Part shown: positions 1 to 64,000 of the stretch, in pieces | How positions within the stretch are numbered: the stretch's first letter is position 1 | Layout: each line of letters starts with the position of its first letter | Assembly: GCF_052049995.1 (NCBI RefSeq) | Contig: NZ_JBNGYX010000001.1 | Location: 57,850-121,849 of the forward strand | Source of the DNA: Candidatus Pelagibacter sp. | GTDB lineage: Bacteria; Pseudomonadota; Alphaproteobacteria; Pelagibacterales; Pelagibacteraceae | Reading direction: 5' to 3' | DNA: 64,000 bases | Translations under genes and position numbers: made by a program | Notes under the pieces: generated by a model | Told to the model about the DNA's origin: nothing | Seen by the model: only the letters and a program-made list of their open reading frames with translations | Database searches by the model: none

Positions 1-1
1 A

Positions 2-106
2 AGAGATATTACCAAAAAAGTTCTTAATTCAAATCAAAAGACAGTTTTGCTCGCAATCTATAATAATCAAAATCAAAGACGATACATTGGTGTTAAGCTA
101 GACTAG
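2..106 (+). CDS. 3' end of a gene running in from the left; probable C-terminal PDZ end of a DegP/HtrA protease (partial)
   Basis: Open frame from nt 2: RDITKKVLNSNQKTVLLAIYNNQNQRRYIGVKLD* (TAG 104-106), 2 nt before miaA. The ending resembles DegP C-termini; degP-miaA adjacency is recalled for alphaproteobacteria. Confidence 0.55.
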   Translation, partial: RDITKKVLNSNQKTVLLAIYNNQNQRRYIGVKLD

Positions 107-108
107 TA

Positions 109-1017
109 ATGTATTTAAAATCCAAGATAATATTAATATCTGGACCCACAGCATCAGGAAAATCAAGTTTTGCAATTAAAGTTGCGAAAAAAGTAGATGG
201 AGAGATTATTAATGCAGATAGCATGCAAGTATATAAAGAGCTTAAAATTTTGTCAGCTAGACCAGATCCAAAAAAATATCAGAAAATAAAACATCACCTA
301 TATGGTTTTCATAATGTAACAAAAAACTTCTCAACAGGTGATTGGCTTAAGCTAGTAATTAAAAAAATTAAGGAAGTTCAAAAAAGAAAAAAAATTCCAA
401 TTCTTGTTGGAGGGACAGGTTTATATTTTAAAGCTTTAACAGATGGTTTAGTTAAAATACCAAATATTTCATTAAAATTAAGAAATCAAATTAGAGATAT
501 GCAAAAAAAACTTGGACAAAAGAACTTTTATGAAAAATTATTAAAATTAGATCCATTCTCAATAGGAAAAATAAACCCTACAGATACTCAAAGATCCATC
601 AGAGCTTATGAAGTTAAAAAGTTTACAAACAAATCTTTAACTGAATGGTTTAAAAAAACAAAACCAAACTTCGTGGAAGATGACTTTTTTAAAATTTATA
701 TTGATTTTCCTAGACAAGAATTAATAGAGCGTATCAATCTAAGAACAAGGGAGATGATAAAAAAAGGAGCAATAAAAGAAGTAAAAGATTTCATAAAGCT
801 AAGGGTTAGAAAAGATAAAAGTGCTAACAAGGCCATAGGAGTTAAAGAAATTAGAGAATATTTAAAAAAACAAAAAGATTTGAATGATACTAGAGATAAA
901 ATAGCCATAAAAACTAGACAATACGCCAAAAGACAAAGTACTTGGGCTAGAGGTAACATGATTAGTTGGATGAAACTGAAGCCACAAGACATAAATAATT
1001 TTTTGAAAAAAATTTAA
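109..1017 (+). CDS. miaA: tRNA dimethylallyltransferase
   Basis: GPTASGKS P-loop, NADSMQVY, VGGTGLY and TRQYAKRQ motifs. Confidence 0.97.
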   Translation: MYLKSKIILISGPTASGKSSFAIKVAKKVDGEIINADSMQVYKELKILSARPDPKKYQKIKHHLYGFHNVTKNFSTGDWLKLVIKKIKEVQKRKKIPILVGGTGLYFKALTDGLVKIPNISLKLRNQIRDMQKKLGQKNFYEKLLKLDPFSIGKINPTDTQRSIRAYEVKKFTNKSLTEWFKKTKPNFVEDDFFKIYIDFPRQELIERINLRTREMIKKGAIKEVKDFIKLRVRKDKSANKAIGVKEIREYLKKQKDLNDTRDKIAIKTRQYAKRQSTWARGNMISWMKLKPQDINNFLKKI

Positions 1018-1034
1018 AATTTTCATTCTTAAAC

Positions 1035-1064
1035 TTGACCAATGAGTACAACTTCAGCTAGATT
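1035..1064 (+). promoter_or_regulatory. Putative sigma70 promoter of ilvB
   Basis: TTGACC (1035-1040) and GCTAGATT (1057-1064), matching the alphaproteobacterial TTG...GCTANAWN pattern; ends 5 nt before the ATG. Confidence 0.5.
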
Positions 1065-1069
1065 GCATA

Positions 1070-2836
1070 ATGCCAAAATTATTTACTGGAGCAGAAATTG
1101 TATTTAAATGTCTTGAAGACCAAAAGGTAGAACATATCTTTGGTTATCCAGGTGGTGCCGTATTACCAATTTATGATGAGTTAAAAAATCATCCAACTAT
1201 AAAACATATTCTAGTAAGACATGAACAAGGTGCTGGTCACGCAGCTGAGGGTTATGCAAGATCATCAGGAAAACCAGGTGTAGTATTAGTTACATCAGGT
1301 CCTGGGGCAACTAATGTTGTTACAGCCTTAACAGATGCTTATATGGATTCCGTACCGTTAGTTTGTATTTCTGGTCAAGTTCCAACTCATTTAATTGGAA
1401 CTGATGCTTTCCAAGAATGTGATACTACAGGAATTACAAGACCTTGTACTAAACACAATTGGTTAGTAAAAGATATTAATGATCTTTCTAAAGTTATGCA
1501 TGAAGCTTTTAGAGTTGCAACAACTGGAAGACCAGGACCAGTTTTAATTGACATTCCAAAAGATATTCAGTTTGCAAAAACAAAATACAAAAAACCAAAT
1601 AAAGAAAAAAAATTAAACGGAAAATCGCATAATAAATTTTCTCAAGATCAAATTGATGAATTAGTTAAGTTATTAAGCAAGGCCAAAAAACCAATCATAT
1701 ATAGTGGGGGAGGAGTAATTAACTCAGGTCCAAAAGCAAGTCAGGCTCTAAGAGAATTTGTTGAGCTAACCGGTTTTCCTATTACTTCTACACTTCAGGG
1801 ATTAGGTGCGTACCCTGGAGATGATAATCAATTTTTAGGAATGCTTGGTATGCACGGTACATATGAAGCGAATAATGCTATGCACGATTGTGATCTTTTA
1901 ATTAACATCGGCGCAAGGTTTGACGATCGTATTACTGGAAAAATTGACGAGTTTTCACCAAATTCAAAAAAAGTTCATATTGATATAGATCCATCATCAA
2001 TTAATAAAATCATTAAAGTAGATCTTGCAATAGTTGGAGACGTCACGAGTGTAATCAGTAAAATTAATAAAACAATTGCTAAAAGAAAAAATGGTCATAG
2101 CAAATCAAACAAATCAAATATTGCTAAGTGGTGGGAACAAATAGAGACATGGAGAGAAAAAAATTCTCTCAATTTTGTAAATAGCGATGAAAATATAAAG
2201 CCTCAACATGCTGTTCAAAGACTTTATGAATTAACTAAGAATAAAGATACTTATGTTACTACTGAGGTTGGACAACATCAGATGTGGGCTGCTCAACATT
2301 ATAAATTTAATAAACCAAACAGATGGATGACATCTGGCGGTTTAGGAACTATGGGGTACGGATTGCCAGCAGCGGTTGGTGTACAAATTGCTCACCCTGA
2401 AAAATTAGTAATTGACATTGCTGGAGAAGCCTCAGTTTTAATGACTATGCAAGAAATGTCTACTGCTGTTCAGTACAATCTTCCGATAAAAATATTTATT
2501 TTAAATAATCAATACATGGGAATGGTAAGACAATGGCAGGAACTATTGCATGAAAAGAATTATTCTGAAAGTTATTCTGAAGCATTACCAGATTTCATGA
2601 AAATGGCAGAAGCTTATGGATGCAAAGGAATTAAAGCAGATAATCCATCTGATCTGGATGATAAAATTCAAGAAATGATAGATTATGATGGACCAGTTAT
2701 ATTTGATTGCCATGTAGATCCTAATGAAAATTGTTTTCCAATGATCCCATCTGGAAAACCTCATAACCAAATGATCTTAGGTCCAAATGATCAAGAGGAT
2801 AATAAAATTAAGGGCAAAGGCAAAGCCTTAGTATAA
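1070..2836 (+). CDS. ilvB: Acetolactate synthase large subunit
   Basis: FGYPGGAVLPIYD, RHEQGAGHAAEGYAR, SGGLGTMGYG, LNNQYMGMVRQWQ. Confidence 0.97.
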   Translation: MPKLFTGAEIVFKCLEDQKVEHIFGYPGGAVLPIYDELKNHPTIKHILVRHEQGAGHAAEGYARSSGKPGVVLVTSGPGATNVVTALTDAYMDSVPLVCISGQVPTHLIGTDAFQECDTTGITRPCTKHNWLVKDINDLSKVMHEAFRVATTGRPGPVLIDIPKDIQFAKTKYKKPNKEKKLNGKSHNKFSQDQIDELVKLLSKAKKPIIYSGGGVINSGPKASQALREFVELTGFPITSTLQGLGAYPGDDNQFLGMLGMHGTYEANNAMHDCDLLINIGARFDDRITGKIDEFSPNSKKVHIDIDPSSINKIIKVDLAIVGDVTSVISKINKTIAKRKNGHSKSNKSNIAKWWEQIETWREKNSLNFVNSDENIKPQHAVQRLYELTKNKDTYVTTEVGQHQMWAAQHYKFNKPNRWMTSGGLGTMGYGLPAAVGVQIAHPEKLVIDIAGEASVLMTMQEMSTAVQYNLPIKIFILNNQYMGMVRQWQELLHEKNYSESYSEALPDFMKMAEAYGCKGIKADNPSDLDDKIQEMIDYDGPVIFDCHVDPNENCFPMIPSGKPHNQMILGPNDQEDNKIKGKGKALV

Positions 2837-2841
2837 TTATA

Positions 2842-3390
2842 ATGCCGAAATCAAAATCAGCTTATAGCATACCTACGAAGAAACAAAAACCAGATACATA
2901 TATTTTTGTGGTATGGGTAGATAATGAGGCTGGAGTTTTGGCAAGAGTAGTCGGTTTATTTTCTGGGCGTGGATACAATATCGAGTCACTAGCAGTTGCT
3001 GAGGTTGATGCAGTAAAAAATATTTCAAGAATAACAATTGTTACTACTGGAACACCTCAAGTAATTGATCAAATAAGACTCCAATTAACAAAGTTAGTAC
3101 CTGTTCATAAAGTTGCTGAGTTTAAAAGAGAGGATAAAGGCGTAATTTTTAAAGAAATGGCTTTATTTAAAGTTGTAGGAAAAAGAAATAAAATTGAAAA
3201 ATGCTTAAATGCTTGTAAAAAATTTAATCCCGTAATATTAGATGAAACAAAAACTTCAGCAGTAATTCAAATAACTGCTCTTAGAAGAGAAATTGATAAA
3301 ATGAATAAAAAATTAAAGCCTTTAGGTCTTATTAGTACTTCGAGAACTGGGGCAGTAGCTATGACCAGAGGTGCTAAAATATTTAATTAA
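2842..3390 (+). CDS. ilvH: Acetolactate synthase small (regulatory, ACT) subunit
   Basis: DNEAGVLARVVGLFSGRGYNIESL ACT motif; directly follows the large subunit. Confidence 0.95.
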   Translation: MPKSKSAYSIPTKKQKPDTYIFVVWVDNEAGVLARVVGLFSGRGYNIESLAVAEVDAVKNISRITIVTTGTPQVIDQIRLQLTKLVPVHKVAEFKREDKGVIFKEMALFKVVGKRNKIEKCLNACKKFNPVILDETKTSAVIQITALRREIDKMNKKLKPLGLISTSRTGAVAMTRGAKIFN

Positions 3391-4431
<1,041 letters not shown>

Positions 4432-4513
4432 ATTTTATCAGTAAATTATTGCTACTATAATTCAATTATTTCACTTATACTTTTTTAAATAAATTTAAAA
4501 AACGAGGGGAATA

Positions 4514-6076
4514 ATGAAGACTAAAAATATAGTAAGAATACTATTGTCGTTAGTTCTAGTATTCGGATTTTCTTCAGCATGGGCAAAAACTATTAAATGG
4601 TCTATGCAAGGAGACAGTCTAACGCTAGATCCACATGCACAAAATGAGGGTCCAACTACACAAGTATCTAGACAAGTTTACGAAGCTCTAGTTCAAAGGG
4701 GTTTGGACATGAAAATAGGACCTGCTTTAGCAACAAAATGGAAAGCTACTGATCCAAATACTTGGATTTTTACTTTAAGAGAAGACGCTAAGTTTTCAGA
4801 TGGTTCTGGAATGACATCTGCGGATGTTGTTTTTAGTATATTAAGAGCCAAGCAAAGAACATCTGATTTTAAAGAATACATCAGCACTGTTGCTAATGTT
4901 GAAGCGGTTGGAGATTACTCTGTTAAAATAACTACAAGTAAACCTAACCCTATTCTTTTAAACCAATTGTCTAACATTTTTATAATGTCTAAAGCTTGGT
5001 CAGAGAAAAACTTTGCAATGTCTCCACAAAATTGGGATGCAGGACAAGAAACTTTCTCTGCTACTAATGCTATGGGAACTGGTCCTTTTAAAATAACTTT
5101 AAGAGAGCCTAACACCAAGACAGTGTTTAAAAGAAATAAACATTGGTGGGGTGAAATGAAGGACAAAAAAGTAACTCAAATTGAATTAATGCCTATTAAA
5201 AATGCAGCTACAAGAGTAGCAGCTTTATTATCTGGTGAAATTGATATAGTTACTGATGCTCCTGTTCAAGACTTAAAAAGAATTGGATCTTCTTCAGGTC
5301 ACAAAGTTGAAAGTACAGCTCAAATGAGAACAATTTTCTTAGGTATGGATCAAGCAGCTGACAAATTAAGAACTGGTAATACAGGTGATAATCCATTTAA
5401 GAAAAAAGAAGTAAGACAAGCTCTTTATCAAGCAATAGATATTGAAGCGATCAAGAAAAAAGTTATGAGAGGTTTAAGTGAACCAGCTGGAATTATAACT
5501 TTCCCAGGTGTAAATGGATATACAGCTGATCTTGATAAAAGATTACCTTACGATGTTAATGCTGCAAAAAAACTTTTAGCTGATGCGGGTTATCCTAATG
5601 GTTTTGACGTTGAACTTAGATGTCCTAATGACAGATATGTAAACGATGAGGCAATCTGTACTGCTGTTGTTGGAATGTTGGGTAAAATTGGAGTTAATGT
5701 TAACTTATTTGCTCAAACCAAAAGTAAACACTTCAAAGAGCTTAAAGATGATCAAGGTGATTTCTATATGCTAGGATGGGGTGTTCCAACTTTAGATAGT
5801 CACTATGTTTTCCATTACCTATATGAAACTGGTGCTAGCTGGAACAAAGTTAACTTTAGTAACGCTGATGTTGATGCTGCAATTAGAGTTATGGAAGGTG
5901 AAGTTGATTTAGTTAAAAGAAATGCTGCAATTGCAAAAGCTTGGAAAATTGTAAAAGATGATATTTCTTATCTTCCTTTACATCACCAAGTAATTTCTTG
6001 GGCATCTAAAAGCAATGTTAATGTTCCTATCAGACCGAATAACGAACCGTTATTTAGAACTGCTAGTTTTAACTAA
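4514..6076 (+). CDS. ABC transporter substrate-binding protein, family 5 (DppA/OppA/NikA-like)
   Basis: Signal peptide; TLDPH..NEGPT, YEALV, GTGPF, VRQALYQAID motifs; SD GAGGGG. Confidence 0.92.
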   Translation: MKTKNIVRILLSLVLVFGFSSAWAKTIKWSMQGDSLTLDPHAQNEGPTTQVSRQVYEALVQRGLDMKIGPALATKWKATDPNTWIFTLREDAKFSDGSGMTSADVVFSILRAKQRTSDFKEYISTVANVEAVGDYSVKITTSKPNPILLNQLSNIFIMSKAWSEKNFAMSPQNWDAGQETFSATNAMGTGPFKITLREPNTKTVFKRNKHWWGEMKDKKVTQIELMPIKNAATRVAALLSGEIDIVTDAPVQDLKRIGSSSGHKVESTAQMRTIFLGMDQAADKLRTGNTGDNPFKKKEVRQALYQAIDIEAIKKKVMRGLSEPAGIITFPGVNGYTADLDKRLPYDVNAAKKLLADAGYPNGFDVELRCPNDRYVNDEAICTAVVGMLGKIGVNVNLFAQTKSKHFKELKDDQGDFYMLGWGVPTLDSHYVFHYLYETGASWNKVNFSNADVDAAIRVMEGEVDLVKRNAAIAKAWKIVKDDISYLPLHHQVISWASKSNVNVPIRPNNEPLFRTASFN

Positions 6077-6087
6077 TTAAAAATTAT

Positions 6088-6120
6088 TACAAGCCCTTTA
6101 AAAAATTTAAAGGGCTTGTA
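6088..6120 (+). terminator. Perfect 15-bp hairpin after the SBP gene (attenuating terminator or mRNA stabiliser)
   Basis: TACAAGCCCTTTAAA-aaa-TTTAAAGGGCTTGTA; no long U tract follows. Confidence 0.7.
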
Positions 6121-6138
6121 TATTTAAACCTTCACAAA

Positions 6139-7122
6139 TTGATAAAATATTTTTTTAAAAGGCTGTTTCAATCTGCTTTGGTGATGTTGGTTGTCGCCTT
6201 TGTGTCTTTCTCTTTATTTAATTTTGTTGGAGATCCAATCAATAACATGGTTGGAGAAGAGACTTCTGATGAGGAAAGAGCAGAATTGAGAGAAACACTT
6301 GGTTTAATGGATCCAATTCATGTACAGTTTTCAAGATTTATAGTTAATGCTTCTAAGGGTGAGTTTGGAATTTCATATCAATTAAGAAGACCTGTTTCAG
6401 AATTAATAGTTGAAAGATTGCCAGCAACTATTGAGCTTGTGGTTATTTCAGCACTTATTGCACTAATTACTGGTACTTTGTTAGGAGTTTATACAGGCAT
6501 AAATCGAAAAGGTTTTTTAAGTGATTTTGTCTTAGCCATCTCTTTGTTGGGGGTTTCACTCCCCACATTTGTAATTGGTATATTATTTATATATCTGTTT
6601 GCAGTAATATTAGGAATTTTACCCTCTTTTGGAAGAGGAGAAGTTGTTGATTTAGGTTTTTGGACCACAGGATTTTTAACAGTTTCAGGACTTAAAGCAA
6701 TTATACTTCCTTCAGTAACATTAAGTCTTTTTCAAATGACTTATATCATCAGACTTGTGCGAGCAGAGATAATGGAAATACTACAAACAGATTATATTAA
6801 ATTTGCACGTGCTCGAGGCATTAGTGAAAATAGTATTAAATATAAACATGCATTAAAAAATGGATTGATACCAGTAATAACTATAGCTGGAATAAATATT
6901 GGAACTTTAATTGCGTTTTCAATTATTACTGAAACTGTTTTTCAATGGCCTGGAATGGGCTTCTTATTTATTCAAGCAGTTCAATTCGTCGATATACCAA
7001 TCATGTCAGCTTATTTAGTTTTTATAGCTTTTGTTTTCGTCATGATAAATTTTATAGTTGATATTCTTTATTATTTAATTGATCCAAGAATAAGAGTTAA
7101 AGGAGATACTGCAAGTGGATAA
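6139..7122 (+). CDS. Peptide/nickel ABC permease (DppB-like)
   Basis: RLPATIEL, EAA-type loop DYIKFARARG, TETVFQWPGMG; TTG start. Confidence 0.92.
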   Translation: MIKYFFKRLFQSALVMLVVAFVSFSLFNFVGDPINNMVGEETSDEERAELRETLGLMDPIHVQFSRFIVNASKGEFGISYQLRRPVSELIVERLPATIELVVISALIALITGTLLGVYTGINRKGFLSDFVLAISLLGVSLPTFVIGILFIYLFAVILGILPSFGRGEVVDLGFWTTGFLTVSGLKAIILPSVTLSLFQMTYIIRLVRAEIMEILQTDYIKFARARGISENSIKYKHALKNGLIPVITIAGINIGTLIAFSIITETVFQWPGMGFLFIQAVQFVDIPIMSAYLVFIAFVFVMINFIVDILYYLIDPRIRVKGDTASG

Positions 7123-8044
7123 CAAATCTTTAAGTACTTGGGAAAGAATAAAAGATAGTGATATTTATCATAGCTTTATTAAATCGCCTACTGCGATTGC
7201 ATCATCTACTATTTTATTTATAATTTTTTTCTGTTCTTTTTTTGTTGAGCTCGTAACACCTTACAATCCCTTTGACCCATCCTCTCTATCATTGATGGAT
7301 GCATTCACACCACCTTCATGGACAGAAGATGGTCTTGCTAAATTTATTTTAGGTACTGACGGACAAGGAAGAGATATGTTATCAACAATTTTATATGGAT
7401 GTAGGATTTCTTTAATAGTAGGCTTTTCTGCAATAATTTTTAGCTTAATTCTTGGAGTTGGATTGGGATTAACAGCAGGATTTTTTGGAGGAAAATATGA
7501 AATGATAGTAATGAGATTAACTGATGTTCAGTTAACAGTACCAAGTATTTTGATGGCGTTGTTGGTTGATGGAATAGCAAGAGGATTAATCTCAAGAGAA
7601 ATGCATGATGAAATGGCAATTTATGTTTTAATATTTGCTATTGGAATTTCAGAGTGGCCACAATTTGCTAGAGTTTCTAGAGCTGCAACTTTGGTGGAAA
7701 AAAATAAAGACTATGTTTCAGCATCAACAATAATTGGGGTTTCTAATATAATTATTATGTTTAAACATATTTTACCAAATATTTTAAGACCAGTGTTAGT
7801 AATTGGAACTATTGGTTTAGCTCTTGCTATTTTAGCTGAGTCTACTTTAAGTTTTTTAGGAGTTGGCGTGCCTCCAACAACACCTTCTTTAGGGACATTG
7901 ATACGACTTGGTAATGATTTTTTATTTTCAGGAGAGTGGTGGATAACTTTTTTTCCAGCAATTTTCTTAGTTATTTTAGCATTTTCAATTAATTTATTAG
8001 GGGATTGGATGAGAGATACTTTAAATCCAAAATTAAAAAAATGA
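7115..8044 (+). CDS. Peptide/nickel ABC permease (DppC-like)
   Basis: LGTDGQGRDMLS, HILPNI, ESTLSFLGVG, NLLGDWMRD.L.P. Confidence 0.92.
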   Translation: MDNKSLSTWERIKDSDIYHSFIKSPTAIASSTILFIIFFCSFFVELVTPYNPFDPSSLSLMDAFTPPSWTEDGLAKFILGTDGQGRDMLSTILYGCRISLIVGFSAIIFSLILGVGLGLTAGFFGGKYEMIVMRLTDVQLTVPSILMALLVDGIARGLISREMHDEMAIYVLIFAIGISEWPQFARVSRAATLVEKNKDYVSASTIIGVSNIIIMFKHILPNILRPVLVIGTIGLALAILAESTLSFLGVGVPPTTPSLGTLIRLGNDFLFSGEWWITFFPAIFLVILAFSINLLGDWMRDTLNPKLKK

Positions 8045-9723
8045 CATTCTTAAAAATAAACAATCTTAGTGTTGATTACCAAATGAGAAAAGAAACAGTT
8101 AACGCTGCTAAGAATGTGAATATTGAGGTTAATAAAGGAGAAATTTTAGGATTAGTTGGAGAGTCTGGATCAGGAAAAAGTACAGTAGGAAACGCTATTA
8201 TAAATTTAATTGATGAGCCAGGCAAGGTATCTAGTGGCTCAGTAATTTTAGGTGATCTTAACATTCATGAAAATTCTGAAAGCACTGTTAAATACAGAGG
8301 AAATAAAATTGGATTGATATTTCAAGATCCTCAAACTTCACTTAACCCAATTCTTACAGTTGGGGAACAGTTAATTGAAACAATTCAAACTCATCTACAA
8401 TTAAGCAAAGAAGAAGCAAAAAATAAATCAATAAATCTATTGAAAGAGGTTGGCATAAAAGATGCAGAAACAAGATTTGATAATTATCCTCACCAATTCT
8501 CAGGTGGAATGAGACAGCGAGTAGTAATTTCTCTAGCTCTATGTTGTGAGCCAGAATTGTTAATTGCAGATGAGCCAACAACAGCATTAGATGTATCAAT
8601 TCAATCTCAGATTTTAGAACTAATTAAAAAATTAACAAAAGAAAGAAATCTTGCAGTTATCTTAATTACTCATGACATGGGGGTTATAGCTGAGACTGCT
8701 GATCGTGTAGCGGTTATGAAAAATGGCAATTTAGTTGAAATTGGTGAAACCAAAAAAATATTAACCAATCCACAAGAAAATTATACTAAAAGTTTAGTGA
8801 GCTCAGTTCCACCAACTAATAAAAAAATTTCAAGATTTGTAATAGTTGAAAAAGAAAACAGTGACAAAAAAGAAAATAATATTAAGATATTAAATAGATG
8901 GTCAAAGAAAGAAATTATAAGTCAAGATTTAGTTCAGATAAAAAATTTGAATAAAAGTTTTGATGATAATTTTTTTACAGAAAGTTCTAAAAATTCTGTG
9001 ATGGCTGTTAATAATGTTTCATTTGAAATAAAAGAGGGCGAATCTTTTGGCTTGGTAGGAGAAAGTGGGAGTGGAAAATCTACAATTGCTAAAATGATTG
9101 TAAATTTATTTAAACCTACATCTGGTGATATTTTCTTTGATAACGTTTGTATAACTAAAATTAAACAGAGATCTGAATTAATGAAATTCAGAAAACAAAT
9201 TCAAATGATATTTCAAGATCCTTATTCTTCACTAAATGGAAGATTAAAAGTAAAAGATATAATTGCAGAACCAATTACACTTCATAACCCATCTATATCT
9301 ACTTTAGATTTAAATAATTATATTCATGATTTACTGGAGTCTGTAGAATTAACTCAAAAATCTGCGGATAGATATCCACATGAATTTTCTGGAGGACAGA
9401 GGCAGAGAATATCAATAGCAAGAGCACTTGCCACACAACCAAGACTTTTAGTTTGTGATGAACCGACCTCTGCTTTGGATGTAAGTATCCAAGCCCAAAT
9501 ATTAAATTTACTCAAAGATCTTCAAGAACAATTAAATTTAACAATTTTGTTTATAAGTCACGACCTACCTGTTGTTAGACAAATGTGTGATAGAATTGGA
9601 GTCTTAAAAGATGGCAAATTATGTGAGGTTTCAAACACTGAGGATTTATTTTTAAAACCAACACATGAATATACGAAAGAACTTTTACGGTTAATGCCTA
9701 AAATTGAGTCTATTTATAATTAA
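8041..9723 (+). CDS. Fused double ABC ATPase (DppD-DppF type)
   Basis: Two Walker A (GESGSGKS), two YPH(Q/E)FSGG signatures, two DEPT Walker B. ATG 8041 overlaps the upstream TGA (ATGA) and is preferred over the track start at 8005. Confidence 0.93.
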
Positions 9724-9775
9724 TTTTTAGTAAGCCTAAAATGGTCCATTAAAAGTTATAATTTAACTTATTATT

Positions 9776-9803
9776 TTGCAATCTCTCTCATAGATTGTAT
9801 TAT
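9776..9803 (+). promoter_or_regulatory. Possible sigma70 promoter of leuA-mre operon
   Basis: TTGCAA (9776-9781), 16 nt spacer, TATTAT (9798-9803); chance matches are common in AT-rich DNA. Confidence 0.3.
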
Positions 9804-9825
9804 AGATTTTCTAAAAATTTTAATT

Positions 9826-12431
<2,606 letters not shown>

Positions 12432-12436
12432 GAAAA

Positions 12437-13285
12437 ATGGCTACTGGCAGAGATGATTTTGTAATTGCCATTAGGTCAGCTTTTTTAAAAAAAAAAGATA
12501 AACAAAAATTTTCTTTATTAACTTTAATTGTTTTATCAATTTTTGTAATTGTTCTAAGTAATTTTAATTTTAAAGTAATACAATTTGTTAAATTAGGAAT
12601 TAATGAAGTAATTTATAGATCATCTAATATTGCATCAATCCCAGAAAATAAATTAAAAGAGATAAGTTCAAAATTCAAATCACACATGGATTTATATGAA
12701 AGTCATCAAAGAGAATTAATTAAAATAGAAAATTCTGACCAACTTAAATTACAAAATAAGTATTTAAATGCGGAAAATGAAAAGCTTAGAGGGTTACTAG
12801 ATGAAAGTATAAATTCACAAGAAATATTTGCCAGAGTTTTAATTGATAAAGACAGCCCGTATTTAAAATCAGTAGTATTAAACAAAGGCACAAAAGATAA
12901 AGTAAAAATTGGAATGGCTGTTGTTGATGACGTTTATCTGGTGGGCCAAATAATTGAAGTAAATTACACTAATTCAAGAGCATTACTATTGTCAGATCTT
13001 AATAGCAAAATACCATCTGTTTTAGAGCCAGATGACATACAAGCCGTAATTTCTGGTACAGGAAGTGATTTTGGAAAAATTGAACATACTCAAGAAGAAT
13101 TTAGAGAAGAATTTAAAAATAAAGAAATTTTTGCTTACACCTCGGGTCTTGGTGGCTTATTCAAGCCTGGTATACCTATTGGAAAAATCAAAAACATATC
13201 AGATGGAAAAATTAATTTTTTTTCTGATTTTACACAACTCAATTATGTAAAAATAATTTCTTATAAAATAGGTGGAGAAGAATAA
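12437..13285 (+). CDS. mreC: Rod shape-determining protein MreC
   Basis: N-terminal TM, coiled coil (ENEKLRGLL), LNKG..D, LVGQIIEV; follows mreB. Confidence 0.9.
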   Translation: MATGRDDFVIAIRSAFLKKKDKQKFSLLTLIVLSIFVIVLSNFNFKVIQFVKLGINEVIYRSSNIASIPENKLKEISSKFKSHMDLYESHQRELIKIENSDQLKLQNKYLNAENEKLRGLLDESINSQEIFARVLIDKDSPYLKSVVLNKGTKDKVKIGMAVVDDVYLVGQIIEVNYTNSRALLLSDLNSKIPSVLEPDDIQAVISGTGSDFGKIEHTQEEFREEFKNKEIFAYTSGLGGLFKPGIPIGKIKNISDGKINFFSDFTQLNYVKIISYKIGGEE

Positions 13286-13803
13286 TGTCATCACTTAATA
13301 AAAGTCCTTTTTTAAAAATATTATTATCCTATTTACCATTTATAATGTTATTTTTTTCTGTGTTAAATGAATTTGATTTTAATTACTTAAAACTTGATTA
13401 TTTTGCTTTTAATTTTGCTCATCTATTAATTTTCTTTTGGACCTTAAGAAATCCTGATCAATTAGGTTATCTAGCAATTTTCTTTGCAGGTATAATTAAT
13501 GATGTTGTAATAGGTATACCAATAGGAATTAGTAGTTTTTGTTATCTTATTCTTTGCTCTGTAACAGCTTACATAAGAAACATTACTTTATCCCCAAACT
13601 TTATGAAGGACTGGATATCATTATTATTCACAATTTTATTAATAAATTCAATTCAAGTAATTATTTTAGATTTAGTCTTTTTAATTAAAGTTGATTACAC
13701 TAATTATTTAATTAACTCAGGTTTTACTTTTTTATTTTATCCAATATTTTTTTTATTTTTTAATTTTTTAAACGAAAGAATTTCATATCAAACAAATGAT
13801 TAA
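13285..13803 (+). CDS. mreD: Rod shape-determining protein MreD
   Basis: Very hydrophobic 172 aa between mreC and mrdA; FAGIINDVVIG.P.G motif. Confidence 0.85.
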   Translation: MSSLNKSPFLKILLSYLPFIMLFFSVLNEFDFNYLKLDYFAFNFAHLLIFFWTLRNPDQLGYLAIFFAGIINDVVIGIPIGISSFCYLILCSVTAYIRNITLSPNFMKDWISLLFTILLINSIQVIILDLVFLIKVDYTNYLINSGFTFLFYPIFFLFFNFLNERISYQTND

Positions 13804-15718
13804 ATCTAATTCAGGAATAAGAAAAACAGATGTAATTAATAGAAGGATGTTCATAATTGGAGCAGCAAAAGTAGTAGTTTTTGTTGGTATCGTTGCTCGT
13901 TTATTTTCTCTTCAAATAAATGAAAATAAAAAATATTTAACACTTTCAGATAAAAATAGAATTAGAGAATGGAAACTCCCACCTACAAGGGGAAATATTG
14001 TTGATTATTTTGGAAATGTAATTGCAGGGAATTTAAAAGTTTATCAATTACATATAATTCCAGAGCAAGTTGAGAATTTTAATTATTTACTAGTTAGATT
14101 GAAAAATCTTTTAAATCTAAGTGACAAAAGAATTGCTAGAATAAATAAATTAAAAGCAGAGTTAAAACCGTGGGATAGTATTATTGTGTCCGAAAATTTA
14201 ACTTGGAGTCAATTTGTAAAAATTAATAATTATTTATACGATCTTGTTGGTGTTAAACCCGTAATGACAATCTCCAGAAACTATCCATTTAATGATGTAT
14301 ACACACATGTTCTTGGATATGTTAGTCAACCAAATGAACAAGAAATTTTAGAAAATAAAATTATCCAAGAAAGATTTGTACCGGGAATGAAAATTGGAAA
14401 ACTGGGTTTAGAGAAAAAACTTGAAAATCTTTTAATAGGGACAAATGCTATTCAAAGATATGAAGTAAATGCTTACGGTAAAAGAATTAATCAACTCGAG
14501 CATCAGAAAGGTGAGCAAGGATCAAAAATACGTCTTACTGTAGACACAGAAATACAAAAAGCTTGTGGGGAATTGTTAAATGAAAAAGCAGGATCTATTA
14601 GCGTAATGGATATCTATACCGGAGATATAATAGCAATGTATTCATCTCCATCTTATAATCCAAATTTATTTTTATTCGGAATTAGTCAAGATGAGTGGCA
14701 ATTAATTAGAAATAATCCATTAAAACCACTAATAAACAAAACACTTTCGGGTCTATACTCTCCAGGTTCAACAATAAAACCTATCGTCGCGCTTTCAGCT
14801 TTAGAAAATAAAGTAATAGATACAAAGTTTAAAGTTAAATGCACAGGAAAAATGGAGTTATATGGACAAACATTTCACTGTTGGAAGGAAAAGGGACATG
14901 GTTGGGTTAGTCTGAAAAATGCAATGAAACAATCTTGTGATACATATTTTTATGAGGTTGCTAGGTTATTAGGTGTTGATAGATTAAATATTACAGCTGA
15001 AAAGTTTGGATTAGGTAAAAAAGTTCTTGGCGATTATTTTGATAATGAAAAAAAAGGATTATTTCCGAATACAAAATGGAAAAAAAATAATCTAGGTAAA
15101 GGCTGGGTATTAGGCGAAACTTTAATCACAGGTATTGGACAAGGCTATATACAATCAACTCCTTTACAACTTTGCATGATGACTGCACAAATTGCAAATG
15201 GGGGCTTTGCTGTAAAACCAAAAATAATAGTGGATAGTAATCCGATTTCTTATGAAGATGCAAAACAATCAATGGAAAGTGGGTTATTGTTTGATAGCGA
15301 CTCTGAGGAATTGTTAGACAAAAAGTTATTTAAAAACCAAAAAAATATTAAAATTATTCAAGAAGCAATGTTTGCTTCAACCAATGAAAGATTTGGAACT
15401 TCTTATAAATCAAGAATTGATGATCCTAAATATCAATTTGCAGGAAAAACAGGAACAGCTCAGGTAAAAAGAATAAGCAAAAGAGAGAGGGAATTGGATT
15501 TAGAATTAGAGCAAATACCATACAAAGATAGAGATCATGCTTTGTATGTTGCTTATGGACCATATGTTAACCCACGATATGCGCTTAGTATAATTGTTGA
15601 GCATGGTGGTTCAGGAAGTAAGGCGGCAGCACCAATTGCAAAAAAATTATTTAAATTAATAATCGACAGACATGATTTAAGAAATAAACAATCAAATTTT
15701 GAGAGGATTACTGTTTAG
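13796..15718 (+). CDS. mrdA: Penicillin-binding protein 2
   Basis: TRGNIVD, SxxK (PGSTIKP), SCD, KTGTAQ. Confidence 0.96.
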   Translation: MIKSNSGIRKTDVINRRMFIIGAAKVVVFVGIVARLFSLQINENKKYLTLSDKNRIREWKLPPTRGNIVDYFGNVIAGNLKVYQLHIIPEQVENFNYLLVRLKNLLNLSDKRIARINKLKAELKPWDSIIVSENLTWSQFVKINNYLYDLVGVKPVMTISRNYPFNDVYTHVLGYVSQPNEQEILENKIIQERFVPGMKIGKLGLEKKLENLLIGTNAIQRYEVNAYGKRINQLEHQKGEQGSKIRLTVDTEIQKACGELLNEKAGSISVMDIYTGDIIAMYSSPSYNPNLFLFGISQDEWQLIRNNPLKPLINKTLSGLYSPGSTIKPIVALSALENKVIDTKFKVKCTGKMELYGQTFHCWKEKGHGWVSLKNAMKQSCDTYFYEVARLLGVDRLNITAEKFGLGKKVLGDYFDNEKKGLFPNTKWKKNNLGKGWVLGETLITGIGQGYIQSTPLQLCMMTAQIANGGFAVKPKIIVDSNPISYEDAKQSMESGLLFDSDSEELLDKKLFKNQKNIKIIQEAMFASTNERFGTSYKSRIDDPKYQFAGKTGTAQVKRISKRERELDLELEQIPYKDRDHALYVAYGPYVNPRYALSIIVEHGGSGSKAAAPIAKKLFKLIIDRHDLRNKQSNFERITV

Positions 15719-16843
15719 ATGTTTCAGCACGATAGATTGAATAATGAGATTACTTTATTTCAAAAAATAAAAAGCTTAGACTATATATTATTGATTTCTG
15801 TTATTCTTCTTTCTGTATTAAGTGTTTTTGTTATGTATTCTACAGATGGTGGTGAAATACTTTTTCATACAAAAAATCATTTTGTAAAACTTGCAGTTTT
15901 TTTCCCCTTAATGATTCTTGTTGCTTTCTTTAATATAAAATTTTGGCATAACTTTTCATATATAATCTATTTTATAGTAATACTTTTATTAATTTATGTT
16001 TCATTTTTTGGACTAAAGTCCTCTGGTTCTCAAAGATGGATGGATCTTTATTTATTTGTTCTGCAACCTTCAGAACTTATGAAAGTAGCAATTATAATGT
16101 GTCTTGCAAAATATTTTCATAGAATAAAAATAGAAAATGTTAATTCATTTACCAGCATAACTATTGTGTTATCGATTATAATAATTCCAATAATTTTTGT
16201 AATTTCTCAACCTGATCTTGGTACATCTATATTAATTGCTTTAAGCGGATTAATTATATTGTGGTTAGGAGGCATGAAAATTAAATATTTTATATACTCA
16301 TTTATTACTTTCTTAATTTCACTTCCATTTATAATCTCATTTCTTAAACCATATCAAAAACTAAGAATTTTAACTTTTTTAGATCCAGATAGAGACCCAT
16401 TGGGCGCTGGATACCAAATTATACAGTCAAAAATAGCTATTGGCTCAGGTGGCCTTAATGGAAAAGGTTTTTTAAAAGGAACTCAGAGCTACTTAGATTT
16501 TTTACCTGAAAAACATACAGATTTTATATTTACTTTATTTTCAGAAGAGTTTGGTTTTATAGGCTCAGTTGGTCTTTTGATATTATACTCAATAATAATT
16601 TTTAGAATTTTACGAATAGGATCTATTTCAAGAAGTAACTTTGCTAGACTTTTTTGTTTTGGTTATGCTTTTGCAATCTTTATTTATATTGTGGTAAACT
16701 TATCTATGGTTTTGGGTCTACTACCTATAGTTGGTTCTCCATTACCCATCATGTCGTATGGAGGTTCCTCAATGTTAGCCACTATGATTGGATTTGGTAT
16801 AGTATTGAGTGCAAAAATTAATCATAAACAAATGATTGCATAA
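15719..16843 (+). CDS. rodA: Peptidoglycan glycosyltransferase RodA
   Basis: SQRW, QPSELMK, QPDLGT, LPEKHTDFIF, SYGGSS. Confidence 0.96.
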   Translation: MFQHDRLNNEITLFQKIKSLDYILLISVILLSVLSVFVMYSTDGGEILFHTKNHFVKLAVFFPLMILVAFFNIKFWHNFSYIIYFIVILLLIYVSFFGLKSSGSQRWMDLYLFVLQPSELMKVAIIMCLAKYFHRIKIENVNSFTSITIVLSIIIIPIIFVISQPDLGTSILIALSGLIILWLGGMKIKYFIYSFITFLISLPFIISFLKPYQKLRILTFLDPDRDPLGAGYQIIQSKIAIGSGGLNGKGFLKGTQSYLDFLPEKHTDFIFTLFSEEFGFIGSVGLLILYSIIIFRILRIGSISRSNFARLFCFGYAFAIFIYIVVNLSMVLGLLPIVGSPLPIMSYGGSSMLATMIGFGIVLSAKINHKQMIA

Positions 16844-16886
16844 TTTGTCACTCTTATAATTTAATATTTACTTGTATAACAAATTT

Positions 16887-18128
16887 ATGAATAAAAATCT
16901 TAATGTAGGAATAGTTGGAGCAGGAATTCAAGGTGTATCTAATGCTTTATTTCTTCAAAAAAAAGGTTTCAATGTAACTATTTTTGATAGAGACAATCCA
17001 GGTAGCCAAGCCGCCTCTTATGGTAATGCAGGTCACTTTTCACCTTATGCATCTCTTTCTTTAAACAGAACTGACGTACTAGCAGATGTGCCTGCAATGT
17101 TGCTTAGTTCTTCAGGTCCACTTGCTTTAAAATGGAACTATGTTCCTAAAATGATTCCATGGTTTATAAAATTTATAATGAATACCACTAAAACTAAGAT
17201 GATGCACACTGCTAAAAATATGCACCAAATTTTAGATCTAGCCTTACCGGCATATGATGAATTATTTGAAGAAATTGACTTAGATGGCTTAGTTGAAAAC
17301 AAAGGTATTCTTTATATATGGAATGATAAAGATTTAAAAAGTAGAGAATTAGAAATAAAAGTAAGAGAAGAATTAGGTGTTGAACAACAATTAGTTTCCA
17401 AAGCTGAAATACACGATCTTGAACCAAATATTAAACCATTTTACCATGCTGGCGTATATTATCCTTATGCAAGACACGCAAGAAATCCTAAAAGAATTCT
17501 TTTAAAATTATTTGATTTATTTTTACAAAAGGGAGGAAAATTTAACAAAGTAAATATTAATGAAATTAATTTTGATGAAGAAAAACCAGTTTTTAAAACT
17601 GAAACTCAAAGTTACGTTTTTGATAAAGCAGTTATAGCTTGTGGAGCTTTTTCAAAAAAATTAACAGATAATCTTGGCGAAAAAATACCCCTAGATACAG
17701 AGCGTGGATATCATGTTCATTTCAAAAATTGTGATCATTTATTGAGTAGACCTGTGATATTTTCTAACCGTGGATTTGGAATTACACCGATGGAACAAGG
17801 TTTAAGAGTTGTTGGAACTGTAGAATTTGGCGGATTAGATAATCCATTATCCAAATCAAGAGTTAAAAATTTGATAAATAATGCAAAATATATGCTTGGT
17901 GATTTACCCGAACATGAGGATGAGTGGCTAGGATTTAGACCAACTTTACCAGATTTTTTACCTGTTATGGGGCCATCAAAAAATTACAAAAATATTTATT
18001 ATTGTTTTGGGCATCATCATTTAGGATGGACTTTAGGTCCAATTTCTGGAAAGATTGTTTCAGGGATGATAGCGAACGAAAATACAAATTTAGATTTAAA
18101 ACCTTATAGCTCGCTTAGATTTAGTTAA
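16887..18128 (+). CDS. FAD-dependent D-amino acid dehydrogenase family oxidoreductase (DadA-like)
   Basis: GAGIQG FAD motif, ASYGNAG, ERGYH, WLGFRPTLPD, GHHHLGWTLG; ATG at 16887 preferred to TTG 16872. Confidence 0.85.
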   Translation: MNKNLNVGIVGAGIQGVSNALFLQKKGFNVTIFDRDNPGSQAASYGNAGHFSPYASLSLNRTDVLADVPAMLLSSSGPLALKWNYVPKMIPWFIKFIMNTTKTKMMHTAKNMHQILDLALPAYDELFEEIDLDGLVENKGILYIWNDKDLKSRELEIKVREELGVEQQLVSKAEIHDLEPNIKPFYHAGVYYPYARHARNPKRILLKLFDLFLQKGGKFNKVNINEINFDEEKPVFKTETQSYVFDKAVIACGAFSKKLTDNLGEKIPLDTERGYHVHFKNCDHLLSRPVIFSNRGFGITPMEQGLRVVGTVEFGGLDNPLSKSRVKNLINNAKYMLGDLPEHEDEWLGFRPTLPDFLPVMGPSKNYKNIYYCFGHHHLGWTLGPISGKIVSGMIANENTNLDLKPYSSLRFS

Positions 18129-19031
18129 GTGACTAAAGATAATAATTTTTTAGCTTATTTATATCTATTTTTAACAGTAACTTTTTGGGCAGGAAATTTT
18201 GTAGTAGGTAAACTTGCAAGTTTTTATCAAGTTCCTCCTTTTTCATTAAATTTTTATCGATGGCTTTTTGCTTGGTTAATTTTAGCACCTTTTACAATTC
18301 CTGAAATATTAGAGAAAAGAAACTATATAATTAAAAACTATAAACTTTTTATTGTTTTGGGAGTTACTAGTATAACGGTATTTAATTCTATTGTTTATTA
18401 TTCATTAAATTTTACTCAGGTGATTAGCGGAGTTTTAATGATTTCAACTATACCTGTGATGATCATGTTGTTTTCTTCAATTTTAAAAATTGAAAAGACA
18501 AATATTTTTCAAATTATAGGGGTAGTATTTTCTTTTGCAGGTGTAATTATGATTATAACAAAAGCAAATATAGAGATATTAAAAAATTTAGATTTTAATA
18601 AAGGGGACATAACCATGGTTATAGCAATGTTCTCATGGGCTTTATATTCTACATTGTTAAAAGGAAAAAAATATGAATTAACCCAAATATCATTACTTCA
18701 AGTAGTAATTACTTTTGGTTTAGTATTTTTAATACCAGTTTATTTTATTGAATATCAAATTGGCTTTAGAATTAATTTAGAATTACCTTTTATTTTAATT
18801 TTATCCTATGTAGTTTTGTTTCCAGGTTTGGCATCTTTTCTTTTATGGATAAAAGGAATATCTATGATTGGTGCTAATCGTTCTGGTGTTTTTTTACACC
18901 TAATGCCAATTTTGAGCGCAATAATGGCGATGATTTTTTTTAGTGAAAAATTTATGTTTTATCATATTTTAGGCGCTTGTTTTATTATTACAGGAATATT
19001 GTTATCAAATAGGAAAGTTAAAAATGCTTAA
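18129..19031 (+). CDS. EamA/DMT family transporter
   Basis: About 10 TM segments, WAGNFVVGK, two EamA repeats; GTG start. Confidence 0.88.
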   Translation: MTKDNNFLAYLYLFLTVTFWAGNFVVGKLASFYQVPPFSLNFYRWLFAWLILAPFTIPEILEKRNYIIKNYKLFIVLGVTSITVFNSIVYYSLNFTQVISGVLMISTIPVMIMLFSSILKIEKTNIFQIIGVVFSFAGVIMIITKANIEILKNLDFNKGDITMVIAMFSWALYSTLLKGKKYELTQISLLQVVITFGLVFLIPVYFIEYQIGFRINLELPFILILSYVVLFPGLASFLLWIKGISMIGANRSGVFLHLMPILSAIMAMIFFSEKFMFYHILGACFIITGILLSNRKVKNA

Positions 19032-19974
19032 GGTTGCTATATTAGATGATTATCAAAATGTTGCCCAACAGTTTGTAGATTTAGAAAAACTATCTGGGAA
19101 ATATGAGTTTAAGATTTTTAGCGAACCTTTTTTAGATGAAGCAGATGCAATTGATCAGTTAGCTGATTTTGAAGCTTTATTAATAATGAGAGAAAGAACT
19201 CCAATTACAAAAAATTTAATTAATAATTTAAATGAATTAAAATTTGTTATCACAAGTGGATTACGAAACAAATCTATTGATTTAGAGGCTGCAAAGAAAA
19301 GAAAAATTATTGTTTGTGGTACAGATATAAATTTAAACCCAACACCTGAATTAACATGGGCACTAATTCTTGGTTTAGCAAGAAATTTTAAAGAAGAGTT
19401 TGACAATATGTATCAAGGGTATTGGCAAACTACAATTGGAGTAGAATTGAAAGGAAAAATCTTAGGTTTAATTGGTCTAGGTAGAGTAGGCACAGAAGTT
19501 GCAAAAATCGGAAAAGCATTTGGAATGCAAGTAATGGCCTGGAGTGAAAACTTAAGCCTAGATAAGTGCAAAGAATTAGATGTGCTCCCTTGTAGTAAAG
19601 ATGACTTAATTACAAATTCAGATGTGCTTTCAATTCATGTTCAAGGAGGTGAAAGATACAAAGACTGTATTACCATAAAAGAATTTGATAAAATGAAAAA
19701 AACAGCATTTTTGATAAACACATCTCGTGGACCTATTGTAAATGAGGATGATTTAATTATTGCATTGTCAACAAATGTAATTGCAGGAGCTGGGATTGAT
19801 GTCTATGATAAAGAACCTTTACCTGAAAATAATAAACTAAGATTTTTACCAAATGCACTTCTTACACCACACATCGGTTATGTGACAGCAGAAAATTATA
19901 GTATTTTTTATAATCAAATGATTGAAGGGTTAGAGGCTTGTGTTGATGGAAAGCCAGTACGTGTTCTAGAGTAA
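19024..19974 (+). CDS. D-2-hydroxyacid dehydrogenase family protein
   Basis: ILDDYQ, MRERTP, GLGRVG, INTSRGPIV, DVYDKEP, TPHIGY. Confidence 0.9.
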   Translation: MLKVAILDDYQNVAQQFVDLEKLSGKYEFKIFSEPFLDEADAIDQLADFEALLIMRERTPITKNLINNLNELKFVITSGLRNKSIDLEAAKKRKIIVCGTDINLNPTPELTWALILGLARNFKEEFDNMYQGYWQTTIGVELKGKILGLIGLGRVGTEVAKIGKAFGMQVMAWSENLSLDKCKELDVLPCSKDDLITNSDVLSIHVQGGERYKDCITIKEFDKMKKTAFLINTSRGPIVNEDDLIIALSTNVIAGAGIDVYDKEPLPENNKLRFLPNALLTPHIGYVTAENYSIFYNQMIEGLEACVDGKPVRVLE

Positions 19975-19976
19975 CG

Positions 19977-20876
19977 ATGGATTTACCAGTGGTTAACCAT
20001 GAGGATTATTTTGCCAAAATTGGAGATGATCATAAATTTCCTATAAATAAGTTTGGAGAATTGGCAAATTATTTGATCCAAAATAAAATCATTAAAAAGT
20101 TTCATAAACCATATGCTTGTTCGCTTGAAACATTGAGTTATGCACATTCAAAAGATTATATCTCTAAGATCAAAAATAAAAATTTAAGTAAAGAGGAAGT
20201 AAAAAAAATTGGATTTCCACTTGTTGATAGTGTTGTACAGAGATCATTAGTAGCTACTGGTGGTACTGTTTTAGCTTCTAAACTTGCAATTAATTACGGA
20301 ATATCATGTAATACTGCTGGAGGTAGTCATCACGCAAACTACGATGGCGGAGCTGGATACTGCGTTTTTAATGATGTAGCTGTTGCTGCTCATTATTTAT
20401 TAAATCGAGGTTTGGCTAACAAAATATTAATTGTTGATTTAGATGTTCATCAAGGAAATGGAAATTCAGAAATTTTTAAACAAAATAGAAGTGTTTTCAC
20501 GTTCAGTATGCACTCTAAAACTAACTATCCAGCCAAAAAATCTAATAGTGATTTAGATGTGGAGCTTGAAGATAATTTAGAGGATGATGCCTACATTAAG
20601 ACACTTAAACATTATTTAAATGAGTTAAATCAAGAAAATTTTGATTTTGTTTTCTATATAGCTGGAGTAGATATTCATTTCAACGATAGATTAGGTAAAC
20701 TAAAAATATCTGATGAAGGGATTAAATCTAGAGACGAGCTTGTTATTGAAAACTTTTTTTCTAAAAAAATACCCTTTTGTGGTGTTTTAGGTGGCGGTTA
20801 TAATAAAGATTTTAAAAAATTAGTTGAATTACATTCAATCTTACATAAATCCTGTGCTAAATATATAGGATCATGA
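19977..20876 (+). CDS. Histone deacetylase family (Zn-dependent) amidohydrolase
   Basis: GGSHHA, GYCVFNDVA, DLDVHQGNG, GGGY. Confidence 0.92.
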   Translation: MDLPVVNHEDYFAKIGDDHKFPINKFGELANYLIQNKIIKKFHKPYACSLETLSYAHSKDYISKIKNKNLSKEEVKKIGFPLVDSVVQRSLVATGGTVLASKLAINYGISCNTAGGSHHANYDGGAGYCVFNDVAVAAHYLLNRGLANKILIVDLDVHQGNGNSEIFKQNRSVFTFSMHSKTNYPAKKSNSDLDVELEDNLEDDAYIKTLKHYLNELNQENFDFVFYIAGVDIHFNDRLGKLKISDEGIKSRDELVIENFFSKKIPFCGVLGGGYNKDFKKLVELHSILHKSCAKYIGS

Positions 20877-21247
20877 CAAAAAAAATAAATCCAAATTTAA
20901 CTGCAGAGCAAAAATTAATCTTGTTCGAAGAAGGAACTGAGCGCGCAGGTTCAAGCGAACTTAATAATGAAAAGAGAGAAGGAAGTTTTCATTGTGCAAA
21001 TTGTGGAGAAACATTATTTGACTCAAAAACAAAATATGAGAGTGGATCAGGCTGGCCTTCATTTTATGATTCTTTACCAGATGTATTTGAAACCAAAACT
21101 GATCATCACATAGGTTACGCAAGAACTGAGTATCATTGTAAAAAATGTGGAGGGCATCATGGTCATATATTTGATGATGGACCTGAACCTACGGGAAAAA
21201 GATTTTGTAATAACGGCGTTTGTTTAATTTTTAAACCAAAAGAGTAA
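20873..21247 (+). CDS. msrB: Peptide methionine-R-sulfoxide reductase
   Basis: CANC, KYESGSGWPSF, RTEYHCKKCGGHHGHIFDDGP, RFCNNG. Confidence 0.96.
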   Translation: MTKKINPNLTAEQKLILFEEGTERAGSSELNNEKREGSFHCANCGETLFDSKTKYESGSGWPSFYDSLPDVFETKTDHHIGYARTEYHCKKCGGHHGHIFDDGPEPTGKRFCNNGVCLIFKPKE

Positions 21248-21257
21248 ATTATTAAAA

Positions 21258-21515
21258 TTAATTTTTTAAAAGATCTTGAAGTTTATTTTCTTTTTCTAGT
21301 GCTCTAACTTCATCGTAACCACCAATATGCTGATCATCAAAAAAGATCTGTGGGATTGTTCTTTTGCCATTTGCTTTTTTAATCATCTCATCAGCAGCAC
21401 CTGCAACTTTTGAAATATCAATTTCATTATAAGGAGCGTTATTTCTAGCTAATAATCTTTTTGCAGCTTCACAATAGTTGCATAGTGGACCTGTATACAT
21501 AGTAATCTTTTTCAT
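21258..21515 (-). CDS. grxC: Glutaredoxin 3
   Basis: CNYC active site, RTIPQIF, IGGYDE. Confidence 0.93.
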   Translation of the reverse strand: MKKITMYTGPLCNYCEAAKRLLARNNAPYNEIDISKVAGAADEMIKKANGKRTIPQIFFDDQHIGGYDEVRALEKENKLQDLLKN

Positions 21516-21518
21516 GGA

Positions 21519-21815
21519 TTATAGGTAGTCACCTTTTTTAATTTTACTAGTTATTTCTTTTCTAGAATATTCGAACTTTTTTCGATGTTTAATACTTTTT
21601 TGATTTACTCTTTTTCTCCACAATCTGAAAGAAGATGGTTTAAGTGATCTTCGCATAATTTTAATTACATCAGATTCTTTCTTCCCTGTTTTTTTTTCAA
21701 TTTCCTCAAAAGTTATCCGATCTGCCCAAGCCGCCCAAATGATCCAATCCGGATCGTCCATTTTGGGCTCTGGATTTTTGACTTTGGTAATTGGCCTGTG
21801 ACCTTTTTTTTTCAT
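21519..21815 (-). CDS. TIGR03643-like conserved hypothetical protein
   Basis: IIWAAWADRITFEEI...MRRSLKPSSFRLWRKRV pattern. Confidence 0.75.
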   Translation of the reverse strand: MKKKGHRPITKVKNPEPKMDDPDWIIWAAWADRITFEEIEKKTGKKESDVIKIMRRSLKPSSFRLWRKRVNQKSIKHRKKFEYSRKEITSKIKKGDYL

Positions 21816-21877
21816 AAATCCTTTATATTTGAAAAAAAAATTTAATGCATTTTTTTTAGCCTCTGATATTGTTTATT

Positions 21878-21926
21878 AGATAGTCCTTCTTAGCCATCTT
21901 TAGCTCCCGGTTTTTAAGGACTATCT
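21878..21926 (+). promoter_or_regulatory. Candidate cis-regulatory RNA hairpin covering the RBS of the LysE/RhtB gene
   Basis: AGATAGTCCTT (21878-21888) pairs perfectly with AAGGACTATCT (21916-21926); 27-nt loop; the 3' arm holds the only SD-like AAGGA. Confidence 0.6.
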
Positions 21927-21931
21927 TTTTT

Positions 21932-22546
21932 ATGCTCCCCCTAGATTTTATACTCTATCTACAGATTATTATTTTTTTATTTATTACTCCTGGAACTCCA
22001 AGGATTGTAATTATCTCTTATTCAATGAATTACGGTGTTGGAAAATGCGTATGGTCTGCTTTAGGTGATATAACTGCAAATTTTATTCAGGCAACTTTAG
22101 TTATTTTTGTGATTGGATCTTTTTTTTCAAAAAACTCAATGATACTTAATGCATTTAAATGGATCGGAATAGTTTATTTATTATATTTAGCTTACGATAT
22201 TTATAAATCTCGGCCAAAAAGCATTTCAAATGAAGGAGAAATAGAAAAAAGTAATTTATCTTTTTTTAGAGATGGTTTTTTTGTTGCTGGTACAAGTCCT
22301 AAGGCTTGGATGTTTTTTCCTTTTATATTTCCTCAATTTATTGATTTTAATTCAAATTTATTGGCACAATTTTTTATATTAATTACGACTTACATCGTTT
22401 TAGATTTTTTATCTTTGATAGGTTACGCAATGCTAGCACAGAAATTAATTAAGTGGATAACTGCAAATCCAAAAACAATAAATACAATTTCTGCGAGTGT
22501 TTTAGTAATAATTGCAGTAATAATCTTGATAACACAACAATATTAA
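21932..22546 (+). CDS. LysE/RhtB family amino-acid exporter
   Basis: FITPGTP, FKWIGIVYLLYLA, FFRDGFFVAGTSPKA, FPQFI. Confidence 0.9.
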   Translation: MLPLDFILYLQIIIFLFITPGTPRIVIISYSMNYGVGKCVWSALGDITANFIQATLVIFVIGSFFSKNSMILNAFKWIGIVYLLYLAYDIYKSRPKSISNEGEIEKSNLSFFRDGFFVAGTSPKAWMFFPFIFPQFIDFNSNLLAQFFILITTYIVLDFLSLIGYAMLAQKLIKWITANPKTINTISASVLVIIAVIILITQQY

Positions 22547-22632
22547 TTAATTTTGGCTCTTATTGCCACTTGCATAAAATAAAAATTCTTTATTAAATCA
22601 ACTAATAATTAATTAATTAAAGAGGAAATAAA

Positions 22633-23871
22633 ATGCAATTAAATAAGATAATTTTAAGTTTTGTTTCTGCATTAGTAATTTTATTTTCAACTTCTGTTGC
22701 ATCATTTGCAAAAGTTGTTGGTGACAAAATTATTTTAGGTGCTGCTATTTCCCTAACTGGTAAATACTCATCGAATGGTGTTCATACTCAAAATGGTTAT
22801 AACATGGCCGTTGACAGAATTAACAGCATGGGTGGTGTTAAAGTTGGTGGTAAAACTTATAAGTTTGACATTATTTATTATGATGATGAATCAAACCCGA
22901 AGAGAGCTGCACAGCTTGCAGAAAGATTAATTTCACAAGATGGTGTTGAGTTTATGCTTGGCCCTTACAGTTCTGGTCTAACGAAAGCAATTGCACCAGT
23001 TACTGAAAAATATGGTGTTCCAATGGTTGAAGCAAATGGTGCATCTAGATCTTTGTTTACAAAAGGTTACAAATATCTATTTGCTGTATTAGCTCCAGCT
23101 AACTTGTATCTTGATGTTGCTATCGACTTAGCAGTTGAAAAGAATAATGGAAAACCAGTGACAGTAGCAATGGCATTTGAACAAGATGCATTCTCACAGG
23201 ACGTTAGATTGGGAGTTTTAGATGCAATTAAAAGAACTGGCTCAAAAAAAGTAATTGATGATAAATTACCAAAAGAGTTAAATGATATGGCTGCAACATT
23301 AGTTAAAGTTAAACAAATGAAGCCAGATGTTCTTGTTGTATCAGGTCATACAAAAGGTGCTCTTACTGCAATTAGACAAATCGCTGAAATGAAGGTAGAT
23401 GTTCCAATGTTAGCTATGACTCACTGTGATGCTGCTAAGCTATCTAAACAGCATGGTAAAAACTCACAGTACGCATTATGCGCTTCTCAATGGCACAAAA
23501 CATTAACGTATAAAGATAATTTCTTTAAAGATGGAATGACTTATGCGGCTGACTTTGAGAAAGAGTTTGGATATGATCCACCTTATCAATCTGCAGAATC
23601 TTCTGCTGCATTGTTAGTATTTAAAGATGCTTTTGAGAGAGCAAATTCGTTTGATCAAAAGAAAGTAAGAGATGCTCTTGCAGCTACTAACATGCAAACA
23701 TTCTATGGAAATATTAAATTTGCACCTGGTGGTCAAAATGTTGACAAACCTATGGTACTTTTCCAAGTAATGTGTGATGACTCAGGAAAATGTGAGAACA
23801 AAGTTGTTGCGCCAACTAAATGGGCATCAGCTAAGTTAATACATCCTGTTCCTAAGTGGTCAGAAAGATAA
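22633..23871 (+). CDS. Liv-type ABC substrate-binding protein (possibly dicarboxylate-binding)
   Basis: Signal peptide, SLTGKYS, YYDDESNP, LGPYSSGLT; SD GAGGA. Confidence 0.9.
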   Translation: MQLNKIILSFVSALVILFSTSVASFAKVVGDKIILGAAISLTGKYSSNGVHTQNGYNMAVDRINSMGGVKVGGKTYKFDIIYYDDESNPKRAAQLAERLISQDGVEFMLGPYSSGLTKAIAPVTEKYGVPMVEANGASRSLFTKGYKYLFAVLAPANLYLDVAIDLAVEKNNGKPVTVAMAFEQDAFSQDVRLGVLDAIKRTGSKKVIDDKLPKELNDMAATLVKVKQMKPDVLVVSGHTKGALTAIRQIAEMKVDVPMLAMTHCDAAKLSKQHGKNSQYALCASQWHKTLTYKDNFFKDGMTYAADFEKEFGYDPPYQSAESSAALLVFKDAFERANSFDQKKVRDALAATNMQTFYGNIKFAPGGQNVDKPMVLFQVMCDDSGKCENKVVAPTKWASAKLIHPVPKWSER

Positions 23872-23884
23872 AATAAAAAATATT

Positions 23885-23915
23885 AAAGCCCCCTAGTATT
23901 AGGGGGCTTTTTTTT
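23885..23915 (+). terminator. Intrinsic terminator-like hairpin after the SBP gene
   Basis: AAAGCCCCCTA-gtat-TAGGGGGCTTT followed by further Ts. Confidence 0.85.
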
Positions 23916-23935
23916 ATATAACCCAAATACTTTTT

Positions 23936-24829
23936 ATGGATTTCATGGTTTTCCAATATCCGATGATAACGGTCCAAGCTTGCTTGGATGGAATCCTTCT
24001 TGGAATTTTATTTGCATTGATCGCTTACGGGATGGCTCTTCAATGGGGAGTGATGAATATAATTAATATTGCACAAGGAGATCTTGTTATTTTGGGAGGA
24101 TATATTGCTTATTTTATGTATCTTTATGGCATTCACCCAGCATGGGGCGTGATTGTTGCACCAGTAATAATGTATTTCCTAGGTGTTCTAATTTACAAAT
24201 TAGTTATTAATAAAGTAGTAGATAGAGACTTGTTTATCTCCATATTAGCAACTTTTGGAATAAGCATTCTATTCATGCAATTAATGAATTTTGCATTTGG
24301 CGCAGATGTTGTCCTTGCTAACTCAGATTATGGAACAACGATGTTGTTTAACAATAATGTTGTGTTACCTAACTCAAAATTGTTTTCAGCTTTTATAAGT
24401 ATTTTATTCGCGATATGTTTAGTAATTTACATGAAAAAATCTAAGCTTGGACGTGCAATTAGAGCTACTGCACAAAATGCTAGAGCTGCTAAAATTTTAG
24501 GTGTTGATACGGAAAAAGTTTATGCAGCAACATTTGGAATTAATGCTGCTCTTTGTGGCGTTGCTGGAGCTTTAATTTCTATAACATTTACAATTCACCC
24601 TTACATGGGATTACCATATACAATTCGATCATTTATGATTGTTATTGTTGCGGGCCTAGGAAATTTACCAGGAGTTGCAATGTCTGGTATGGGTCTTGGT
24701 GTATTTGAAGAATTTGCAGACTATATTCTAGGAACAGAATTTAGAATTGGCTCTGTATTTTTACTATTAGTATTAATTTTAGTTTACAGAAGATTTAAAC
24801 TTTCGAGAAAAAGAGAGTACCTAAAGTGA
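23936..24829 (+). CDS. livH: Liv-type ABC permease (LivH class)
   Basis: GVMNIINIAQGD, SKLGRAIRATAQN, AGLGNLPG. Confidence 0.88.
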   Translation: MDFMVFQYPMITVQACLDGILLGILFALIAYGMALQWGVMNIINIAQGDLVILGGYIAYFMYLYGIHPAWGVIVAPVIMYFLGVLIYKLVINKVVDRDLFISILATFGISILFMQLMNFAFGADVVLANSDYGTTMLFNNNVVLPNSKLFSAFISILFAICLVIYMKKSKLGRAIRATAQNARAAKILGVDTEKVYAATFGINAALCGVAGALISITFTIHPYMGLPYTIRSFMIVIVAGLGNLPGVAMSGMGLGVFEEFADYILGTEFRIGSVFLLLVLILVYRRFKLSRKREYLK

Positions 24830-25008
24830 AAAAAGTTGAAATTACAGATGATACTGGAAAAATAATTAAAGTTGATATCGAAAAATTTAAAAAACATATA
24901 GATGAATATCATTTAAACGGATCAAGCGTACATGAAGAAAATGGACATTATTTTACAGTTGACCAAAAATTTAGAGACAAAATAAACAGCTTATATGAAC
25001 AAGAATAA
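24826..25008 (+). CDS. Small hypothetical protein (60 aa), soluble and His-containing
   Basis: GTG start overlaps the livH stop (GTGA); 3' end overlaps the livM start by 14 nt; fills the whole gap between the permeases. Confidence 0.75.
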   Translation: MKKVEITDDTGKIIKVDIEKFKKHIDEYHLNGSSVHEENGHYFTVDQKFRDKINSLYEQE

Positions 25009-26047
25009 TTTAATTTTATATTCTGGTATTTTGATTTTTGGATTAGTGGCTCCATTTTTATTTCCAGCTTTTAAAGTTCAGCTATCAATACTATGTGTAT
25101 TGATAGTTCTTGCGACTACATGGAATATCCAAGGCGGTGAGATGGGTTATAATTCGTTTGGAAATATTTTGTTCTATGGTCTTGGGATGTATCTTTGTGC
25201 ATCGGTTCAAGTTGGGATGTTCTTTCCGTTAGCAGAATGGACAGAGAGTGGTGGTGAAAAAACATTTGTTCATACTCCTGCTCAATTTTTTCAAGGAATG
25301 GCTGTTGGGTTAATTGTTGCAGCTATAGTTCCAACCATTATTGCTGGTTTAATTGGATATTCAATTTTAGGTCTAAGAGGACATTACTTTGCAATCTGTA
25401 CATTGGGTTTAGGAGTAGCTGCAGGTGAAATTTCTGGAGGAATAGAAATTATTGGTGCAGGCCAAGGATTTACAACACCTCCATTTCCAGACGTTGGGAG
25501 TTTAGAAGCAAGAGGAGAGTTTTTTTATTTCTTAAGTTTCTTTACTTTAATTTTGACATTTATTGCAGTGCGTTCAATTTATTCTACGCGATTTAAATTA
25601 ATACTTAATGCTATCAGAGACAATGAGGATAAAGCTGAAGCAATGGGTATTGAAACAATGAAATATAAAATTATTGGTTGGATGATCTCAGCTTTCTTTT
25701 GTGGATTAGCCGGTGGAATAATGGGAGGATTAGTTGGCTATATAGACTCTACAGACGTTGCTTTTGATGGAAGAGAGATGGGTGTGTTCATGGTATTGAT
25801 GGCAATACTTGGAGGAAAGGGAACACTTTGGGGTCCAATTATTGGTGCAACTATATTCCATATATTTAAAGAAGGTTTTTGGACATTCTTTTTAGGTTGG
25901 CAGTATGTTGCTCTTGGAGTTTTGATTGTAGTAATTGTAATTTATTTCCCAGAAGGAATTATGGGATGGTTAAGAGAAAAGTATCCAGAACGTTTCGGTG
26001 AAGTAGTTGATGAAAAAGATCGTAAAGCACAGGTAGAACTTAAATGA
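24995..26047 (+). CDS. livM: Liv-type ABC permease (LivM class)
   Basis: WNIQGGEMGYNSFG, LRGHYFAI, AIRDNEDKAEAMG, ILGGKGTLWGP. Confidence 0.88.
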   Translation: MNKNNLILYSGILIFGLVAPFLFPAFKVQLSILCVLIVLATTWNIQGGEMGYNSFGNILFYGLGMYLCASVQVGMFFPLAEWTESGGEKTFVHTPAQFFQGMAVGLIVAAIVPTIIAGLIGYSILGLRGHYFAICTLGLGVAAGEISGGIEIIGAGQGFTTPPFPDVGSLEARGEFFYFLSFFTLILTFIAVRSIYSTRFKLILNAIRDNEDKAEAMGIETMKYKIIGWMISAFFCGLAGGIMGGLVGYIDSTDVAFDGREMGVFMVLMAILGGKGTLWGPIIGATIFHIFKEGFWTFFLGWQYVALGVLIVVIVIYFPEGIMGWLREKYPERFGEVVDEKDRKAQVELK

Positions 26048-26784
26048 GTATTTTAGAAGTAAGCAATGTAAGTAAATCATTTGGTGGCGTTAAAGCTAAT
26101 GTTGACATCTCAATGAATGTTGAAAAAGGTAAGATAGTTGGATTAATTGGGCCAAATGGTTCAGGTAAAACTACATTGTTTAATTCTATTGTAGGGACTT
26201 ACCCAATAGATAATGGATCTATTAAATTTAATGGTAAAGAAGTTTCTGAGTTACCAGTCCCAGTTATTGCTAAGCTAGGACTGCTAAGAACTTTTCAACA
26301 AACTAGAATTTATGGAAAACTTAATTGTATAGAAAATATGCTCATTAGTCACAAAGGTAGTGATGCAAATTTAATGAAAATATTTTCTAAAATTCCAAAA
26401 GAATTAACTGAAAAGGCAGAAAACCTATTAAATTTTGTAGGATTATATCAAAAAAGAAAGCTAAGAGCAGGAGATCTATCTTTTGGTCAGCAAAAATTAT
26501 TAGAATTGGCCATGGCATTGATGAATGAACCAGAGATGCTACTGCTAGATGAGCCTACAGCTGGAATAAATCCTACACTAATAAATGGTATTATTGATAG
26601 ATTAATTAAAGTAAATCAAGATTTTGGAATAACACTTTTAGTGATTGAGCATAACATGAGAGTAATTATGCAATTAGCAGAAAATATTTTTTGTTTAGCT
26701 CATGGTAAAATGTTGGCTAATGGATCACCAGATGAAATTAAAAATGATAAACGTGTCATTGATGCGTATTTAGGAGCACAATAA
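26044..26784 (+). CDS. livG: Liv-type ABC ATPase (LivG class)
   Basis: GPNGSGKTT, RTFQ, LSFGQQK, LDEPTAG, IEHNM. Confidence 0.92.
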   Translation: MSILEVSNVSKSFGGVKANVDISMNVEKGKIVGLIGPNGSGKTTLFNSIVGTYPIDNGSIKFNGKEVSELPVPVIAKLGLLRTFQQTRIYGKLNCIENMLISHKGSDANLMKIFSKIPKELTEKAENLLNFVGLYQKRKLRAGDLSFGQQKLLELAMALMNEPEMLLLDEPTAGINPTLINGIIDRLIKVNQDFGITLLVIEHNMRVIMQLAENIFCLAHGKMLANGSPDEIKNDKRVIDAYLGAQ

Positions 26785-27569
26785 TGGCTAATCAATATGA
26801 AGTATTAGGAAAAGCTCCAACACCAGATGATTTAAAAAAATTATCTCCGAACGAGGTTCACTTAACTATTAAAAATTTAAACGCAGGTTATGGAAAAATG
26901 GAAATTTTACATAACTTTGATTTATTCGTAAATAAAGCTCAGTCTTTATGTTTAATTGGTCCTAATGGTGCAGGCAAATCCACAATTCTTCATTCAATAT
27001 ATGGTTTTACAAATATTTTTTCTGGCCAAATTGAACTTGAAGGAAAAGAAATTACAAATCTTACCCCAGCAGAAAAGCTAAAGTCAGTTGGTATAGCTTA
27101 TATATTACAGGACAACTCTGTATTTCCAGATATGACAGTAGAAGAAAACTTATTAATGGGAGGATACATAAAAGAAAAAACAGATGAATCATTTGAAGAG
27201 GCTGAAAGAATTTTTGAAAAGTATGAAAGGTTAAGAAATAGAAGAAATCAACCCGCAAAAGTTTTATCTGGAGGTGAGAGAAGATTATTAGAAATATCAA
27301 GAGCGTTAGTTATGAAACCTTCAGTACTTTTAGTAGATGAACCATCAATTGGACTCGAACCCAGATATATTGAAATGGTTTTTGAAATATTAAGAGATCT
27401 TCAGCAAAATGAAAAAAAAACAATCATTCTAGTTGAGCAAAATGCCAAAAAAGGATTAGAGTTTGCAGATATTGGATACGTTTTGGTATCTGGGCAAACT
27501 GCAATTGCAGGTAAAGGAGATGATTTACTTCAAAATCCTGATGTTGGTAGACTGTTCCTAGGTGGATAA
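26784..27569 (+). CDS. livF: Liv-type ABC ATPase (LivF class) with short N-terminal extension
   Basis: GPNGAGKST, LSGGERR, DEPSIGL, VEQNA. Confidence 0.92.
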   Translation: MANQYEVLGKAPTPDDLKKLSPNEVHLTIKNLNAGYGKMEILHNFDLFVNKAQSLCLIGPNGAGKSTILHSIYGFTNIFSGQIELEGKEITNLTPAEKLKSVGIAYILQDNSVFPDMTVEENLLMGGYIKEKTDESFEEAERIFEKYERLRNRRNQPAKVLSGGERRLLEISRALVMKPSVLLVDEPSIGLEPRYIEMVFEILRDLQQNEKKTIILVEQNAKKGLEFADIGYVLVSGQTAIAGKGDDLLQNPDVGRLFLGG

Positions 27570-28273
27570 TGATTAAAAAAAATTTTTTCTTTAAAGGATA
27601 TAGATCTATATTTAGTCATGATAGTCCAGCTATAGCTCTCACTTGTTGCTTTATAGCTATTGGAGCTCTATTTAAAAATTTAGGTTTTAATATTCAAGAA
27701 AGTATTTTTTCAACTGTTTTAACTTATGCTTTACCAGGCTCACTAGTGATGGCTGAGTCCATGTTAATTGGAGCATCTTTGTTAAATATTTTTTTGGCGG
27801 TATGGATTGTTAATGCAAGACTTTACCCTATGGCTGTATCTTTATTTCCGCTAATGATGCACAGAAGTCAACCTAAGTGGAAGTATTATTTTTCATGTCA
27901 TTTCATTGCTATTTCCGCATGGTTAATCATGAAAAGCAATTATAAAAACATTCCAAAAAAATATAGAATTGATTATTGGATTGGTATTGGAAGCGCAACA
28001 GTAAGTGTATCGGTAATTGGAACATTTTTAGGTTTCTCTTTCTCTGAGTATTTGAATAAAGATATGATGTTGGGTTTAGCAATTCTTAATCCAGTTTATT
28101 TTCTATGTATGATGATTGGTGCATCTAAAACTATTCCAGTTACGCTGTCTGTTTTGCTTGGAACAATATTGGGACCAATTATTTATTTACTCTCACCAGA
28201 ATGGTCAATTTTGATAGCAGGTATAATTGGTGGAACCTTAGCTTATCTAGTAGGAGAGCACAGTGTCAGCTAA
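27569..28273 (+). CDS. azlC: AzlC family branched-chain amino acid exporter subunit
   Basis: Hydrophobic; VNARLYPM, YWIG.G, followed by AzlD-size ORF. Confidence 0.8.
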   Translation: MIKKNFFFKGYRSIFSHDSPAIALTCCFIAIGALFKNLGFNIQESIFSTVLTYALPGSLVMAESMLIGASLLNIFLAVWIVNARLYPMAVSLFPLMMHRSQPKWKYYFSCHFIAISAWLIMKSNYKNIPKKYRIDYWIGIGSATVSVSVIGTFLGFSFSEYLNKDMMLGLAILNPVYFLCMMIGASKTIPVTLSVLLGTILGPIIYLLSPEWSILIAGIIGGTLAYLVGEHSVS

Positions 28274-28586
28274 TATTGTTTATGCAATTCTTGTTACGTC
28301 TTTAGCAACATTTTTGTCTAGATTTTTGGGCGCTCTAACATCTGAGGGTATAAAAGAAACTTCCAAGCTTTTTAAGTGGTTTAATTGTTTAGCCTATGCA
28401 ACCTTGGCAGCACTAATAGCTAGAACTATAATTTTTCCTGCTGGTATTTTGGTAGATGCTAGTTATTCAAGTAGATTTGTTGTTGTGCTGTTATCTTTAG
28501 TTATTTTTTTTATATCAAAGAAGAACTTTGTTTATCCTACAATTTTCTCAGCTATTTGTATGGCAATACTTAATAATTATATCTGA
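28263..28586 (+). CDS. azlD: AzlD domain small membrane protein
   Basis: 107 aa, about 4 TM, overlaps azlC stop; ATFLSRFLG, LAYATLAALIA. Confidence 0.75.
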   Translation: MSANIVYAILVTSLATFLSRFLGALTSEGIKETSKLFKWFNCLAYATLAALIARTIIFPAGILVDASYSSRFVVVLLSLVIFFISKKNFVYPTIFSAICMAILNNYI

Positions 28587-28591
28587 TTAGA

Positions 28592-28620
28592 TTGATTTAT
28601 AAAATAAGGTAAAATAAAAT
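28592..28620 (+). promoter_or_regulatory. Putative sigma70 promoter of glaH/csiD
   Basis: TTGATT (28592-28597), 17 nt spacer, TAAAAT (28615-28620), 5 nt before the ATG. Confidence 0.45.
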
Positions 28621-28625
28621 TTAGA

Positions 28626-29537
28626 ATGCAAAAAATTACAGGCATAGACATTCAAAAACATGATCAATCAAATAGGATTATAAAGATAAGTTTAGAAAAT
28701 AATATTATAGATAAATTAATTTTCCCGTTTAATAAATTCGATTTAACAGCTCTAGAGCTAAAACCATTTACAAGATTTACTTTAGCTAAAAGTTTAGATG
28801 ATTTAACAAATAATAAATTAAGCGAATTAATGAACTCAATTATTAGAGATAGATCTACAGGTTGCTTTATTATTGGACCAAAAAATATAACTCCAAAAAT
28901 TAATGATACATTTTTAGTTAAGTTATCAACTGCAATAGCTCATCTAATTGGCATACCTAATCATGATGCCATGGCAGGAAAATATTATGCTCGTTTTCAT
29001 GTTAAACATGAAGATACTAGCGACTCTTACTTAAGAAAGGCTTATAGGAATATGGATCTTCATACAGATGGGACATATGTGAAAGATGTAACCGATTGGT
29101 TAATTATGACAAAAATTGATGAGCAGAATGTTGAAGGTGGTGAAACAGCTATGTTACACCTTGATGACTGGGAGCATTGTGATGATTTATACAATGATCC
29201 AGTTGGTAGACAAAATTTTGTTTGGGGGTCACCAAAAAGTAAAAATATTGACTACAAGGTAGAGCACCCAGTCTTTTCGACTGATAAAGAGGGAAGACCA
29301 ACGATATCTTATATAGATCAATTTCCAGAACCTCAAAATATGGATCAAGGAAATTTTTTACAAAGATTGTCTGATGGATTAGAGGAAAGTAAAAATAAAA
29401 TAATTACAAAATTACCTGTTGGATTTTCTGTGATTGCAAATAATTATTTCTGGCTCCATGGAAGAAAACCTTTCAAAGAAAACAAGGAATTAAGCAGAGA
29501 ATTACTAAGAATTAGAGGTTCTTTTTTTGTTAATTAA
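28626..29537 (+). CDS. glaH: Glutarate 2-hydroxylase (carbon starvation induced protein CsiD/GlaH), Fe(II)/2OG dioxygenase
   Basis: KPFTRF, DAMAGKYYARF, DSYLRKAY..MDLHTDGT, LLHLDDW-like MLHLDDW, NYFWLHGR. Confidence 0.92.
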   Translation: MQKITGIDIQKHDQSNRIIKISLENNIIDKLIFPFNKFDLTALELKPFTRFTLAKSLDDLTNNKLSELMNSIIRDRSTGCFIIGPKNITPKINDTFLVKLSTAIAHLIGIPNHDAMAGKYYARFHVKHEDTSDSYLRKAYRNMDLHTDGTYVKDVTDWLIMTKIDEQNVEGGETAMLHLDDWEHCDDLYNDPVGRQNFVWGSPKSKNIDYKVEHPVFSTDKEGRPTISYIDQFPEPQNMDQGNFLQRLSDGLEESKNKIITKLPVGFSVIANNYFWLHGRKPFKENKELSRELLRIRGSFFVN

Positions 29538-29569
29538 TTCAATATAATCAATATAAAGTAACCAAAATT

Positions 29570-30337
29570 ATGAATTTAGGTTTTATTGGTACTGGAAAAA
29601 TTGCAGCTTCAGTGATTACTGGAATATGTAAATCAAAAATTTCTTATAAGAAAATTATTATTTCTCCAAGAAATAAAAAAATAGCTCTTGGTTTAAGAAG
29701 AAAGTTTAAAAAAATAGTTATTGCTAAGAATAATCAACAAATTGCAGATCAATCTAATTGGGTATTTTTATCAGTTACACCTACTGTTGGTGAAAAAATT
29801 ATTAAAGATTTAAAATTTAAATCGACCCAAACGGTTGTTAGTTTTATTTCGACAATTACTTTATCTCAATTAAAAAAAGCAATTAAAGTAAAAGCAAAAA
29901 TTGTAAGAGCAATACCTTTACCTCCAATTTCATTAAAAAAAGGTCCAGTGCCTATTTGTCCTCCTAATGCAAAAGTAAAAGCATTTTTTAATAATTTGGG
30001 AACAACTGTAGAAATTAAAAATGAGAAATCCTCTATAAACTTTTGGTCAACTTCTGGCATGATGGCGCCTTTTTATGAGTTGTTAAGAGTAATGACTGAT
30101 TGGTTGGTAAAAAGAGGTGTAAAAAGAAATAATGCTCAAAAATATATTACTTCTTTATTTTTAGCTTTATCTGAAGATGCTGTAGTAAATTCTAGAGAAA
30201 ATTTAAAAAATTTAGTTAAAGAGTCTCAAACACCTAAAGGATTAAATGAACAAGGTGTCAAAGAATTAACTAAATCTGGATTTTATAAATCTCTAGAAAA
30301 AACTTTAAACAGTATTCACAAAAGACTAAATAAATAA
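29570..30337 (+). CDS. proC: Pyrroline-5-carboxylate reductase family protein
   Basis: GFIGTGKIA, RAIPLP, QTPKGLNEQG; divergent from canonical ProC. Confidence 0.75.
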   Translation: MNLGFIGTGKIAASVITGICKSKISYKKIIISPRNKKIALGLRRKFKKIVIAKNNQQIADQSNWVFLSVTPTVGEKIIKDLKFKSTQTVVSFISTITLSQLKKAIKVKAKIVRAIPLPPISLKKGPVPICPPNAKVKAFFNNLGTTVEIKNEKSSINFWSTSGMMAPFYELLRVMTDWLVKRGVKRNNAQKYITSLFLALSEDAVVNSRENLKNLVKESQTPKGLNEQGVKELTKSGFYKSLEKTLNSIHKRLNK

Positions 30338-30342
30338 ATTAA

Positions 30343-31131
30343 ATGTCTGAAAATATTTTAGAGATTAATAATTTGAGTAAATATTTTGGTGGATTAGCTG
30401 CGGTTTCAGATTGTTCAATAAAAGTTAAAAGAGGAACTATCACTGGCATCATTGGGCCAAATGGATCTGGTAAAACAACTTTATTTAATTTAATTGCTGG
30501 AAACTTAAAATCCTCAGGCGGTAATGTTGTTTTTGATGATGAAAATATTACTGATGTTCCATCGTATGAGTTATTTTCTAAAGGGTTGTTAAGAACATTT
30601 CAAATTGCACATGAGTTTTCAAATTTATCTGTTTTAGAAAATTTAATGATGGTTCCAGGAAATCAATCTGGAGAAAAAATAATGACAGCATTATTTAAAC
30701 CGGGTTTAGTTGCACAAGAAGAGGCTGTGGTTAAAGAGAAAGCAAAAGAAGTTGTTGAATTTTTAAATTTAGGACATTTATCAAATGAGCTTGCTGGAAA
30801 TCTTTCAGGTGGACAAAAGAAATTATTAGAACTTGGAAGAACCATGATGGTTGATGCAAAATTAGTATTATTAGATGAAGTAGGAGCCGGAGTTAATAGA
30901 ACTTTGTTAAAAGATCTTGGAACTGCAATAGAAAAGTTAAATAAAGAAAAAGGTTATACTTTTTGTATGATTGAACATGATATGGATTTTATTGGAAGAT
31001 TATGTGATCCAGTAATTGTTATGGCTGAAGGATCAGTTTTGTTTGAAGGAACTGTTGATGAAGCAAAAAAAGATGAGAAAGTTATTGAAAGCTATCTTGG
31101 AAGAGGATCAAAATTAAAGGATACAAATTAA
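30343..31131 (+). CDS. livG: Liv-type ABC ATPase (LivG class), second system
   Basis: GPNGSGKTT, RTFQ, LSGGQKK, LDEVGAG, IEHDM. Confidence 0.92.
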   Translation: MSENILEINNLSKYFGGLAAVSDCSIKVKRGTITGIIGPNGSGKTTLFNLIAGNLKSSGGNVVFDDENITDVPSYELFSKGLLRTFQIAHEFSNLSVLENLMMVPGNQSGEKIMTALFKPGLVAQEEAVVKEKAKEVVEFLNLGHLSNELAGNLSGGQKKLLELGRTMMVDAKLVLLDEVGAGVNRTLLKDLGTAIEKLNKEKGYTFCMIEHDMDFIGRLCDPVIVMAEGSVLFEGTVDEAKKDEKVIESYLGRGSKLKDTN

Positions 31132-31838
31132 TGGCATATTTTGAAGGAATAGAAATGACAGGTGGTTATGGCAATGGTCCTGATATTATTAGTTCATGTT
31201 CAGTAAATGTTAATAAAGGTGAAATAGTTTCTATTTTAGGTCCTAATGGAGCTGGTAAATCAACTGCCATGAAAGCAATGTTGGGCTTGTTGAATTTAAA
31301 ATCTGGATCAGTAAAAATTGATGGTAAGGATATTTCAAAATTATCTCCTCAAGATCGAGTTAAGCAAGGTATTTCTTTTGTGCCACAGACTAAAAATGTT
31401 TTTTCAGGGATGACTGTTGAAGAAAATTTAGAAATGGGTGCATTTCTAGTTGAGGATGAAATCAAAAATATAATTGAGGAAATTTATGAATTATTTCCAA
31501 TTTTAAGAGAGAAAAGAAATCAGTTGGTTGGTGAACTTTCTGGAGGTCAAAGACAACAAGTAGCTCTAGGTCGAGCTTTAATGATTAAACCCACTGTTTT
31601 AATGTTAGACGAGCCAACCGCTGGTGTATCGCCAATTGTGATGGACGAATTATTTGATCATATTGTAAAAGTAAAAAGAACAAACGTTGCTATCTTAATG
31701 GTAGAACAAAATGCAAAACAAGCATTAAGCATTTCAGATAGAGGTTATGTGTTGGTCACTGGAGAAAATCGTTATTCAGGAACTGGAAAAGAATTATTAG
31801 ACGATCCAAGAGTAAGAAGCTCTTTTTTGGGAGGGTAA
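31131..31838 (+). CDS. livF: Liv-type ABC ATPase (LivF class), second system
   Basis: GPNGAGKST, LSGGQRQ, LDEPTAG, VEQNA. Confidence 0.92.
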   Translation: MAYFEGIEMTGGYGNGPDIISSCSVNVNKGEIVSILGPNGAGKSTAMKAMLGLLNLKSGSVKIDGKDISKLSPQDRVKQGISFVPQTKNVFSGMTVEENLEMGAFLVEDEIKNIIEEIYELFPILREKRNQLVGELSGGQRQQVALGRALMIKPTVLMLDEPTAGVSPIVMDELFDHIVKVKRTNVAILMVEQNAKQALSISDRGYVLVTGENRYSGTGKELLDDPRVRSSFLGG

Positions 31839-31839
31839 T

Positions 31840-32850
31840 ATGGATTTTATAAATGCAATAATTCTTTTATTAAATTATATTTTCATTCCTGCATTAACTT
31901 ATGGTTCTCAGTTAGCACTGGGTGCAATATTTGTAACACTTATTTATGGAATTTTACGATTTGCAAACTTCGCAACTGGTGACATGATGTCTTTTGGAAC
32001 CATGGCAACGATTTTATTTACATGGTATTTTCAATCTTTAGGTGTTTCTTTAGGTGTTTTACCTACTGCTTTATTAGCTATTCCTTTTGGAATAATTTTC
32101 ATGATTTTTTACATGCTTTTAATAGATAAGTTTGTCTTTAAGTATTACAGAAGTCAAAAAAGTCCTCCTGTCCAGTTTGCAATGGTAAGTATAGGAGTAA
32201 TGTTTGTAACACAAGCAGTGGTCAGAATTATAATTGGACCTGGTGATAGAAGATTTTTTGATGGTGAAAAATTCATTATTAAAGCTCGTGAATTTAAAGA
32301 GATGACAGGTTTAAATGAAGGTCTTGCATTGAAATCAACTCAAGTGATTACTATTTTTGTAACAATAGTTTTAGTCTCTTTATTATTTTGGTTTTTAAAT
32401 AGAACCAAAACTGGAAAAAGTATGAAAGCTTATTCTGATAATGAGGATCTTGCTTTGTTGTCAGGTATTGATCCTAAAAAAATAGTTTTAGTTACTTGGG
32501 TAATTGCTGGAATTTTAGCAACTATTGGTGGTGCGTTGTATGGTTTAGATAAAAGTTTTAAACCATTTACTTACTTTAATAATATGCTTCCTATTTTTGC
32601 TGCTGCAATTGTTGGAGGAATTGGAAATCCATTTGGAGCTTTTTTAGGTGGATATGTAATTGCTTTTTCTGAAATATTGCTCACTTACGCATATAAAAAA
32701 TTCTTTATGTATATTTTACCAGAAAGTATGGAGCCAAATAGTTTAGTTCAGTTACTATCTACAGATTACAAGTTTGCAGTCTCGTTCTCTATTCTTGTAA
32801 TTGTTTTAATTTATCGACCATCAGGAATATTTAAGGGGAAAGTATTGTGA
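31840..32850 (+). CDS. livH: Liv-type ABC permease (LivH class), second system
   Basis: YGILRFANFATGD, TKTGKSMKAYSDN, AAIVGGIGNPFGA. Confidence 0.88.
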   Translation: MDFINAIILLLNYIFIPALTYGSQLALGAIFVTLIYGILRFANFATGDMMSFGTMATILFTWYFQSLGVSLGVLPTALLAIPFGIIFMIFYMLLIDKFVFKYYRSQKSPPVQFAMVSIGVMFVTQAVVRIIIGPGDRRFFDGEKFIIKAREFKEMTGLNEGLALKSTQVITIFVTIVLVSLLFWFLNRTKTGKSMKAYSDNEDLALLSGIDPKKIVLVTWVIAGILATIGGALYGLDKSFKPFTYFNNMLPIFAAAIVGGIGNPFGAFLGGYVIAFSEILLTYAYKKFFMYILPESMEPNSLVQLLSTDYKFAVSFSILVIVLIYRPSGIFKGKVL

Positions 32851-34217
32851 GAAAAAACCTAAATGTAATCGCAGCTTACAGCATCATGATGGTGCTTATT
32901 TTAATGGTTGGAATATTTCAGTCTTGGAATATCGCTTTATCAATATTTAATCTTTGTTTAATTTCTGCGGTCATGACAATGGGTGCAAATATTCAATGGG
33001 GGTACGCTGGTTTAATTAATTTTGGAATTATGGGTTATACAGCTTTAGGTGGTTTAGCTGCGGTATTGATATCTGTCGATCCTGTTCAAGAGGCATGGAG
33101 GGCAGGAGGTTTCGACATCCTAATGTCGTTATGGCTGATAGTAGTAATGGTATTAGTTATAAGGTTTATTTTAAAAAGATTTGAAAAATCAAAAATAAGA
33201 ACATACAGCATAGCTGCAATAATAATTTCAGGTATTTTACTTATAAGATTTTCTGCAGAGCCAGGTATAGAAGCAATTGAAGCAGTAGATCCAGCTAAAA
33301 CTGGTTTCTTAGGAGGATTTGGATTACCAATTATATTTTCTTGGATAGTTGGAGCTCTTTTTGCAGGGGGTTTAGCTTTTATAGTTGGGAAAGTTGCGCT
33401 TGGTCTTAGAGCAGATTATTTAGCAATTGCCACTCTACTTATTTCTGAAATTGTTATTGCAATTATTAAACACGAGGATTGGCTCACAAGAGGGGTCAAA
33501 AATGTGATTGGATTAAAAAGACCTGCACCTTATGAGGTAGATCTGCAAACTACAGATTGGTTTATTAAATTAGTTGAAAAGTTTAATGCAGGAAAATTAA
33601 GTGTAATTGAGAATTTAGCTGATAGACAGGCTGCTTTAAACCAACTTGTTATAGAAGGTTCATCAGTATTTGTAAAACTGTGTTATTCAGGATTATTCTT
33701 AGTTGTAGTAATTATTCTTTTAATTTTAACTCAAAAGGCTCTTTATTCTCCATGGGGAAGAATGATGAGGGCAATTAGAGATAATGAGGAAGCTGCAAAT
33801 GCAATGGGTAAAAACGTTGTTAAACAACATTTACTAATTTTTATTTTAGGCTCAGCAATTGTTGGAATTGCAGGCGCAATGCTTGTTACACAAGATGGAC
33901 TATTTACTCCAGGAAGTTATAGACCCATGAGATATACGTTCTTAATTTGGGTAATGGTAATTGTTGGAGGAAGTGGAAATAATTTTGGGGCAATTTTGGG
34001 AGGATTTGTTGTTTGGTTCTTATGGATTGAAGCAGCACCAATATCATTATTTTTGATAAACTTTTTCACTGCGGGAATTCCTGAAACAAATGCACTTAAA
34101 GCTCATTTAATTGAAAGTGTTCCTTATTTCAGATTTTTACTGATGGGATTAGGATTGTTGTTTATAATGAGGTATCGACCTAAAGGTATACTTCCTGAAA
34201 AAATAGAAATAAAGTAA
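32847..34217 (+). CDS. livM: Liv-type ABC permease (LivM class), second system, long form
   Basis: QWGYAGLINFG, LRADYLAIATL, SPWGRMMRAIRDNE, VGGSGNN; GTG start. Confidence 0.88.
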   Translation: MRKNLNVIAAYSIMMVLILMVGIFQSWNIALSIFNLCLISAVMTMGANIQWGYAGLINFGIMGYTALGGLAAVLISVDPVQEAWRAGGFDILMSLWLIVVMVLVIRFILKRFEKSKIRTYSIAAIIISGILLIRFSAEPGIEAIEAVDPAKTGFLGGFGLPIIFSWIVGALFAGGLAFIVGKVALGLRADYLAIATLLISEIVIAIIKHEDWLTRGVKNVIGLKRPAPYEVDLQTTDWFIKLVEKFNAGKLSVIENLADRQAALNQLVIEGSSVFVKLCYSGLFLVVVIILLILTQKALYSPWGRMMRAIRDNEEAANAMGKNVVKQHLLIFILGSAIVGIAGAMLVTQDGLFTPGSYRPMRYTFLIWVMVIVGGSGNNFGAILGGFVVWFLWIEAAPISLFLINFFTAGIPETNALKAHLIESVPYFRFLLMGLGLLFIMRYRPKGILPEKIEIK

Positions 34218-34222
34218 ACATA

Positions 34223-34294
34223 ATGAAATATATTATATTAGGTGCTGCTGCTGCTTGGGCTTTGTATATGGCTGATAAGTATTTATTCTTTTAA
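34223..34294 (+). CDS. Putative 23-aa hydrophobic small protein, below the ORF-track cutoff
   Basis: ATG 34223 to TAA 34294 gives MKYIILGAAAAWALYMADKYLFF; fills the livM-MFS gap; its stop overlaps the MFS start (TAATG). Confidence 0.55.
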   Translation: MKYIILGAAAAWALYMADKYLFF

Positions 34295-35463
34295 TGAATA
34301 AAAATCTTTCGTTACTTATATTAAGCCAGATTTTCGCTTTTACAGCTGCACCGGTCACCGTTTTTTTAAGCGGCATAATTGGTTCAAAATTTAGTCCAAT
34401 AAAATCTTTAGCTACTCTTCCAATGGCTTTGTCAGTTCTTGGAATTGCGTTATTCGCTTTTTTTGCTGCAAAGCTAATGAGTATAATTGGACGAAAATTA
34501 GGTTTTATTTTTGCATCAATAGGTACATGTTTTGCATCTCTTTTAACTGCATACTCTATAATTATAGAAAGTTTTGTCTTATTTAATTTAGGATGCTTTT
34601 TAATTGGTGGAGGAATAGCTTTTAGCCATCAATATCGTTTTGCAGCAGTGGAGGTTGTGGATAAGGATTATGCACCAAAAGCAATTTCTATCATTTTGTT
34701 AGCAGGAATAGGTTCGGCGTTTATTGGTCCAAACATTGCAAACATTTCTAAAGGACTTATCTCAAATCATATGTATGCAGGTTCTTATCTTGCACTTGCC
34801 ATTTTATCTATCTCATCAACAATTTTTTTAATTTTTTATCAGGAACCAAAAACGATATCTAGCAATCAATATAAAACTGGAAGAAGTTTTTTTGAGCTTA
34901 TCTCTCAACCTAGATTTCTACAGGCGCTCGTAGCTTCAGCTTTTGCATATGCTGTAATGACTTTTTTAATGACAGCAACTCCTATAAGTATGCATCTGAT
35001 GGAGAAAATAAGTCTAAGCAAGACTGGATTTGTTATTCAGCTTCATATAGCAGCCATGTTTTTACCTTCACTAGTTACAGGAAATTTAATTAAAAGATTT
35101 GGTCATAGTAAAATAATGTATGTGGGAGTTTTATTGTTTTTAGTCACAATTATTACCAGTTTATTTGAACAGAATTATATTAACTATATGGTTGCACTTA
35201 TTTTCCTGGGGCTAGGGTGGAATTTTCTATTCATTTCAGGAACAAGCTTACTTGTTTTGTGTTACAGAGAAGAGGAAAAATTTAGAGCTCAAGGTTATAA
35301 TGATTTAATTGTTTATTCTATACAAGCATTAGCCAGTTTGTCTGCTGGAGTATTTCTTAGCCTAACTAGCTGGAAAACTATGAATTTAATATGTTTGATT
35401 TTTCTAATTTTCATAGCTCTATCTACTATAAGAGCTGATTTAAAAAAAAACCCCAGTAATTAA
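34294..35463 (+). CDS. MFS transporter
   Basis: About 12 TM; LATLPMA, MSIIGRKLGF, QYRFAAVE, GLGWNFLF. Confidence 0.9.
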   Translation: MNKNLSLLILSQIFAFTAAPVTVFLSGIIGSKFSPIKSLATLPMALSVLGIALFAFFAAKLMSIIGRKLGFIFASIGTCFASLLTAYSIIIESFVLFNLGCFLIGGGIAFSHQYRFAAVEVVDKDYAPKAISIILLAGIGSAFIGPNIANISKGLISNHMYAGSYLALAILSISSTIFLIFYQEPKTISSNQYKTGRSFFELISQPRFLQALVASAFAYAVMTFLMTATPISMHLMEKISLSKTGFVIQLHIAAMFLPSLVTGNLIKRFGHSKIMYVGVLLFLVTIITSLFEQNYINYMVALIFLGLGWNFLFISGTSLLVLCYREEEKFRAQGYNDLIVYSIQALASLSAGVFLSLTSWKTMNLICLIFLIFIALSTIRADLKKNPSN

Positions 35464-35479
35464 ATTACTGGGGTTTTTT
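35445..35479. terminator. Bidirectional intrinsic terminator between the convergent MFS and SBP genes
   Basis: AAAAAA-CCCCAGTAATT-a-AATTACTGGGG-TTTTTT; MFS stop codon lies at the apex. Confidence 0.88.
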
Positions 35480-35495
35480 GAATTAAGATAAAAAA

Positions 35496-36686
35496 TTATC
35501 TTTGTTTTTTAGTTTTGAATTTTCCACCTTTAACTTCTTGTTCTAAGAAAGAACCTTCAGCTTCACCAACGTCAGTAAAAGTTACTCCAGTAGCACCTTC
35601 GTAATTAATCTTTTTACCTTTTGCCAGTAAATCTAAACCTTTCTTAAGCTCACCTGGATAAATTTTAGTTCCAGGAGCGTTAGCAACATCCATTACATTT
35701 TTTGCAATAGATGCTCTGTCAGCAGAGTTACCTGCTTGCATTGCAAGAACGATTAAAGCAGCTGCATCGTAAGATTCACCTGTGTAAGGACCAGAAGCTT
35801 CTACACCTCCAGCTTTTGCAACTTCAGCAAATATACCTGCACCTTTACCAGTAGAACCTGGTAATGATCCAAATGATTTACTTAAATCTTTTCCGAATGC
35901 ATCAACTAAAGATTGACCAATCATACCATCTGATAAAATAAATCTATCAAACGCACCAGAGTCTAGAGAAGCTTGAATAATTCCTTTTCCTCCTTGGTCA
36001 AGATAACCAATAACTGCTACAGCATCACCACCAGCAGAAGCAAGAGTTGCTACTTCAGATGAGTAATCTGCTTTTCCATCCTCGTGAGCAGTTACAGTTG
36101 TAACTTTAATACCATGAGCTTCAACTGCTGCTTTGTAAACATCAGCCAAACCTTTACCATAGTCATTGTTTGTATAAGTGATTGCAACACTTTTTACTTT
36201 TCTGTCTTTAGTTATATCAGCTAAAATTTGACCACCTCTAGCATCTGATGGAGCAGTTCTAAAGAAATACCCTTTGTCATCTAGAGTTGTTAATCCTGGA
36301 GAAGTAGCTGAAGGTGAAATCATTACTACACCATTTGGTACAGCAACGTTAGTTGCAATAGCACCAGTTACACCTGAACAGTCTGCTCCCATAATTGCAG
36401 CTACACCACCTGAAATTAAACCTTCAGCTGCAGCTGTTGCCGCTGCTGAGTCAACACAAGTTGAGTCTGCTCTTACTGGCTCAATTTTTTTCCCACCTAA
36501 TAGCGAACCTGAATCAGAAGCTTCTTTAAATGCAAGCTCTGCAGATGCTGCCATAGCTGGAGTTAGAGATTCAATAGGACCAGTGAATCCTAAAATAATC
36601 CCCATTTTAATCGAATGTCCGTCTGCCATTACATTTGAACCAAAACTTGATACAAACATAAATACAGCGATAAATAGTTTTCTCAT
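35496..36686 (-). CDS. Liv-type ABC substrate-binding protein (LivJ-like)
   Basis: Signal peptide MRKLFIAVF..., LGFTGPIESL, ADSTC, SPSATSP, RTAPSDA; ATG 36686 with SD GAGGA preferred over 36710. Confidence 0.9.
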   Translation of the reverse strand: MRKLFIAVFMFVSSFGSNVMADGHSIKMGIILGFTGPIESLTPAMAASAELAFKEASDSGSLLGGKKIEPVRADSTCVDSAAATAAAEGLISGGVAAIMGADCSGVTGAIATNVAVPNGVVMISPSATSPGLTTLDDKGYFFRTAPSDARGGQILADITKDRKVKSVAITYTNNDYGKGLADVYKAAVEAHGIKVTTVTAHEDGKADYSSEVATLASAGGDAVAVIGYLDQGGKGIIQASLDSGAFDRFILSDGMIGQSLVDAFGKDLSKSFGSLPGSTGKGAGIFAEVAKAGGVEASGPYTGESYDAAALIVLAMQAGNSADRASIAKNVMDVANAPGTKIYPGELKKGLDLLAKGKKINYEGATGVTFTDVGEAEGSFLEQEVKGGKFKTKKQR

Positions 36687-36793
36687 TATCTTCCTCTTTA
36701 TTGTTAACAATTTATAAAAGCCAATTTAAGTATGAATACAATCAATATTCAATGACAAAATTATCCTATTTTTGATGGGTTAATTGATACAGA

Positions 36794-38275
36794 TTATCTT
36801 ATTGAGAAAGGGTCTAGAGAAGGTTCATCAGATGTATAGAACCAAGTTGTTTTTACCCGTGTGTAGTCTTTAACTGATTCAATTCCAGCCTCTTTTCCAT
36901 ACCCACTATCTTTAATTCCTCCAAATGGTGCAGATGGTGAAATTAATCTGTAAGTATTTACAAATGTTATACCTGCCCGGATAGCATTAGACACCCTCAT
37001 TCCTCTTGCGAGATCACTAGTATAAACACCTGAAGAAAGACCATATTGATTGTCGTTCATTAATTCAATTACCTCTTTTTCAGTGTCAAATTTCATTACT
37101 GATAATACAGGGCCAAAAAGCTCATTTTCAGCAGCCGGTAAATTATGATTTTCACACTCAATAATTGTTGGTGGAAAATAATAACCTTCATTTGAAAAAG
37201 GATGTCTTTTACCACCACATTTAATTTTTCCACCTTGTTCAACAGTTAATTTAATATTTTTTTCTATTACTTCTAATTGTTTAAAGTTACTTAAGGGACC
37301 CATTTCAGTATCAGAGTCCATTGGAGCACCTATTTTAATTTTTTCTGCTCTTGATGATAACTTATCTAAAAATTCGTTATAAATTCCTTTTTGTAAGTAC
37401 AACCTTGAACCTGCTATACAACTTTGACCACTTGCTCCAAATATTCCAGCAGTTATTCCATTAATTGCATTTTCTTGTTTAGCATCATCAAAAACAGCAA
37501 CAGGACTTTTGCCTCCTAATTCTAAACTTACCTCAGATAAATTTTCTGCAGAGTTTCTAATTATATGCCTTGCAGTTTCAGGGCCTCCTGTAAAAGCTAC
37601 TTTCTCAACTAAGTTGTGAGTAGTTAAAGCTTTACCACATGGATCTCCAAACCCAGAAACTACATTTACAACACCTTTTGGTATTCCAGTTTCTTCAACT
37701 AACTTTGCAAATTCAAACATAGTTGCTGGTGCTAGTTCAGAACATTTAATTACTACTGTATTACCCATAGCTAGAGCAGGAGCGACTTTTGTTGCAGTTA
37801 AAAACATTTGAGAATTCCAAGGAATGATAGCTGCAATAACACCTATTGGAATTCTTGTTGTGATCGCTTGAATATTTGGTTTATCTATTGGAAGAACTGT
37901 TCCTTCAACTTTGTCAGCTAAACCTGCATAGTAATCATAATATTCAGCAATGTATTTTGCTTGTTGATAAGTTTCTCTGTACAGTTTTCCTGTATCAATT
38001 GTTTCAATTTTTCCTAATAGTTCAGAATTTTCTCTAAGTTTATTTCCGATTGCTCTTAAATATTTTGCTCTATCTCTTGCAATCATCTTTGGCCATTCAC
38101 CTTCAAAAGCTTTTTGTGCAGCTTTTACAGCTCTATCAACATCATTTGCGCTAGCTTCAGGTACTATAGCCCAAGGCTTATTATTTTCTGGATTTAAAGT
38201 TTCAAAAGTTTTTTTTGTATCAGAGTCTACCCAGTGACCGTCTATAAACATTTGATATTTTTTTAATTCAGACAT
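36794..38275 (-). CDS. Aldehyde dehydrogenase, TgnC-like (trigonelline pathway dehydrogenase type)
   Basis: ALDH motifs ELGGKSP, GQSCIAGSR, ELFGPV. VAFTGGPETARHI.RNSAENL and the C-terminal SD.P..DPF..R match my recollection of Acinetobacter TgnC. Confidence 0.88.
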   Translation of the reverse strand: MSELKKYQMFIDGHWVDSDTKKTFETLNPENNKPWAIVPEASANDVDRAVKAAQKAFEGEWPKMIARDRAKYLRAIGNKLRENSELLGKIETIDTGKLYRETYQQAKYIAEYYDYYAGLADKVEGTVLPIDKPNIQAITTRIPIGVIAAIIPWNSQMFLTATKVAPALAMGNTVVIKCSELAPATMFEFAKLVEETGIPKGVVNVVSGFGDPCGKALTTHNLVEKVAFTGGPETARHIIRNSAENLSEVSLELGGKSPVAVFDDAKQENAINGITAGIFGASGQSCIAGSRLYLQKGIYNEFLDKLSSRAEKIKIGAPMDSDTEMGPLSNFKQLEVIEKNIKLTVEQGGKIKCGGKRHPFSNEGYYFPPTIIECENHNLPAAENELFGPVLSVMKFDTEKEVIELMNDNQYGLSSGVYTSDLARGMRVSNAIRAGITFVNTYRLISPSAPFGGIKDSGYGKEAGIESVKDYTRVKTTWFYTSDEPSLDPFSIR

Positions 38276-39053
38276 TATTTATATGTTTCATTATTGCATT
38301 ATTTACTTCGTCTGCATATTCAATACTGCATAAATGTTTTCCATTTTTAATTTCAACATATGTTGAATTTAGTATATCTTTATTTAAATTTTTTGACATA
38401 TCAGGCGTAGATCCTGGATCATCTGATCCTGTTATAATTAAGGTATTTGTTTTAATATTTTTTATATTTTCAAGATTGTCCTCATAGTTTGCAAATATTT
38501 CATAAGCTTTTATAAAATTTTCTTGATCAATTCCTTTCTTATTAAGAATTTTCATAAACTCATCGTATAATTCAGGGTTTTGCTCAAGGTACTCATCTGA
38601 AAACCATCTCTTCATTGCCATTTGAGATATTGGCATATTTTTTTTTGCTAAATTTACTCTATCAATTACATTTTGTCTTTCTTCAGCTGTCCTTTTGTAA
38701 GTAGTGGAAATTAGAGTTAAGGAATTTAAATAATTTTCATATTTTGAAGCAAATTCAATTGCAATCAAAGATCCGATAGAAAAGCCGATTAAATTAAATT
38801 TATCTATCTTTAGGTTATTTACTAAATTTGATAATTGATCAATAAAATTTTCCATTGATAAATTTGGTTCTTTAAAGGGTGTTTTTCCATGTCCTAACAG
38901 ATCGTAAGTTATAAATGAATTATCTTTAAAAAATTCAATTTGTGGTTTCCACATTTGCTGATTTAAACCAACCCCATGAATAAAAATTATTGGTAACGAA
39001 TTTTTATTATTAAAATAATAATGATTTTGATTGTTATCAAAATTGTAAGACAT
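38268..39053 (-). CDS. Alpha/beta hydrolase, TgnD-like
   Basis: IHGVG, nucleophile elbow GFSIG, YKRT..ER..VI.R, TGSDDPGST, catalytic His in GKHL; ATG 39053 (TTG 39056 in track). Confidence 0.85.
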   Translation of the reverse strand: MSYNFDNNQNHYYFNNKNSLPIIFIHGVGLNQQMWKPQIEFFKDNSFITYDLLGHGKTPFKEPNLSMENFIDQLSNLVNNLKIDKFNLIGFSIGSLIAIEFASKYENYLNSLTLISTTYKRTAEERQNVIDRVNLAKKNMPISQMAMKRWFSDEYLEQNPELYDEFMKILNKKGIDQENFIKAYEIFANYEDNLENIKNIKTNTLIITGSDDPGSTPDMSKNLNKDILNSTYVEIKNGKHLCSIEYADEVNNAIMKHINNV

Positions 39054-39056
39054 CAA

Positions 39057-39641
39057 TTATTTATCGATGCCCATCTCTTTCATGTCTTGATATCTGTCAC
39101 CTGTTCTTGCATGAGCTCGTCCGGTTGGAGCACCTCCAATAGCTACAACTATTTCATCTTCATTAGGGGCATCGTGAATTGTAAATTCATGCGTTAGATA
39201 AAAAGGTCTTAATCCAGCATCAGTTTTATGCATCATTGGAATTGAAATTTTTGCTCCCGCAGGGCCTCTAGTGTTAGTAAAACTTAAATAAGAAGTTCCA
39301 CCAACGGCATCTCTAAATTTATTTCCAAATCTTAAAGTATGAATAAATGCAGACGCATGTTCTATTTCACCGTTCAATCCAACCATCGCAGCTTTCCCAT
39401 AAGCTAAAATTTTTTCACCTGATCCAATTTCTTTTATTAACTCTGGCACCAAAAGATCTCCTAATTTAGGCGCAAGATCTAATATTTCTGGTTTTAAATC
39501 TTCTACAAAACCTTTTCCGGCCCAAGGATTTTCTATAACAGCTGCAACTGAAACTAACAAAACAGGCTCTTTAGCTTTTTTTCCACCCTCTATAAAAGTT
39601 TTATCTACAAATTTTGCAAATTTTCTAAGTTTTAAATCCAT
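39057..39641 (-). CDS. Amino acid synthesis family protein (DUF1185-like; TgnF-type accessory protein)
   Basis: AAVIENPWAG, YGKAAMVGLNGEIEHA, DAPNEDEIVVA, GRAHAR.GDR. Confidence 0.85.
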   Translation of the reverse strand: MDLKLRKFAKFVDKTFIEGGKKAKEPVLLVSVAAVIENPWAGKGFVEDLKPEILDLAPKLGDLLVPELIKEIGSGEKILAYGKAAMVGLNGEIEHASAFIHTLRFGNKFRDAVGGTSYLSFTNTRGPAGAKISIPMMHKTDAGLRPFYLTHEFTIHDAPNEDEIVVAIGGAPTGRAHARTGDRYQDMKEMGIDK

Positions 39642-39644
39642 TTA

Positions 39645-40811
39645 CTAGCTAGCTCTTTGAATGTTCGTATCTATCGGTTTTATATTTGGAATTACTTCTT
39701 CTGTAAATAATTTGATGCTTCTCATGCAGTCTTCGTGTTTAATTCCTGGAAAGTTAGACCAGACTTGTAAATTTTGAAGATTTAATTCTTGTTGAAGTTC
39801 TTTTATTTTTTCAATTACAAACTCAGGTGTTCCAAACAATAGATTTCTTTTATGAAGAAATTCATAATTTAATAAATCTAGTTTATTTTTTGTCTCTGGT
39901 AATTTTTCATCTGGATCCATATGATTTCCCAATCCTCTCCAATGACAAACCCATCTCATATAATTTACAATATGTTCTCCAGCCATTTTTTCAGCCTCTT
40001 CCATAGTTTCTGCAACAAACATATCTCTAACCAAACTAATACCTTCCCCTAGCGGTACATCTCTATTTTCAGCTTTAGATTTTGCATCTTTATAAATTTC
40101 AAATCTTTTTTTCAAAGCTTTTACAGTTGGTATCCACATAATTGTATTAAGCCCATTTTCTGCTGCCCACTGAATTGATCTTTCTCCATCAACTACTTGA
40201 GAAATTGGTGGAAAAGGTTTTTGATAAGGTTTTGGTAATACAGATATTTGTTTTAATTCATTTGTTTTTAAATCGACAACATTTTCTTTTGGAGGACTCA
40301 TATCGTGTTGCCAAATAAAATTTGGTGAGGGATAAGTATAGAATTCACCTTGGTGAGAAAAGAAGTCCTCAGACCAAGCTTTTTTCATTATGTCCAATGT
40401 TTCAGAAAATAGTCTAAAATTTTTTGCTTGATCTTTTAAGTCAGCTTCTTTGTTCATGTTAATGGCTTCTCTTCCGTAAACTCCTCTTCCAATACCAACT
40501 TCCACTCTTCCTTTTGACATTTGGTCAAGGGTAGCAATATCTTCTGCAAGTCTTATAGGATTATGAAATGTTATTACGTTGCAAGCTTGTCCTAAACGAA
40601 TATTTTTAGTTCTTGCAGCAGCATCAGTACACATCATTAGAGGATTAGTGCAAGACTCCATTCCCTCATGATTAAAATGGTGTTCGGTATACCAAATAGA
40701 ATTCCAATTATTTTGATCACAATATTCAGTGATTTCTCTAGCTTCGTCTAGAAGTTGGGTATAAGGTTTTTTATCCCAATTAGTAGTATTACAAAAATAT
40801 CCAAAGTTCAT
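39645..40811 (-). CDS. Luciferase-like (LLM class) flavin-dependent monooxygenase
   Basis: IWYTEHHF, NPLMM..DAAARTKNIRLG, PIRLAEDIATLDQMSKGRVEVGIGRG; ATG 40811 with SD GGAGG preferred over GTG 40853. Confidence 0.9.
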   Translation of the reverse strand: MNFGYFCNTTNWDKKPYTQLLDEAREITEYCDQNNWNSIWYTEHHFNHEGMESCTNPLMMCTDAAARTKNIRLGQACNVITFHNPIRLAEDIATLDQMSKGRVEVGIGRGVYGREAINMNKEADLKDQAKNFRLFSETLDIMKKAWSEDFFSHQGEFYTYPSPNFIWQHDMSPPKENVVDLKTNELKQISVLPKPYQKPFPPISQVVDGERSIQWAAENGLNTIMWIPTVKALKKRFEIYKDAKSKAENRDVPLGEGISLVRDMFVAETMEEAEKMAGEHIVNYMRWVCHWRGLGNHMDPDEKLPETKNKLDLLNYEFLHKRNLLFGTPEFVIEKIKELQQELNLQNLQVWSNFPGIKHEDCMRSIKLFTEEVIPNIKPIDTNIQRAS

Positions 40812-40892
40812 AAAGCCTCCTTTAAAAATTAATTTAAAGACGACCGATCCCACTTTCGTAAATTTTTGAATTTAACGACGAGTTATGTATCG
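40812..40892 (-). promoter_or_regulatory. Candidate structured 5' leader of the LLM operon
   Basis: Hairpin 40820-40839 (CTTTAAA/TTTAAAG) abuts the SD; second stem 40856-40878 (9 bp, one bulge); locally GC-richer patch. Confidence 0.35.
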
Positions 40893-40916
40893 CTTTATAG
40901 TTAAACTTTATTATTA

Positions 40917-41885
40917 CTAGCGCTGATATTCAATAAATTTCTTTAAGGATTTGTTAAGAAATTTCTCATAAATTGGACCATTATTTTTGAATTTGCTTCC
41001 GTTTAAAAATGATTGGTTCATTTTGAAATCATAGGAAGGTTCAAAGAAAAAAGGAACAGAGAGTCTCTTACTTTTATTCCATAAAACTCTGTGATTAGTT
41101 GCTTTAAATTTACCTTTGCTTAGAAACTCCAAAGCTCTACCAGTGTTTACTACTAAAGCTTTTTGTTTAAATGGCACATCATACCATTTTTTATTTTTTC
41201 TATTTTGTACCTGCAATCCACCTTTTCTATCTTGATAGAGAACTGTGAATACACCACTATCAACATGTGTTTCACATCCAAGAGCAACCCCATCTTGTTT
41301 AGATATTTCTACTGGTTTTGTCTGATTAGGATAATAATTAAATCTTAATGTGCTTAATGTTTTTAATCTTGAAAAAGCTACACTAGAAATATCAGGATTT
41401 TTTTTATTAAGTTTTATTACACTCTTAAATAAAGTTTCACTCAATCTATAAATATTATCAAAATATTTGTTTAAAATATTTATTGAACTTTTTTTAAAAC
41501 ACTCATTTAGATTAAGAAATTCTATGTATTGATTATTTAGATTTGAAGAATATTTTTTAGTTACTTTTAAATCACCTATATCCAAACCTTCTTTTCCGTT
41601 CACATCATTAGGAAAATATCCTCTGTAAAGATTTTTATTTTTTTTATTCCATTTTTTAGGTGATAATTTTCTTTTCTTAGTGTCTGGTAAATTAAAAAAT
41701 TTATGCCCAACTTCGCATGTTTTTTTAATTTCTTTTAGATTAATTCCATGTCCAGTAATTTGAAAAAATCCTACATTGACACAAGCTTTTTCAATTTCTT
41801 TAATTGTTTTAAATGCATTTTGAGTTTCAAAATTATTTTTTATTAAAGGAGAAATATTAATTGTTGGTATAAAGTTCTTGCTCAT
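40917..41885 (-). CDS. Isopenicillin N synthase family Fe(II)/2OG oxygenase
   Basis: DIOX_N start (PTINISPL...GFFQITGHG), HVD, distal His in ATNHRV, RxS in RLSVPFF. Confidence 0.9.
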   Translation of the reverse strand: MSKNFIPTINISPLIKNNFETQNAFKTIKEIEKACVNVGFFQITGHGINLKEIKKTCEVGHKFFNLPDTKKRKLSPKKWNKKNKNLYRGYFPNDVNGKEGLDIGDLKVTKKYSSNLNNQYIEFLNLNECFKKSSINILNKYFDNIYRLSETLFKSVIKLNKKNPDISSVAFSRLKTLSTLRFNYYPNQTKPVEISKQDGVALGCETHVDSGVFTVLYQDRKGGLQVQNRKNKKWYDVPFKQKALVVNTGRALEFLSKGKFKATNHRVLWNKSKRLSVPFFFEPSYDFKMNQSFLNGSKFKNNGPIYEKFLNKSLKKFIEYQR

Positions 41886-42835
41886 CTTCTAACTGGTGTT
41901 TCTGTTGCAATAAATTGCTCTTTAACTCTCTCTCTCATGTAAATATAAATTCCAGCTGCTATAATACACGCAACACCAATAAACGTTCTGGTCGTTGGTA
42001 CTTCATTAAATAAAAAGTAGCCAGGTATCATAGACATAATTATTAATGAATACTCAAACAAAGAAACAACAGAAGGTGATGCAACTATATATGCTGAAAA
42101 AATACAAACAAAAGCTATTGATGCAGCAAAACCAAAAAATAAAATAAATTTCCATGTATATTCAATATTTGAAAACCATTCTCTAAAGATGAATTGTATT
42201 GTTGGATCAAAGTTTGAATTATTAAGCTGACCACTACCCATAAAAATATATAAAATTACACACAGTAATATTGCAATCAGATAAAAGTAATATAGCTGAG
42301 TGTTAACATCATCTTTATCAGATGTATATTTAGTGATAGTCATAGATGCAGCATAACAAAATGCACAAAAAACTGGTAAAAGACTTCGATATTCAAAGTC
42401 TGAAAAATTTGGATTTAAGACTATAAAAACGCCAACAAAACCAAAAACAATTGCTGACCACCTTCTAATACCAATAGTTTCTTTTAAAAATAACTTTGCA
42501 AATATTGATACGAAAAAAGGGGAGGAAAAAAATAGAGCATTTGCTGTTGCTAAAGGCATAAAAGTTAGTGAGATAAAAAAAGCAGAAAAAGCAATAAAAT
42601 GCAAAACCACTCTTAGTATTGTTAAAAAAGGATAGTGAGTTTTAAGAGAGACTTTTTGTTTTCTGAATTTTATATAACCAAATAGCAAAATTGCTGCAAC
42701 AAAATATCTTCCAAAAAATATTTCATATAAAGCTGCTTTTTCAAAAATGAATTTAATTAAAGCATCCTGCATTGCAAAAAATGTCATTGCAGTAATAATT
42801 AAAAGTATTCCTTTTGAATTATTATTAGCGCCCAT
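41882..42835 (-). CDS. EamA/DMT family transporter
   Basis: FAMQDALIK, FSSPFF, ETIGIRRW, SVVSLFEYS. Confidence 0.88.
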   Translation of the reverse strand: MGANNNSKGILLIITAMTFFAMQDALIKFIFEKAALYEIFFGRYFVAAILLFGYIKFRKQKVSLKTHYPFLTILRVVLHFIAFSAFFISLTFMPLATANALFFSSPFFVSIFAKLFLKETIGIRRWSAIVFGFVGVFIVLNPNFSDFEYRSLLPVFCAFCYAASMTITKYTSDKDDVNTQLYYFYLIAILLCVILYIFMGSGQLNNSNFDPTIQFIFREWFSNIEYTWKFILFFGFAASIAFVCIFSAYIVASPSVVSLFEYSLIIMSMIPGYFLFNEVPTTRTFIGVACIIAAGIYIYMRERVKEQFIATETPVRR

Positions 42836-42875
42836 TATGCACCTATATCAAAAAAAAATTGTATAGAATATTTAA

Positions 42876-43337
42876 TTATTTCTTTAATTTAGAAGAGAAT
42901 AGAAGACCTTCGCTTGAAAATTTTGACTTATTTTCTTCAATAAAATCTTTCATTAATTTTACTTTTTCTTCTTCAAATTCAGTAACCTTTCTTTTGCTTA
43001 AATCTATATATAGCGATATCCATTCCATAGAAGCTGAAGGTTTGTTAGTTTTTTGAGAAATCATTTCCATTTTTAAATGTAATCTTTTTTTATCATGATC
43101 AAAATAAGTCAGATTAACATTGACCATTTCTCCCTCTTTTACCTCATTTAAATATTTAGTATTAGTTTCAACAACCATTGTACTTCTATTAAGATTTTTT
43201 GCTGCTGTTCCACCCATTTTAAATTTTTCAAGAGCAACTTCCCATGCTTGATCAAAAACAAGCACATAATAAGCCATGTTCATATGATTGTTGTAATCAA
43301 CCCATTCCTTTTTTACTTCGAAAGTTTTTAATAACAC
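42876..43337 (-). CDS. Hot-dog fold acyl-CoA thioesterase (CdhB/carnitine-pathway-like)
   Basis: EWVDYNNHMNMAYY motif, YLNEV, YFDHDKKRLHL; GTG start 1 nt after the ATPase stop. Confidence 0.82.
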   Translation of the reverse strand: MLLKTFEVKKEWVDYNNHMNMAYYVLVFDQAWEVALEKFKMGGTAAKNLNRSTMVVETNTKYLNEVKEGEMVNVNLTYFDHDKKRLHLKMEMISQKTNKPSASMEWISLYIDLSKRKVTEFEEEKVKLMKDFIEENKSKFSSEGLLFSSKLKK

Positions 43338-43338
43338 T

Positions 43339-44364
43339 TTATGATCTTGTTAATGAAGACTGTAATTCTTGGTTTGAAATGTATCCTTTTACATTTCCAC
43401 TTTTATCAACCACTTCACAATTTGAGTCAGAACAAACAATTTTTGGTAAAAAATCTTCAATAAACTCATCTTCATTTACTTTTATTAAGTTTGATTTATC
43501 TATGTCATTAGCTTGATCAGCAGTTTTCATAATAATTTTTGCCTTGATGACTTTTGCTCTATTCACATCTTTTACAAAAGCTTTTACATAATCATCAGCA
43601 GGGTTCATAATAATTTCCTCAGGGGTTCCTACTTGGACTAATTTTCCAGAGTTTAATATCCCGATATGATCACCCAATCTTAATGATTCATCTAGATCGT
43701 GAGTAATAAATACAATTGTTTTTTTTAGTTCTGCTTGAAGATCAATTAGTTGTTTTTGCATGTCACTTCTAATCAGAGGATCTAGAGCACTGAAAGCCTC
43801 ATCCATTAACATGATATCTGTATCGGTAGCTAATGCTCTTGCTAAACCAACACGTTGCTGCATTCCTCCTGATAATTGAGCGGGGTATTGATTTTCAAAA
43901 CCAGTTAGACCAACTGCATCAATTTTTTCCATTGAGATTTTATTTCTTTCATCTTCACCTTTCCCTTGCATTTCTAGTCCGTATCCAACATTTTGAATTA
44001 CTGTTTTATGCGGGAATAAACCAAATCTTTGAAACACCATGCTCATTTTATGTCTTCTAAATTCAATAAGCTTATCTTTATCAAGTGACATTACATTCGT
44101 GCCCTCAACTAAAATTTCACCATCAGTTGGATCGATTAGTCTATTTAAATGTCTTATTAGTGTTGATTTTCCCGATCCAGATAAACCCATACAAACAAAG
44201 GTTTCTCCTTCTTCAATTTTAAGCGAAACATTATCTAATCCAACGGTATGACCAGTTTGCTCTAAAATTTCGTCTTTTGTTGCACCATCTTTTACCATTG
44301 GCAGTACAGAAGAAGGGTTGTTTCCAAAAATTTTGTAAACGTTGTTGATCTCAATTTTTGACAT
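43339..44364 (-). CDS. Glycine betaine/L-proline/carnitine ABC ATPase (ProV/OpuAA class)
   Basis: KIFG, MGLSGSGKST, SMVFQRFGLFPH, LSGGMQQRVGLARALA, MDEAFSALDPLIR, FITHDLDES. Confidence 0.92.
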   Translation of the reverse strand: MSKIEINNVYKIFGNNPSSVLPMVKDGATKDEILEQTGHTVGLDNVSLKIEEGETFVCMGLSGSGKSTLIRHLNRLIDPTDGEILVEGTNVMSLDKDKLIEFRRHKMSMVFQRFGLFPHKTVIQNVGYGLEMQGKGEDERNKISMEKIDAVGLTGFENQYPAQLSGGMQQRVGLARALATDTDIMLMDEAFSALDPLIRSDMQKQLIDLQAELKKTIVFITHDLDESLRLGDHIGILNSGKLVQVGTPEEIIMNPADDYVKAFVKDVNRAKVIKAKIIMKTADQANDIDKSNLIKVNEDEFIEDFLPKIVCSDSNCEVVDKSGNVKGYISNQELQSSLTRS

Positions 44365-44489
44365 GATGTAATGTTCTAACAGTTACAATCATCATATGTA
44401 AAACAAATATTATACAACTTATAATTGTTTTAAGAAATAACAGTTGTATTTATTTGCTTTTGCTTATTTTTTAAATAAGAATTTTATTT
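44365..44489. promoter_or_regulatory. Divergent promoter region with repeated motifs
   Basis: Direct repeat TAACAGTT at 44377 and 44438; inverted repeat ATACAACT (44412-44419) and AGTTGTAT (44442-44449). Confidence 0.45.
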
Positions 44490-45221
44490 ATGGCGCAAAC
44501 AGATAAAGATGTGCGACTAGAGTTGTCTGCTCTCTATAGAATTTTACATATGTACGGCATGACAGACCTTGCTAACCAATGTGCAGGGGCAAGATCTGCT
44601 GAAGATAAGAATTGTTCTTTTGTTCATCCATACGGAATGTTTTATGAGGAAATTACCGCTTCATCTTTAGTTAAAATTGATCAAAACGGAAAAAAATTAG
44701 ATTCAGACGGACCTTGGTTAAATGACGGATGCATTAATCTTGCTCAATGGATTTTTAATAAAAGAAATGATGTAAACTTTTATGTTCACGGACATGCCAA
44801 CGATGTGATGGCAGTTGGAGGTACTAAAGAAGGTTTAATGTATCTTTCACAGGCCGCAGTTTATTTAAATCATCTTGTTGGATATATTGATTATGAATTT
44901 GTTGAGGACAAAGAATTTGGAAGTAAATTTGAAAACCTAATTAGTAAACACGATATTTTGATTACTAGAAATCATGGATATTACACAGTAGGAAAAACTG
45001 CTGCAGAAGCATTTTTCAGAGCTTATTATCTAGAGCAAGCATGTTCAGTTCAGGTAAAAAACCTTGCCATGGGGTTAAACAAACATGAAATAGATAAACA
45101 GAAAGCTGCATATTTTTGGGAAAACATGAGCGACTCCGATGATTATAATTATGATGGAAAAACGGAGTGGGCTGCTTTATTAAGAAAACTAGAGAGAGAA
45201 CATTCAAATTATAAAAATTAA
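44490..45221 (+). CDS. Class II aldolase/adducin family protein
   Basis: PYGMFYEEITASSLVKID, metal ligands HGH and RNHG, AEAFFRAYYLEQACSVQ. Confidence 0.9.
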   Translation: MAQTDKDVRLELSALYRILHMYGMTDLANQCAGARSAEDKNCSFVHPYGMFYEEITASSLVKIDQNGKKLDSDGPWLNDGCINLAQWIFNKRNDVNFYVHGHANDVMAVGGTKEGLMYLSQAAVYLNHLVGYIDYEFVEDKEFGSKFENLISKHDILITRNHGYYTVGKTAAEAFFRAYYLEQACSVQVKNLAMGLNKHEIDKQKAAYFWENMSDSDDYNYDGKTEWAALLRKLEREHSNYKN

Positions 45222-46372
45222 TGGAACAAAATTTTACAATAAAAAATATAACTAAAAATTCTACAAATTTAGAAATTGACTGGAGTGATGGAAAAAAAAG
45301 TAAATTTAATTATTTATGGCTAAGAGACAATTGTCCAACTGCACATGACAAAGACTCACGTCATAGAATGTTTAATATTTTAAAAGTATCAAACAAAATT
45401 AATCCAAAAAAATTTGCAGTAAATAATGAAGGCAAGCTTGAAATTGAATGGAGTGAAGGTGACCATATAAGTTATTATGACCAAAATTGGTTAAGAGAAA
45501 ACTGCTATACTATAAAAAATAATTTAGATTATAAATCTCCATATCAACTTTGGGACAACTCTTTACAAAATGACCTGAAGTCAATTGAGATTGAACATGA
45601 TGAAATTATGAGTTCATATGAGGGACTTGTCAGATGGTTAGAGCTCTTACACCACACTGGAATTGCTATAGTAAAAAATGCTCCAACTGAAAATAATTCT
45701 GGCTTTAAAATTTTAAACAGAATCAGCCATACTAGAGAAACTTTTTTTAAAACACCTTTTGAAGTAATTAATATCCCTAAACCAAATAATTCTGCTTACA
45801 CAGCACATGCCCTAAGAAATCATATGGATTTACCATGGTTTGAAACACCACCTGGTTATCAATTTCTTCATTGTTTAGTTAATTCTGCAACAGGAGGAGA
45901 CTCATCCGCTGTAGATGGCTTTGCAGTTGCAGATTATTTAAGAAAAAATGAGAAAGAAATATTTGATACGCTAGTAAACGTTCATTTAAAATTTAGAGAC
46001 ATGGATTATACACAAGAGTCTGTTAGAAGTTATTACGCACCCGCGATATCTCTAACAAAAGATAATGATTACCATGATATTCGGTTTAGCGTAGCAACTA
46101 TGGATGCTTTAGATTGTCATCCTGATTTGATGGATAAAGTTTATAAAGCTCATCACCGATTTGGAAATTTACTTCATGACGATCAATTCCAGATTAAATT
46201 TAGATTAGGACCAGGTGATATTTTTTCTTTTAACAATAGACGATTATTACACGGTAGAACTGAATATGATCCAAACTCAGGACATAGACATTTGCAAGGT
46301 TATTACATGGATCGAGACGAAATTATTGGGAGACTAAGATATTTAAAAAATTCTGTTAACTCCAACCAGTAA
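45221..46372 (+). CDS. Gamma-butyrobetaine/trimethyllysine hydroxylase-like Fe(II)/2OG dioxygenase (DUF971 + TauD)
   Basis: IDWSDG, WLRDNC, WLREN, NSAYT..L..HMD, FLHC, GGDS..VDGF, FNNRRLLHGR, RHLQGYY. Confidence 0.9.
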   Translation: MEQNFTIKNITKNSTNLEIDWSDGKKSKFNYLWLRDNCPTAHDKDSRHRMFNILKVSNKINPKKFAVNNEGKLEIEWSEGDHISYYDQNWLRENCYTIKNNLDYKSPYQLWDNSLQNDLKSIEIEHDEIMSSYEGLVRWLELLHHTGIAIVKNAPTENNSGFKILNRISHTRETFFKTPFEVINIPKPNNSAYTAHALRNHMDLPWFETPPGYQFLHCLVNSATGGDSSAVDGFAVADYLRKNEKEIFDTLVNVHLKFRDMDYTQESVRSYYAPAISLTKDNDYHDIRFSVATMDALDCHPDLMDKVYKAHHRFGNLLHDDQFQIKFRLGPGDIFSFNNRRLLHGRTEYDPNSGHRHLQGYYMDRDEIIGRLRYLKNSVNSNQ

Positions 46373-47786
46373 CATTCTTTACTTCAAGATATTCCTCAAG
46401 ACCCCAAACACCTCCTTCTCTCCCATTACCTGATTGTCTGTAACCACCAAATGGAGTTCCGGAATCTGCTCCATTTCCATTTATGTAAACACATCCAGAT
46501 CTTAATTTTTTAGCAACTCTGTGTGCTTTTTCTCGGTCTTCAGTTTGCAAATAATTTCCAAGACCATAAGAAGTATCATTTACAATATTGACTGCCTCAT
46601 CTTCAGTCCCAAATGGAATTATAGATAATACAGGTCCAAAAATTTCCTCTTTAGCAATTCTCATTTCATTAGTTACATTTGTAAATATAGTTGGTTTGAT
46701 AAAGTATCCTTTGTTCAAACCGTTTGGTAACTCAGGTCCACCTGCTGCAAGAGTTGCGCCTTCAGAAATACCACTTTCAATAAGATTTATAATTTTCTCA
46801 TATTGAATTTTAGAAATTACTGGTCCTATATGATCTCCCTTTTTTGAAGCTTGATCTACTTTAATTTTGTTTGCTTCATCAACAGCTTCTTTAACAGCTC
46901 TATCGTAAATTGATTTTTCAACAAGCATCCTTGTTGGTGCATCACAAGATTGACCAGAATTGCTCATTACATTTCTAATACCGTCTCTTACTGCATCTTT
47001 ATAACTATCAGCAAAAACAATATTTCCACCTTTTCCACCTAATTCAAGACAAACTCTTTTAATTGTTTCAGCAGCATTTTTTGAAATTAATCTTCCTGCT
47101 CTTGTTGAACCTGTGAAAGAAACCATATCAATATCAGGGTGGGTTGAAATGTGGGTTCCCACTCCTGCGCCGTCTCCATTTACCAAATTAAATACACCTT
47201 TTGGAAAACCTACTTCATCAATCATTTCTGCAAATAGCATTCCAGAAATAGGAGCAATTTCTGATGGTTTTAAAATCATTGTACATCCAGTTGCGAATGC
47301 AGGAACGACTTTTAAAGTAATTTGATTAATAGGCCAATTCCACGGTGTGATTAATCCACAAACTCCAATTGGCTCATAATAGATATGATTATTTGATTTA
47401 TTATCAAAGTGTTCATCAAATTTAAAATTTTTTAATCTTAAAATAAAATCATCTAAATGATCTTTCCCTGAAGCTGTTTGAACATCTGTTGCCCAATCCA
47501 TTGGCGCACCCATTTCAAGAGAAATAGCCTCAGCCATTTCATTAAATCTTTTTTTATAAACTGATGATAATTTTTCAAGTAAACTGAGCCTTTCTTTCTT
47601 GCTAGTTTCTTTCCAAGTATTAAAGGCATTTTTTGCTGATTTGACAGCTAAATCTGTATCCTCTTTTGAACCTAAAGAAATAACAGCAAACGGATCTTCA
47701 TTGCATGGATTAATTACGTCAAAATCATTTTTTTTAATTGGATCAACCCACTGACCATTTATGTAAAATTTCCTTTTATCTAACAT
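46356..47786 (-). CDS. Aldehyde dehydrogenase family protein
   Basis: ITPWNWP, FTGSTRAG, ELGGKG, NSGQSCDAPTR, EEIFGPV; stop overlaps the dioxygenase stop region by 17 nt. Confidence 0.93.
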   Translation of the reverse strand: MLDKRKFYINGQWVDPIKKNDFDVINPCNEDPFAVISLGSKEDTDLAVKSAKNAFNTWKETSKKERLSLLEKLSSVYKKRFNEMAEAISLEMGAPMDWATDVQTASGKDHLDDFILRLKNFKFDEHFDNKSNNHIYYEPIGVCGLITPWNWPINQITLKVVPAFATGCTMILKPSEIAPISGMLFAEMIDEVGFPKGVFNLVNGDGAGVGTHISTHPDIDMVSFTGSTRAGRLISKNAAETIKRVCLELGGKGGNIVFADSYKDAVRDGIRNVMSNSGQSCDAPTRMLVEKSIYDRAVKEAVDEANKIKVDQASKKGDHIGPVISKIQYEKIINLIESGISEGATLAAGGPELPNGLNKGYFIKPTIFTNVTNEMRIAKEEIFGPVLSIIPFGTEDEAVNIVNDTSYGLGNYLQTEDREKAHRVAKKLRSGCVYINGNGADSGTPFGGYRQSGNGREGGVWGLEEYLEVKNVTGWS

Positions 47787-47806
47787 TTTTTATCTTAACA
47801 CATTAA

Positions 47807-48748
47807 TTAAATTTCATATCCTTTTTCCTCAGGTTCGCTATCAACCAACTCATCAGGAAAACCATTAGCTCTAAAATTAATATTATTTAAATCCTCCATC
47901 CTTTTCACAATCATTGATGACCAAGCTCTAGAACCATATTTTTTTTGACCATCTTTGAAAATTTCAACTATTTGTGGAGAAATTTCTAAAAGAGCATTTA
48001 TTTTTTTAGCAAGATTATTAAATAAACTTGTGTCTTTTAAAACCAAATCCATTGTAAAGTTTATATTATAAGATCCATTTAATATAACCTGACTTTCAGT
48101 TTCATGCACAAATGAATTACCAGAGGAAATAGCAATCCCTTTATAAGTTTTTGCTAAATCTAAATTAGATTTTTTTGCTACAGTCCAAGCCTCACCTAAT
48201 GCAACTAAATGTGCAGATGCTAGATAATTTGTAATTACTTTTAATACACTTGCTGTACCAAGCTCACCAGTGTGCAATATTTTTCTCCCCATAACAATTA
48301 ATACAGGTAAAATTTTTTCAAATGCTTTTCTTTCTCCACCCACGAATATAGAAATATTACCTGTTGCTGCTCTATGACATCCGCCACTAACAGGTCCATC
48401 CATAGGTATAGCTTTTTTTTCTATTACTTTTTTTCCAATTCTTTTAACCTCATTTTCGTCTGTGGTACTCATTTCTAACCAAATTTTATTCTCTGACAGT
48501 CCATTTATAATTCCGTCATCAGCCTCCATCACTTCAGCGGATACTTCGGGGGAAGGAAGAGATGTAATTATTAAATCAGTTTTTTCTGCTAATTCTTTTG
48601 GCGATTTTGCTACCTTAGCACCTAAGTCTTTTAGAGGATTTGTTAAATTTTCATCTATATCTCTTACTGTAAGATCAAAGTTATTTCTTAATAAACTTCC
48701 AGCAAGTTTTCCTCCAACATTACCTAGACCAATAAATCCAATTTTCAT
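47807..48748 (-). CDS. NAD(P)-dependent beta-hydroxyacid dehydrogenase (3-hydroxyisobutyrate dehydrogenase family)
   Basis: GFIGLGNVG, DGPVSGG, catalytic Lys in LKVITNYL. Confidence 0.88.
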   Translation of the reverse strand: MKIGFIGLGNVGGKLAGSLLRNNFDLTVRDIDENLTNPLKDLGAKVAKSPKELAEKTDLIITSLPSPEVSAEVMEADDGIINGLSENKIWLEMSTTDENEVKRIGKKVIEKKAIPMDGPVSGGCHRAATGNISIFVGGERKAFEKILPVLIVMGRKILHTGELGTASVLKVITNYLASAHLVALGEAWTVAKKSNLDLAKTYKGIAISSGNSFVHETESQVILNGSYNINFTMDLVLKDTSLFNNLAKKINALLEISPQIVEIFKDGQKKYGSRAWSSMIVKRMEDLNNINFRANGFPDELVDSEPEEKGYEI

Positions 48749-49617
48749 TTTATTTCCTCTTCCTTTTTGTTTTTTTTAAATACAATTAAAATCACACCAA
48801 CTATGATTATTGTACCACCTATAAATAATTCTGAAGTTGGTTTTTCACCTAAAAGAAATATTGCTGCCAATAAACCGGTTGGTGGTATCCCCATAGTTAC
48901 AATCGGTAGAACTTTATAAAGTGGGTTATTTTTTAAAACATAATAGAAACAACCGTATGTAATTGGTTGCATGATGAAACCAATATAAATAGCAATAATC
49001 CAATGATTAAATTTTGCATTTGTTAGATAATTAATTGTATTTCCATCAATTATCGCAGATGACATTATTAATATCGGTCCAGAGAATAATGCTAACCAAG
49101 CAACTAACGCTAAAGGATTTATTTCTTTACTTAAAGGTTTAACCATAACTTGTCCAAGAGCCCATACAGCAGATCCTAAAATTGTAAGTCCAATTCCAAT
49201 AAATTTTCCATCCAAGTTAGGAGATCCAGTTAAAATATAAACACCAACAAATGCGATAGCTATACCAATCAAAGCTCTGATCGTTGGTTTTTCTTTAAGC
49301 ATGAAGTAAGCAAAAATGACTCCAAACGGAACTTCCATCTGAACCAAAAGAACTGCTGAAGATGCATCAATTAAATCTAAACCAGTATATGTAATGCTAT
49401 ATTGCAATGTATTAGCGACTAATGATGCAGCAAAAATTCTTTTTAAATATCCTCTTGGAATTGGAAACCACCAAATTAATAATGATGCAGCAAATGTAAA
49501 TCTGATACCCATTAAAAGAATAGGAGGAAAAGATTCAAATGCTGGTTTAGCTATTACAAAACCAAAGCCTAAAAATATAGGCACCAAGGATGCTACGAAA
49601 GTATCTTTTATATTCAT
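48745..49617 (-). CDS. EamA/DMT family transporter
   Basis: FPPILLMGIRF, VQMEVPF, LLGEKPT; about 10 TM. Confidence 0.88.
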   Translation of the reverse strand: MNIKDTFVASLVPIFLGFGFVIAKPAFESFPPILLMGIRFTFAASLLIWWFPIPRGYLKRIFAASLVANTLQYSITYTGLDLIDASSAVLLVQMEVPFGVIFAYFMLKEKPTIRALIGIAIAFVGVYILTGSPNLDGKFIGIGLTILGSAVWALGQVMVKPLSKEINPLALVAWLALFSGPILIMSSAIIDGNTINYLTNAKFNHWIIAIYIGFIMQPITYGCFYYVLKNNPLYKVLPIVTMGIPPTGLLAAIFLLGEKPTSELFIGGTIIIVGVILIVFKKNKKEEEIK

Positions 49618-49676
49618 ACCTATTTTTTTATATTAATGATTATTAAAGAACTTCTGATATATTCACCTTTTAAAAT

Positions 49677-50423
49677 ATGAATTCAACAAAAATAGATCCT
49701 AAATACATCACCAAATCAAATCCAAGAATTGGACTTATTGCGCTTGCAAGCGATTTTATGATTGAAAGAGATTTTATAAACGTAATTAAAGACAGAGAAG
49801 TTGATTTTTTTGTAAATCGTATTGAATGCTACAACCCGCTAACAAAAGAAAATTTGATCAAAATGTCAGACAAAGTAACTGAGGTAACAAAAGATATATT
49901 ACCTGATCAGGATATCGATTGTGTTGTTTATGGCTGTACCTCTGGAACAATAGCTGCAGGTTATGAGTCTATAGAGAAAAAAGTAAAAGCTGCAAAACCT
50001 ATGGCAGAGGTGACAACTCCAAGTACCGCTGCAATTAAAGCTTTAAAAAAGTTAAATATAAGTAAGATAAGTCTATTTACACCTTATAGCAAAAAACTTA
50101 ACGATGAAGTTTTGGAATATTTTAAAAATGAAGGGTTTGAAGTTACTTCAAATTCTTACTTTGATATAGAAGCTGATTACGATATCGGAAAAGTTGATCA
50201 GAATTATTTATTTAATGTTCTATCCGAAATAAATTTAAATGGAGCAGAGGCTCTCTTTGTTTCTTGTACTGCTTTACCAGTATTGCCAATTATTGATAAA
50301 TTAGAGAAAAAATTAAATACTACAGTTTTATCTAGCAATCAGGCTTTAATTTGGGATACGCTTGTTAAAATTAACAAAAATAATTCCGTCGAAGGATTTG
50401 GTAAATTATTTAATGAAAATTAA
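49677..50423 (+). CDS. eutA: Asp/Glu/hydantoin racemase-maleate isomerase family protein (ectoine utilisation EutA-like)
   Basis: RIGLIALASD, YGCTSG, FTPY, FVSCTAL, SSNQA; adjacent to doeA. Confidence 0.8.
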   Translation: MNSTKIDPKYITKSNPRIGLIALASDFMIERDFINVIKDREVDFFVNRIECYNPLTKENLIKMSDKVTEVTKDILPDQDIDCVVYGCTSGTIAAGYESIEKKVKAAKPMAEVTTPSTAAIKALKKLNISKISLFTPYSKKLNDEVLEYFKNEGFEVTSNSYFDIEADYDIGKVDQNYLFNVLSEINLNGAEALFVSCTALPVLPIIDKLEKKLNTTVLSSNQALIWDTLVKINKNNSVEGFGKLFNEN

Positions 50424-51592
50424 TGTTGTTCACAAAAGAAGAATATAAGCAAAGATTAACAAAAGTTAAAAAAATGATGCAAGAAAAAGGCATCGATCTT
50501 TTAATCTCACATGACACTAACAACATGAATTACCTAACAGGTTATGATGCTTGGTCTTTTTATTATGCTCAATGTGCAATTGTTCATATAGATGCAGACG
50601 AGCCTCTATGTTTTGTTAGGGCTCAAGATGCAGGTGGTGCATATATTAAAACTTATTTAAAGGATGAGAATATTTTAGTTTATGACGAAAATTATATCCA
50701 TACTTGGCCAAAACATCCTTATGATAATTTGGTAGAGATAATAAAAGAAAGAAAATGGGATAAGTTATGCATTGGATTAGAAATGGATGCGCATTACTTC
50801 ACTGCGTTTTGTTATGAAAAAATAAAGCAAGGATTACCTAATGCAAAAATCAAAGATAGCGATCGTTTAGTTAATTGGGTAAGGTTAGTAAAATCAAATG
50901 CTGAAATAGGTTTCATGAAATCTGCTGCAAAAATTTCTGAAAAAGGAATGAAAACTGCAATGGAGGTTATTAAACCAGGTGTCAGACAGTGCGATGCAGT
51001 TGGTGAAATTCAAAAAACTTTATTTTATGGAACAAAGGAATTTGGAGGTGAATATTCAAGTATTGCAACTTTACTTCCAACAGGAAAAGGTACTTCAGCT
51101 TCACATTTAACAGCAACACAAGACAAATTTGCAGAAGGTGAGGCTACAATTATTGAATTATCTGGTGTTTATAAGAGATATCATGCTCCGATGGCGAGAA
51201 CAATTTTGTTAGGAAAGCCTAATCAATTAAAGATTGATACAATGAATAAAACAATAGAGGCTTTAAATGCAGGTATAAGTCAAATTAAACCTGGGAATAC
51301 AGCAGATGATGTTGCACAAGCTTTTTGGAAAATATTAGATAAATATGGAATAGAAAAAAAATCTAGAACAGGCTATTCGATAGGAATTGGTTATCCTCCT
51401 GATTGGGGTGAACATACACTTAATATTTATAAGGGAGATATGACAATACTTGAGCCTAACGTTTGTTTTCATATGATAGCAGTGATGCAGTTTGGTGATT
51501 GGGGTGTTGAAGCATCTGAGGCAATAAGAGTTACAGAGAATGGATCAGAATTGTTCTGTAATTTTCCAAAAGAGCTTCATATTAAGAGTTAA
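50423..51592 (+). CDS. doeA: Ectoine hydrolase (M24 family; DoeA/EutD)
   Basis: FTKEEY..RL, LTGYDAWSFY, LPTG...SA.HLT, GVYKRYHAPMART, GYSIGIGYPPDWGE, as remembered for DoeA. Confidence 0.82.
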   Translation: MLFTKEEYKQRLTKVKKMMQEKGIDLLISHDTNNMNYLTGYDAWSFYYAQCAIVHIDADEPLCFVRAQDAGGAYIKTYLKDENILVYDENYIHTWPKHPYDNLVEIIKERKWDKLCIGLEMDAHYFTAFCYEKIKQGLPNAKIKDSDRLVNWVRLVKSNAEIGFMKSAAKISEKGMKTAMEVIKPGVRQCDAVGEIQKTLFYGTKEFGGEYSSIATLLPTGKGTSASHLTATQDKFAEGEATIIELSGVYKRYHAPMARTILLGKPNQLKIDTMNKTIEALNAGISQIKPGNTADDVAQAFWKILDKYGIEKKSRTGYSIGIGYPPDWGEHTLNIYKGDMTILEPNVCFHMIAVMQFGDWGVEASEAIRVTENGSELFCNFPKELHIKS

Positions 51593-51637
51593 TTAGCTAT
51601 TGAAATATATTTACACAAATGTTTTATATGCACCTTT

Positions 51638-52723
51638 ATGTCTAAAAATCCAGAATTTGTAAAATTCGATAAAGTAGATAAAAGTTACGACGGCAAAGTT
51701 CTTGTCGTTAAAGATCTTCAATTAGATATTGCAGAAGGCGAATTCATAACAATGCTTGGTCCATCTGGTTCAGGTAAAACAACGTGTCTAATGATGTTGG
51801 CTGGTTTTGAAACACCAACTCATGGTGAAATATTATTAGATGGAAATATAATTTCTAACATTCCTCCTCATAAAAGAGGTATTGGTATGGTTTTCCAAAA
51901 CTATGCATTGTTTCCACATATGACAGTTTATGAAAACTTAGCTTTTCCGTTAAGGGTAAGAAAAGTTGAAAAAGACGAAATAGATAAAAAAGTTGATAAA
52001 GCATTATCGATGGTTTCATTAAGTGGTTTTGAAACTAGAATGCCCGCTCAACTTTCTGGTGGTCAGCAACAAAGAGTAGCAGTTGCAAGAGCTTTGGTAT
52101 TTGATCCAGCAGTCGTATTAATGGATGAACCACTTGGAGCATTAGATAAAAATTTAAGAGAAAGCATGCAATATGAAATAAAACATATTCATGAAAGTAT
52201 TGGTGTAACAGTTGTATATGTAACTCATGATCAAAGTGAGGCATTAACCATGTCAAACCGAATTGCAGTATTTAATGATGGAAAAGTTCAACAGCTTTCA
52301 AATCCAGCTGAACTTTATGAGAAGCCAGTAAATTCTTTTGTTGCTGAGTTTATTGGTGAGAACAATACTTTCAATGGTGAAGTTGTGGATATCGATAAAG
52401 ATAAATGCAAAGTTAAATTAGCCAATTCAGAAATACTAGCCAATCCAATTTCTGTAAAGTCTAAAGGTGAGAAAACAACTGTTTCTTTAAGACCTGAAAG
52501 GGCGTTAATTAATCCGACTGATAAGATGGATAATATGTTTACTGGAAAGATTGAAGAAGTAATTTATCACGGTGATCATACAAGAGTTAGATTAAATCTT
52601 TTAGGAAGCTCAGAGTTTATTCTTAAAGTACCCAACAGCACATCCAATTTAGAGTTAAAAGTAAGTCAAGATATAAATATTGGCTGGAATAGTGTTGATG
52701 CTAGAGCATTAGACCCAAAATAA
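51638..52723 (+). CDS. potA: Pot-type ABC ATPase
   Basis: GPSGSGKTT, VFQNYALFPHM, LSGGQQQR, MDEPLGALD, C-terminal TOBE domain. Confidence 0.92.
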   Translation: MSKNPEFVKFDKVDKSYDGKVLVVKDLQLDIAEGEFITMLGPSGSGKTTCLMMLAGFETPTHGEILLDGNIISNIPPHKRGIGMVFQNYALFPHMTVYENLAFPLRVRKVEKDEIDKKVDKALSMVSLSGFETRMPAQLSGGQQQRVAVARALVFDPAVVLMDEPLGALDKNLRESMQYEIKHIHESIGVTVVYVTHDQSEALTMSNRIAVFNDGKVQQLSNPAELYEKPVNSFVAEFIGENNTFNGEVVDIDKDKCKVKLANSEILANPISVKSKGEKTTVSLRPERALINPTDKMDNMFTGKIEEVIYHGDHTRVRLNLLGSSEFILKVPNSTSNLELKVSQDINIGWNSVDARALDPK

Positions 52724-52777
52724 TCCTATTTAAAATATTTACATCTAATAGAAGTAACTACTGACAAAATCAGCTGT

Positions 52778-52843
52778 TGACTTAATCATTCCTATTTGTT
52801 GTACTTTTACTTATATAAATTAATTTATATCAACGTTTAAACG
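52778..52843 (+). promoter_or_regulatory. Putative internal promoter of the SBP gene with palindromes
   Basis: TTGACT at about 52778 with TACTTT downstream; palindromes ATATAAATTAATTTATAT (52813-52830) and CGTTTAAACG (52834-52843) run into SD GGAGG. Confidence 0.35.
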
Positions 52844-52851
52844 GAGGAATA

Positions 52852-53967
52852 ATGAGAAAAATAAGTAAATTATTACTAGCTCTTTCTTTTGTTGTGTCTC
52901 TAACATCTTCAGCCTTTGCTGTTACTGTAGCATCATGGGGTGGAGCTTATACAGAGTCTCAAAAGCTAGGGTATGGTGATCCAACTGCTAAAGCATTAGG
53001 AATAGAAATCAATTGGGTTGACTATTCTGGTGGTTTATCAGAGATCAAAGCACAGAAAGAAGCAGGTGCAATAACTTGGGATATCATAGATGTATTTGCA
53101 TTCGACACTATTAACGGATGTGACGAAGGAATATTTGTTAAATTTGATTTTGACAAAGATTTCCCAGCAGCACCAGATGGAACTAAAGCAAGTGAAGATT
53201 TCTTTGCACCAATGCCGAGTGAATGTGCTGTAGGTAACATTTTATATTCTTGGAACTATGCTTATAACAAAAACAATTTAAAAGGCACTCCAAAGACTAT
53301 TAAAGATTTCTTTAATACTAAAAAGTTTCCTGGAAAAAGAGCAATCTATAAAAGTGCTTTAACTAATTTAGAAATCGCTTTAGCTGCAGATGGTGTTAAG
53401 CTAGGTGACGGCGGAACTAGAGTTTACAGAAAACTTCTAGAAGACGGTGGAATCGACAGAGCGATGAATAAAATTAAAAAATTATGTACAGATCCTAATG
53501 GCGGATGTGTATTCTGGTCAGCAGGTGCTCAACCACCAGAACTTTTAATGAGTGGTGAAGTTGTAATGGCAACTGGTTGGAACGGAAGATTTTTTAACGC
53601 AATAGTTGGTGAAGGTGCACCACTTGTACAAGTATGGGATGGTCAAGGTCTTGATTATGAATACTTTGCACTAGTTAAAGGTGGACCAAACGAAGCTGAT
53701 GCTAAAAAAGCTCTTGCAATGATGACTAACACAGAAATGTTAGCTGGTAGTGCGAAGTATATTGCTTATGCACCATACAGAAAATCATCTCTTGATGTAA
53801 TTACTGCTGGTGAGCCTTGGTACAAAGATGGTAAAACTGAAATGATGCCACAAATGCCAACAGCTCCTGCAAACACTAAGAATTATTTCTTAGTAGACCC
53901 ATTCTTCTGGGCTGATAACAATACTGAAATCAGTGAGAAGTGGGAAGCAATGAAAGCAGGACTATAA
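52852..53967 (+). CDS. potD: PotD-family ABC substrate-binding protein (ligand possibly betaine-type osmolytes)
   Basis: Signal peptide, TVASWGGAY, WDIIDV, FPGKRA, GWNGR. Confidence 0.88.
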   Translation: MRKISKLLLALSFVVSLTSSAFAVTVASWGGAYTESQKLGYGDPTAKALGIEINWVDYSGGLSEIKAQKEAGAITWDIIDVFAFDTINGCDEGIFVKFDFDKDFPAAPDGTKASEDFFAPMPSECAVGNILYSWNYAYNKNNLKGTPKTIKDFFNTKKFPGKRAIYKSALTNLEIALAADGVKLGDGGTRVYRKLLEDGGIDRAMNKIKKLCTDPNGGCVFWSAGAQPPELLMSGEVVMATGWNGRFFNAIVGEGAPLVQVWDGQGLDYEYFALVKGGPNEADAKKALAMMTNTEMLAGSAKYIAYAPYRKSSLDVITAGEPWYKDGKTEMMPQMPTAPANTKNYFLVDPFFWADNNTEISEKWEAMKAGL

Positions 53968-54002
53968 TTTCAGTTTTAAACACTGAATTTATATAATATA
54001 TT

Positions 54003-54035
54003 TAGGGCGGTTATTTTTAACCGCCCTATTTTTTT
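54003..54035 (+). terminator. Intrinsic terminator-like hairpin after the SBP gene, ending at the permease ATG
   Basis: TAGGGCGGTTA-tttt-TAACCGCCCTA followed by T7. Confidence 0.85.
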
Positions 54036-55301
54036 ATGAGCTCTGAAACAAAACAAATATTAACAACTGACGGAATACCTTTAGAGGTTAGTTTAAAAAA
54101 AGCAGAAAAGAAAAATAAAATAAAAGCATTTCTTCTTGTAGCTCCATTACTATTATTTCTTGTTATCACTTATATATTTCCAATTGGCGACATGTTTATG
54201 AGGAGTGTTGATGACAGAATGGTCACCAATATGCTTCCAAAAACTTTCAAAGCAATGGAAAAATGGGAAAACCTTGAGGAATTACCACCCGAAGAAGTAT
54301 ATAGAGGATTTTATGAAGATTATAAAGTACTTGTTGAGAAGCAAGAGCATGGAAAATTAGGACAAAGGTTAAATAAAGAAAAAAATGGTTTTAATACAAT
54401 TACTAAAAGACTTTTTAGACAAATAAAAAGAAATAAAATTGATGAAAGTATTAGTATAAAAGAACAAATTAACAAAATTCATAAGAGATGGAGAAATGTA
54501 GAGTTTTGGTTAGCAATTAAAAGAACTGCCCCTCCTTATACAATGGCAAAATATTTGAAGGGTATGGATATGTATGTTGCTTCAGATGGCAGTATAGCTC
54601 AAGTAGACGAAGACAGAAGAATTCACAGAATTTTATGGCTTAGAACATTAGAAATTGCATTTTTTGTTACACTTTTTAGCTTTTTTATGGGCTATCCAAT
54701 AGCTCATTTGCTTGCAACACTTCCGATGAAGTACAGCAATTTATTGATGATTTGTGTATTGCTCCCATTCTGGACATCTTTGCTGGTCAGAACTGCAAGT
54801 TGGATGATTTTGTTGCAACAGCAAGGAGTGGTAAATGATTTTTTTGTAATGATTGGTTTAGTTGGAGACGATAACCGGCCAGAGATGATGTACAATAAAG
54901 TTGGAACTTACGTTGCTATGACACAAATATTATTACCTTTTATGGTTCTACCTTTATATAGTGTCATGAAAACAATATCACCAAGTTTAATGAGAGCAGG
55001 AAAATCATTAGGTGGAACACCTTTCGTTGCTTTTTGGAAAGTTTACTTTCCTTTAACAATTCCAGGAATAGGAGCTGGATGTTTATTAGTTTTCATTTTA
55101 GCGATAGGATACTACATAACCCCTGCTTTAGTTGGTGGAGCATCAGGAACTTTAATAAGTAATCAAATTGCATTTCATATGAAGACAACTCTTGATTGGA
55201 GTTTTGCATCAGCGATGGGATTAATGCTTTTGACAGGAGTTTTGGTTATTTATTGGATTTATAATAAATTGGTTGGAGTTGATAACATTAAATTAGGATA
55301 A
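54036..55301 (+). CDS. potB: Pot-type ABC permease (PotB class) with large periplasmic insert
   Basis: LLVAPLL, VLLPFWTSLLVRT, ILLPFMVLPLY, PLTIPGI. Confidence 0.88.
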   Translation: MSSETKQILTTDGIPLEVSLKKAEKKNKIKAFLLVAPLLLFLVITYIFPIGDMFMRSVDDRMVTNMLPKTFKAMEKWENLEELPPEEVYRGFYEDYKVLVEKQEHGKLGQRLNKEKNGFNTITKRLFRQIKRNKIDESISIKEQINKIHKRWRNVEFWLAIKRTAPPYTMAKYLKGMDMYVASDGSIAQVDEDRRIHRILWLRTLEIAFFVTLFSFFMGYPIAHLLATLPMKYSNLLMICVLLPFWTSLLVRTASWMILLQQQGVVNDFFVMIGLVGDDNRPEMMYNKVGTYVAMTQILLPFMVLPLYSVMKTISPSLMRAGKSLGGTPFVAFWKVYFPLTIPGIGAGCLLVFILAIGYYITPALVGGASGTLISNQIAFHMKTTLDWSFASAMGLMLLTGVLVIYWIYNKLVGVDNIKLG

Positions 55302-55303
55302 TT

Positions 55304-56158
55304 ATGGCATTACCAAGTTATACAGAAACTAGATATAGAATTTGGCATTATATTTATCTTACGATTTGTACCTTTGTTTTTTTCTTTTTGATTGCACCTT
55401 TATTTGTAATTTTTCCTTTGTCATTTAATGCAGAAGAATTTTTAGTTTTTTCTGAAGGAATGAAAAATCTTGATCCAGATGCATTCTCTTTGAGATGGTA
55501 TAAAGATATGATTTATGGAACTAAAAATCCATGGGGACTAGCGGCAAAAAATAGCTTCATAATTGCAATATTTGCAACAATTGGATCAATTATTTTAGGT
55601 ACATTAGCTGCACTAGGACTCAGCAGTAGACATATGCCTTATAAAGGATTGATAATGGCGACCTTAATATCTCCAATGATTGTTCCATTAATTATATCAG
55701 GTGTTGCAATTTTCTTTTTTATGGCAAAAGCTGGTTTAGCAGCAACCCACACAGGAATAGTTTTAGCACATATTATATTAGGAACACCTTTTGTTGTTAT
55801 TACTGTAACAGCTACACTTTCAGGTTTTGATCATAGCGTAACAAGAGCTGCCGCAAGTTTGGGTAGTAACCCAGTTAACACATTTATGAAGATAACACTC
55901 CCTTTAATATTACCAGGAGTAATTTCTGGGGGATTATTTGCTTTTGTAACATCCTTTGATGAAGTTGTTGTGGTATTATTTCTAGCAGGATTAGAAAATA
56001 CAACTATCCCAATACAGATGTGGACTGGTTTGAGAGAACAACTAAGCCCTACAATTCTTGCAGTTGCAACTTGTTTAATTCTTTTATCTACCTTGATATT
56101 AATTAGTGCAGAGTTATTAAGAAGAAGATCTGAAAGATTAAGAGGAATAAATAGATAA
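55304..56158 (+). CDS. potC: Pot-type ABC permease (PotC class)
   Basis: FSLRWY, SPMIVP, AASLG, FVTSFDEVV. Confidence 0.9.
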   Translation: MALPSYTETRYRIWHYIYLTICTFVFFFLIAPLFVIFPLSFNAEEFLVFSEGMKNLDPDAFSLRWYKDMIYGTKNPWGLAAKNSFIIAIFATIGSIILGTLAALGLSSRHMPYKGLIMATLISPMIVPLIISGVAIFFFMAKAGLAATHTGIVLAHIILGTPFVVITVTATLSGFDHSVTRAAASLGSNPVNTFMKITLPLILPGVISGGLFAFVTSFDEVVVVLFLAGLENTTIPIQMWTGLREQLSPTILAVATCLILLSTLILISAELLRRRSERLRGINR

Positions 56159-56194
56159 TTTACCCAAATAAATTATTCATATATAGAGTTCTTT

Positions 56195-58417
56195 ATGGAA
56201 ATTAGAAAAGTTGTAGTCATTGGATCTGGTACAATGGGAAGTGGTATAGCAGCACATTTATGTAATGCTGGTGTTCCAGTTACTCTTTTAGATTTGTCTA
56301 CTGAAATCAGTGAAAAAGCTAGAGATAGAATACATAAATCTAGACCTCCTTTGCTAATAGATAAGAGCAAAATTAACAATATTAATGTTGGAAATATTGA
56401 AGAAAATTTTGACGTAGTAAAAGATGCAGATTGGGTGGTAGAGGCAGTAGTAGAAAGAATTGATATTAAACATAATATTTATGAGAAGATATTTAAGAAC
56501 AGAAAAAAAGGTGCAATAGTTTCATCAAACACATCATCAATTCCAATTAAAGTTCTATCAGAAAAACTAAATGATGAAGAAAAAAAAGATTTTTGTATCA
56601 CTCACTTTTTTAATCCCGTCAGATACATGGGATTGTTAGAAATTGTTAAAAACGAAAATAATGACTTAAATAAAATTAATTCTTTAAAGAAATTTTGTGA
56701 AGTTGAGCTTGGTAAAGGAGCAATAATTTGCAACGATACGCCAGGTTTTCTCGGTAATAGGATTGGTGTTTACGCTATGCAGGTTGCTATGACGGAAGCA
56801 TTCAAAATGAAACTTTCAATAGAAGAAGCAGATGCAGTTTTTGGTAGACCGATGGGTATTCCTAAAACAGGAGTATTTGGATTGTATGATCTAATTGGAA
56901 TTGATTTGATGGCCGATGTATTAAAAAGTTTTATAAAGGAACTTTCAGATAAAGATGAATTTAAAATTGTTGCAAAAGAAATTCCATTAGTAAAAAAATT
57001 AATTGAGACAGGCTACACCGGCCGTAAAGGAAAAGGTGGCTTTTATAGAATGAATAAAAGTGGAGATCAAAAAATTTTAGAAGCAATTAATTTAGAAACA
57101 GGAGAGTATTCAGCAACAAAAAAAATAGATTTAGGAATTGAGACAGTTGACATAAATAATTTAATTAATCGAAAAGATAAGTTTGGTGAGTATGCTTGGA
57201 TTGTAATCTCAAAAATAATTAAATATGCATCTTCACTTGTTCCAGGAATTACTGATAAGTTCAATGATATTGATGAAGCTATGAGACTTGGTTTTAATTG
57301 GGCAATGGGTCCTTTTGAAATGTTGAAATCTATAGGGGTAAAGAATTTCTTTGAAAGAATAGATGACTTTGAAAATAATATATTTTTAGAAAATTTATCA
57401 AAAACAAAAGATGAAAACTTTTATGGAGAAAGACAAATTTATACAGACATTCAAACCTTAGGAAAAATAAGGCCATCAGCAATTAAAGTAGATAAAAATA
57501 ATTCAGCTGAAATTCATCGATTTAAAGATTTTAATATTGTTGAGTTTACGACAAAAGCCTGTGCATTAGATTATGACTCGATGGATGCACTTAAAAATGC
57601 AACAGACAAACCTTTAATAGTAATTAATGAAAGCATGCAATTTTCAGCAGGTGTGAATTTAAGTTATACTATGAATTTTGCTGATAAAGGTGATTTTAAA
57701 TCAATTGAAAAATTTATAAAATATTTTCAAGATACTTGCAAAACTTTAAAATACTCTAAGTACCCAGTTGTATCAGCACCTTCTGGACTTACACTTGGAG
57801 GAGGCTTTGAGGTTTTAGTTCAAAGTAATTTTGTTGCCTCACATACAAATTTAGTTATTGGATTAGTTGAAACTATTGTTGGGTTAGTTCCTGCAGGCGG
57901 AGGATGTAAAGAAATGTTGTGGAGATGGTCACAAACAGAGGAAGCAAAATCAGATCCAGATTATGCCCCACTAAAAGTTTTTGATATTATTGGTTATGCT
58001 AAAACAGCCACATCTCCAATCGAGGCTGAGCCATTAAAGTATTTAAGACCAGAAGATAAAAAAATAATGAACAGAAATAGCCTTTTTGAGGAAGCAAAAA
58101 ATTTAATTAATCAAAATACTGATTTTGTTCCTCCAGAAGAGTGTAAATTTAAGCTTTCTGGAAAGCCGTTGAAAGATAAAATGATTAAGGTTTTAGAGAA
58201 ATTATACAACGAAAAGGTAATTTTAGATCATGGAATGTATGTTGGAACTGAGCTTGCAAACGTTTTAAGTGGTGGAGACACTACTATTGAAAAAGTATTG
58301 TCAGAGGATGATCTGTACAAACTAGAACTAGATTCTTTTATGAGATTGATAGAAACAAAACAAACTCAAGAAAGAATTAAACATACATTATCGACAGGTA
58401 AACCTTTAGTTAATTAG
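56195..58417 (+). CDS. 3-hydroxyacyl-CoA dehydrogenase / enoyl-CoA hydratase fusion (FadN type)
   Basis: GSGTMGSGIA, EAVVE, SSNTSS, HFFNP, LGGGFE, VGLVPAGGG, KPLVN end. Confidence 0.92.
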   Translation: MEIRKVVVIGSGTMGSGIAAHLCNAGVPVTLLDLSTEISEKARDRIHKSRPPLLIDKSKINNINVGNIEENFDVVKDADWVVEAVVERIDIKHNIYEKIFKNRKKGAIVSSNTSSIPIKVLSEKLNDEEKKDFCITHFFNPVRYMGLLEIVKNENNDLNKINSLKKFCEVELGKGAIICNDTPGFLGNRIGVYAMQVAMTEAFKMKLSIEEADAVFGRPMGIPKTGVFGLYDLIGIDLMADVLKSFIKELSDKDEFKIVAKEIPLVKKLIETGYTGRKGKGGFYRMNKSGDQKILEAINLETGEYSATKKIDLGIETVDINNLINRKDKFGEYAWIVISKIIKYASSLVPGITDKFNDIDEAMRLGFNWAMGPFEMLKSIGVKNFFERIDDFENNIFLENLSKTKDENFYGERQIYTDIQTLGKIRPSAIKVDKNNSAEIHRFKDFNIVEFTTKACALDYDSMDALKNATDKPLIVINESMQFSAGVNLSYTMNFADKGDFKSIEKFIKYFQDTCKTLKYSKYPVVSAPSGLTLGGGFEVLVQSNFVASHTNLVIGLVETIVGLVPAGGGCKEMLWRWSQTEEAKSDPDYAPLKVFDIIGYAKTATSPIEAEPLKYLRPEDKKIMNRNSLFEEAKNLINQNTDFVPPEECKFKLSGKPLKDKMIKVLEKLYNEKVILDHGMYVGTELANVLSGGDTTIEKVLSEDDLYKLELDSFMRLIETKQTQERIKHTLSTGKPLVN

Positions 58418-59060
58418 AATTAAACATTCTAAAGGTTTTAATATAATCAGGTCTTAAAACATAAATTGCCTTATTACCTGTTTTAATTTTAGTTAATATA
58501 TCTAAGCCATAAACTACTTTACCAATTGGAGTATATTCACCTTGATAAATTGGAATTTCTTTTAATGTAATAAAGAATTCACTATCTTCTGTATCAAATT
58601 CTGTTGCTCTAGCAAAACCAACACTTCCTTCTGTAAATTTAAAATCGTTGCTCAGTTCTGATTTTAACAATCCCAGTCCAGACTTTCCGCTACCAATTTT
58701 AGAATAATCTAAATTATTTATATTTCCATACTCGATATCTCCAGCTTGTACAAAAGTATTTTCTGAAACTTTATAAAAAGCAGAACCATCATACATTTTT
58801 TGTTCAATTAAAATTTTAAATCTTTCCACCGCTTTAGGAGAAACATCTGGATAAAGTTCAATTATTACATTTCCACACTCAACATTCATTACTACAATAT
58901 TATCTGAATTATTAAAATTAAGTTTACTTAAATTATTTTTTTCTACAAATAGACATTTATTTTTTAATAAAAAAAAAGATGTAAAAACAAAAATTGAAAG
59001 ACAAATTAAAAATATAAATAAAATTTTTTCTGATTTTGAAGCTTTAATTGTTTTAATCAT
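58410..59060 (-). CDS. Membrane-anchored cyclophilin-type peptidylprolyl isomerase-like protein, degenerate active site
   Basis: N-terminal TM; VIIELYPDVSPKAV, YDGSAFYKV, FVQAGD, SEFFI, YTPIGKVV.G. Confidence 0.8.
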   Translation of the reverse strand: MIKTIKASKSEKILFIFLICLSIFVFTSFFLLKNKCLFVEKNNLSKLNFNNSDNIVVMNVECGNVIIELYPDVSPKAVERFKILIEQKMYDGSAFYKVSENTFVQAGDIEYGNINNLDYSKIGSGKSGLGLLKSELSNDFKFTEGSVGFARATEFDTEDSEFFITLKEIPIYQGEYTPIGKVVYGLDILTKIKTGNKAIYVLRPDYIKTFRMFNSN

Positions 59061-59785
59061 AAAATATTTTTATCTATTTTAGCTAAATTTATTTTTATAA
59101 AATTCACTTTGTTTTTTAGAATTTTGTCACTATTAATTTTATCTTCGATTGTTTCCTTATCAGTCATTAAAAATGAAAAAATTTCTGCCATATCTTCAGA
59201 TGGGATAGATTTAGAATATTCTGTTAAAAAACCATCAGTTTTTTCATATAGATCTAAATTTAATCTATCAGAACAAGTCGAACATTCAGCGTAATTAAAT
59301 GATGTTAGATTAAAAGAGGAAAATTTATCCTCATCAAAATATTTAACGTGAGTGTTTTGTATCATATGAAAAATTTCATGATGCATCATTCTTTCAAAAT
59401 ATTTTTTATTAAAATTAATATCTAAAATTAATGTCCTGTTTTTATTATCAGGTATTCCTCCAGTATTAATTTCAGAGATGAATAAATTTTCACAAAATAC
59501 AATATATTTTAATTTAATCTTATTAAGAAAATTAGAATTATATCGATTAAGATTTTTTTCAATTAAAGGAAATTTTGAATTTAAATTATTGATACTAACT
59601 TTATCGCAAGAAATGTTCTTATTTATACCAATTTTAAAATTACCTTTAGCGCTCAAATAACGAATATTATTATCGTTTTTTAATTTATAAATTTCTAAAT
59701 TTGGAATTTTTATAAGATTATAAATTTCATCAGCATTTACATGCGAAATATGAAAAATAAGAATAAATAAAAATAAAATTTTCAT
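59057..59785 (-). CDS. Secreted putative zinc-binding metallopeptidase
   Basis: Signal peptide; HEIFH (HExxH), GFLTEYS..P.EDMAE, CSTC. Confidence 0.75.
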   Translation of the reverse strand: MKILFLFILIFHISHVNADEIYNLIKIPNLEIYKLKNDNNIRYLSAKGNFKIGINKNISCDKVSINNLNSKFPLIEKNLNRYNSNFLNKIKLKYIVFCENLFISEINTGGIPDNKNRTLILDINFNKKYFERMMHHEIFHMIQNTHVKYFDEDKFSSFNLTSFNYAECSTCSDRLNLDLYEKTDGFLTEYSKSIPSEDMAEIFSFLMTDKETIEDKINSDKILKNKVNFIKINLAKIDKNIL

Positions 59786-59838
59786 TAAATTATTATAGAC
59801 GAATTAGATGAGATAATATTATCTTAGATTATTAAAAA

Positions 59839-60798
59839 ATGAAAAAAGAAAGAAATAAAAATCCAATTCAACCAGTTAGCGGAACTAAAGTTCCAAGATT
59901 TGCTGGCCCAAGCACATTTGCAAGATTACCTGAACTAAGAGATGTGAAAAGTTGTGACGTTGCAATTGTTGGAATTCCGTTTGATGCTGGCACAAGTTAT
60001 CGACCCGGAGCAAGATTTGGTCCACAAAGCATAAGGCAAGCTTCTAGACATTTAAGAACTAATTATCATCCTAATTATGATGTTGAGCCTTTCAAAATCC
60101 AACAAGTAGCTGATGCTGGTGATATCGCTTGCAACCCATTTAGTATTGATGAAGCAATTAAACAAATAGAAGTAGGTGCAACAGATTTATTAAATAAGGT
60201 TGGAGGAATTATAAGTTTAGGTGGAGACCATACTATTGCAGTACCATTGTTAAGAGCAATCAATAAAAAAAATAAGGGCCCTGTATCTTTAGTTCATTTT
60301 GATGCCCACTTAGATACTTGGGACACATATTTTGGTGCACCTTATACTCACGGAACTCCATTCAGAAGAGCTAGAGAAGAAGGATTATTTTTAGATGATG
60401 CTTCTATGCATGTTGGAATTCGAGGACCACTTTATAGTAGAAATGATATTAAAAATGATGAAAGTTTTGGATTTAAAATAATTCATTGTGATGAGTTTCA
60501 AACAGAAGGAACTGATAAAATAGCAGAAAGAATTAGAAAAAGAGTGGGAGACAATCCATTGTACTTATCAATTGATATTGATGTTTTAGACCCTGCATTT
60601 GCTCCAGGTACTGGTACACCAGAAATTGCAGGGATGACTACAAGAGAAATGGTAAATGTTTTAAGAGGTTTGTCTGGATTAAATTTGGTTTCAGCAGACG
60701 TCGTTGAGGTTTCCCCAGCATATGATCATGCAGAAGTAACTTCTTTAGCAGCAGCAACTATTGTTTATGAATTAACTAATTTATTTGCAAAAACATAA
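59839..60798 (+). CDS. speB: Agmatinase/guanidinobutyrase-type ureohydrolase
   Basis: VPRFAG, RPGARFGP, GGDH, DAHLD, SIDIDVLDPAFAPGTGTP, DVVEVSP. Confidence 0.9.
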   Translation: MKKERNKNPIQPVSGTKVPRFAGPSTFARLPELRDVKSCDVAIVGIPFDAGTSYRPGARFGPQSIRQASRHLRTNYHPNYDVEPFKIQQVADAGDIACNPFSIDEAIKQIEVGATDLLNKVGGIISLGGDHTIAVPLLRAINKKNKGPVSLVHFDAHLDTWDTYFGAPYTHGTPFRRAREEGLFLDDASMHVGIRGPLYSRNDIKNDESFGFKIIHCDEFQTEGTDKIAERIRKRVGDNPLYLSIDIDVLDPAFAPGTGTPEIAGMTTREMVNVLRGLSGLNLVSADVVEVSPAYDHAEVTSLAAATIVYELTNLFAKT

Positions 60799-60818
60799 AG
60801 AAAGGGTAACGTCAAAGC

Positions 60819-62252
60819 ATGTTAGACAAAAAAAATTTTTACATTAATGGAGCGTGGGTTAAGCCAAATAGTTCTGAGGAAATTAAAGTAATTGATCCTG
60901 CTACAGAAGAAAATTGTGCAGTAATTACTTTAGGGAACAAAGCTGATGTTGATATTGCTGTTAATGCAGCTAAAGATGCCTATGAATCTTGGGCCTTTTC
61001 TTCCAAAGAACAAAGAATTGGATTATTAGAAAAACTTTATGAAAATTATAAGAAAAGATGGGCAGATATTGCAGAAGCTATAACTCTTGAGATGGGTGCT
61101 CCAAAAGATTTTGCAACAAAATTACAAGCAGGTACAGGAGCAAGTCATATCAAATCATTTATTAGATATTTAAAAAATTTTGAATTTGAAAAACCGCTAG
61201 GAGATCATGCTCCTAACCAAAGATTAATTTATGAACCAAAAGGTGTTTGTGCATTAATAACTCCATGGAATTGGCCGATGAACCAAGTTTGTTTAAAAGT
61301 AATGCCAGCAATAGCTGCAGGTTGCACAATGGTTTTAAAGCCATCAGAATTAGCACCACTCTCATCAATGATACTTGCTGAAATTATTGATGAAGTAAAA
61401 TTTCCAAAAGGTGTGTTCAATTTAGTTAATGGTGATGGAGCAAAAACAGGTAATGCTCTCACAAGTCATCCAGATATTAACATGATATCTTTTACTGGAT
61501 CAACAAGAGCAGGAGCTTTGATTTCACAAAATGCTGCTAAAGATTTTAAAAGAGTAAGCTTAGAATTAGGAGGCAAGGGTGCAAATATAATTTTTAAAGA
61601 TGCTGATCCAGAAGCTATTGAAAGAGGTGCTTTTAGATGTTTTAGAAATTCTGGACAATCTTGTAATGCACCGACAAGAATGTTAGTTGAAAAATCTATG
61701 TATGGTGAGGCAATTGAGAGATTAAAAAAATATACTGAAAGTTTTGAGGTGGGTGATCCTAAAAAAGAAGGAGAACATATAGGTCCAGTTATTTCAGAAA
61801 CTCAATATAATAAAATACAAACTTTAATCCAAAAAGGAATAGATGAAGGTGCAAAATTGGTCGCTGGAGGAACAGGTAAACCTGATGGATTAGACAAAGG
61901 TTACTTTGTTAAACCAACTGTTTTTGCAGATGTAAATAATGATATGGAAGTTGCAAGAACAGAAATATTTGGACCTGTTTTATCTGTTATTCCTTTTGAA
62001 ACAGAAGAGGACGCAATTAAAATCGCAAATGATACTGCTTATGGACTAACAAACTATATTCAAACCCAAGACTCTCAAAAAGTACAAAGAGTTGCGAGAA
62101 AATTAAGATCTGGAATGGTTGATGTTAATGGAGCTGGTATTGCAGTTGATGCACCTTTCGGTGGATTCAAACATTCTGGAATAGGTCGAGAAGCAGGTGA
62201 ACACGGTTTAGAGGAGTTTTTAGAGGTAAAAGCAGTGGGTGGTTGGAGTTAA
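60819..62252 (+). CDS. Aldehyde dehydrogenase family protein, paralogue of 46356-47786
   Basis: ITPWNWP, FTGSTRAG, ELGGKG, NSGQSCNAPTR, TEIFGPV. Confidence 0.93.
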   Translation: MLDKKNFYINGAWVKPNSSEEIKVIDPATEENCAVITLGNKADVDIAVNAAKDAYESWAFSSKEQRIGLLEKLYENYKKRWADIAEAITLEMGAPKDFATKLQAGTGASHIKSFIRYLKNFEFEKPLGDHAPNQRLIYEPKGVCALITPWNWPMNQVCLKVMPAIAAGCTMVLKPSELAPLSSMILAEIIDEVKFPKGVFNLVNGDGAKTGNALTSHPDINMISFTGSTRAGALISQNAAKDFKRVSLELGGKGANIIFKDADPEAIERGAFRCFRNSGQSCNAPTRMLVEKSMYGEAIERLKKYTESFEVGDPKKEGEHIGPVISETQYNKIQTLIQKGIDEGAKLVAGGTGKPDGLDKGYFVKPTVFADVNNDMEVARTEIFGPVLSVIPFETEEDAIKIANDTAYGLTNYIQTQDSQKVQRVARKLRSGMVDVNGAGIAVDAPFGGFKHSGIGREAGEHGLEEFLEVKAVGGWS

Positions 62253-63427
62253 TTTACTGATTTATCTTTCACACCTTCTAAAAATTTAAGGCACTTTTTC
62301 ATTTCATTTAATTCTATAAACTCGTCAATTTTGTGAGCTTGTTCTATCGATCCAGGTCCACAAACAACAGTACTGATACCTAATTCTTGAAACAAACCAG
62401 CTTCTGTTCCAAAAGAAACTACTTCTCTAGAATTATCACCAGTTATATTTGATACAAATTCACATGCTTCAGATTCATCTAATCTGTTAAAACCAACAAC
62501 TTCACCTATCACTTCTTTTTCGATATAAGAATCTGGAAATACTTTTTTCATTTCTGGTAGAAGTACTTCATTTGCATATTTATCAATTTCTTTTGTAACA
62601 AATTCTCCATCTTCTTTTACAACTGGTCTTGTTTCCCATTCAACACTACATTTATCTGCAATGACATTATGAGCAATACCACCTTTAATTCCACCAATTG
62701 ATAAAGTTGAATGTGGAGGATCAAAAATACTATCTTTTTGAACTCTTTTTTTTAATTCTTCTCTAATTTCTAAAAGTTTTCCAACATATCTAGTAGCATA
62801 TTCAGCTGCATTTACTCCTAAATGTGGTTTAGAACTATGTCCCGCAAGTCCTCCAAAGTGAACTGTGTATTCATTCATACCTTTGTGGGCGTCAATAATT
62901 TTCATTTTAGTTGGTTCACCAATTATACAAATTCCATTTTTGATTTCTCTTTTTTTTAATTCCTCTATCAATAAAGGGGCTCCAATACATGCGGTCTCTT
63001 CATCAAATGTGTAACAGAAATGTAAGTCTCTATCTAAATTACTTTCTTTGAAGATAGGTGCATAAGCAAGTGTACATGCAATAAAACCTTTCATATCACA
63101 TGAGCCTCTTCCATATAATTTATCATTTTTAATAGTTGCAACGAATGGATCACTGCTCCAACCTTTAGATACGGGAACCACATCAGTGTGACCAGATAAT
63201 ATGATTGGTTTTTTTATGCTTTGATTTTTTGCTTTTAGAGTTCCAAAAAGATTTACTCTTTTTTTATCATCATCATAAACTTTGAAAGTATCTATTCCGA
63301 TGTTATTTAAAATTTTTTCACAATAATCAATTAAATTACTGTTATCTTGACCTGAGATAGTTTTAAATGCGATTAAGTCAGTTAAAATCTTGATTGATTT
63401 TTCATATAAATTGTTATCTATACTCAT
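62249..63427 (-). CDS. argE: Acetylornithine deacetylase (M20 family)
   Basis: LSGHTDVVP, GRGSCDMKGF, DEETAC.G, GEPT, AHKG, GHSS, GTEAG, GPGSIEQAH. Confidence 0.9.
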   Translation of the reverse strand: MSIDNNLYEKSIKILTDLIAFKTISGQDNSNLIDYCEKILNNIGIDTFKVYDDDKKRVNLFGTLKAKNQSIKKPIILSGHTDVVPVSKGWSSDPFVATIKNDKLYGRGSCDMKGFIACTLAYAPIFKESNLDRDLHFCYTFDEETACIGAPLLIEELKKREIKNGICIIGEPTKMKIIDAHKGMNEYTVHFGGLAGHSSKPHLGVNAAEYATRYVGKLLEIREELKKRVQKDSIFDPPHSTLSIGGIKGGIAHNVIADKCSVEWETRPVVKEDGEFVTKEIDKYANEVLLPEMKKVFPDSYIEKEVIGEVVGFNRLDESEACEFVSNITGDNSREVVSFGTEAGLFQELGISTVVCGPGSIEQAHKIDEFIELNEMKKCLKFLEGVKDKSVN

Positions 63428-63451
63428 AAACTTAAAACACTATATTATATT

Positions 63452-63796
63452 ATGATTAAAGAGCAAATTACCTATAATGATTTTGATAAAGTAGATATTA
63501 GAATTGGTACTGTAATTTCTGTAAAAAAAAATGAAAAAGCGAGAAAGCCATCTTTAGTGGTTGAAGTTGATTTTGGAAGCGAAATTGGCATTAAACAATC
63601 TTCGGCTCAAATTACCCATTATTATAATGAGGAGAATTTAAAAGGAAAACAGGTTATTGCTGTTTGTAATTTTCCTGAAAAAAATATTGCTGGAATAGTT
63701 TCTCAAGTATTGGTTTTAGGGGCAATTGATGCCGATGGCAAAGTTACACTTGTTCATCCTTCTCAAAAGGCAGAAAACGGATTACCGATTGCTTAA
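63452..63796 (+). CDS. csaA: tRNA-binding/export chaperone CsaA (OB fold)
   Basis: DFDKVDIRIG, VDFG..IG.K.SSAQIT, NFPEKNIAG..SQVLVLG. Confidence 0.9.
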   Translation: MIKEQITYNDFDKVDIRIGTVISVKKNEKARKPSLVVEVDFGSEIGIKQSSAQITHYYNEENLKGKQVIAVCNFPEKNIAGIVSQVLVLGAIDADGKVTLVHPSQKAENGLPIA

Positions 63797-63798
63797 TA

Positions 63799-64000
63799 AT
63801 GCATCCTGAAATTCTTTCTATAACTTTATTTGGAATTGTTGCAGCATTTACTCCTGGACCAAATAATTTCGTTGCTTTCTATTCTGGTTTCAATTTTGGT
63901 ATTCTTAGAACACTGCCACATATAATTGGTGTAACTTTAGGATTTCCATTTTTGTTATTATGTTTAGCTCTAGGGTTGATAAATATTTTTAAACTTTATC
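63799..64000 (+). CDS. LysE family translocator (partial, runs off the window)
   Basis: ATG 63799: MHPEILSITLFGIVAAFTPGPNNFVAFYSGFNFGILRTLPHIIGVTLGF...; TPGPNN motif. Confidence 0.85.
   Translation, partial: MHPEILSITLFGIVAAFTPGPNNFVAFYSGFNFGILRTLPHIIGVTLGFPFLLLCLALGLINIFKLY

Follow-up and report, generated by a model that had tools for sequence, protein, structure and literature searches.

A probable trigonelline-type operon with a divergent oxygenase and a conserved leader RNA in Candidatus Pelagibacter

The window, i.e. the whole stretch of 64,000 nucleotides from Candidatus Pelagibacter sp. (SAR11) that was analysed, contains on its minus strand, from 40811 to 36794, four co-directional ORFs in the order luciferase-like monooxygenase (LLM), DUF1185 protein, alpha/beta hydrolase and aldehyde dehydrogenase (ALDH). 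These genes are rather likely to encode a Tgn-type oxidative ring-cleavage pathway for an N-methylated pyridinium betaine, with trigonelline as the most likely substrate. The assignment derives in part from protein similarity: the ALDH and the DUF1185 protein fall within the TgnC and TgnF clades of trigonelline enzymes, while the LLM lies outside TgnB, in agreement with a previous, sequence-only reading, which had proposed a Tgn-like cluster with a divergent oxygenase.

The features of the region are reported in Table 1. The interval indicated by the sequence-only reading proved exact, and its description of four tightly coupled genes is matched by the Pfam domains and by the spacing, which is 3 nt between LLM and DUF1185 and 3 nt between DUF1185 and hydrolase, with an 8-nt overlap between hydrolase and ALDH. 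The ATG start codon of the LLM is preceded by a AAAGGAGG ribosome-binding site, and its close homologues are all 388 aa long. For the hydrolase the ATG start was used, giving the same length as in the public record; a TTG located 3 nt earlier had been picked by the ORF lister.

Table 1. Features of the operon and of its upstream region (positions within the window).
Feature	Position	Strand	Size and evidence
LLM, LuxA-like luciferase-like monooxygenase	39645..40811	-	388 aa; PF00296, E 1.6e-45
DUF1185 / AA_synth protein, TgnF subfamily	39057..39641	-	194 aa; PF06684, E 4e-65
Alpha/beta-fold hydrolase, TgnD-related	38268..39053	-	261 aa; PF00561; nucleophile motif GFSIG
ALDH, NAD(P)-dependent, TgnC subfamily	36794..38275	-	493 aa; PF00171, E 4e-160
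Conserved 5' leader RNA, candidate riboswitch	40812..40898	-	covariance model R1, alignment of SAR11 loci
EamA (DMT) permease	41882..42835	-	Pfam match; upstream of operon
2OG-Fe(II) oxygenase	40917..41885	-	Pfam match; immediately upstream of operon

The same gene order was found in 56 of the 77 species genomes sampled from the genus of the window, the complete cassette having been read in the individual loci compared. Outside the genus, 13 loci with the cassette were identified, distributed over Bacillota, Actinomycetota and one further alphaproteobacterium. Given this recurrence within and outside the genus, the arrangement is not due to chance, and the four-gene cluster described by the sequence-only reading is confirmed. 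Cassettes whose LLMs show 47-56% identity belong to Alteribacillus, two Bacillus, Sporosarcina, Sinomonas, Arthrobacter, Nocardia, three Streptomyces, Actinoallomurus, Actinomadura and an Actinomycetota MAG. Among the loci compared, the cassette is absent beside LLM homologues below about 45% identity.

In A. baylyi ADP1, the trigonelline cluster reportedly consists of tgnR and tgnF-D-A-B-C-P-E. The trigonelline chemistry of TgnA to TgnE was taken as general background, together with the gene names of the annotated Acinetobacter cluster. As references, the tgn cluster on the Acinetobacter sp. PK01 plasmid NZ_CP094644, where tgnA, tgnB and tgnC are named by the NCBI annotation pipeline, and a second one on the Rhizobium sp. 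SL42 plasmid NZ_CP063399 were used.

In the alignment of the window ALDH, the catalytic motifs ELGGKSP and GQSCIAG can be recognised. The protein shares 50% identity with the annotated tgnC product of Acinetobacter and 51% with its Rhizobium orthologue, compared to 34% with the succinate-semialdehyde dehydrogenase located at the TgnE position. In the phylogenetic tree it groups with TgnC, as the sequence-only reading had suggested, in a subclade with support 100, contained within an all-cassette ALDH clade (support 99) which leaves out TgnE-type and other ALDHs. The DUF1185 gene, present in single copy in the genome, encodes a protein 57% and 59% identical to the products of the TgnF-position genes of Acinetobacter and Rhizobium, respectively. 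The phylogeny proposed as a check of this relationship placed cassette and TgnF proteins in one clade (support 99), apart from 37 tandem-pair paralogues. TgnF is reported to stimulate the TgnE-dependent oxidation of succinate semialdehyde (PMC7913881); by subfamily membership, the DUF1185 protein is a predicted accessory protein of the pathway.

The hydrolase is the fastest-evolving cassette gene within SAR11 (45-75% identity). Its nearest relative is the TgnD-position gene, which in the Acinetobacter cluster is 27% identical over the full length (E 2e-41). In four of five genomes carrying a standard tgn cluster, the TgnD-position gene is its best genome-wide match, with a near tie in the fifth; the TgnD clade is nested among the cassette hydrolases, in a tree built without true outgroups, and the top PDB match, 2xua, is common to the window hydrolase and the Acinetobacter TgnD-position protein. 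The relationship to TgnD is thus weaker than the sequence-only reading had suggested: it is carried by best matches, tree and PDB neighbours, and not by distinctive motifs, at an identity of only 27%. A deformylating and deaminating activity is proposed for this enzyme.

The LLM is the only one encoded in the genome. Its identity to the annotated tgnB product of Acinetobacter is 24%, whereas identities of 58-74% are seen among true TgnB orthologues of Alpha- and Gammaproteobacteria, and it falls in a clade of 31 sequences (support 98) from which TgnB is excluded. Judged by sequence and tree, it is not a TgnB orthologue and belongs to a different LLM clade; a resemblance at the family level only had been anticipated. 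Both are LuxA-like LLMs with an E-H-H motif (E43-H44-H45 in the window protein, invariant across its clade), they share their top PDB neighbours, and TgnB is the best or only match of the window LLM in all five complete genomes that carry a standard tgn cluster. In the reverse search, TgnB orthologues were missing from five Gram-positive cassette genomes, in three of which TgnB had the cassette LLM as its best match. Like LuxA and related two-component FMNH2-dependent oxygenases, the window LLM is a PF00296 TIM-barrel protein, and the PDB entries that match it best (E 6e-26 to 2e-16) are of this type: 1brl/1luc, 8cbb, 7bip and the 3,6-diketocamphane monooxygenase 4uwm. It differs from them in that the similarity is found mainly in the N-terminal 160 residues, no LuxB-like partner is present and the substrate class is another one. 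Since the LLM is not orthologous to TgnB, its regiochemistry and the substrate class of the first step can be inferred only through the partner genes.

The flavin supply also differs from that of the tgn cluster, where TgnA is a PF01613 reductase. Profile searches of the genome for PF01613, PF00970 and PF00881 flavin reductases gave no match, so that a TgnA-type reductase is missing. In SAR11 a flavin reductase for the LLM is not encoded nearby; the only FMN_red-family gene of the genome is AzoR-like, lies about 125 kb from the cassette and is near-core, with or without the cassette. Gram-positive versions have a PF03358 FMN reductase of the MsuE/SsuE type near the cassette, along with riboflavin kinase or RibB.

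Further neighbours of the Gram-positive cassettes resemble components of the tgn cluster. They include a GntR regulator, NCS1 permeases homologous to that of the Acinetobacter tgn cluster (8 loci) and a second ALDH which groups with the TgnE-position dehydrogenase, i.e. a separate succinate-semialdehyde dehydrogenase; in 4 loci, BCCT betaine/carnitine/choline transporters adjoin the cassette. The BCCT and tgn-like NCS1 transporters, taken together with the missing TgnB orthologues of the Gram-positive genomes searched, favour the second option of the sequence-only reading, trigonelline, or a close relative, processed via a distinct oxygenase clade. In comparison, the SAR11 operon has a structured leader RNA and is without a protein regulator, a permease and a linked succinate-semialdehyde dehydrogenase.

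The SAR11 cassette is located within a quaternary-amine gene island, encoding a ProV-type ATPase, a carnitine-type thioesterase and a GBBH/TauD-like dioxygenase; in other strains, a 3-hydroxyacyl-CoA dehydrogenase and a BKACE carnitine-like module are found in the same island. The EamA permease and 2OG-Fe(II) oxygenase genes form a pair that precedes the LLM at many SAR11 loci (e.g. L060-L062, L070-L081, L087-L089) and are missing from others, of the G389 type (L064-L068, L082, L084, L086); a tie of this pair to the pathway is possible. In some SAR11 species and in Sporosarcina, a Xsc/acetolactate-synthase-like ThDP enzyme is added to the cassette. The trigonelline pathway has no need of such an enzyme.

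In SAR11 the operon is preceded by a leader of 92 nt. Its aptamer-like domain has two helices, P1 (CGAU/AUCG) and P2, the loop of which varies in length; after this domain comes a hairpin at the 3' end, with the ribosome-binding site AAGGAGG covered by its 3' arm. The leader is nearly invariant in 20 SAR11 loci, where DNA further upstream differs. The covariance model R1 detected it in all 13 further SAR11 loci. Genome-wide the model matched once only (E 1.3e-20), and it gave no match in the non-SAR11 cassettes examined. In the alignment, 96.8% of the cells form pairs. Compensatory changes occur at 4 pairs, chiefly within the hairpin at the ribosome-binding site; as the aptamer helices hardly vary, support from covariation is confined to the expression platform and one pair. 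The single-sequence minimum-energy fold agrees with the model (z = -1.8). As a candidate riboswitch at the level of translation, the leader stands in place of the protein regulator of the Gram-positive versions. Sequestration of the ribosome-binding site, which is paired in a 3' hairpin as in translational 'off' riboswitches, suggests that translation of the operon would be under ligand control. Other SAR11 cis-regulatory RNAs are likewise short structured leaders directly upstream of catabolic operons, in a genome poor in protein regulators; in contrast to these, the window leader matched none of the 4,227 families of Rfam 15 above threshold.

In the proposed pathway, the LuxA-like LLM would open the ring with FMNH2 and O2, yielding an N-formyl enamine aldehyde or lactol, which the ALDH, as a member of the TgnC subfamily, may convert to a dicarboxylate. 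The TgnD-related hydrolase would then release formate and methylamine (plus CO2), and the remaining product would be succinate semialdehyde or a closely similar compound. The TgnF-subfamily DUF1185 protein may help in the last steps, and an unlinked dehydrogenase would produce succinate.

A different ring compound, other than a N-methylpyridinium carboxylate, is a rather unlikely substrate. It may be an N-heterocycle of another kind (a derivative of nicotinate or pyridoxine, a pyridone, or a betaine of the imidazolium or piperidine type). Alternatively, a cyclic ketone or a lactone may undergo Baeyer-Villiger attack, with the hydrolase serving as a lactonase. The uncharacterised LLM clade, apart from TgnB, speaks for such a substrate, as do the 3,6-diketocamphane monooxygenase among the PDB neighbours of the LLM and the optional ThDP enzyme. 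In one alphaproteobacterial genome (G302), a TgnB orthologue (61%) is accompanied by a cassette of the window type, with LLMs at 44% identity, a coexistence which hints that the two cluster types may serve different substrates. The best named matches of the hydrolase are 3-oxoadipate enol-lactonases, but the Acinetobacter TgnD-position protein also has the enol-lactonase 2xua as its top match, so that this is no argument against a TgnD-like function. Moreover, membership of the TgnC and TgnF subfamilies argues for intermediates similar to those of the trigonelline pathway, and transporters of the BCCT and tgn-like NCS1 types suggest that the substrate is a cationic N-heterocycle.

Homarine (N-methylpicolinate), handled by the same enzyme logic, had been put forward by the sequence-only reading as the most plausible substrate; this was not borne out as stated, and such a role is improbable. 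Homarine, an isomer of trigonelline, occurs abundantly in the sea (PMC8269262; PMC13236597). If its ring were cleaved at C5-C6, subsequent ALDH and hydrolase steps would yield 2-oxoglutarate, methylamine and formate. However, a homarine operon made of other parts, homABCD(E)R, was identified genetically, and its reported occurrence extends to SAR11, with 120 Pelagibacter genomes among the carriers (homABCDER; Ferrer-Gonzalez et al. 2026, Nat Microbiol; PMC13236597). It encodes HomA (~700 nt, with a FAD-binding domain), HomB (~1,700 nt), the predicted peptidase HomC and the ALDH HomD (PMC13236597). The hom operon serves N-methylpyridinium carboxylate catabolism in marine bacteria including SAR11, as proposed for that of the window. 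Features in common are an ALDH (HomD), a hydrolase-type enzyme (HomC) and a proposed flavin supplier/oxygenase pair, but HomA and HomB match no cassette gene by size or domain. In addition, hom is mostly gammaproteobacterial and alphaproteobacterial, while the cassette occurs in SAR11, Bacillota and Actinomycetota. In favour of homarine, inspection of the five ALDH genes of the genome revealed no hom-like neighbourhood, so that this strain may lack the published pathway. Against homarine are also the trigonelline-enzyme subfamilies of the ALDH and DUF1185 proteins and the argument of Heal et al. that a TgnAB-type ring opening is sterically unlikely on this molecule (PMC8269262).

A plain orthologue of the known tgn operon, suggested by the nearest relatives of three of the four proteins, which lie in tgn clusters, is extremely unlikely and was rejected, as the LLM belongs to a separate clade at only 24% identity to TgnB, TgnA, TgnE, permease and GntR regulator are missing, and the order is oxygenase-F-D-C, compared to F-D-A-B-C in standard clusters.

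With a Tgn-type pathway fed by a distinct oxygenase as the preferred reading, Pelagibacter (SAR11), which is abundant in the ocean, probably consumes trigonelline or a close N-methylated ring compound.

The minus-strand cassette probably encodes a pathway of the Tgn type that acts on an N-methylpyridinium betaine, with trigonelline as the likeliest substrate, and is placed under a leader RNA specific to SAR11. The reference is the Acinetobacter tgn cluster (reductase TgnA, oxygenase TgnB, aldehyde dehydrogenase or ALDH TgnC, hydrolase TgnD, succinate-semialdehyde dehydrogenase TgnE and DUF1185 protein TgnF), which degrades trigonelline and yields methylamine, formate, CO2 and succinate. The four genes and their limits, as proposed in the sequence-only reading, were confirmed by the ORF map and by unambiguous Pfam assignments. 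The ORFs run head to tail, separated by 3 nt, 3 nt and then an 8-nt overlap. The luciferase-like monooxygenase (LLM) starts at the ATG at 40811, preceded by a AAAGGAGG ribosome-binding site, and the GTG further upstream is not its start; for the hydrolase the start is the ATG at 39053, 3 bases downstream of the TTG picked by the ORF listing. None of the four proteins matched an NCBIfam model at the curated cut-off, and public annotation of the genes is generic only. Promoter and terminator scans of this AT-rich DNA gave scores no better than those of shuffled sequence.

Coordinates of the cassette and of the other features discussed (L, compared locus; C, contig; G302, a high-GC alphaproteobacterium)
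Feature	Location	Strand	Details
Leader RNA	window 40812..40898	-	
LLM	window 40811..39645	-	388 aa, 1167 nt; PF00296, E 1.6e-45
DUF1185/AA_synth	window 39641..39057	-	194 aa, 585 nt; Pfam match
Alpha/beta hydrolase	window 39053..38268	-	261 aa, 786 nt; Pfam match
ALDH	window 38275..36794	-	493 aa, 1482 nt; Pfam match
Binding protein	window 36710..35496	-	
csiD-type locus	window 35496-36710 and 22633-34217		
Betaine-type gene island	window 42876-49617		
AzoR-like FMN_red gene, window genome	C1 223097-223552		PF03358
ALDH between sdhB and mdh, window genome	C2 94676-96169 (L141:7677-9170)		
ThDP enzyme, HIMB1748	L070:11167-12870		567 aa; also in L071-L081
ThDP enzyme, Sporosarcina	L096:973-2703		
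Second LLM and its neighbours, uncultured Pelagibacteraceae AG-911-L18	L071:533-5058		LLM of 344 aa
Window-type cassette locus, G302	L054 (C116, 1-20000)		
TgnB orthologue, G302	C110 34940-35971		61% identity

The window genome is a 1.31-Mb SAR11 genome, 99.96% complete and with a GC content of about 31%. Its LLM gene and the one of Candidatus Pelagibacter communis SCGC AAA795-O19 share 99% identity, and the exact LLM protein of the window is present on 224 public contigs. A word-index search with this protein gave only near-identical, unnamed SAR11 sequences. In a scan using one genome per species, at least 31 Pelagibacteraceae species proved to have the LLM, at 72-99% identity. It occurs in 60 of the 201 family members sampled; 56 of these carriers belong to the window's genus, where they make up about three quarters of the 77 species genomes sampled. 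Cultured isolates, such as HIMB1748 and HIMB1611, carry the operon; members of the ALDH cluster also name HIMB1593 and HIMB1782.

Outside SAR11, LLM homologues at 47-56% identity are, with one exception, flanked by DUF1185, hydrolase and ALDH genes. The hosts are Alteribacillus, two Bacillus, Sporosarcina, Sinomonas, Arthrobacter, Nocardia, three Streptomyces, Actinoallomurus, Actinomadura and one Actinomycetota MAG. Gene order is the same in all of these cassettes except that of Sporosarcina, where the hydrolase lies upstream, and most are preceded by a GntR gene. In the one deviating case, a Stellaceae MAG (LLM 56%), a nearby match was found only for the hydrolase. Below about 45% identity the homologues, which come mainly from Dehalococcoidia, are without the cassette neighbours, with G302 as the sole exception.

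The sequence of roughly 90 nt before the LLM start is almost invariant in 20 SAR11 loci with differing upstream genes. A covariance model detected the leader (92 nt, window 40898..40806) in 13 further SAR11 loci, hence in 33 out of 33 loci with differing flanks; it gave a single match in the window genome (E 1.3e-20) and none in the non-SAR11 cassettes. The consensus fold consists of a helix P1 (CGAU/AUCG), a helix P2 whose loop varies greatly in length, and a hairpin at the 3' end that pairs the ribosome-binding site. In the consensus 96.8% of cells are paired, and compensatory changes are found at four pairs, three of them in the ribosome-binding-site helix. The fold of the single sequence matches the consensus (z = -1.8). 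The element has what is looked for in a riboswitch, namely a conserved, structured leader with an expression platform over the ribosome-binding site; an Rfam 15 search with it gave no match and nothing near threshold. These features would fit ligand-controlled translation in a lineage from which the GntR regulator has been lost. The leader may, on the other hand, bind a protein or an sRNA rather than a ligand.

For comparison with trigonelline catabolism, two standard tgn clusters were retrieved by tblastn of a plasmid collection. The cluster on a plasmid of Rhizobium sp. SL42 comprises GntR, DUF1185, hydrolase, flavin reductase, LLM and ALDH genes. On the plasmid of Acinetobacter sp. PK01, tgnA, tgnB and tgnC are named by annotation and are flanked by DUF1185 and hydrolase genes, an NCS1 permease and a succinate-semialdehyde dehydrogenase. 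The window DUF1185 protein is 57% identical to the Acinetobacter protein in the TgnF position (57-59% across the TgnF-position comparisons), and the window ALDH is 50% identical to TgnC and 34% to the TgnE-position protein. The window hydrolase is 27% identical, over its full length, to the TgnD-position protein (E 2e-41), and the LLM is 24% identical to TgnB. TgnF, a DUF1185 protein, stimulates TgnE-dependent oxidation of succinate semialdehyde (PMC7913881).

In the ALDH tree all cassette ALDHs and TgnC form one clade (support 99), with TgnE-type enzymes and the other ALDHs of the genome outside it; the SAR11 sequences share a subclade with TgnC itself (support 100). DUF1185 proteins were found in 81 of 401 Alphaproteobacteria genomes, mostly as tandem pairs, and 37 such paralogues are cleanly split (support 99) from the clade uniting cassette proteins and TgnF. 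Searched against five complete tgn genomes, the window hydrolase matches the TgnD-position gene best, genome-wide, in four and gives a near tie in the fifth; the TgnD clade is nested among cassette hydrolases in a tree lacking a true outgroup, and the two proteins have identical top PDB matches. The hydrolase is the least conserved cassette gene within SAR11 (45-75% identity, versus 75-90% for the ALDH), so its distance from the TgnD-position gene says little in favour of another substrate. Cassette LLMs fall in a clade of 31 sequences (support 98) with TgnB outside; true TgnB orthologues are 58-74% identical. TgnB is nevertheless the sole significant match of the window LLM in all five tgn genomes, and LuxA-like PDB neighbours and a Glu-His-His motif are common to both.

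These subfamily tests of the four proteins indicate a downstream module that is Tgn-like at the subfamily level, with the oxygenase swapped for a distant relative. The sequence-only reading is partly supported: its Tgn-like module with a divergent oxygenase holds. The grouping of ALDH and hydrolase with TgnC and TgnD, on which that reading depends, holds for the ALDH; for the hydrolase it is backed in part, by the best hits and by the nested position of the TgnD clade. A TgnC/D/F downstream module combined with two different oxygenase lineages is of interest for the evolution of flavoenzymes, as well as for annotation of this cassette where it occurs in Bacillus, Streptomyces, Arthrobacter and related genera.

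The window LLM has the PF00296 fold, and E43, H44 and H45, matching the catalytic residues of LuxA, are invariant across the LLM clade. No match to PF01613, the family of TgnA-type flavin reductases, was found in the 99.96%-complete window genome, the control search being positive in 13 of 14 genomes; flavin reductases of families PF00970 and PF00881 were likewise not found in it. Its only FMN_red-family gene is AzoR-like and unlinked to the cassette; the gene is near-core in the genus regardless of the cassette and showed no association with it across 201 SAR11 genomes. Bacillus cassettes encode a PF03358 FMN reductase, and the presence of such a gene in Gram-positive cassettes argues that the LLM is a two-component, FMNH2-dependent enzyme.

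Two other LLM loci were observed. The closest plasmid-borne LLM (35%), on Peribacillus frigoritolerans plasmid NZ_OY970401, lies beside an N-acyl-homoserine-lactonase-family hydrolase, RibB and riboflavin kinase, a further case of an LLM locus equipped with genes for flavin supply. In some SAR11 a second, unrelated LLM with its own hydrolase lies about 9 kb upstream of the cassette, beside a carnitine-like module of 3-hydroxyacyl-CoA dehydrogenase, BKACE enzyme, class II aldolase, HpcH aldolase and thioesterase.

Gram-positive cassettes, unlike that of the window, carry a TgnE-type dehydrogenase, an NCS1 permease and GntR; no linked gene of these three kinds is found beside the cassette in the window. 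BCCT betaine/carnitine/choline transporters are present in four of the Gram-positive loci and NCS1 permeases homologous to that of the Acinetobacter tgn cluster in eight; an MsuE/SsuE-type FMN reductase together with riboflavin kinase or RibB, and a second ALDH grouping with the TgnE-position dehydrogenase also occur. A quaternary-amine transporter combined with a nucleobase-type permease suggests that the substrate is a cationic N-heterocycle. A TgnB orthologue is absent from five Gram-positive cassette genomes, in three of which the cassette LLM is the best hit of TgnB; this is the pattern expected if the cassette replaces the standard cluster. No methylamine or sarcosine-oxidase-type genes were found near the Gram-positive cassettes.

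The SAR11 cassette sits in a variable island of betaine-type genes. In the window the island contains a ProV-type ABC ATPase (with no adjacent permease or binding protein), a thioesterase resembling the carnitine dehydrogenase C-terminus, a class II aldolase, a GBBH/TauD-like dioxygenase, a second ALDH, a 3-hydroxyisobutyrate-dehydrogenase-like gene and an EamA permease. The make-up of the island differs among SAR11 species, other strains carrying 3-hydroxyacyl-CoA dehydrogenase and a BKACE enzyme. The cassette is also located at the edge of a conserved csiD-type locus. The binding protein next to it was rejected as its substrate binder: by synteny with the csiD locus it appears to be the counterpart of SAR11_1361, for which binding of C4/C5 dicarboxylates has been shown (Clifton et al. 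2024, PMC11485210), and its conservation next to the cassette reflects its place at the border of the neighbouring locus. Elsewhere in the window genome an ALDH gene lies between sdhB and mdh in an sdh-mdh-sucCD-sucA operon; as a candidate for a succinate-semialdehyde dehydrogenase of the housekeeping kind, it could complete the pathway.

Besides the missing flavin reductases, two observations fit the trigonelline reading less well. G302 has a true TgnB orthologue and, away from it, a window-type cassette with two LLMs (44%), ALDH, aldo-keto reductase, DUF1185, hydrolase, a PotABCD-like ABC importer and an MFS gene; the presence of both types hints that TgnB-type and window-type clusters can differ in substrate. 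In addition, many SAR11 species, including HIMB1748 and HIMB1611, have a translationally coupled Xsc/acetolactate-synthase-like ThDP enzyme between the LLM and DUF1185 genes, with sulfoacetaldehyde acetyltransferase and acetolactate synthase as closest families, both below cut-off. The Sporosarcina cassette locus has a copy 55% identical to the SAR11 enzyme, and G302 a more distant one close to its cassette. The trigonelline pathway is not known to require a ThDP enzyme.

Homarine, preferred as substrate in the sequence-only reading, is less likely than trigonelline. A homarine operon published in 2026 is reported in SAR11, and consists of HomA (about 700 nt, FAD-binding domain), HomB (about 1,700 nt), the predicted peptidase HomC and the ALDH HomD (PMC13236597). 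Judged by gene size and domains, not by sequence, this is a different enzyme set from the LLM, DUF1185, alpha/beta-hydrolase and ALDH of the cassette, which lacks the hom architecture of adjacent homA and homB with homC and homD within 10 kb. Around the five ALDH genes of the window genome, too, nothing resembling a hom neighbourhood was found: besides the cassette, these lie in the sdh-mdh-suc operon, in an inositol-like cluster with a ThDP enzyme on contig C3 and, for two further ALDHs of the window, in a betaine-type and an arginase context.

Beyond a Tgn-type pathway for trigonelline or a related betaine, a bolder reading may be entertained tentatively, the odds being rather against it: that the leader represents a new class of riboswitch for trigonelline, a related pyridinium betaine or an intermediate, and that the LLM clade of SAR11 and Gram-positive bacteria is a second family of oxygenases that open pyridinium rings, recruited independently of the first and working in SAR11 without a dedicated reductase.

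Among the papers searched, none was found that describes the cassette. Generic annotation is replaced here by a testable prediction, comprising a short list of substrates, four enzymes, cultured carriers and a 92-nt RNA. Of the small nitrogenous metabolites that phytoplankton make, trigonelline and its isomers belong to the more abundant, and which dissolved organic compounds are eaten by SAR11 is a central open question in the cycling of ocean carbon and nitrogen. If the new riboswitch and the second oxygenase family were both real, the genus Pelagibacter would be a major oceanic sink for nitrogen-rich osmolytes of the pyridinium betaine class.

Follow-up and report, generated by a model that had tools for sequence, protein, structure and literature searches.

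The window analysed here is a stretch of 64,000 nucleotides from a Pelagibacter (SAR11) genome, with HIMB5 and HIMB1493 among its relatives. At positions 36794-46372 it carries a compact block of ten genes. The open reading frame listing, together with Pfam and NCBIfam scans, reproduced the ten genes that an earlier note had read from the sequence, as well as the divergent spacer of 125 nt, the 107-nt gap on the left and, at the right edge, the 17-nt overlap between the GBBH gene and the convergent ALDH2 gene. From left to right, the block and its neighbours comprise:

35496-36686, minus strand: Liv-type substrate-binding protein (SBP; Peripla_BP_6)
36794-38275, minus strand: ALDH1, TgnC-like aldehyde dehydrogenase, last gene of the Tgn-like module (Pfam Aldedh)
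38268-39056, minus strand: TgnD-like a/b hydrolase (Abhydrolase_1)
39057-39641, minus strand: TgnF-like DUF1185/AA_synth protein (PF06684, 219 bits)
39645-40811, minus strand: luciferase-like flavin monooxygenase (LLM), 388 aa, in the TgnB position (Bac_luciferase)
40917-41885, minus strand: 2OG-Fe(II) oxygenase of the IPNS/DIOX_N type (Pfam)
41882-42835, minus strand: EamA/DMT transporter paired with the 2OG oxygenase (Pfam EamA)
42876-43337, minus strand: 4HBT_2 thioesterase, CdhB/betainyl-CoA thioesterase-like (C-terminal domain of NF005716, E 4e-17)
43339-44364, minus strand: ProV, quaternary-amine ABC importer ATPase (TIGR01186, 366 bits vs the proV cut-off of 326.6)
44365-44489, no strand: divergent intergenic region with the conserved element CAACT-N3-AATTG
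44490-45221, plus strand: class II aldolase-fold metalloenzyme (Aldolase_II)
45221-46372, plus strand: GBBH-type 2OG dioxygenase, probable gamma-butyrobetaine hydroxylase (GBBH-like_N and TauD domains)
46356-48748, minus strand: ALDH2 (BADH-like) and a HIBADH-family dehydrogenase, outside the ten-gene block (Pfam)
48745-49617, minus strand: EamA2, a second EamA/DMT transporter (Pfam EamA)

Boundaries and control regions

Gene packing is tight: where neighbours overlap they do so by 1-8 nt, and the block has only one divergent spacer. The start of the SBP gene, on which the left gap depends, was placed at 36686 because the resulting protein of 396 aa then matches the length found in relatives. 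The LLM gene starts at the ATG at 40811, which is preceded by an AAGGAGG ribosome-binding site and leaves a gap of 105 nt between the 2OG oxygenase gene and the LLM gene; a start at the upstream GTG was rejected, given that the ATG yields 388 aa, as in thousands of relatives. As the earlier note had observed, no regulator, integrase or flanking repeat was found at the block, nor was any tRNA or GC deviation, and scans for consensus promoters and terminators stayed at chance level. The spacer element persists in orthologous spacers that are otherwise unalignable, with the aldolase gene present or absent, and a related palindrome, TCAACTGTTAGTTGA, is located in the OpuAC|Rieske spacer; genome-wide, the strict motif was found 7 times vs 5.8 expected, which is not above chance.

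The right boundary set previously proved too tight. ALDH2, of which the best NCBIfam match is BADH at 427 bits, under the cut-off, and the HIBADH gene are part of the published Arctic SAR11 island (PMC12421898) and are missing in the short version of genome G018, so that both are variable island content. EamA2, located between HIBADH and the Amdase-family flank, is retained in G018 at 91% identity, directly flanked there by the thioesterase and Amdase-family genes, and shows 88-97% identity in the other layouts compared, so it is better placed among the conserved edge genes than with the variable content.

Predicted functions of the modules

The four leftmost genes of the block (LLM-DUF1185-hydrolase-ALDH1) have counterparts in an annotated tgnA/B/C cluster with DUF1185, hydrolase and SSADH genes on the Acinetobacter sp. 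PK01 plasmid NZ_CP094644, the TgnC of which is annotated by PGAP. ALDH1 is 50% identical to this TgnC and is its best match in the genome, the other ALDHs reaching about 33%; an SSADH-like ALDH (39% identity) is encoded elsewhere. The DUF1185 protein, present in a single copy, is 57% identical to the Acinetobacter TgnF, itself a DUF1185 protein (PMC7913881), and 60% identical to the homologue on a Rhizobium plasmid that carries the same Tgn families plus a flavin reductase. For the hydrolase, identity to the enzyme of the annotated cluster is 27% (E 4e-41), compared with 30% between the Acinetobacter and Rhizobium clusters. The genus contains two hydrolase alleles, about 45% identical to each other, and the second allele of the module combines the divergent hydrolase with an inserted TPP enzyme. 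TgnA is absent, and no PF01613 flavin reductase was found anywhere in the genome. In all variants with the left edge in view, the SBP gene follows ALDH1 in the same orientation, with or without a small EamA gene, next to livHMGF, an arrangement that points to SBP as the putative uptake protein of this module.

The LLM was also considered as an orthologue of TgnB and rejected, its identity to the annotated TgnB being 24% vs 42% for the Rhizobium LLM. Its best plasmid match is an unrelated Peribacillus LLM (35%), and its structure-sequence matches are Baeyer-Villiger-type LLMs.

The likely substrates are those that we infer from the homologies and linkages described here. The Tgn-like module would perform a ring opening resembling that of the trigonelline pathway, in which the FMNH2-dependent LLM would cleave the ring of an N-methylpyridinium-type substrate, with reduced flavin supplied by another part of the genome, and the TgnC-like ALDH, TgnD-like hydrolase and TgnF-like helper would channel the resulting compound toward succinate semialdehyde, methylamine and formate. 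Because the LLM is not a TgnB orthologue and PF01613 is missing, the module may use another substrate. It is possible, though less likely than not, that trigonelline is not involved at all and that only the downstream Tgn-type enzymes have been re-used, for another N-heterocycle, a lactone or an aldehyde-acid. The low LLM identity compared with that between the two tgn-type clusters, the Baeyer-Villiger-type matches, the lack of TgnA and the existence of two module alleles, of which one carries a TPP enzyme and a hydrolase with just 45% identity, are compatible with such a substrate, whereas the conservation of TgnC, which acts on the ring-opened lactol, and of TgnF, a hydrolase no more divergent than between the Acinetobacter and Rhizobium clusters, and the abundance of trigonelline among marine metabolites (PMC8269262) argue for trigonelline.

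The 2OG oxygenase and its EamA partner, the genes of which overlap by 4 nt, travel together. The oxygenase is at most about 30% identical to solved structures and plasmid homologues and has no NCBIfam match, and this EamA is the counterpart of the Arctic island's 'DMT' gene; the pair is a variable module with no assignable substrate.

In the aldolase, the HxH...H metal triad and a Glu are invariant. Among the 226 same-genus genomes surveyed, 31 encode an aldolase orthologue, which lies directly upstream of GBBH in all 31 and together with BKACE in none. The pairing extends beyond SAR11: a GBBH-like dioxygenase is directly adjacent to the aldolase orthologue in 34 of the 53 non-SAR11 loci, mostly marine, and 33 of the 53 contain a divergent AraC-family gene, for which the one member scanned had GbdR as its best match. 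These associations are new. Nearby genes also include CaiB-like CoA-transferases at five loci (homology cluster c4, from which one member was scanned) and a CaiD-like hydratase at two (cluster c13). When aligned to human BBOX1, GBBH retains H202/D204/H347 (Fe ligands), R360, N191, Y194 and Y366, which we take to be the metal ligands and the trimethylammonium and carboxylate contacts, whereas Y177 is replaced by F, and N292, presumably a carboxylate contact, by S. A GBBH orthologue in a sister-family genome (G025; 60% identity) belongs to a BKACE-CDH-GBBH-M24-BHMT-DMGDH operon that is convergent with proXWV.

From its sequence context, the aldolase-GBBH pair seems to be an undescribed stand-in for the enzymes that usually degrade carnitine. 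GBBH would hydroxylate gamma-butyrobetaine or a close analogue, and the coupled, Zn-type class II aldolase-fold enzyme would act on the product of that hydroxylation, substituting for the CDH/BKACE route that is missing here, after which carbon and methyl groups could flow into glycine betaine, dimethylglycine and sarcosine; the convergent BADH-like ALDH2 probably belongs with this module. Against this reading, there is no known precedent for the cleavage of carnitine by a class II aldolase, as free carboxylates make poor aldol donors. The mutual exclusion of aldolase and BKACE may also go back to a single ancestral event, or to a few, among close relatives of this genome, and not to functional replacement.

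Two further observations concern this pair. The SAR11 aldolases form one clade nested among marine orthologues, in keeping with such ancestral events. The score of GBBH against TIGR02409 (315 bits) is below the cut-off of 415 and, like the change of N292 to Ser, counts against its assignment as a gamma-butyrobetaine hydroxylase.

In relatives, the thioesterase gene adjoins BKACE and 3HCDH. BKACE, CDH, GDPD and HpcH are all absent from the genome studied here, where the thioesterase is without an evident substrate source. ProV has no permease or SBP partner at its locus; an ATPase-less OpuAC-ProW pair is encoded 71 kb away (G000:C1:173371-175324), adjoining Rieske-BHMT-DMGDH. The ProV and ProW orthologues are neighbours in G025; HIMB5 and G018 have neither, and G004 and G024 have the two at separate places. 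Judging by this adjacency and co-occurrence, ProV is, in all likelihood, the split-off ATPase of the distant pair, a link that is likewise new. The thioesterase and ProV would be leftovers of a carnitine module (CDH-BKACE-thioesterase) and a proXWV operon, with ProV apparently still serving the OpuAC-ProW pair beside BHMT and DMGDH. A more extreme version, under which the thioesterase, ProV and GBBH are a functionless remnant decaying after the loss of CDH, BKACE, SBP and permease, and the aldolase is an unrelated hitch-hiker, is unlikely. It would account for the four missing families, the lack of a known producer of the thioesterase substrate and the longer versions in relatives, but no ORF is disrupted and identities of 82-100% hold in many species of this streamlined lineage, the OpuAC-ProW pair co-occurs with ProV and needs it, and in every one of the 31 genomes the aldolase shows translational coupling to GBBH, its orthologues in other phyletic groups also having GBBH-like dioxygenases as partners.

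Distribution and modular structure

The site of the block is fixed, with livM-MFS-SBP on one side and the Amdase-family (arylmalonate decarboxylase-like) gene on the other, and its content varies. Our tallies cover the 226 same-genus genomes and 47 genomes of other genera in the family. The LLM, as the marker of the Tgn-like module, is present in 119 of the 226, GBBH in 118 (31 of these with the aldolase) and BKACE in 88, whereas all four, including the aldolase, are absent from the 47 (0/47). The accessory status proposed previously is thus borne out, with island markers in 14-53% of the genus genomes.

At least four modules assort independently among the 226 genomes. The LLM occurs without GBBH in HIMB5 (G013), G043 and G045, the island of HIMB5 consisting of the four Tgn-like genes only, and GBBH and ProV occur without the LLM in G093, G098 and G114. 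G018 lacks the 2OG-EamA pair and has the layout SBP-ALDH1-hydrolase-DUF1185-LLM-thioesterase-EamA2-Amdase-family gene. A long form in G004, G005 and G024 contains, by Pfam, GDPD, OpuAC-ProW, SDR, 3HCDH, BKACE, HpcH, TauD and GMC. Exactly the layout of the block, with 95-100% amino-acid identity, is found in G089 and G087, and the same layout is present in the SAG contigs L171-L173. In close relatives, GFA, DAO, GMC and TPP-enzyme genes are inserted between the sub-blocks, the rest being undisturbed.

Thus, the block is probably one form of a flexible, replacement-type genomic island in Pelagibacter (SAR11 subclade Ia): a mosaic whose modules assort independently and are all directed at N-methylated osmolytes, and not one pathway. 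The osmolyte theme of the earlier note is supported by the Tgn homologues, the sister-family operon containing the GBBH orthologue and the quaternary-amine ABC ATPase. Its further proposal, a single coherent, undescribed ten-gene pathway or regulon for one betaine-type osmolyte driven from the divergent promoter, is very improbable: the tight packing, the recurrence of the identical layout and the spacer element, suggestive of shared control of ProV and aldolase-GBBH, fit such a unit, but the pangenome survey found the sub-blocks occurring independently in many genomes, other genes are inserted between them in close relatives, the LLM gene has a 105-nt gap and its own ribosome-binding site, and a complete pathway already known on its own is homologous to the left half.

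Comparison with known systems

With the tgnABCDEF trigonelline cluster of Acinetobacter baylyi ADP1, reportedly described by Perchat et al. in 2018, the Tgn-like module shares four clustered families (LLM oxygenase, DUF1185 helper, a/b hydrolase and ALDH). It differs in lacking the TgnA flavin reductase, a regulator and a cytosine-permease-type transporter, in its non-orthologous LLM, in the Liv-type SBP that follows it and in the TPP enzyme of the second allele.

The earlier note recognised no described pathway in this combination of genes, which holds only in part, given that the left part matches the tgn families and the right part overlaps the Arctic glycine-betaine island (PMC12421898; mBio 2025), a SAR11 Ia.1 island of 17-20 genes with HADH, ALDH, GPDP, BBOX, ProXWV, CDH, BKACE, ACOT, CHDH and DMT. 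Both islands are flexible, reside in Pelagibacter and lack mobility genes, and they have in common HADH and ALDH (HIBADH and ALDH2 here), BBOX(1), the ProV ATPase, the ACOT thioesterase and the DMT transporter; the long form in G004, G005 and G024 agrees with the Arctic gene list. GPDP (GDPD), SBP, permease, SDR, CDH, BKACE, BBOX(2) and CHDH are missing here. The Arctic island has a class II aldolase as well, but it is another paralogue at another position; the aldolase upstream of GBBH is an addition of the version described here. The 2OG oxygenase and the Tgn-like module are outside the Arctic 17-gene list, and both are present in the long forms. The LGL and SMR genes of the Arctic island were not noticed in the genome studied here, with no dedicated search for either.

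Similarly to the carnitine to glycine betaine pathway (CdhC, CdhA BKACE, CdhB), the block encodes a GBBH-type dioxygenase and a CdhB-like thioesterase, and the sister-family GBBH orthologue shares an operon with BKACE, CDH, BHMT and DMGDH; unlike that pathway, the genome has neither CDH nor BKACE, with a class II aldolase-fold enzyme in the partner position instead. As in importers of the ProVWX/OpuA type, ProV fits the proV subfamily model and has cognate OpuAC and ProW proteins in the genome, but the operon is split, with the ATPase in the island and the permease and binding protein 71 kb away beside betaine demethylation genes.

A flexible island with variable modules

The ORF listing and the Pfam and NCBIfam scans bear out the ten genes claimed for the block in the earlier note, which lie in a 1.31-Mb genome of 30% GC that is 99.96% complete.

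36794-44364, minus strand: ProV (43339-44364), 4HBT_2 thioesterase, EamA transporter, 2OG-Fe(II)/DIOX_N oxygenase (2OG), luciferase-like monooxygenase (LLM), DUF1185/AA_synth protein, a/b hydrolase and aldehyde dehydrogenase (ALDH1, 36794-38275), in this order
44365-44489: divergent spacer
From the spacer to 46372, plus strand: class II aldolase, then a TauD dioxygenase of the gamma-butyrobetaine hydroxylase type (GBBH), joined by a TAATG overlap
46356-48748, minus strand: second aldehyde dehydrogenase (ALDH2) and HIBADH
48745-49617, minus strand: second EamA gene (EamA2)

The divergent spacer of 125 nt and the convergent overlap of 17 nt with ALDH2 are correct, as is the left gap of 107 nt, with the start of the neighboring SBP gene at 36686. 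The LLM gene, encoding 388 aa, starts at the ATG at 40811, which is preceded by an AAGGAGG site and separated from the 2OG gene by 105 nt. As had been claimed for integrase and flanking repeats, the domain, repeat and Rfam scans detected no integrase, tRNA, flanking repeat or Rfam element in the block, and its GC content equals that of the genome; thus, none of the classical hallmarks of a mobile island (integrase/transposase, tRNA target, direct repeats, deviant composition) was found. Scans of the block for consensus promoters and terminators remained at chance level. To the left of the block, the convergent MFS and SBP genes flank a perfect inverted repeat (arms of 17 nt, loop of 1 nt; AAAAAACCCCAGTAATT / AATTACTGGGGTTTTTT, 35445-35479), which looks like a bidirectional terminator. 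Farther away, the region 21861-21943 upstream of a LysE/RhtB gene matches the Rfam rhtB sRNA family at 80.8 bits, against a gathering score of 55.

Comparison of the DNA with 40 relatives, together with gene maps of 30 fetched regions, revealed conserved flanks, livM-(MFS)-SBP on the left and an Amdase-family (arylmalonate decarboxylase-like) gene on the right, with variable content between them. The layout of the window recurs unchanged in two genomes, G089 and G087, at 95-100% amino-acid identity. Cultured strains with the aldolase layout include HIMB1493, HIMB1506 and HIMB1611. In close relatives, GFA, DAO or GMC genes are inserted between modules that are themselves undisturbed; in G055, a glutathione-dependent formaldehyde-activating (GFA) gene is located between the thioesterase and ProV genes (L053:11408-11806), and 2OG and LLM are separated by a gene for a DAO-type FAD oxidase (L053:6113-7264). 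The GFA and DAO-type insertions fit demethylation chemistry in a hot spot. Other variants differ more deeply.

HIMB5 (G013): only the four genes of the Tgn-like module (LLM, DUF1185, hydrolase, ALDH1) and a small EamA gene
G018: only ALDH1-hydrolase-DUF1185-LLM-thioesterase-EamA2
Long form in G004, G005 and G024 (by Pfam): additional GDPD, SDR, 3-hydroxyacyl-CoA (carnitine) dehydrogenase (CDH), its carnitine-route partner BKACE, HpcH-type lyase, second TauD, GMC oxidoreductase and a TPP enzyme between LLM and DUF1185; in G024, OpuAC and ProW are also inside

Prevalence of marker genes in the same genus (226 genomes, each at least 80% complete), sister family f2 and other genera of the family
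LLM: 119/226; 8/27; 0/47
GBBH orthologue: 118/226; 24/27; 0/47
BKACE: 88/226; 25/27; 0/47
Aldolase orthologue (at least 84% identity): 31/226; 0/27; 0/47

The patchy distribution of the markers, at 14-53% within the genus and 0/47 in the other genera of the family, indicates that the region is accessory. LLM is present without GBBH in G013, G043 and G045, and GBBH without LLM in G093, G098 and G114, so that the two assort independently. Thus, the analysis supports the earlier note on the accessory status of the region and its N-methylated-osmolyte content, but the single pathway or unit that it envisaged breaks up into sub-blocks found independently of each other. The block is a variant of an already known type of SAR11 flexible island and brings together a Tgn-like module and a reduced butyrobetaine/betaine module.

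The Tgn-like module

The trigonelline (tgn) pathway was reportedly described by Perchat et al. in 2018. Its succinate-semialdehyde dehydrogenase is assisted by TgnF, a member of the DUF1185 family (PMC7913881). We reached tgn clusters through a DUF1185 search of plasmids; the plasmid search with LLM gave no syntenic context, and its top match was an unrelated LLM from Peribacillus. In the reference cluster, from a plasmid of Acinetobacter sp. PK01, tgnA, tgnB and tgnC (named by PGAP) adjoin genes for a DUF1185 protein, an a/b hydrolase, a permease and SSADH, and on a Rhizobium leguminosarum plasmid, the genes are arranged as flavin reductase-ALDH-LLM-hydrolase-CMD, with DUF1185 in divergent orientation.

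ALDH1 is 50% identical over 491 aa to the annotated TgnC, the ALDH-family enzyme of the pathway that acts on the ring-opened lactol (MFMB), and is the top match of TgnC in the genome (other ALDHs, ~33%). The DUF1185 protein, which is encoded by a single-copy gene adjoining those of LLM and the hydrolase, is 57% identical to the annotated TgnF, and the hydrolase is 27% identical to TgnD (E 4e-41). LLM, from the same Pfam family as the annotated TgnB, shares 24% identity with it. Between the Acinetobacter and Rhizobium clusters, the respective values are 53% for TgnF, 45% for TgnC, 30% for TgnD, 42% for TgnB and 38% for TgnA. This pattern implies that ALDH1 and the DUF1185 protein are good homologues of their Tgn counterparts and that the hydrolase, at an identity close to that between the two clusters, may be one, whereas the oxygenase, at 24% identity to TgnB against 42% between the tgn clusters, comes from a different LLM lineage and is not of the TgnB type. 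Judging by these similarities, we conclude that the module is probably trigonelline-pathway-like and directed at an N-methylpyridinium-type substrate, with trigonelline as the leading candidate. The hom operon for homarine (PMC13236597) was rejected because neither homA (~700 nt, FAD-binding) nor homB (~1,700 nt) matches any block gene.

A tblastn search of the genome with the flavin reductase TgnA gave no match, and proteins of PF01613, PF00881 (nitroreductase) and PF00175 (Fre-type) are absent from it as well. The sole candidate flavin reductase in the genome is a Flavodoxin_2/FMN_red protein of 195 aa encoded 125 kb away (G000:C1:223097-223684, own genome), a candidate supplier of FMNH2 for LLM. 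Its gene adjoins that of a second GBBH paralogue (33% identical, convergent; G000:C1:223097-224732, L033:2098-3778). In the variants with the left edge in view, the module is followed by a gene for a Liv-type SBP, which may be its uptake protein; the SBP survey of Clifton et al. 2024 mentions neither trigonelline nor carnitine nor butyrobetaine.

In a second allele of the module, a 566-aa TPP-dependent enzyme is encoded between LLM and DUF1185 (L013:6818-8518 in G004, L053:3120-4823 in G055, L030:8012-9822 in G028), with the hydrolase ~45% and LLM 77% identical to those of the window. Given that the TPP form is also present in the sister family, this allele may be ancestral, and it may serve a different substrate. 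Annotation of the relatives was of little help: in a large protein search with LLM, all matches were near-identical, generically named proteins from SAR11 metagenomes, and exact-sequence look-up of the relatives' proteins gave generic names only, although it did identify HIMB5 and Candidatus Pelagibacter sp. HIMB1493 among the relatives. NCBIfam, solved-structure and plasmid searches with the 2OG oxygenase and its EamA partner yielded no informative relatives (for the oxygenase, plasmid identities of at most 36%).

The butyrobetaine/betaine module

Among the models, GBBH scores highest with TIGR02409, at 314.9 bits, below the cut-off of 414.75; with the TmpA model, it scores 268.6 against a cut-off of 400. 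It aligns over the full length with human BBOX1 and retains H202, D204 and H347, which we take to be the Fe(II) triad, R360, presumably the 2OG arginine, and N191, Y194 and Y366. The latter three, like Y177 and N292, which are changed to F and S, respectively, are presumably trimethylammonium/carboxylate contacts; the N-terminal Zn site (C40, C43) is lost. In the sister-family genome G025, a 60% identical orthologue belongs to the operon BKACE-CDH-GBBH-M24-BHMT-DMGDH, convergent with proXWV, a set of genes that covers the whole way from gamma-butyrobetaine via carnitine and glycine betaine to sarcosine. Taken together, these results make gamma-butyrobetaine hydroxylase the best-supported prediction for GBBH.

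Among the 118 GBBH-bearing genomes of the genus, about 84 encode BKACE, 31 encode the aldolase and about 3 neither. By coordinates, the aldolase orthologue is directly upstream of GBBH in all 31, none of which encodes BKACE. Thus, in the SAR11 lineage of the window, the aldolase-GBBH pair occupies the place of CDH/BKACE, although a small number of evolutionary events may explain this exclusivity, given that the genomes with the aldolase are those most closely related to the one analyzed here. In the NCBIfam scan, the thioesterase is similar to the betainyl-CoA thioesterase domain found in carnitine dehydrogenases; the upstream enzymes are absent here.

In the alignment of aldolase orthologues, neither the metal-binding HxH...H triad nor the catalytic Glu varies, and a scan of species genomes with this alignment identified 53 non-SAR11 loci, most of them in marine Rhodobacterales, Kiloniellales or Hyphomicrobiales and a few in Gammaproteobacteria. 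In 34 of these, a GBBH-like dioxygenase adjoins the aldolase, 27 directly upstream and 7 directly downstream (for example, in Kiloniella sp., L094:1801-4762; the unit spans loci L094-L145). These dioxygenases share 26-31% identity with the SAR11 GBBH, and the two that were scanned had GBBH as the top NCBIfam match. A divergent AraC-family gene is present in 33/53 loci (top match of the one member scanned, GbdR), CaiB-like CoA-transferase genes, of which one member was scanned (homology cluster c4), are nearby in five, and a gene for a CaiD-like hydratase is nearby in two (cluster c13). Maximum-likelihood analysis groups the SAR11 aldolases in a single clade (100/100), which falls (100/99) within a set of orthologues, some of them from loci where the aldolase precedes the dioxygenase. 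We found no description of the pair in the literature searched, and a plasmid search with the aldolase gave no informative relative (identities of at most 36%). The conserved pairing across SAR11 and non-SAR11 loci points to a functional unit that, as far as gene context can tell, is tied to quaternary-amine catabolism.

The aldolase could catalyze retro-aldol cleavage to betaine aldehyde, decarboxylation or dehydration; to our knowledge, direct aldol cleavage of carnitine is without precedent. A broader scenario, which taken as a whole we consider rather doubtful, is that GBBH and the aldolase make up an undescribed, CoA-free route in which betaines of the gamma-butyrobetaine/carnitine type are first hydroxylated and then cleaved or decarboxylated; the pair would be under a GbdR/CdhR-like regulator in marine Alphaproteobacteria and would have been acquired once by a SAR11 lineage, displacing CDH-BKACE-thioesterase and feeding a BADH-like ALDH and BHMT/DMGDH demethylation. 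Within the genus, the aldolase is 99-100% identical at the amino-acid level across separate species representatives (G089, G308, G164, G087, G096), in which the neighboring EamA, HIBADH and hydrolase genes are more divergent, suggesting a recent spread or sweep of the aldolase segment.

ProV exceeds the cut-off of the TIGR01186 proV model (366.1 against 326.6 bits), and no permease or binding protein is encoded beside it at the block locus. An ATPase-less OpuAC-ProW pair is found at G000:C1:173371-175324, divergent from a Rieske oxygenase gene that is followed by BHMT and DMGDH. Orthologues of ProV (57%) and ProW (67%) are adjacent in G025, both absent in HIMB5 and G018, and both present but apart in G004 and G024. 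This adjacency and phyletic co-occurrence suggest that ProV is the split-off ATPase of the remote importer rather than an orphan. A second complete betaine-type ABC system, comprising OpuAC, a ProV paralogue (45% identity) and a 717-aa double permease, adjoins glycerol kinase 44 kb downstream of the block (G000:C1:144059-149314, L031), and its counterpart lies inside the flexible island in G004 and G005.

Even in diverged relatives, the spacer between ProV and either GBBH or the aldolase retains the motif CAACT-N3-AATTG (window 44365-44489), and a related perfect palindrome, TCAACTGTTAGTTGA, is present in the OpuAC|Rieske-BHMT spacer (G000:C1:175325-175600). Across the genome, the strict motif shows no enrichment (7 occurrences, 5.8 expected). 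Together, the two elements could be a putative shared operator of a split betaine regulon.

Implications and comparison with the Arctic SAR11 island

Among ocean heterotrophs, SAR11 is the most abundant, and lineage-specific use of methylated osmolytes in this group shapes carbon, nitrogen and methyl-group fluxes. Here, whole catabolic modules are swapped between species at one hot spot. A very abundant, unannotated SAR11 gene set, with more than 12,000 members in its DUF1185 cluster alone, is now linked to the trigonelline pathway, an apparent orphan ABC ATPase finds a probable explanation, and a dioxygenase-aldolase pair is singled out that is conserved but has no function described so far.

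An island of 17-20 genes, without mobility genes and with a phylogeny incongruent with the core genome, has been reported in half of 16 Arctic SAR11 Ia.1 isolates (PMC12421898, mBio 2025). It encodes HADH, ALDH, a VOC protein, GPDP, BBOX(1), ProX/W/V, SDR, CDH, BKACE, a class II aldolase, ACOT, SMR, BBOX(2), CHDH and DMT, a gene list matched by the long form in G004 and G024. Six of the 17-gene set are present here, namely HADH, ALDH2, BBOX(1) (GBBH), the ATPase, ACOT (the thioesterase) and DMT (EamA); BKACE, CDH, GDPD and HpcH are absent from the whole genome, and GMC and TauD275 are represented by no more than distant paralogues at other sites. The aldolase of the Arctic island belongs to the same Pfam family as that of the window but differs in sequence, falling into a paralogue group at 31% identity. 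Both islands are flexible, patchy in Pelagibacter and devoid of mobility genes. What is new here is that the aldolase is paired with GBBH and complementary to BKACE, that LLM is divergent and lacks a reductase, and that ProV is apparently split.

Follow-up and report, generated by a model that had tools for sequence, protein, structure and literature searches.

A conserved pair of an aldolase-fold gene and a gamma-butyrobetaine hydroxylase orthologue in SAR11 bacteria and its possible role in forming glycine betaine

A class II aldolase-fold gene and an Fe(II)/2OG dioxygenase gene lie side by side in a Candidatus Pelagibacter genome, within the 64,000-nucleotide stretch of DNA that was analysed (the window). 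The evidence supports the view that they are a conserved unit whose two genes are coupled in translation. The preferred explanation, which is tentative and held with somewhat less than even confidence, is that the pair converts a butyrobetaine- or carnitine-type compound to glycine betaine and replaces the CoA-dependent route.

The aldolase-fold gene (44490–45221, forward strand) belongs to the adducin-like branch of the fold and encodes a putative three-histidine metalloenzyme of 243 amino acids with a PF00596 domain. It is followed by a GBBH-family dioxygenase gene (45221–46372, forward strand; 383 amino acids; PF06155 and PF02668), an orthologue of the SAR11 gamma-butyrobetaine hydroxylase (BBOX). 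At their junction, AAAAATTAATGGAAC, the TAA stop codon and the ATG start codon share one base (TAATG). The pair converges on an aldehyde dehydrogenase gene (ALDH; 46356–47786, reverse strand; PF00171), which overlaps the 3' end of the dioxygenase gene by 17 nt. A HIBADH-family beta-hydroxyacid dehydrogenase gene (47807–48748, reverse strand; PF03446 and PF14833) and an EamA-family transporter gene (48745–49617, reverse strand; PF00892) complete this convergent ALDH–HIBADH–EamA run. Open reading frames, junction sequence and Pfam matches bear out the initial annotation, which had described a two-gene unit with a TAATG overlap converging on an ALDH. Aldolase and dioxygenase genes are adjacent in all 79 complete Pelagibacter loci, and the stop/start overlap is kept in 78 of 80 SAR11 loci, so the arrangement is not a matter of chance; the concern that the two genes might seldom co-occur clearly does not apply. 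The aldolase gene is under strong purifying selection (dN/dS ~0.06). Upstream, a divergent intergenic region of 125 nt (44365–44489) separates the pair from the ATPase operon, where a ProV/ChoV-type ABC ATPase gene (43339–44364, reverse strand; TIGR03415 383 bits, TIGR01186 366 bits) and a 4HBT_2 thioesterase gene (42876–43337, reverse strand; PF13279) are located. In the 125 nt, neither an Rfam family nor a sigma-70-like site or terminator rose above background, and no riboswitch or other RNA element, promoter or terminator was found around the pair.

The dioxygenase matches PF02668 (TauD, E 4.7e-37) and PF06155 (GBBH-like_N, E 7.7e-17). It scores 314.9 bits with the BBOX model TIGR02409 (cut-off 414.75 bits), 269 bits with the TmpA model and 198.9 bits with the TMLD model TIGR02410 (cut-off 268.3 bits); all three scores are below the models' own cut-offs, and TMLD ranks third. 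A SAR11 copy linked to carnitine dehydrogenase (CDH) and BKACE (P0238) scores alike on the BBOX model (318.9 bits), and the dioxygenase is 75–82% identical to the copy in the SAR11 CDH/BKACE/thioesterase locus. Its iron triad H201, D203 and H344 and its 2OG-binding R356 align to human H202, D204, H347 and R360. In human BBOX1, Y177, W181, Y194 and Y366 form the aromatic cage for the trimethylammonium group, and N191 and N292 bind the carboxylate. The dioxygenase carries F176, F180, Y193 and Y362 at the cage positions and keeps N191 as N190, while N292 is replaced by Ser290, with Arg288 nearby. The triad, R356 and the four cage residues are identical in the dioxygenase and the CDH/BKACE-linked copies. 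Only Cys38 and the His are kept from the Cys3His zinc site of the N-terminal GBBH-like domain, and the positions of human C40 and C43 are Thr and Asp. In the tree, the dioxygenase groups with a BKACE-linked BBOX (L175; support 99/94), apart from the clade that is the usual partner of the aldolase outside SAR11. In addition, its orthologues are found inside carnitine-degradation clusters with CDH, BKACE, thioesterase and betaine transporter (L005, L135, L223–L230). On these scores and residues the dioxygenase is not a trimethyllysine hydroxylase. It is probably an ordinary SAR11 butyrobetaine hydroxylase, with predicted C3 hydroxylation of gamma-butyrobetaine, as BBOX orthology and the shared active site suggest; a plain butyrobetaine hydroxylase was an outcome that the initial annotation had counted against its own proposal.

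BBOX is present in 38 of the 62 sampled genomes of the genus, and its locus takes two forms. The type A locus combines the aldolase with BBOX, and the type B locus combines BBOX with the CDH/BKACE set. Among the 38 genomes, 16 carry the aldolase without BKACE, 21 carry BKACE without an aldolase orthologue, none carries both, and the single genome with neither is fragmented. Types A and B occupy the same syntenic site and are alleles of one gamma-butyrobetaine/carnitine site; several cultured strains of the HIMB collection carry one or the other, among them HIMB123, HIMB1485 and HIMB1506 with type A. The exclusivity of these allelic forms corresponds to only two to three switches on the BBOX tree and is therefore statistically weak. 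Moreover, two metagenome loci have the aldolase beside a full BBOX–SDR–BKACE–CDH set, which indicates that the aldolase and the BKACE route are not always alternatives. The genome that carries the window is 99.96% complete, and no BKACE or CDH was found in it. Its lone Rieske oxygenase has no match to the carnitine monooxygenase model and resembles GbcA only weakly, with 124 bits where the cut-off is 670. Other carnitine routes in this genome were rejected on these grounds. BHMT-like and DMGDH-like genes lie ~70 kb from the pair.

The known bacterial carnitine catabolism (BBOX, then CDH, BKACE and betainyl-CoA thioesterase) and the type A locus have in common the BBOX orthologue, the syntenic site, the flanking thioesterase, ProV-type ATPase, ALDH and HIBADH, and the expected end product, glycine betaine. 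In contrast, CDH, BKACE, SDR, permease and OpuAC binding protein are missing from type A, in which the aldolase-fold gene sits in front of BBOX. The thioesterase, a homologue of the one in the carnitine clusters, aligns with the C-terminal portion of PRK07531, the carnitine 3-dehydrogenase model. Most type A loci have kept it, but L121–L123 and L194–L201 gave no match. The ABC ATPase has no adjoining permease or binding protein. It accompanies the pair in every SAR11 locus whose upstream flank is available, and it shares 90% identity with the ATPase that belongs to the complete OpuAC transporter of the type B locus. An OpuAC and permease gene pair at G000:C1:173392-175318 has no ATPase match beside it. 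The best model for the ALDH is the betaine-aldehyde dehydrogenase TIGR01804, at 427 bits below the cut-off of 669. ALDH and HIBADH flank BBOX in both types, so neither is specific to the aldolase pair, and the ALDH was rejected as a constant partner of the aldolase. The ALDH beside the Roseovarius homologue is only 31% identical to that of the window.

A literature search on class II aldolases with carnitine or butyrobetaine, on GbdR with an aldolase, on beta-alanine betaine catabolism and on TmpA/TmpB returned a single relevant paper, which describes an Arctic SAR11 genomic island with BBOX, a class II aldolase, thioesterase, CDH, BKACE, ALDH, HADH, a betaine ABC transporter and GDPD (PMC12421898). 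That paper proposes no function for the aldolase and lists it between BKACE and thioesterase, unlike the type A pair (PMC12421898). An aldolase paralogue of 31–35% identity is located between BKACE and CDH, and the island aldolase is probably this paralogue.

The aldolase-like protein matches PF00596 (Aldolase_II, E 4.9e-29). Its top NCBIfam match is PRK07044 (181 bits, under the cut-off of 207), and PhtC and OtnC are weak matches. In the alignment with E. coli FucA as the reference, H100 and H102 (HxH) and H162 (NHG) correspond to FucA H92, H94 and H155 and are invariant in 16 orthologues. The Glu73 position is Gln86, which is Q, K or R in orthologues and Gly in paralogues, and the position of Tyr113 from the neighbouring subunit is a conserved Gln121. 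The phosphate binders N29, T43, G44, S71 and S72 align to C31, Y48, G49, L84 and A85. The PF00596 domain, the overall fold and the HxH...H metal motif are thus shared with FucA-type class II aldolases, whereas Glu73, Tyr113 and the phosphate binders T43, S71 and S72 are replaced. Judged by these replacements, the protein is not a sugar-phosphate enzyme. The initial annotation had stated that HxH and NHG are kept and, rightly in view of Gln86, that the FucA-type catalytic Glu is lacking.

An AF2 model of the protein (pLDDT 88) has a TM score of 0.72–0.73 to E. coli FucA structures. Its fold neighbours are 3ocr, adducin, POD, TqaM, NovR and HMPDdc, followed by FucA, and the decarboxylases HMPDdc (2z7b) and YgbL are also among the fold-search matches. 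Profile searches gave 56.7 bits for POD, 43 for NovR and 40 for TqaM, compared with 30 for E. coli FucA. Foldseek E-values were 2e-15 to 6e-14 for POD, TqaM and NovR and 3e-12 or weaker for E. coli FucA, a small difference that limits any assignment of the modelled protein as an oxygenase rather than an aldolase. By these comparisons, its nearest enzymatic relatives are the O2-using iron enzymes POD, TqaM and NovR, by a small margin, and the identity to the TqaM, NovR and CloR oxygenases is just 18–22%. Like the POD/TqaM/NovR group, the protein has a predicted site of three histidines and no carboxylate where FucA has Glu73. The substrate-binding residues of TqaM are S72, G73, H74, N123, Q166, W271 and E275. 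Possible counterparts in the present protein are N83 and Q121, both conserved, and E226 and W227, both invariant. NovR/CloR-like oxygenase chemistry, which the initial annotation had named as an alternative, fits these fold neighbours.

The first genome scan for relatives of the aldolase returned Pelagibacter loci only, and metagenome contigs were then scanned with an alignment of non-SAR11 sequences. A class-level genome search found orthologues in only 4 of 400 other sampled Alphaproteobacteria, a number too small for statistics. Outside SAR11, a GBBH-family dioxygenase gene immediately adjoins the orthologue in 34 of the 50 loci where this could be determined, and a GbdR-like regulator is located within 3.5 kb of it in 31 of 60. 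No further conserved neighbour was found around these orthologues, which suggests a self-contained module. The GBBH-family partner there forms a dioxygenase clade separate from SAR11 BBOX, with an extra Arg (LRAP motif) near the position where the TmpA-like paralogue has one; this raises the possibility that the native substrate of the aldolase is a shorter betaine rather than carnitine. There is no GBBH-type partner in 16 of the 34 non-SAR11 loci with both flanks. In loci of this kind a PhyH-type, HalD-type or, probably, fatty-acid-hydroxylase-type enzyme adjoins the aldolase, and some contexts are uninformative (e.g. P0019 and P0053). Altogether, at least four hydroxylase families occur as partners of the aldolase, in several kinds of arrangement, so a module that hydroxylates and then processes or cleaves is a reasonable reading. 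The initial annotation's hydroxylate-and-cleave proposal holds up as far as the coupled unit and the recurring hydroxylase neighbours are concerned, but not in its trimethyllysine substrate or in the residues of a FucA-type aldolase.

According to the preferred reading, the dioxygenase would make L-carnitine from gamma-butyrobetaine or hydroxylate a very close analogue, as orthology suggests. The co-translated His-triad metalloenzyme would then act on the hydroxylated betaine and cut the carbon chain next to the carbinol carbon, releasing glycine betaine and a C2 fragment. Gene context suggests that, in type A, the aldolase-fold protein may stand in for carnitine dehydrogenase, BKACE and the CoA cycle. 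The favoured chemistry would be an O2-dependent oxidative C–C cleavage on Fe(II), similar to that of TqaM, NovR or HEPD, with the predicted reaction carnitine + O2 -> glycine betaine + glycolate. A redox-neutral retro-aldol cleavage to betaine aldehyde and acetate, finished by the neighbouring ALDH, would be less likely. The glycine betaine may then feed the BHMT/DMGDH-type genes.

Two known systems resemble this scheme. The fungal 2-aminoisobutyrate enzymes TqaL/TqaF/TqaM and NovR/CloR have the same fold and a His-triad metal site without the FucA Glu, as here. TqaM oxidatively decarboxylates alpha-hydroxy-beta-ammonium acids that are produced via an Fe/2OG enzyme (PMC13351049). As in the proposed role, it follows an Fe/2OG oxygenase, its substrate is a hydroxy acid with an ammonium group beside the carbinol carbon, and it excises carbon oxidatively, although its setting is fungal biosynthesis and that of the present pair would be bacterial catabolism. 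The analogy also speaks against carnitine cleavage, as carnitine is a beta-hydroxy acid whereas the TqaM and NovR substrates are alpha-hydroxy or alpha-keto acids. TmpA/TmpB and PhnY*/PhnZ likewise have a GBBH-family first enzyme (the window dioxygenase scores 269 bits with TmpA), and a hydroxyl group placed beta to the nitrogen primes the adjacent bond for cleavage. Their products are glycine betaine or glycine, and glycine betaine is the expected product here. In contrast, their second enzyme is an HD-domain (mixed-valent) diiron oxygenase that cleaves C–P bonds, while the second enzyme of this pair is a PF00596 protein without an HD domain and would cleave a C–C bond.

The TqaM analogy can also be taken literally. 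In that case, the aldolase-fold enzyme would be an oxidative decarboxylase of alpha-hydroxy acids, and the pair would shorten a betaine by one carbon, for example from beta-alanine betaine via 2-hydroxy-3-trimethylammoniopropionate to glycine betaine and CO2, or the enzyme would act before BBOX. The chemistry and substrate type of TqaM (PMC13351049), the fold neighbours, the LRAP arginine, which would suit a shorter acid, the self-contained module with a GbdR-like regulator and the parallel with TmpA/TmpB, where glycine betaine arises from a two-carbon phosphonate, all favour this reading. It is nevertheless unlikely, for the SAR11 partner is a BBOX orthologue whose active site matches that of the copy working with CDH and BKACE. 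That BBOX would have to be promiscuous enough to supply an alpha-hydroxy acid, C2 hydroxylation of shorter betaines by BBOX lacks support, and the carnitine of type A cells would be left without a known fate. The absence of CDH, BKACE, SDR, permease and binding protein from type A could instead mark a reduced carnitine locus, in which BBOX makes carnitine, e.g. as an osmolyte or cryoprotectant, and the aldolase-fold protein has an unrelated function and no more than a transcript in common with it. The non-SAR11 loci that lack a GBBH-type partner and the uninformative contexts agree with such a lack of metabolic coupling, which is still quite unlikely in view of the conserved stop/start overlap, the low dN/dS and the pairing with several hydroxylase families. 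Streamlined SAR11 genomes also seldom retain idle genes.

The matches to HMPDdc 2z7b and YgbL, the weak PhtC and OtnC hits and the nearby HIBADH gene raise a further idea, namely that a dehydrogenase such as the HIBADH-family enzyme oxidises carnitine to 3-dehydrocarnitine and that the aldolase-fold protein, a metal-dependent decarboxylase similar to OtnC, HMPDdc or PhtC, converts this beta-keto acid to trimethylaminoacetone. However, trimethylaminoacetone has no evident onward route, 3-dehydrocarnitine decarboxylates spontaneously, HIBADH occurs in both alleles, and the constant pairing with hydroxylases and not dehydrogenases would be left unexplained, which makes this idea distinctly improbable. 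The initial annotation had proposed that the dioxygenase hydroxylates trimethyllysine, that a class II aldolase splits the resulting 3-hydroxy-trimethyllysine into glycine and trimethylaminobutyraldehyde, and that the ALDH yields butyrobetaine. The set of enzyme families does resemble eukaryotic carnitine synthesis, an ALDH is adjacent, and SAR11 needs glycine. This route is very improbable and was not borne out, since the dioxygenase is a BBOX orthologue that scores 315 bits for BBOX against 199 for TMLD (cut-off 268), with an active site identical to that of the CDH/BKACE-linked BBOX. Enzymes known to cleave beta-hydroxy-alpha-amino acids depend on PLP, and here even the catalytic residues of FucA are missing. 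Moreover, the ALDH also occurs with the other allele, and no downstream route would take up the resulting butyrobetaine or carnitine.

SAR11 are the most abundant heterotrophic bacteria of the ocean and rely on an outside supply of glycine or glycine betaine. Among the compounds of marine dissolved organic nitrogen, quaternary amines are a major currency. The BBOX–aldolase pair, found in many SAR11 genomes without the known carnitine-breakdown genes, suggests that carnitine-type compounds may be turned into glycine betaine in two steps, by a route not yet described. A bolder and doubtful extension is that the aldolase-fold protein is a new class of enzyme, an O2-dependent Fe(II) "hydroxy-betaine oxygenase" that would break the C–C bond beside the carbinol carbon of carnitine-type compounds and so yield glycine betaine and glycolate free of CoA, in a two-gene cassette together with any hydroxylase that provides the alcohol. 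It would then be at work in a considerable share of SAR11 cells and, paired with other hydroxylases and under GbdR-type control, in many marine Alphaproteobacteria. If the pair turns butyrobetaine or carnitine into glycine betaine without CDH, BKACE or CoA, this would be a new catabolic route. It would also assign a role to a branch of the class II aldolase fold that is widespread and uncharacterised, and explain why about four in ten BBOX-carrying Pelagibacter species are without the known carnitine genes.

The source genome is a Pelagibacter (SAR11) assembly of 1.31 Mb that is 99.96% complete. The pair consists of a class II aldolase-fold ORF of 243 aa (44490-45221, + strand; Pfam Aldolase_II PF00596, E 4.9e-29) and a GBBH-family Fe/2OG dioxygenase of 383 aa (45221-46372, + strand; TauD PF02668 with the N-terminal GBBH-like domain PF06155), and the aldolase stop and dioxygenase start have one base in common at a TAATG junction. 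An ALDH (46356-47786, - strand) converges on the pair with a 17-nt overlap. ORFs, junction, and Pfam matches bear out the two-gene unit of the initial annotation. Beyond the ALDH lie an HIBADH-family and an EamA gene (- strand), and the divergent upstream side has genes for ProV-type ABC ATPase, 4HBT_2 thioesterase, EamA transporter, and IPNS-type 2OG oxygenase. All 79 Pelagibacter loci whose sequence includes the downstream flank keep the order ATPase (-), aldolase (+), gamma-butyrobetaine hydroxylase (BBOX, +), usually followed by ALDH (-) and HIBADH (-). The stop/start overlap (TAATG or TGATG) occurs in 78 of 80 loci, and the aldolase dN/dS is ~0.06 against loci with 82-90% protein identity. 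Among the papers found, only a study of an Arctic SAR11 island lists this gene combination, and it offers no function for it (PMC12421898).

The ProV-type ATPase (43339-44364, - strand) has no adjoining permease or binding protein. An OpuAC binding protein and permease, whose examined flanks gave no ATPase match, are located ~70 kb from the pair (G000:C1:173392-175318 in the same genome), and the ATPase may be their partner across this distance. ATPase-only variants are also present in some loci with the dehydrocarnitine cleavage enzyme BKACE (L223, L227).

The window dioxygenase scores 315 bits with the BBOX equivalog TIGR02409, 269 with TmpA, and 199 with trimethyllysine dioxygenase (TMLD), all under the cut-offs. 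Alignment with human BBOX1 shows that the iron triad (H201, D203, H344), the 2OG arginine (R356), and an aromatic cage (F176, F180, Y193, Y362) are kept. Asn190 corresponds to human N191, a Ser takes the position of the second carboxylate binder (N292), and only one of the three zinc cysteines is left. P0238, a very common SAR11 protein with ~81% identity and the same scores on these three models, lies among an OpuAC-type ABC transporter, SDR, carnitine dehydrogenase (CDH), BKACE, and thioesterase genes, with no aldolase. The listed active-site positions do not differ between aldolase-linked and CDH/BKACE-linked copies. In the dioxygenase tree, all SAR11 copies cluster with the BKACE-linked BBOX of a high-GC contig (support 99/94), apart from a large clade of aldolase-adjacent dioxygenases of other bacteria (99/95). 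Because of these scores, active site, P0238 context, and tree, the window dioxygenase is read as an ordinary SAR11 butyrobetaine hydroxylase on orthology and context. Trimethyllysine, proposed initially as a possible substrate, was rejected on the same grounds, and the accompanying glycine release by a PLP-independent hydroxytrimethyllysine aldolase was not upheld. A second GBBH-family paralogue in this genome (G000:C1:223680-224744; L137:9675-10778, - strand; 33% identity) has TmpA as its top model (342 bits, cut-off 400), which suggests a trimethylaminoethylphosphonate-type hydroxylase.

Neither BKACE nor CDH was found in this 99.96% complete genome. Among 62 species genomes of the genus, each at least 97% complete, 38 encode BBOX. 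Sixteen of these 38 have the aldolase orthologue without BKACE (type A), 21 have BKACE without the aldolase orthologue (type B), none has both, and one, fragmented, has neither. Eight BKACE-type loci have the flanks of the window: one flank holds LLM, 2OG oxygenase, EamA, and thioesterase, the other ALDH, HIBADH, EamA, EutA, and DoeA; therefore, the two forms are alleles of one site. In type B, the stretch between thioesterase and BBOX holds BKACE, CDH, SDR, ATPase, permease, and OpuAC; in type A it holds only ATPase and aldolase. The exclusivity is real but does not reflect many independent events, since the BBOX tree requires only two or three switches. The ALDH flanks both alleles and is not specific to the pair. 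Both alleles are also flanked by an operon (36794-40853, - strand) encoding a luciferase-like monooxygenase, DUF1185 (AA_synth), an alpha/beta hydrolase, and an ALDH. An EutA-like and DoeA-like pair precedes a Pot-type ABC importer (49677-56158, + strand); the DoeA-like protein matches the ectoine hydrolase family below cut-off, and no further ectoine catabolic genes were seen nearby.

The top NCBIfam match of the aldolase-fold protein is the uncharacterised PRK07044 family (181 bits, under cut-off). H100, H102, and H162 are kept across its orthologues. Alignment with E. coli FucA places Gln86 at the catalytic, metal-binding Glu73, Gln121 at catalytic Tyr113 of the neighbouring subunit, and Tyr48, Leu84, and Ala85 at the phosphate binders Thr43, Ser71, and Ser72. 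With these catalytic residues replaced, the protein belongs to the fold yet fails as a FucA-type aldolase. The structures nearest to its AF2 model (pLDDT 88) are 3ocr (unassigned), then adducin heads, then fungal 'FucA', pyruvic oxime dioxygenase (POD), TqaM, and NovR, and then HMPD decarboxylase, with sugar-phosphate enzymes only after that; a profile search gave the same order. POD, TqaM, and NovR each have a three-His site and use Fe(II) and O2 (PMC11841055, PMC13351049), and TqaM removes CO2 oxidatively from alpha-hydroxy-beta-ammonium acids arising via an Fe/2OG enzyme (PMC13351049). The oxygenase kinship is a lead rather than proof, because score margins are small.

Orthologues at 48-61% identity were inspected in sixty high-GC loci. 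A GBBH-family dioxygenase directly adjoins the aldolase, on either side, in 34 of 50 judgeable loci, and 31 of 60 loci have a regulator at most 3.5 kb away (top model of the Kiloniella representative GbdR, 197 bits). No further neighbour family recurs among these loci, which looks like a self-contained module feeding a common metabolite. In loci without this dioxygenase, another oxygenase often adjoins, namely a PhyH-type (L172, L176) or probably a fatty-acid-hydroxylase-type neighbour (L189-L191); some loci have no informative partner. In Kiloniella sp. b19 (L139:7814-11812), a GbdR-like regulator, GBBH-family dioxygenase, and aldolase (ATGA overlap) precede a 615-aa PLP-dependent decarboxylase whose top model, weak, is the aspartate 1-decarboxylase PanP.

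A second SAR11 genus has a 71% orthologue, placed after a HalD-type Fe/2OG enzyme. The run there (L129:6038-11873 in genome G071, and L221) comprises genes for a Rieske oxygenase, an M24 peptidase-like protein, a HalD-like oxygenase, the aldolase, and GFA, and is convergent with an ALDH 60% identical to that of the window; the BBOX of G071 is on another contig. Distant SAR11 paralogues (31-35%), from which the orthogroup is separated with good support in the aldolase tree, also follow HalD-like genes and precede FrhB-like genes. This trio of HalD-like Fe/2OG oxygenase (PF23169), paralogue, and FrhB/FdhB-like protein (~406 aa) recurs in other SAR11 genomes (L135:9097-12831, L134:7728-12327, L136, and L138), and in L135 it sits inside a BKACE-CDH operon, between the two genes. 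The recurring theme is a hydroxylase with this aldolase-fold enzyme in betaine-type contexts, and the hydroxylate-and-cleave idea of the initial annotation stands as a concept.

In type A SAR11 cells, the CDH/BKACE route, the only known fate of the BBOX product, is missing and the aldolase-fold gene stands in its place. For this reason, the most economical reading is that the aldolase-fold enzyme would process the hydroxylated betaine made by BBOX, probably to glycine betaine. An O2-dependent cleavage (predicted: carnitine + O2 to glycine betaine + glycolate) is favoured over retro-aldol chemistry because the aldolase residues are missing and the fold neighbours include oxygenases, in line with the NovR/CloR-like alternative raised initially. 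A retro-aldol reaction to betaine aldehyde and acetate, finished by the ALDH, is possible. Against carnitine cleavage, TqaM and NovR take alpha-hydroxy or alpha-keto acids, but the hydroxyl of carnitine is in the beta position. Outside SAR11, the aldolase is usually paired with another dioxygenase clade (clade X) with a distinct Arg motif, and this clade may act on a shorter betaine. Against strict alternation, two high-GC metagenome contigs (L175:945-8588 and L179) carry the aldolase directly next to a full BBOX-SDR-BKACE-CDH set plus an Opp/Dpp-type ABC transporter, so this module and classical carnitine breakdown are not mutually exclusive; L175 also carries a clade-X dioxygenase.

The region beside the distant OpuAC/permease pair, L232:5602-15120 (G000:C1:175601-185119), encodes a weakly GbcA-like Rieske oxygenase, BHMT-like, DMGDH-like, and agmatinase-like proteins, an M24 protein resembling DddP, and a further HalD-like oxygenase, which by sequence mark a second betaine/methyl-compound island. 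Since BHMT-like and DMGDH-like genes are present, the organism is predicted to be able to demethylate glycine betaine, the probable product of the type A pair.
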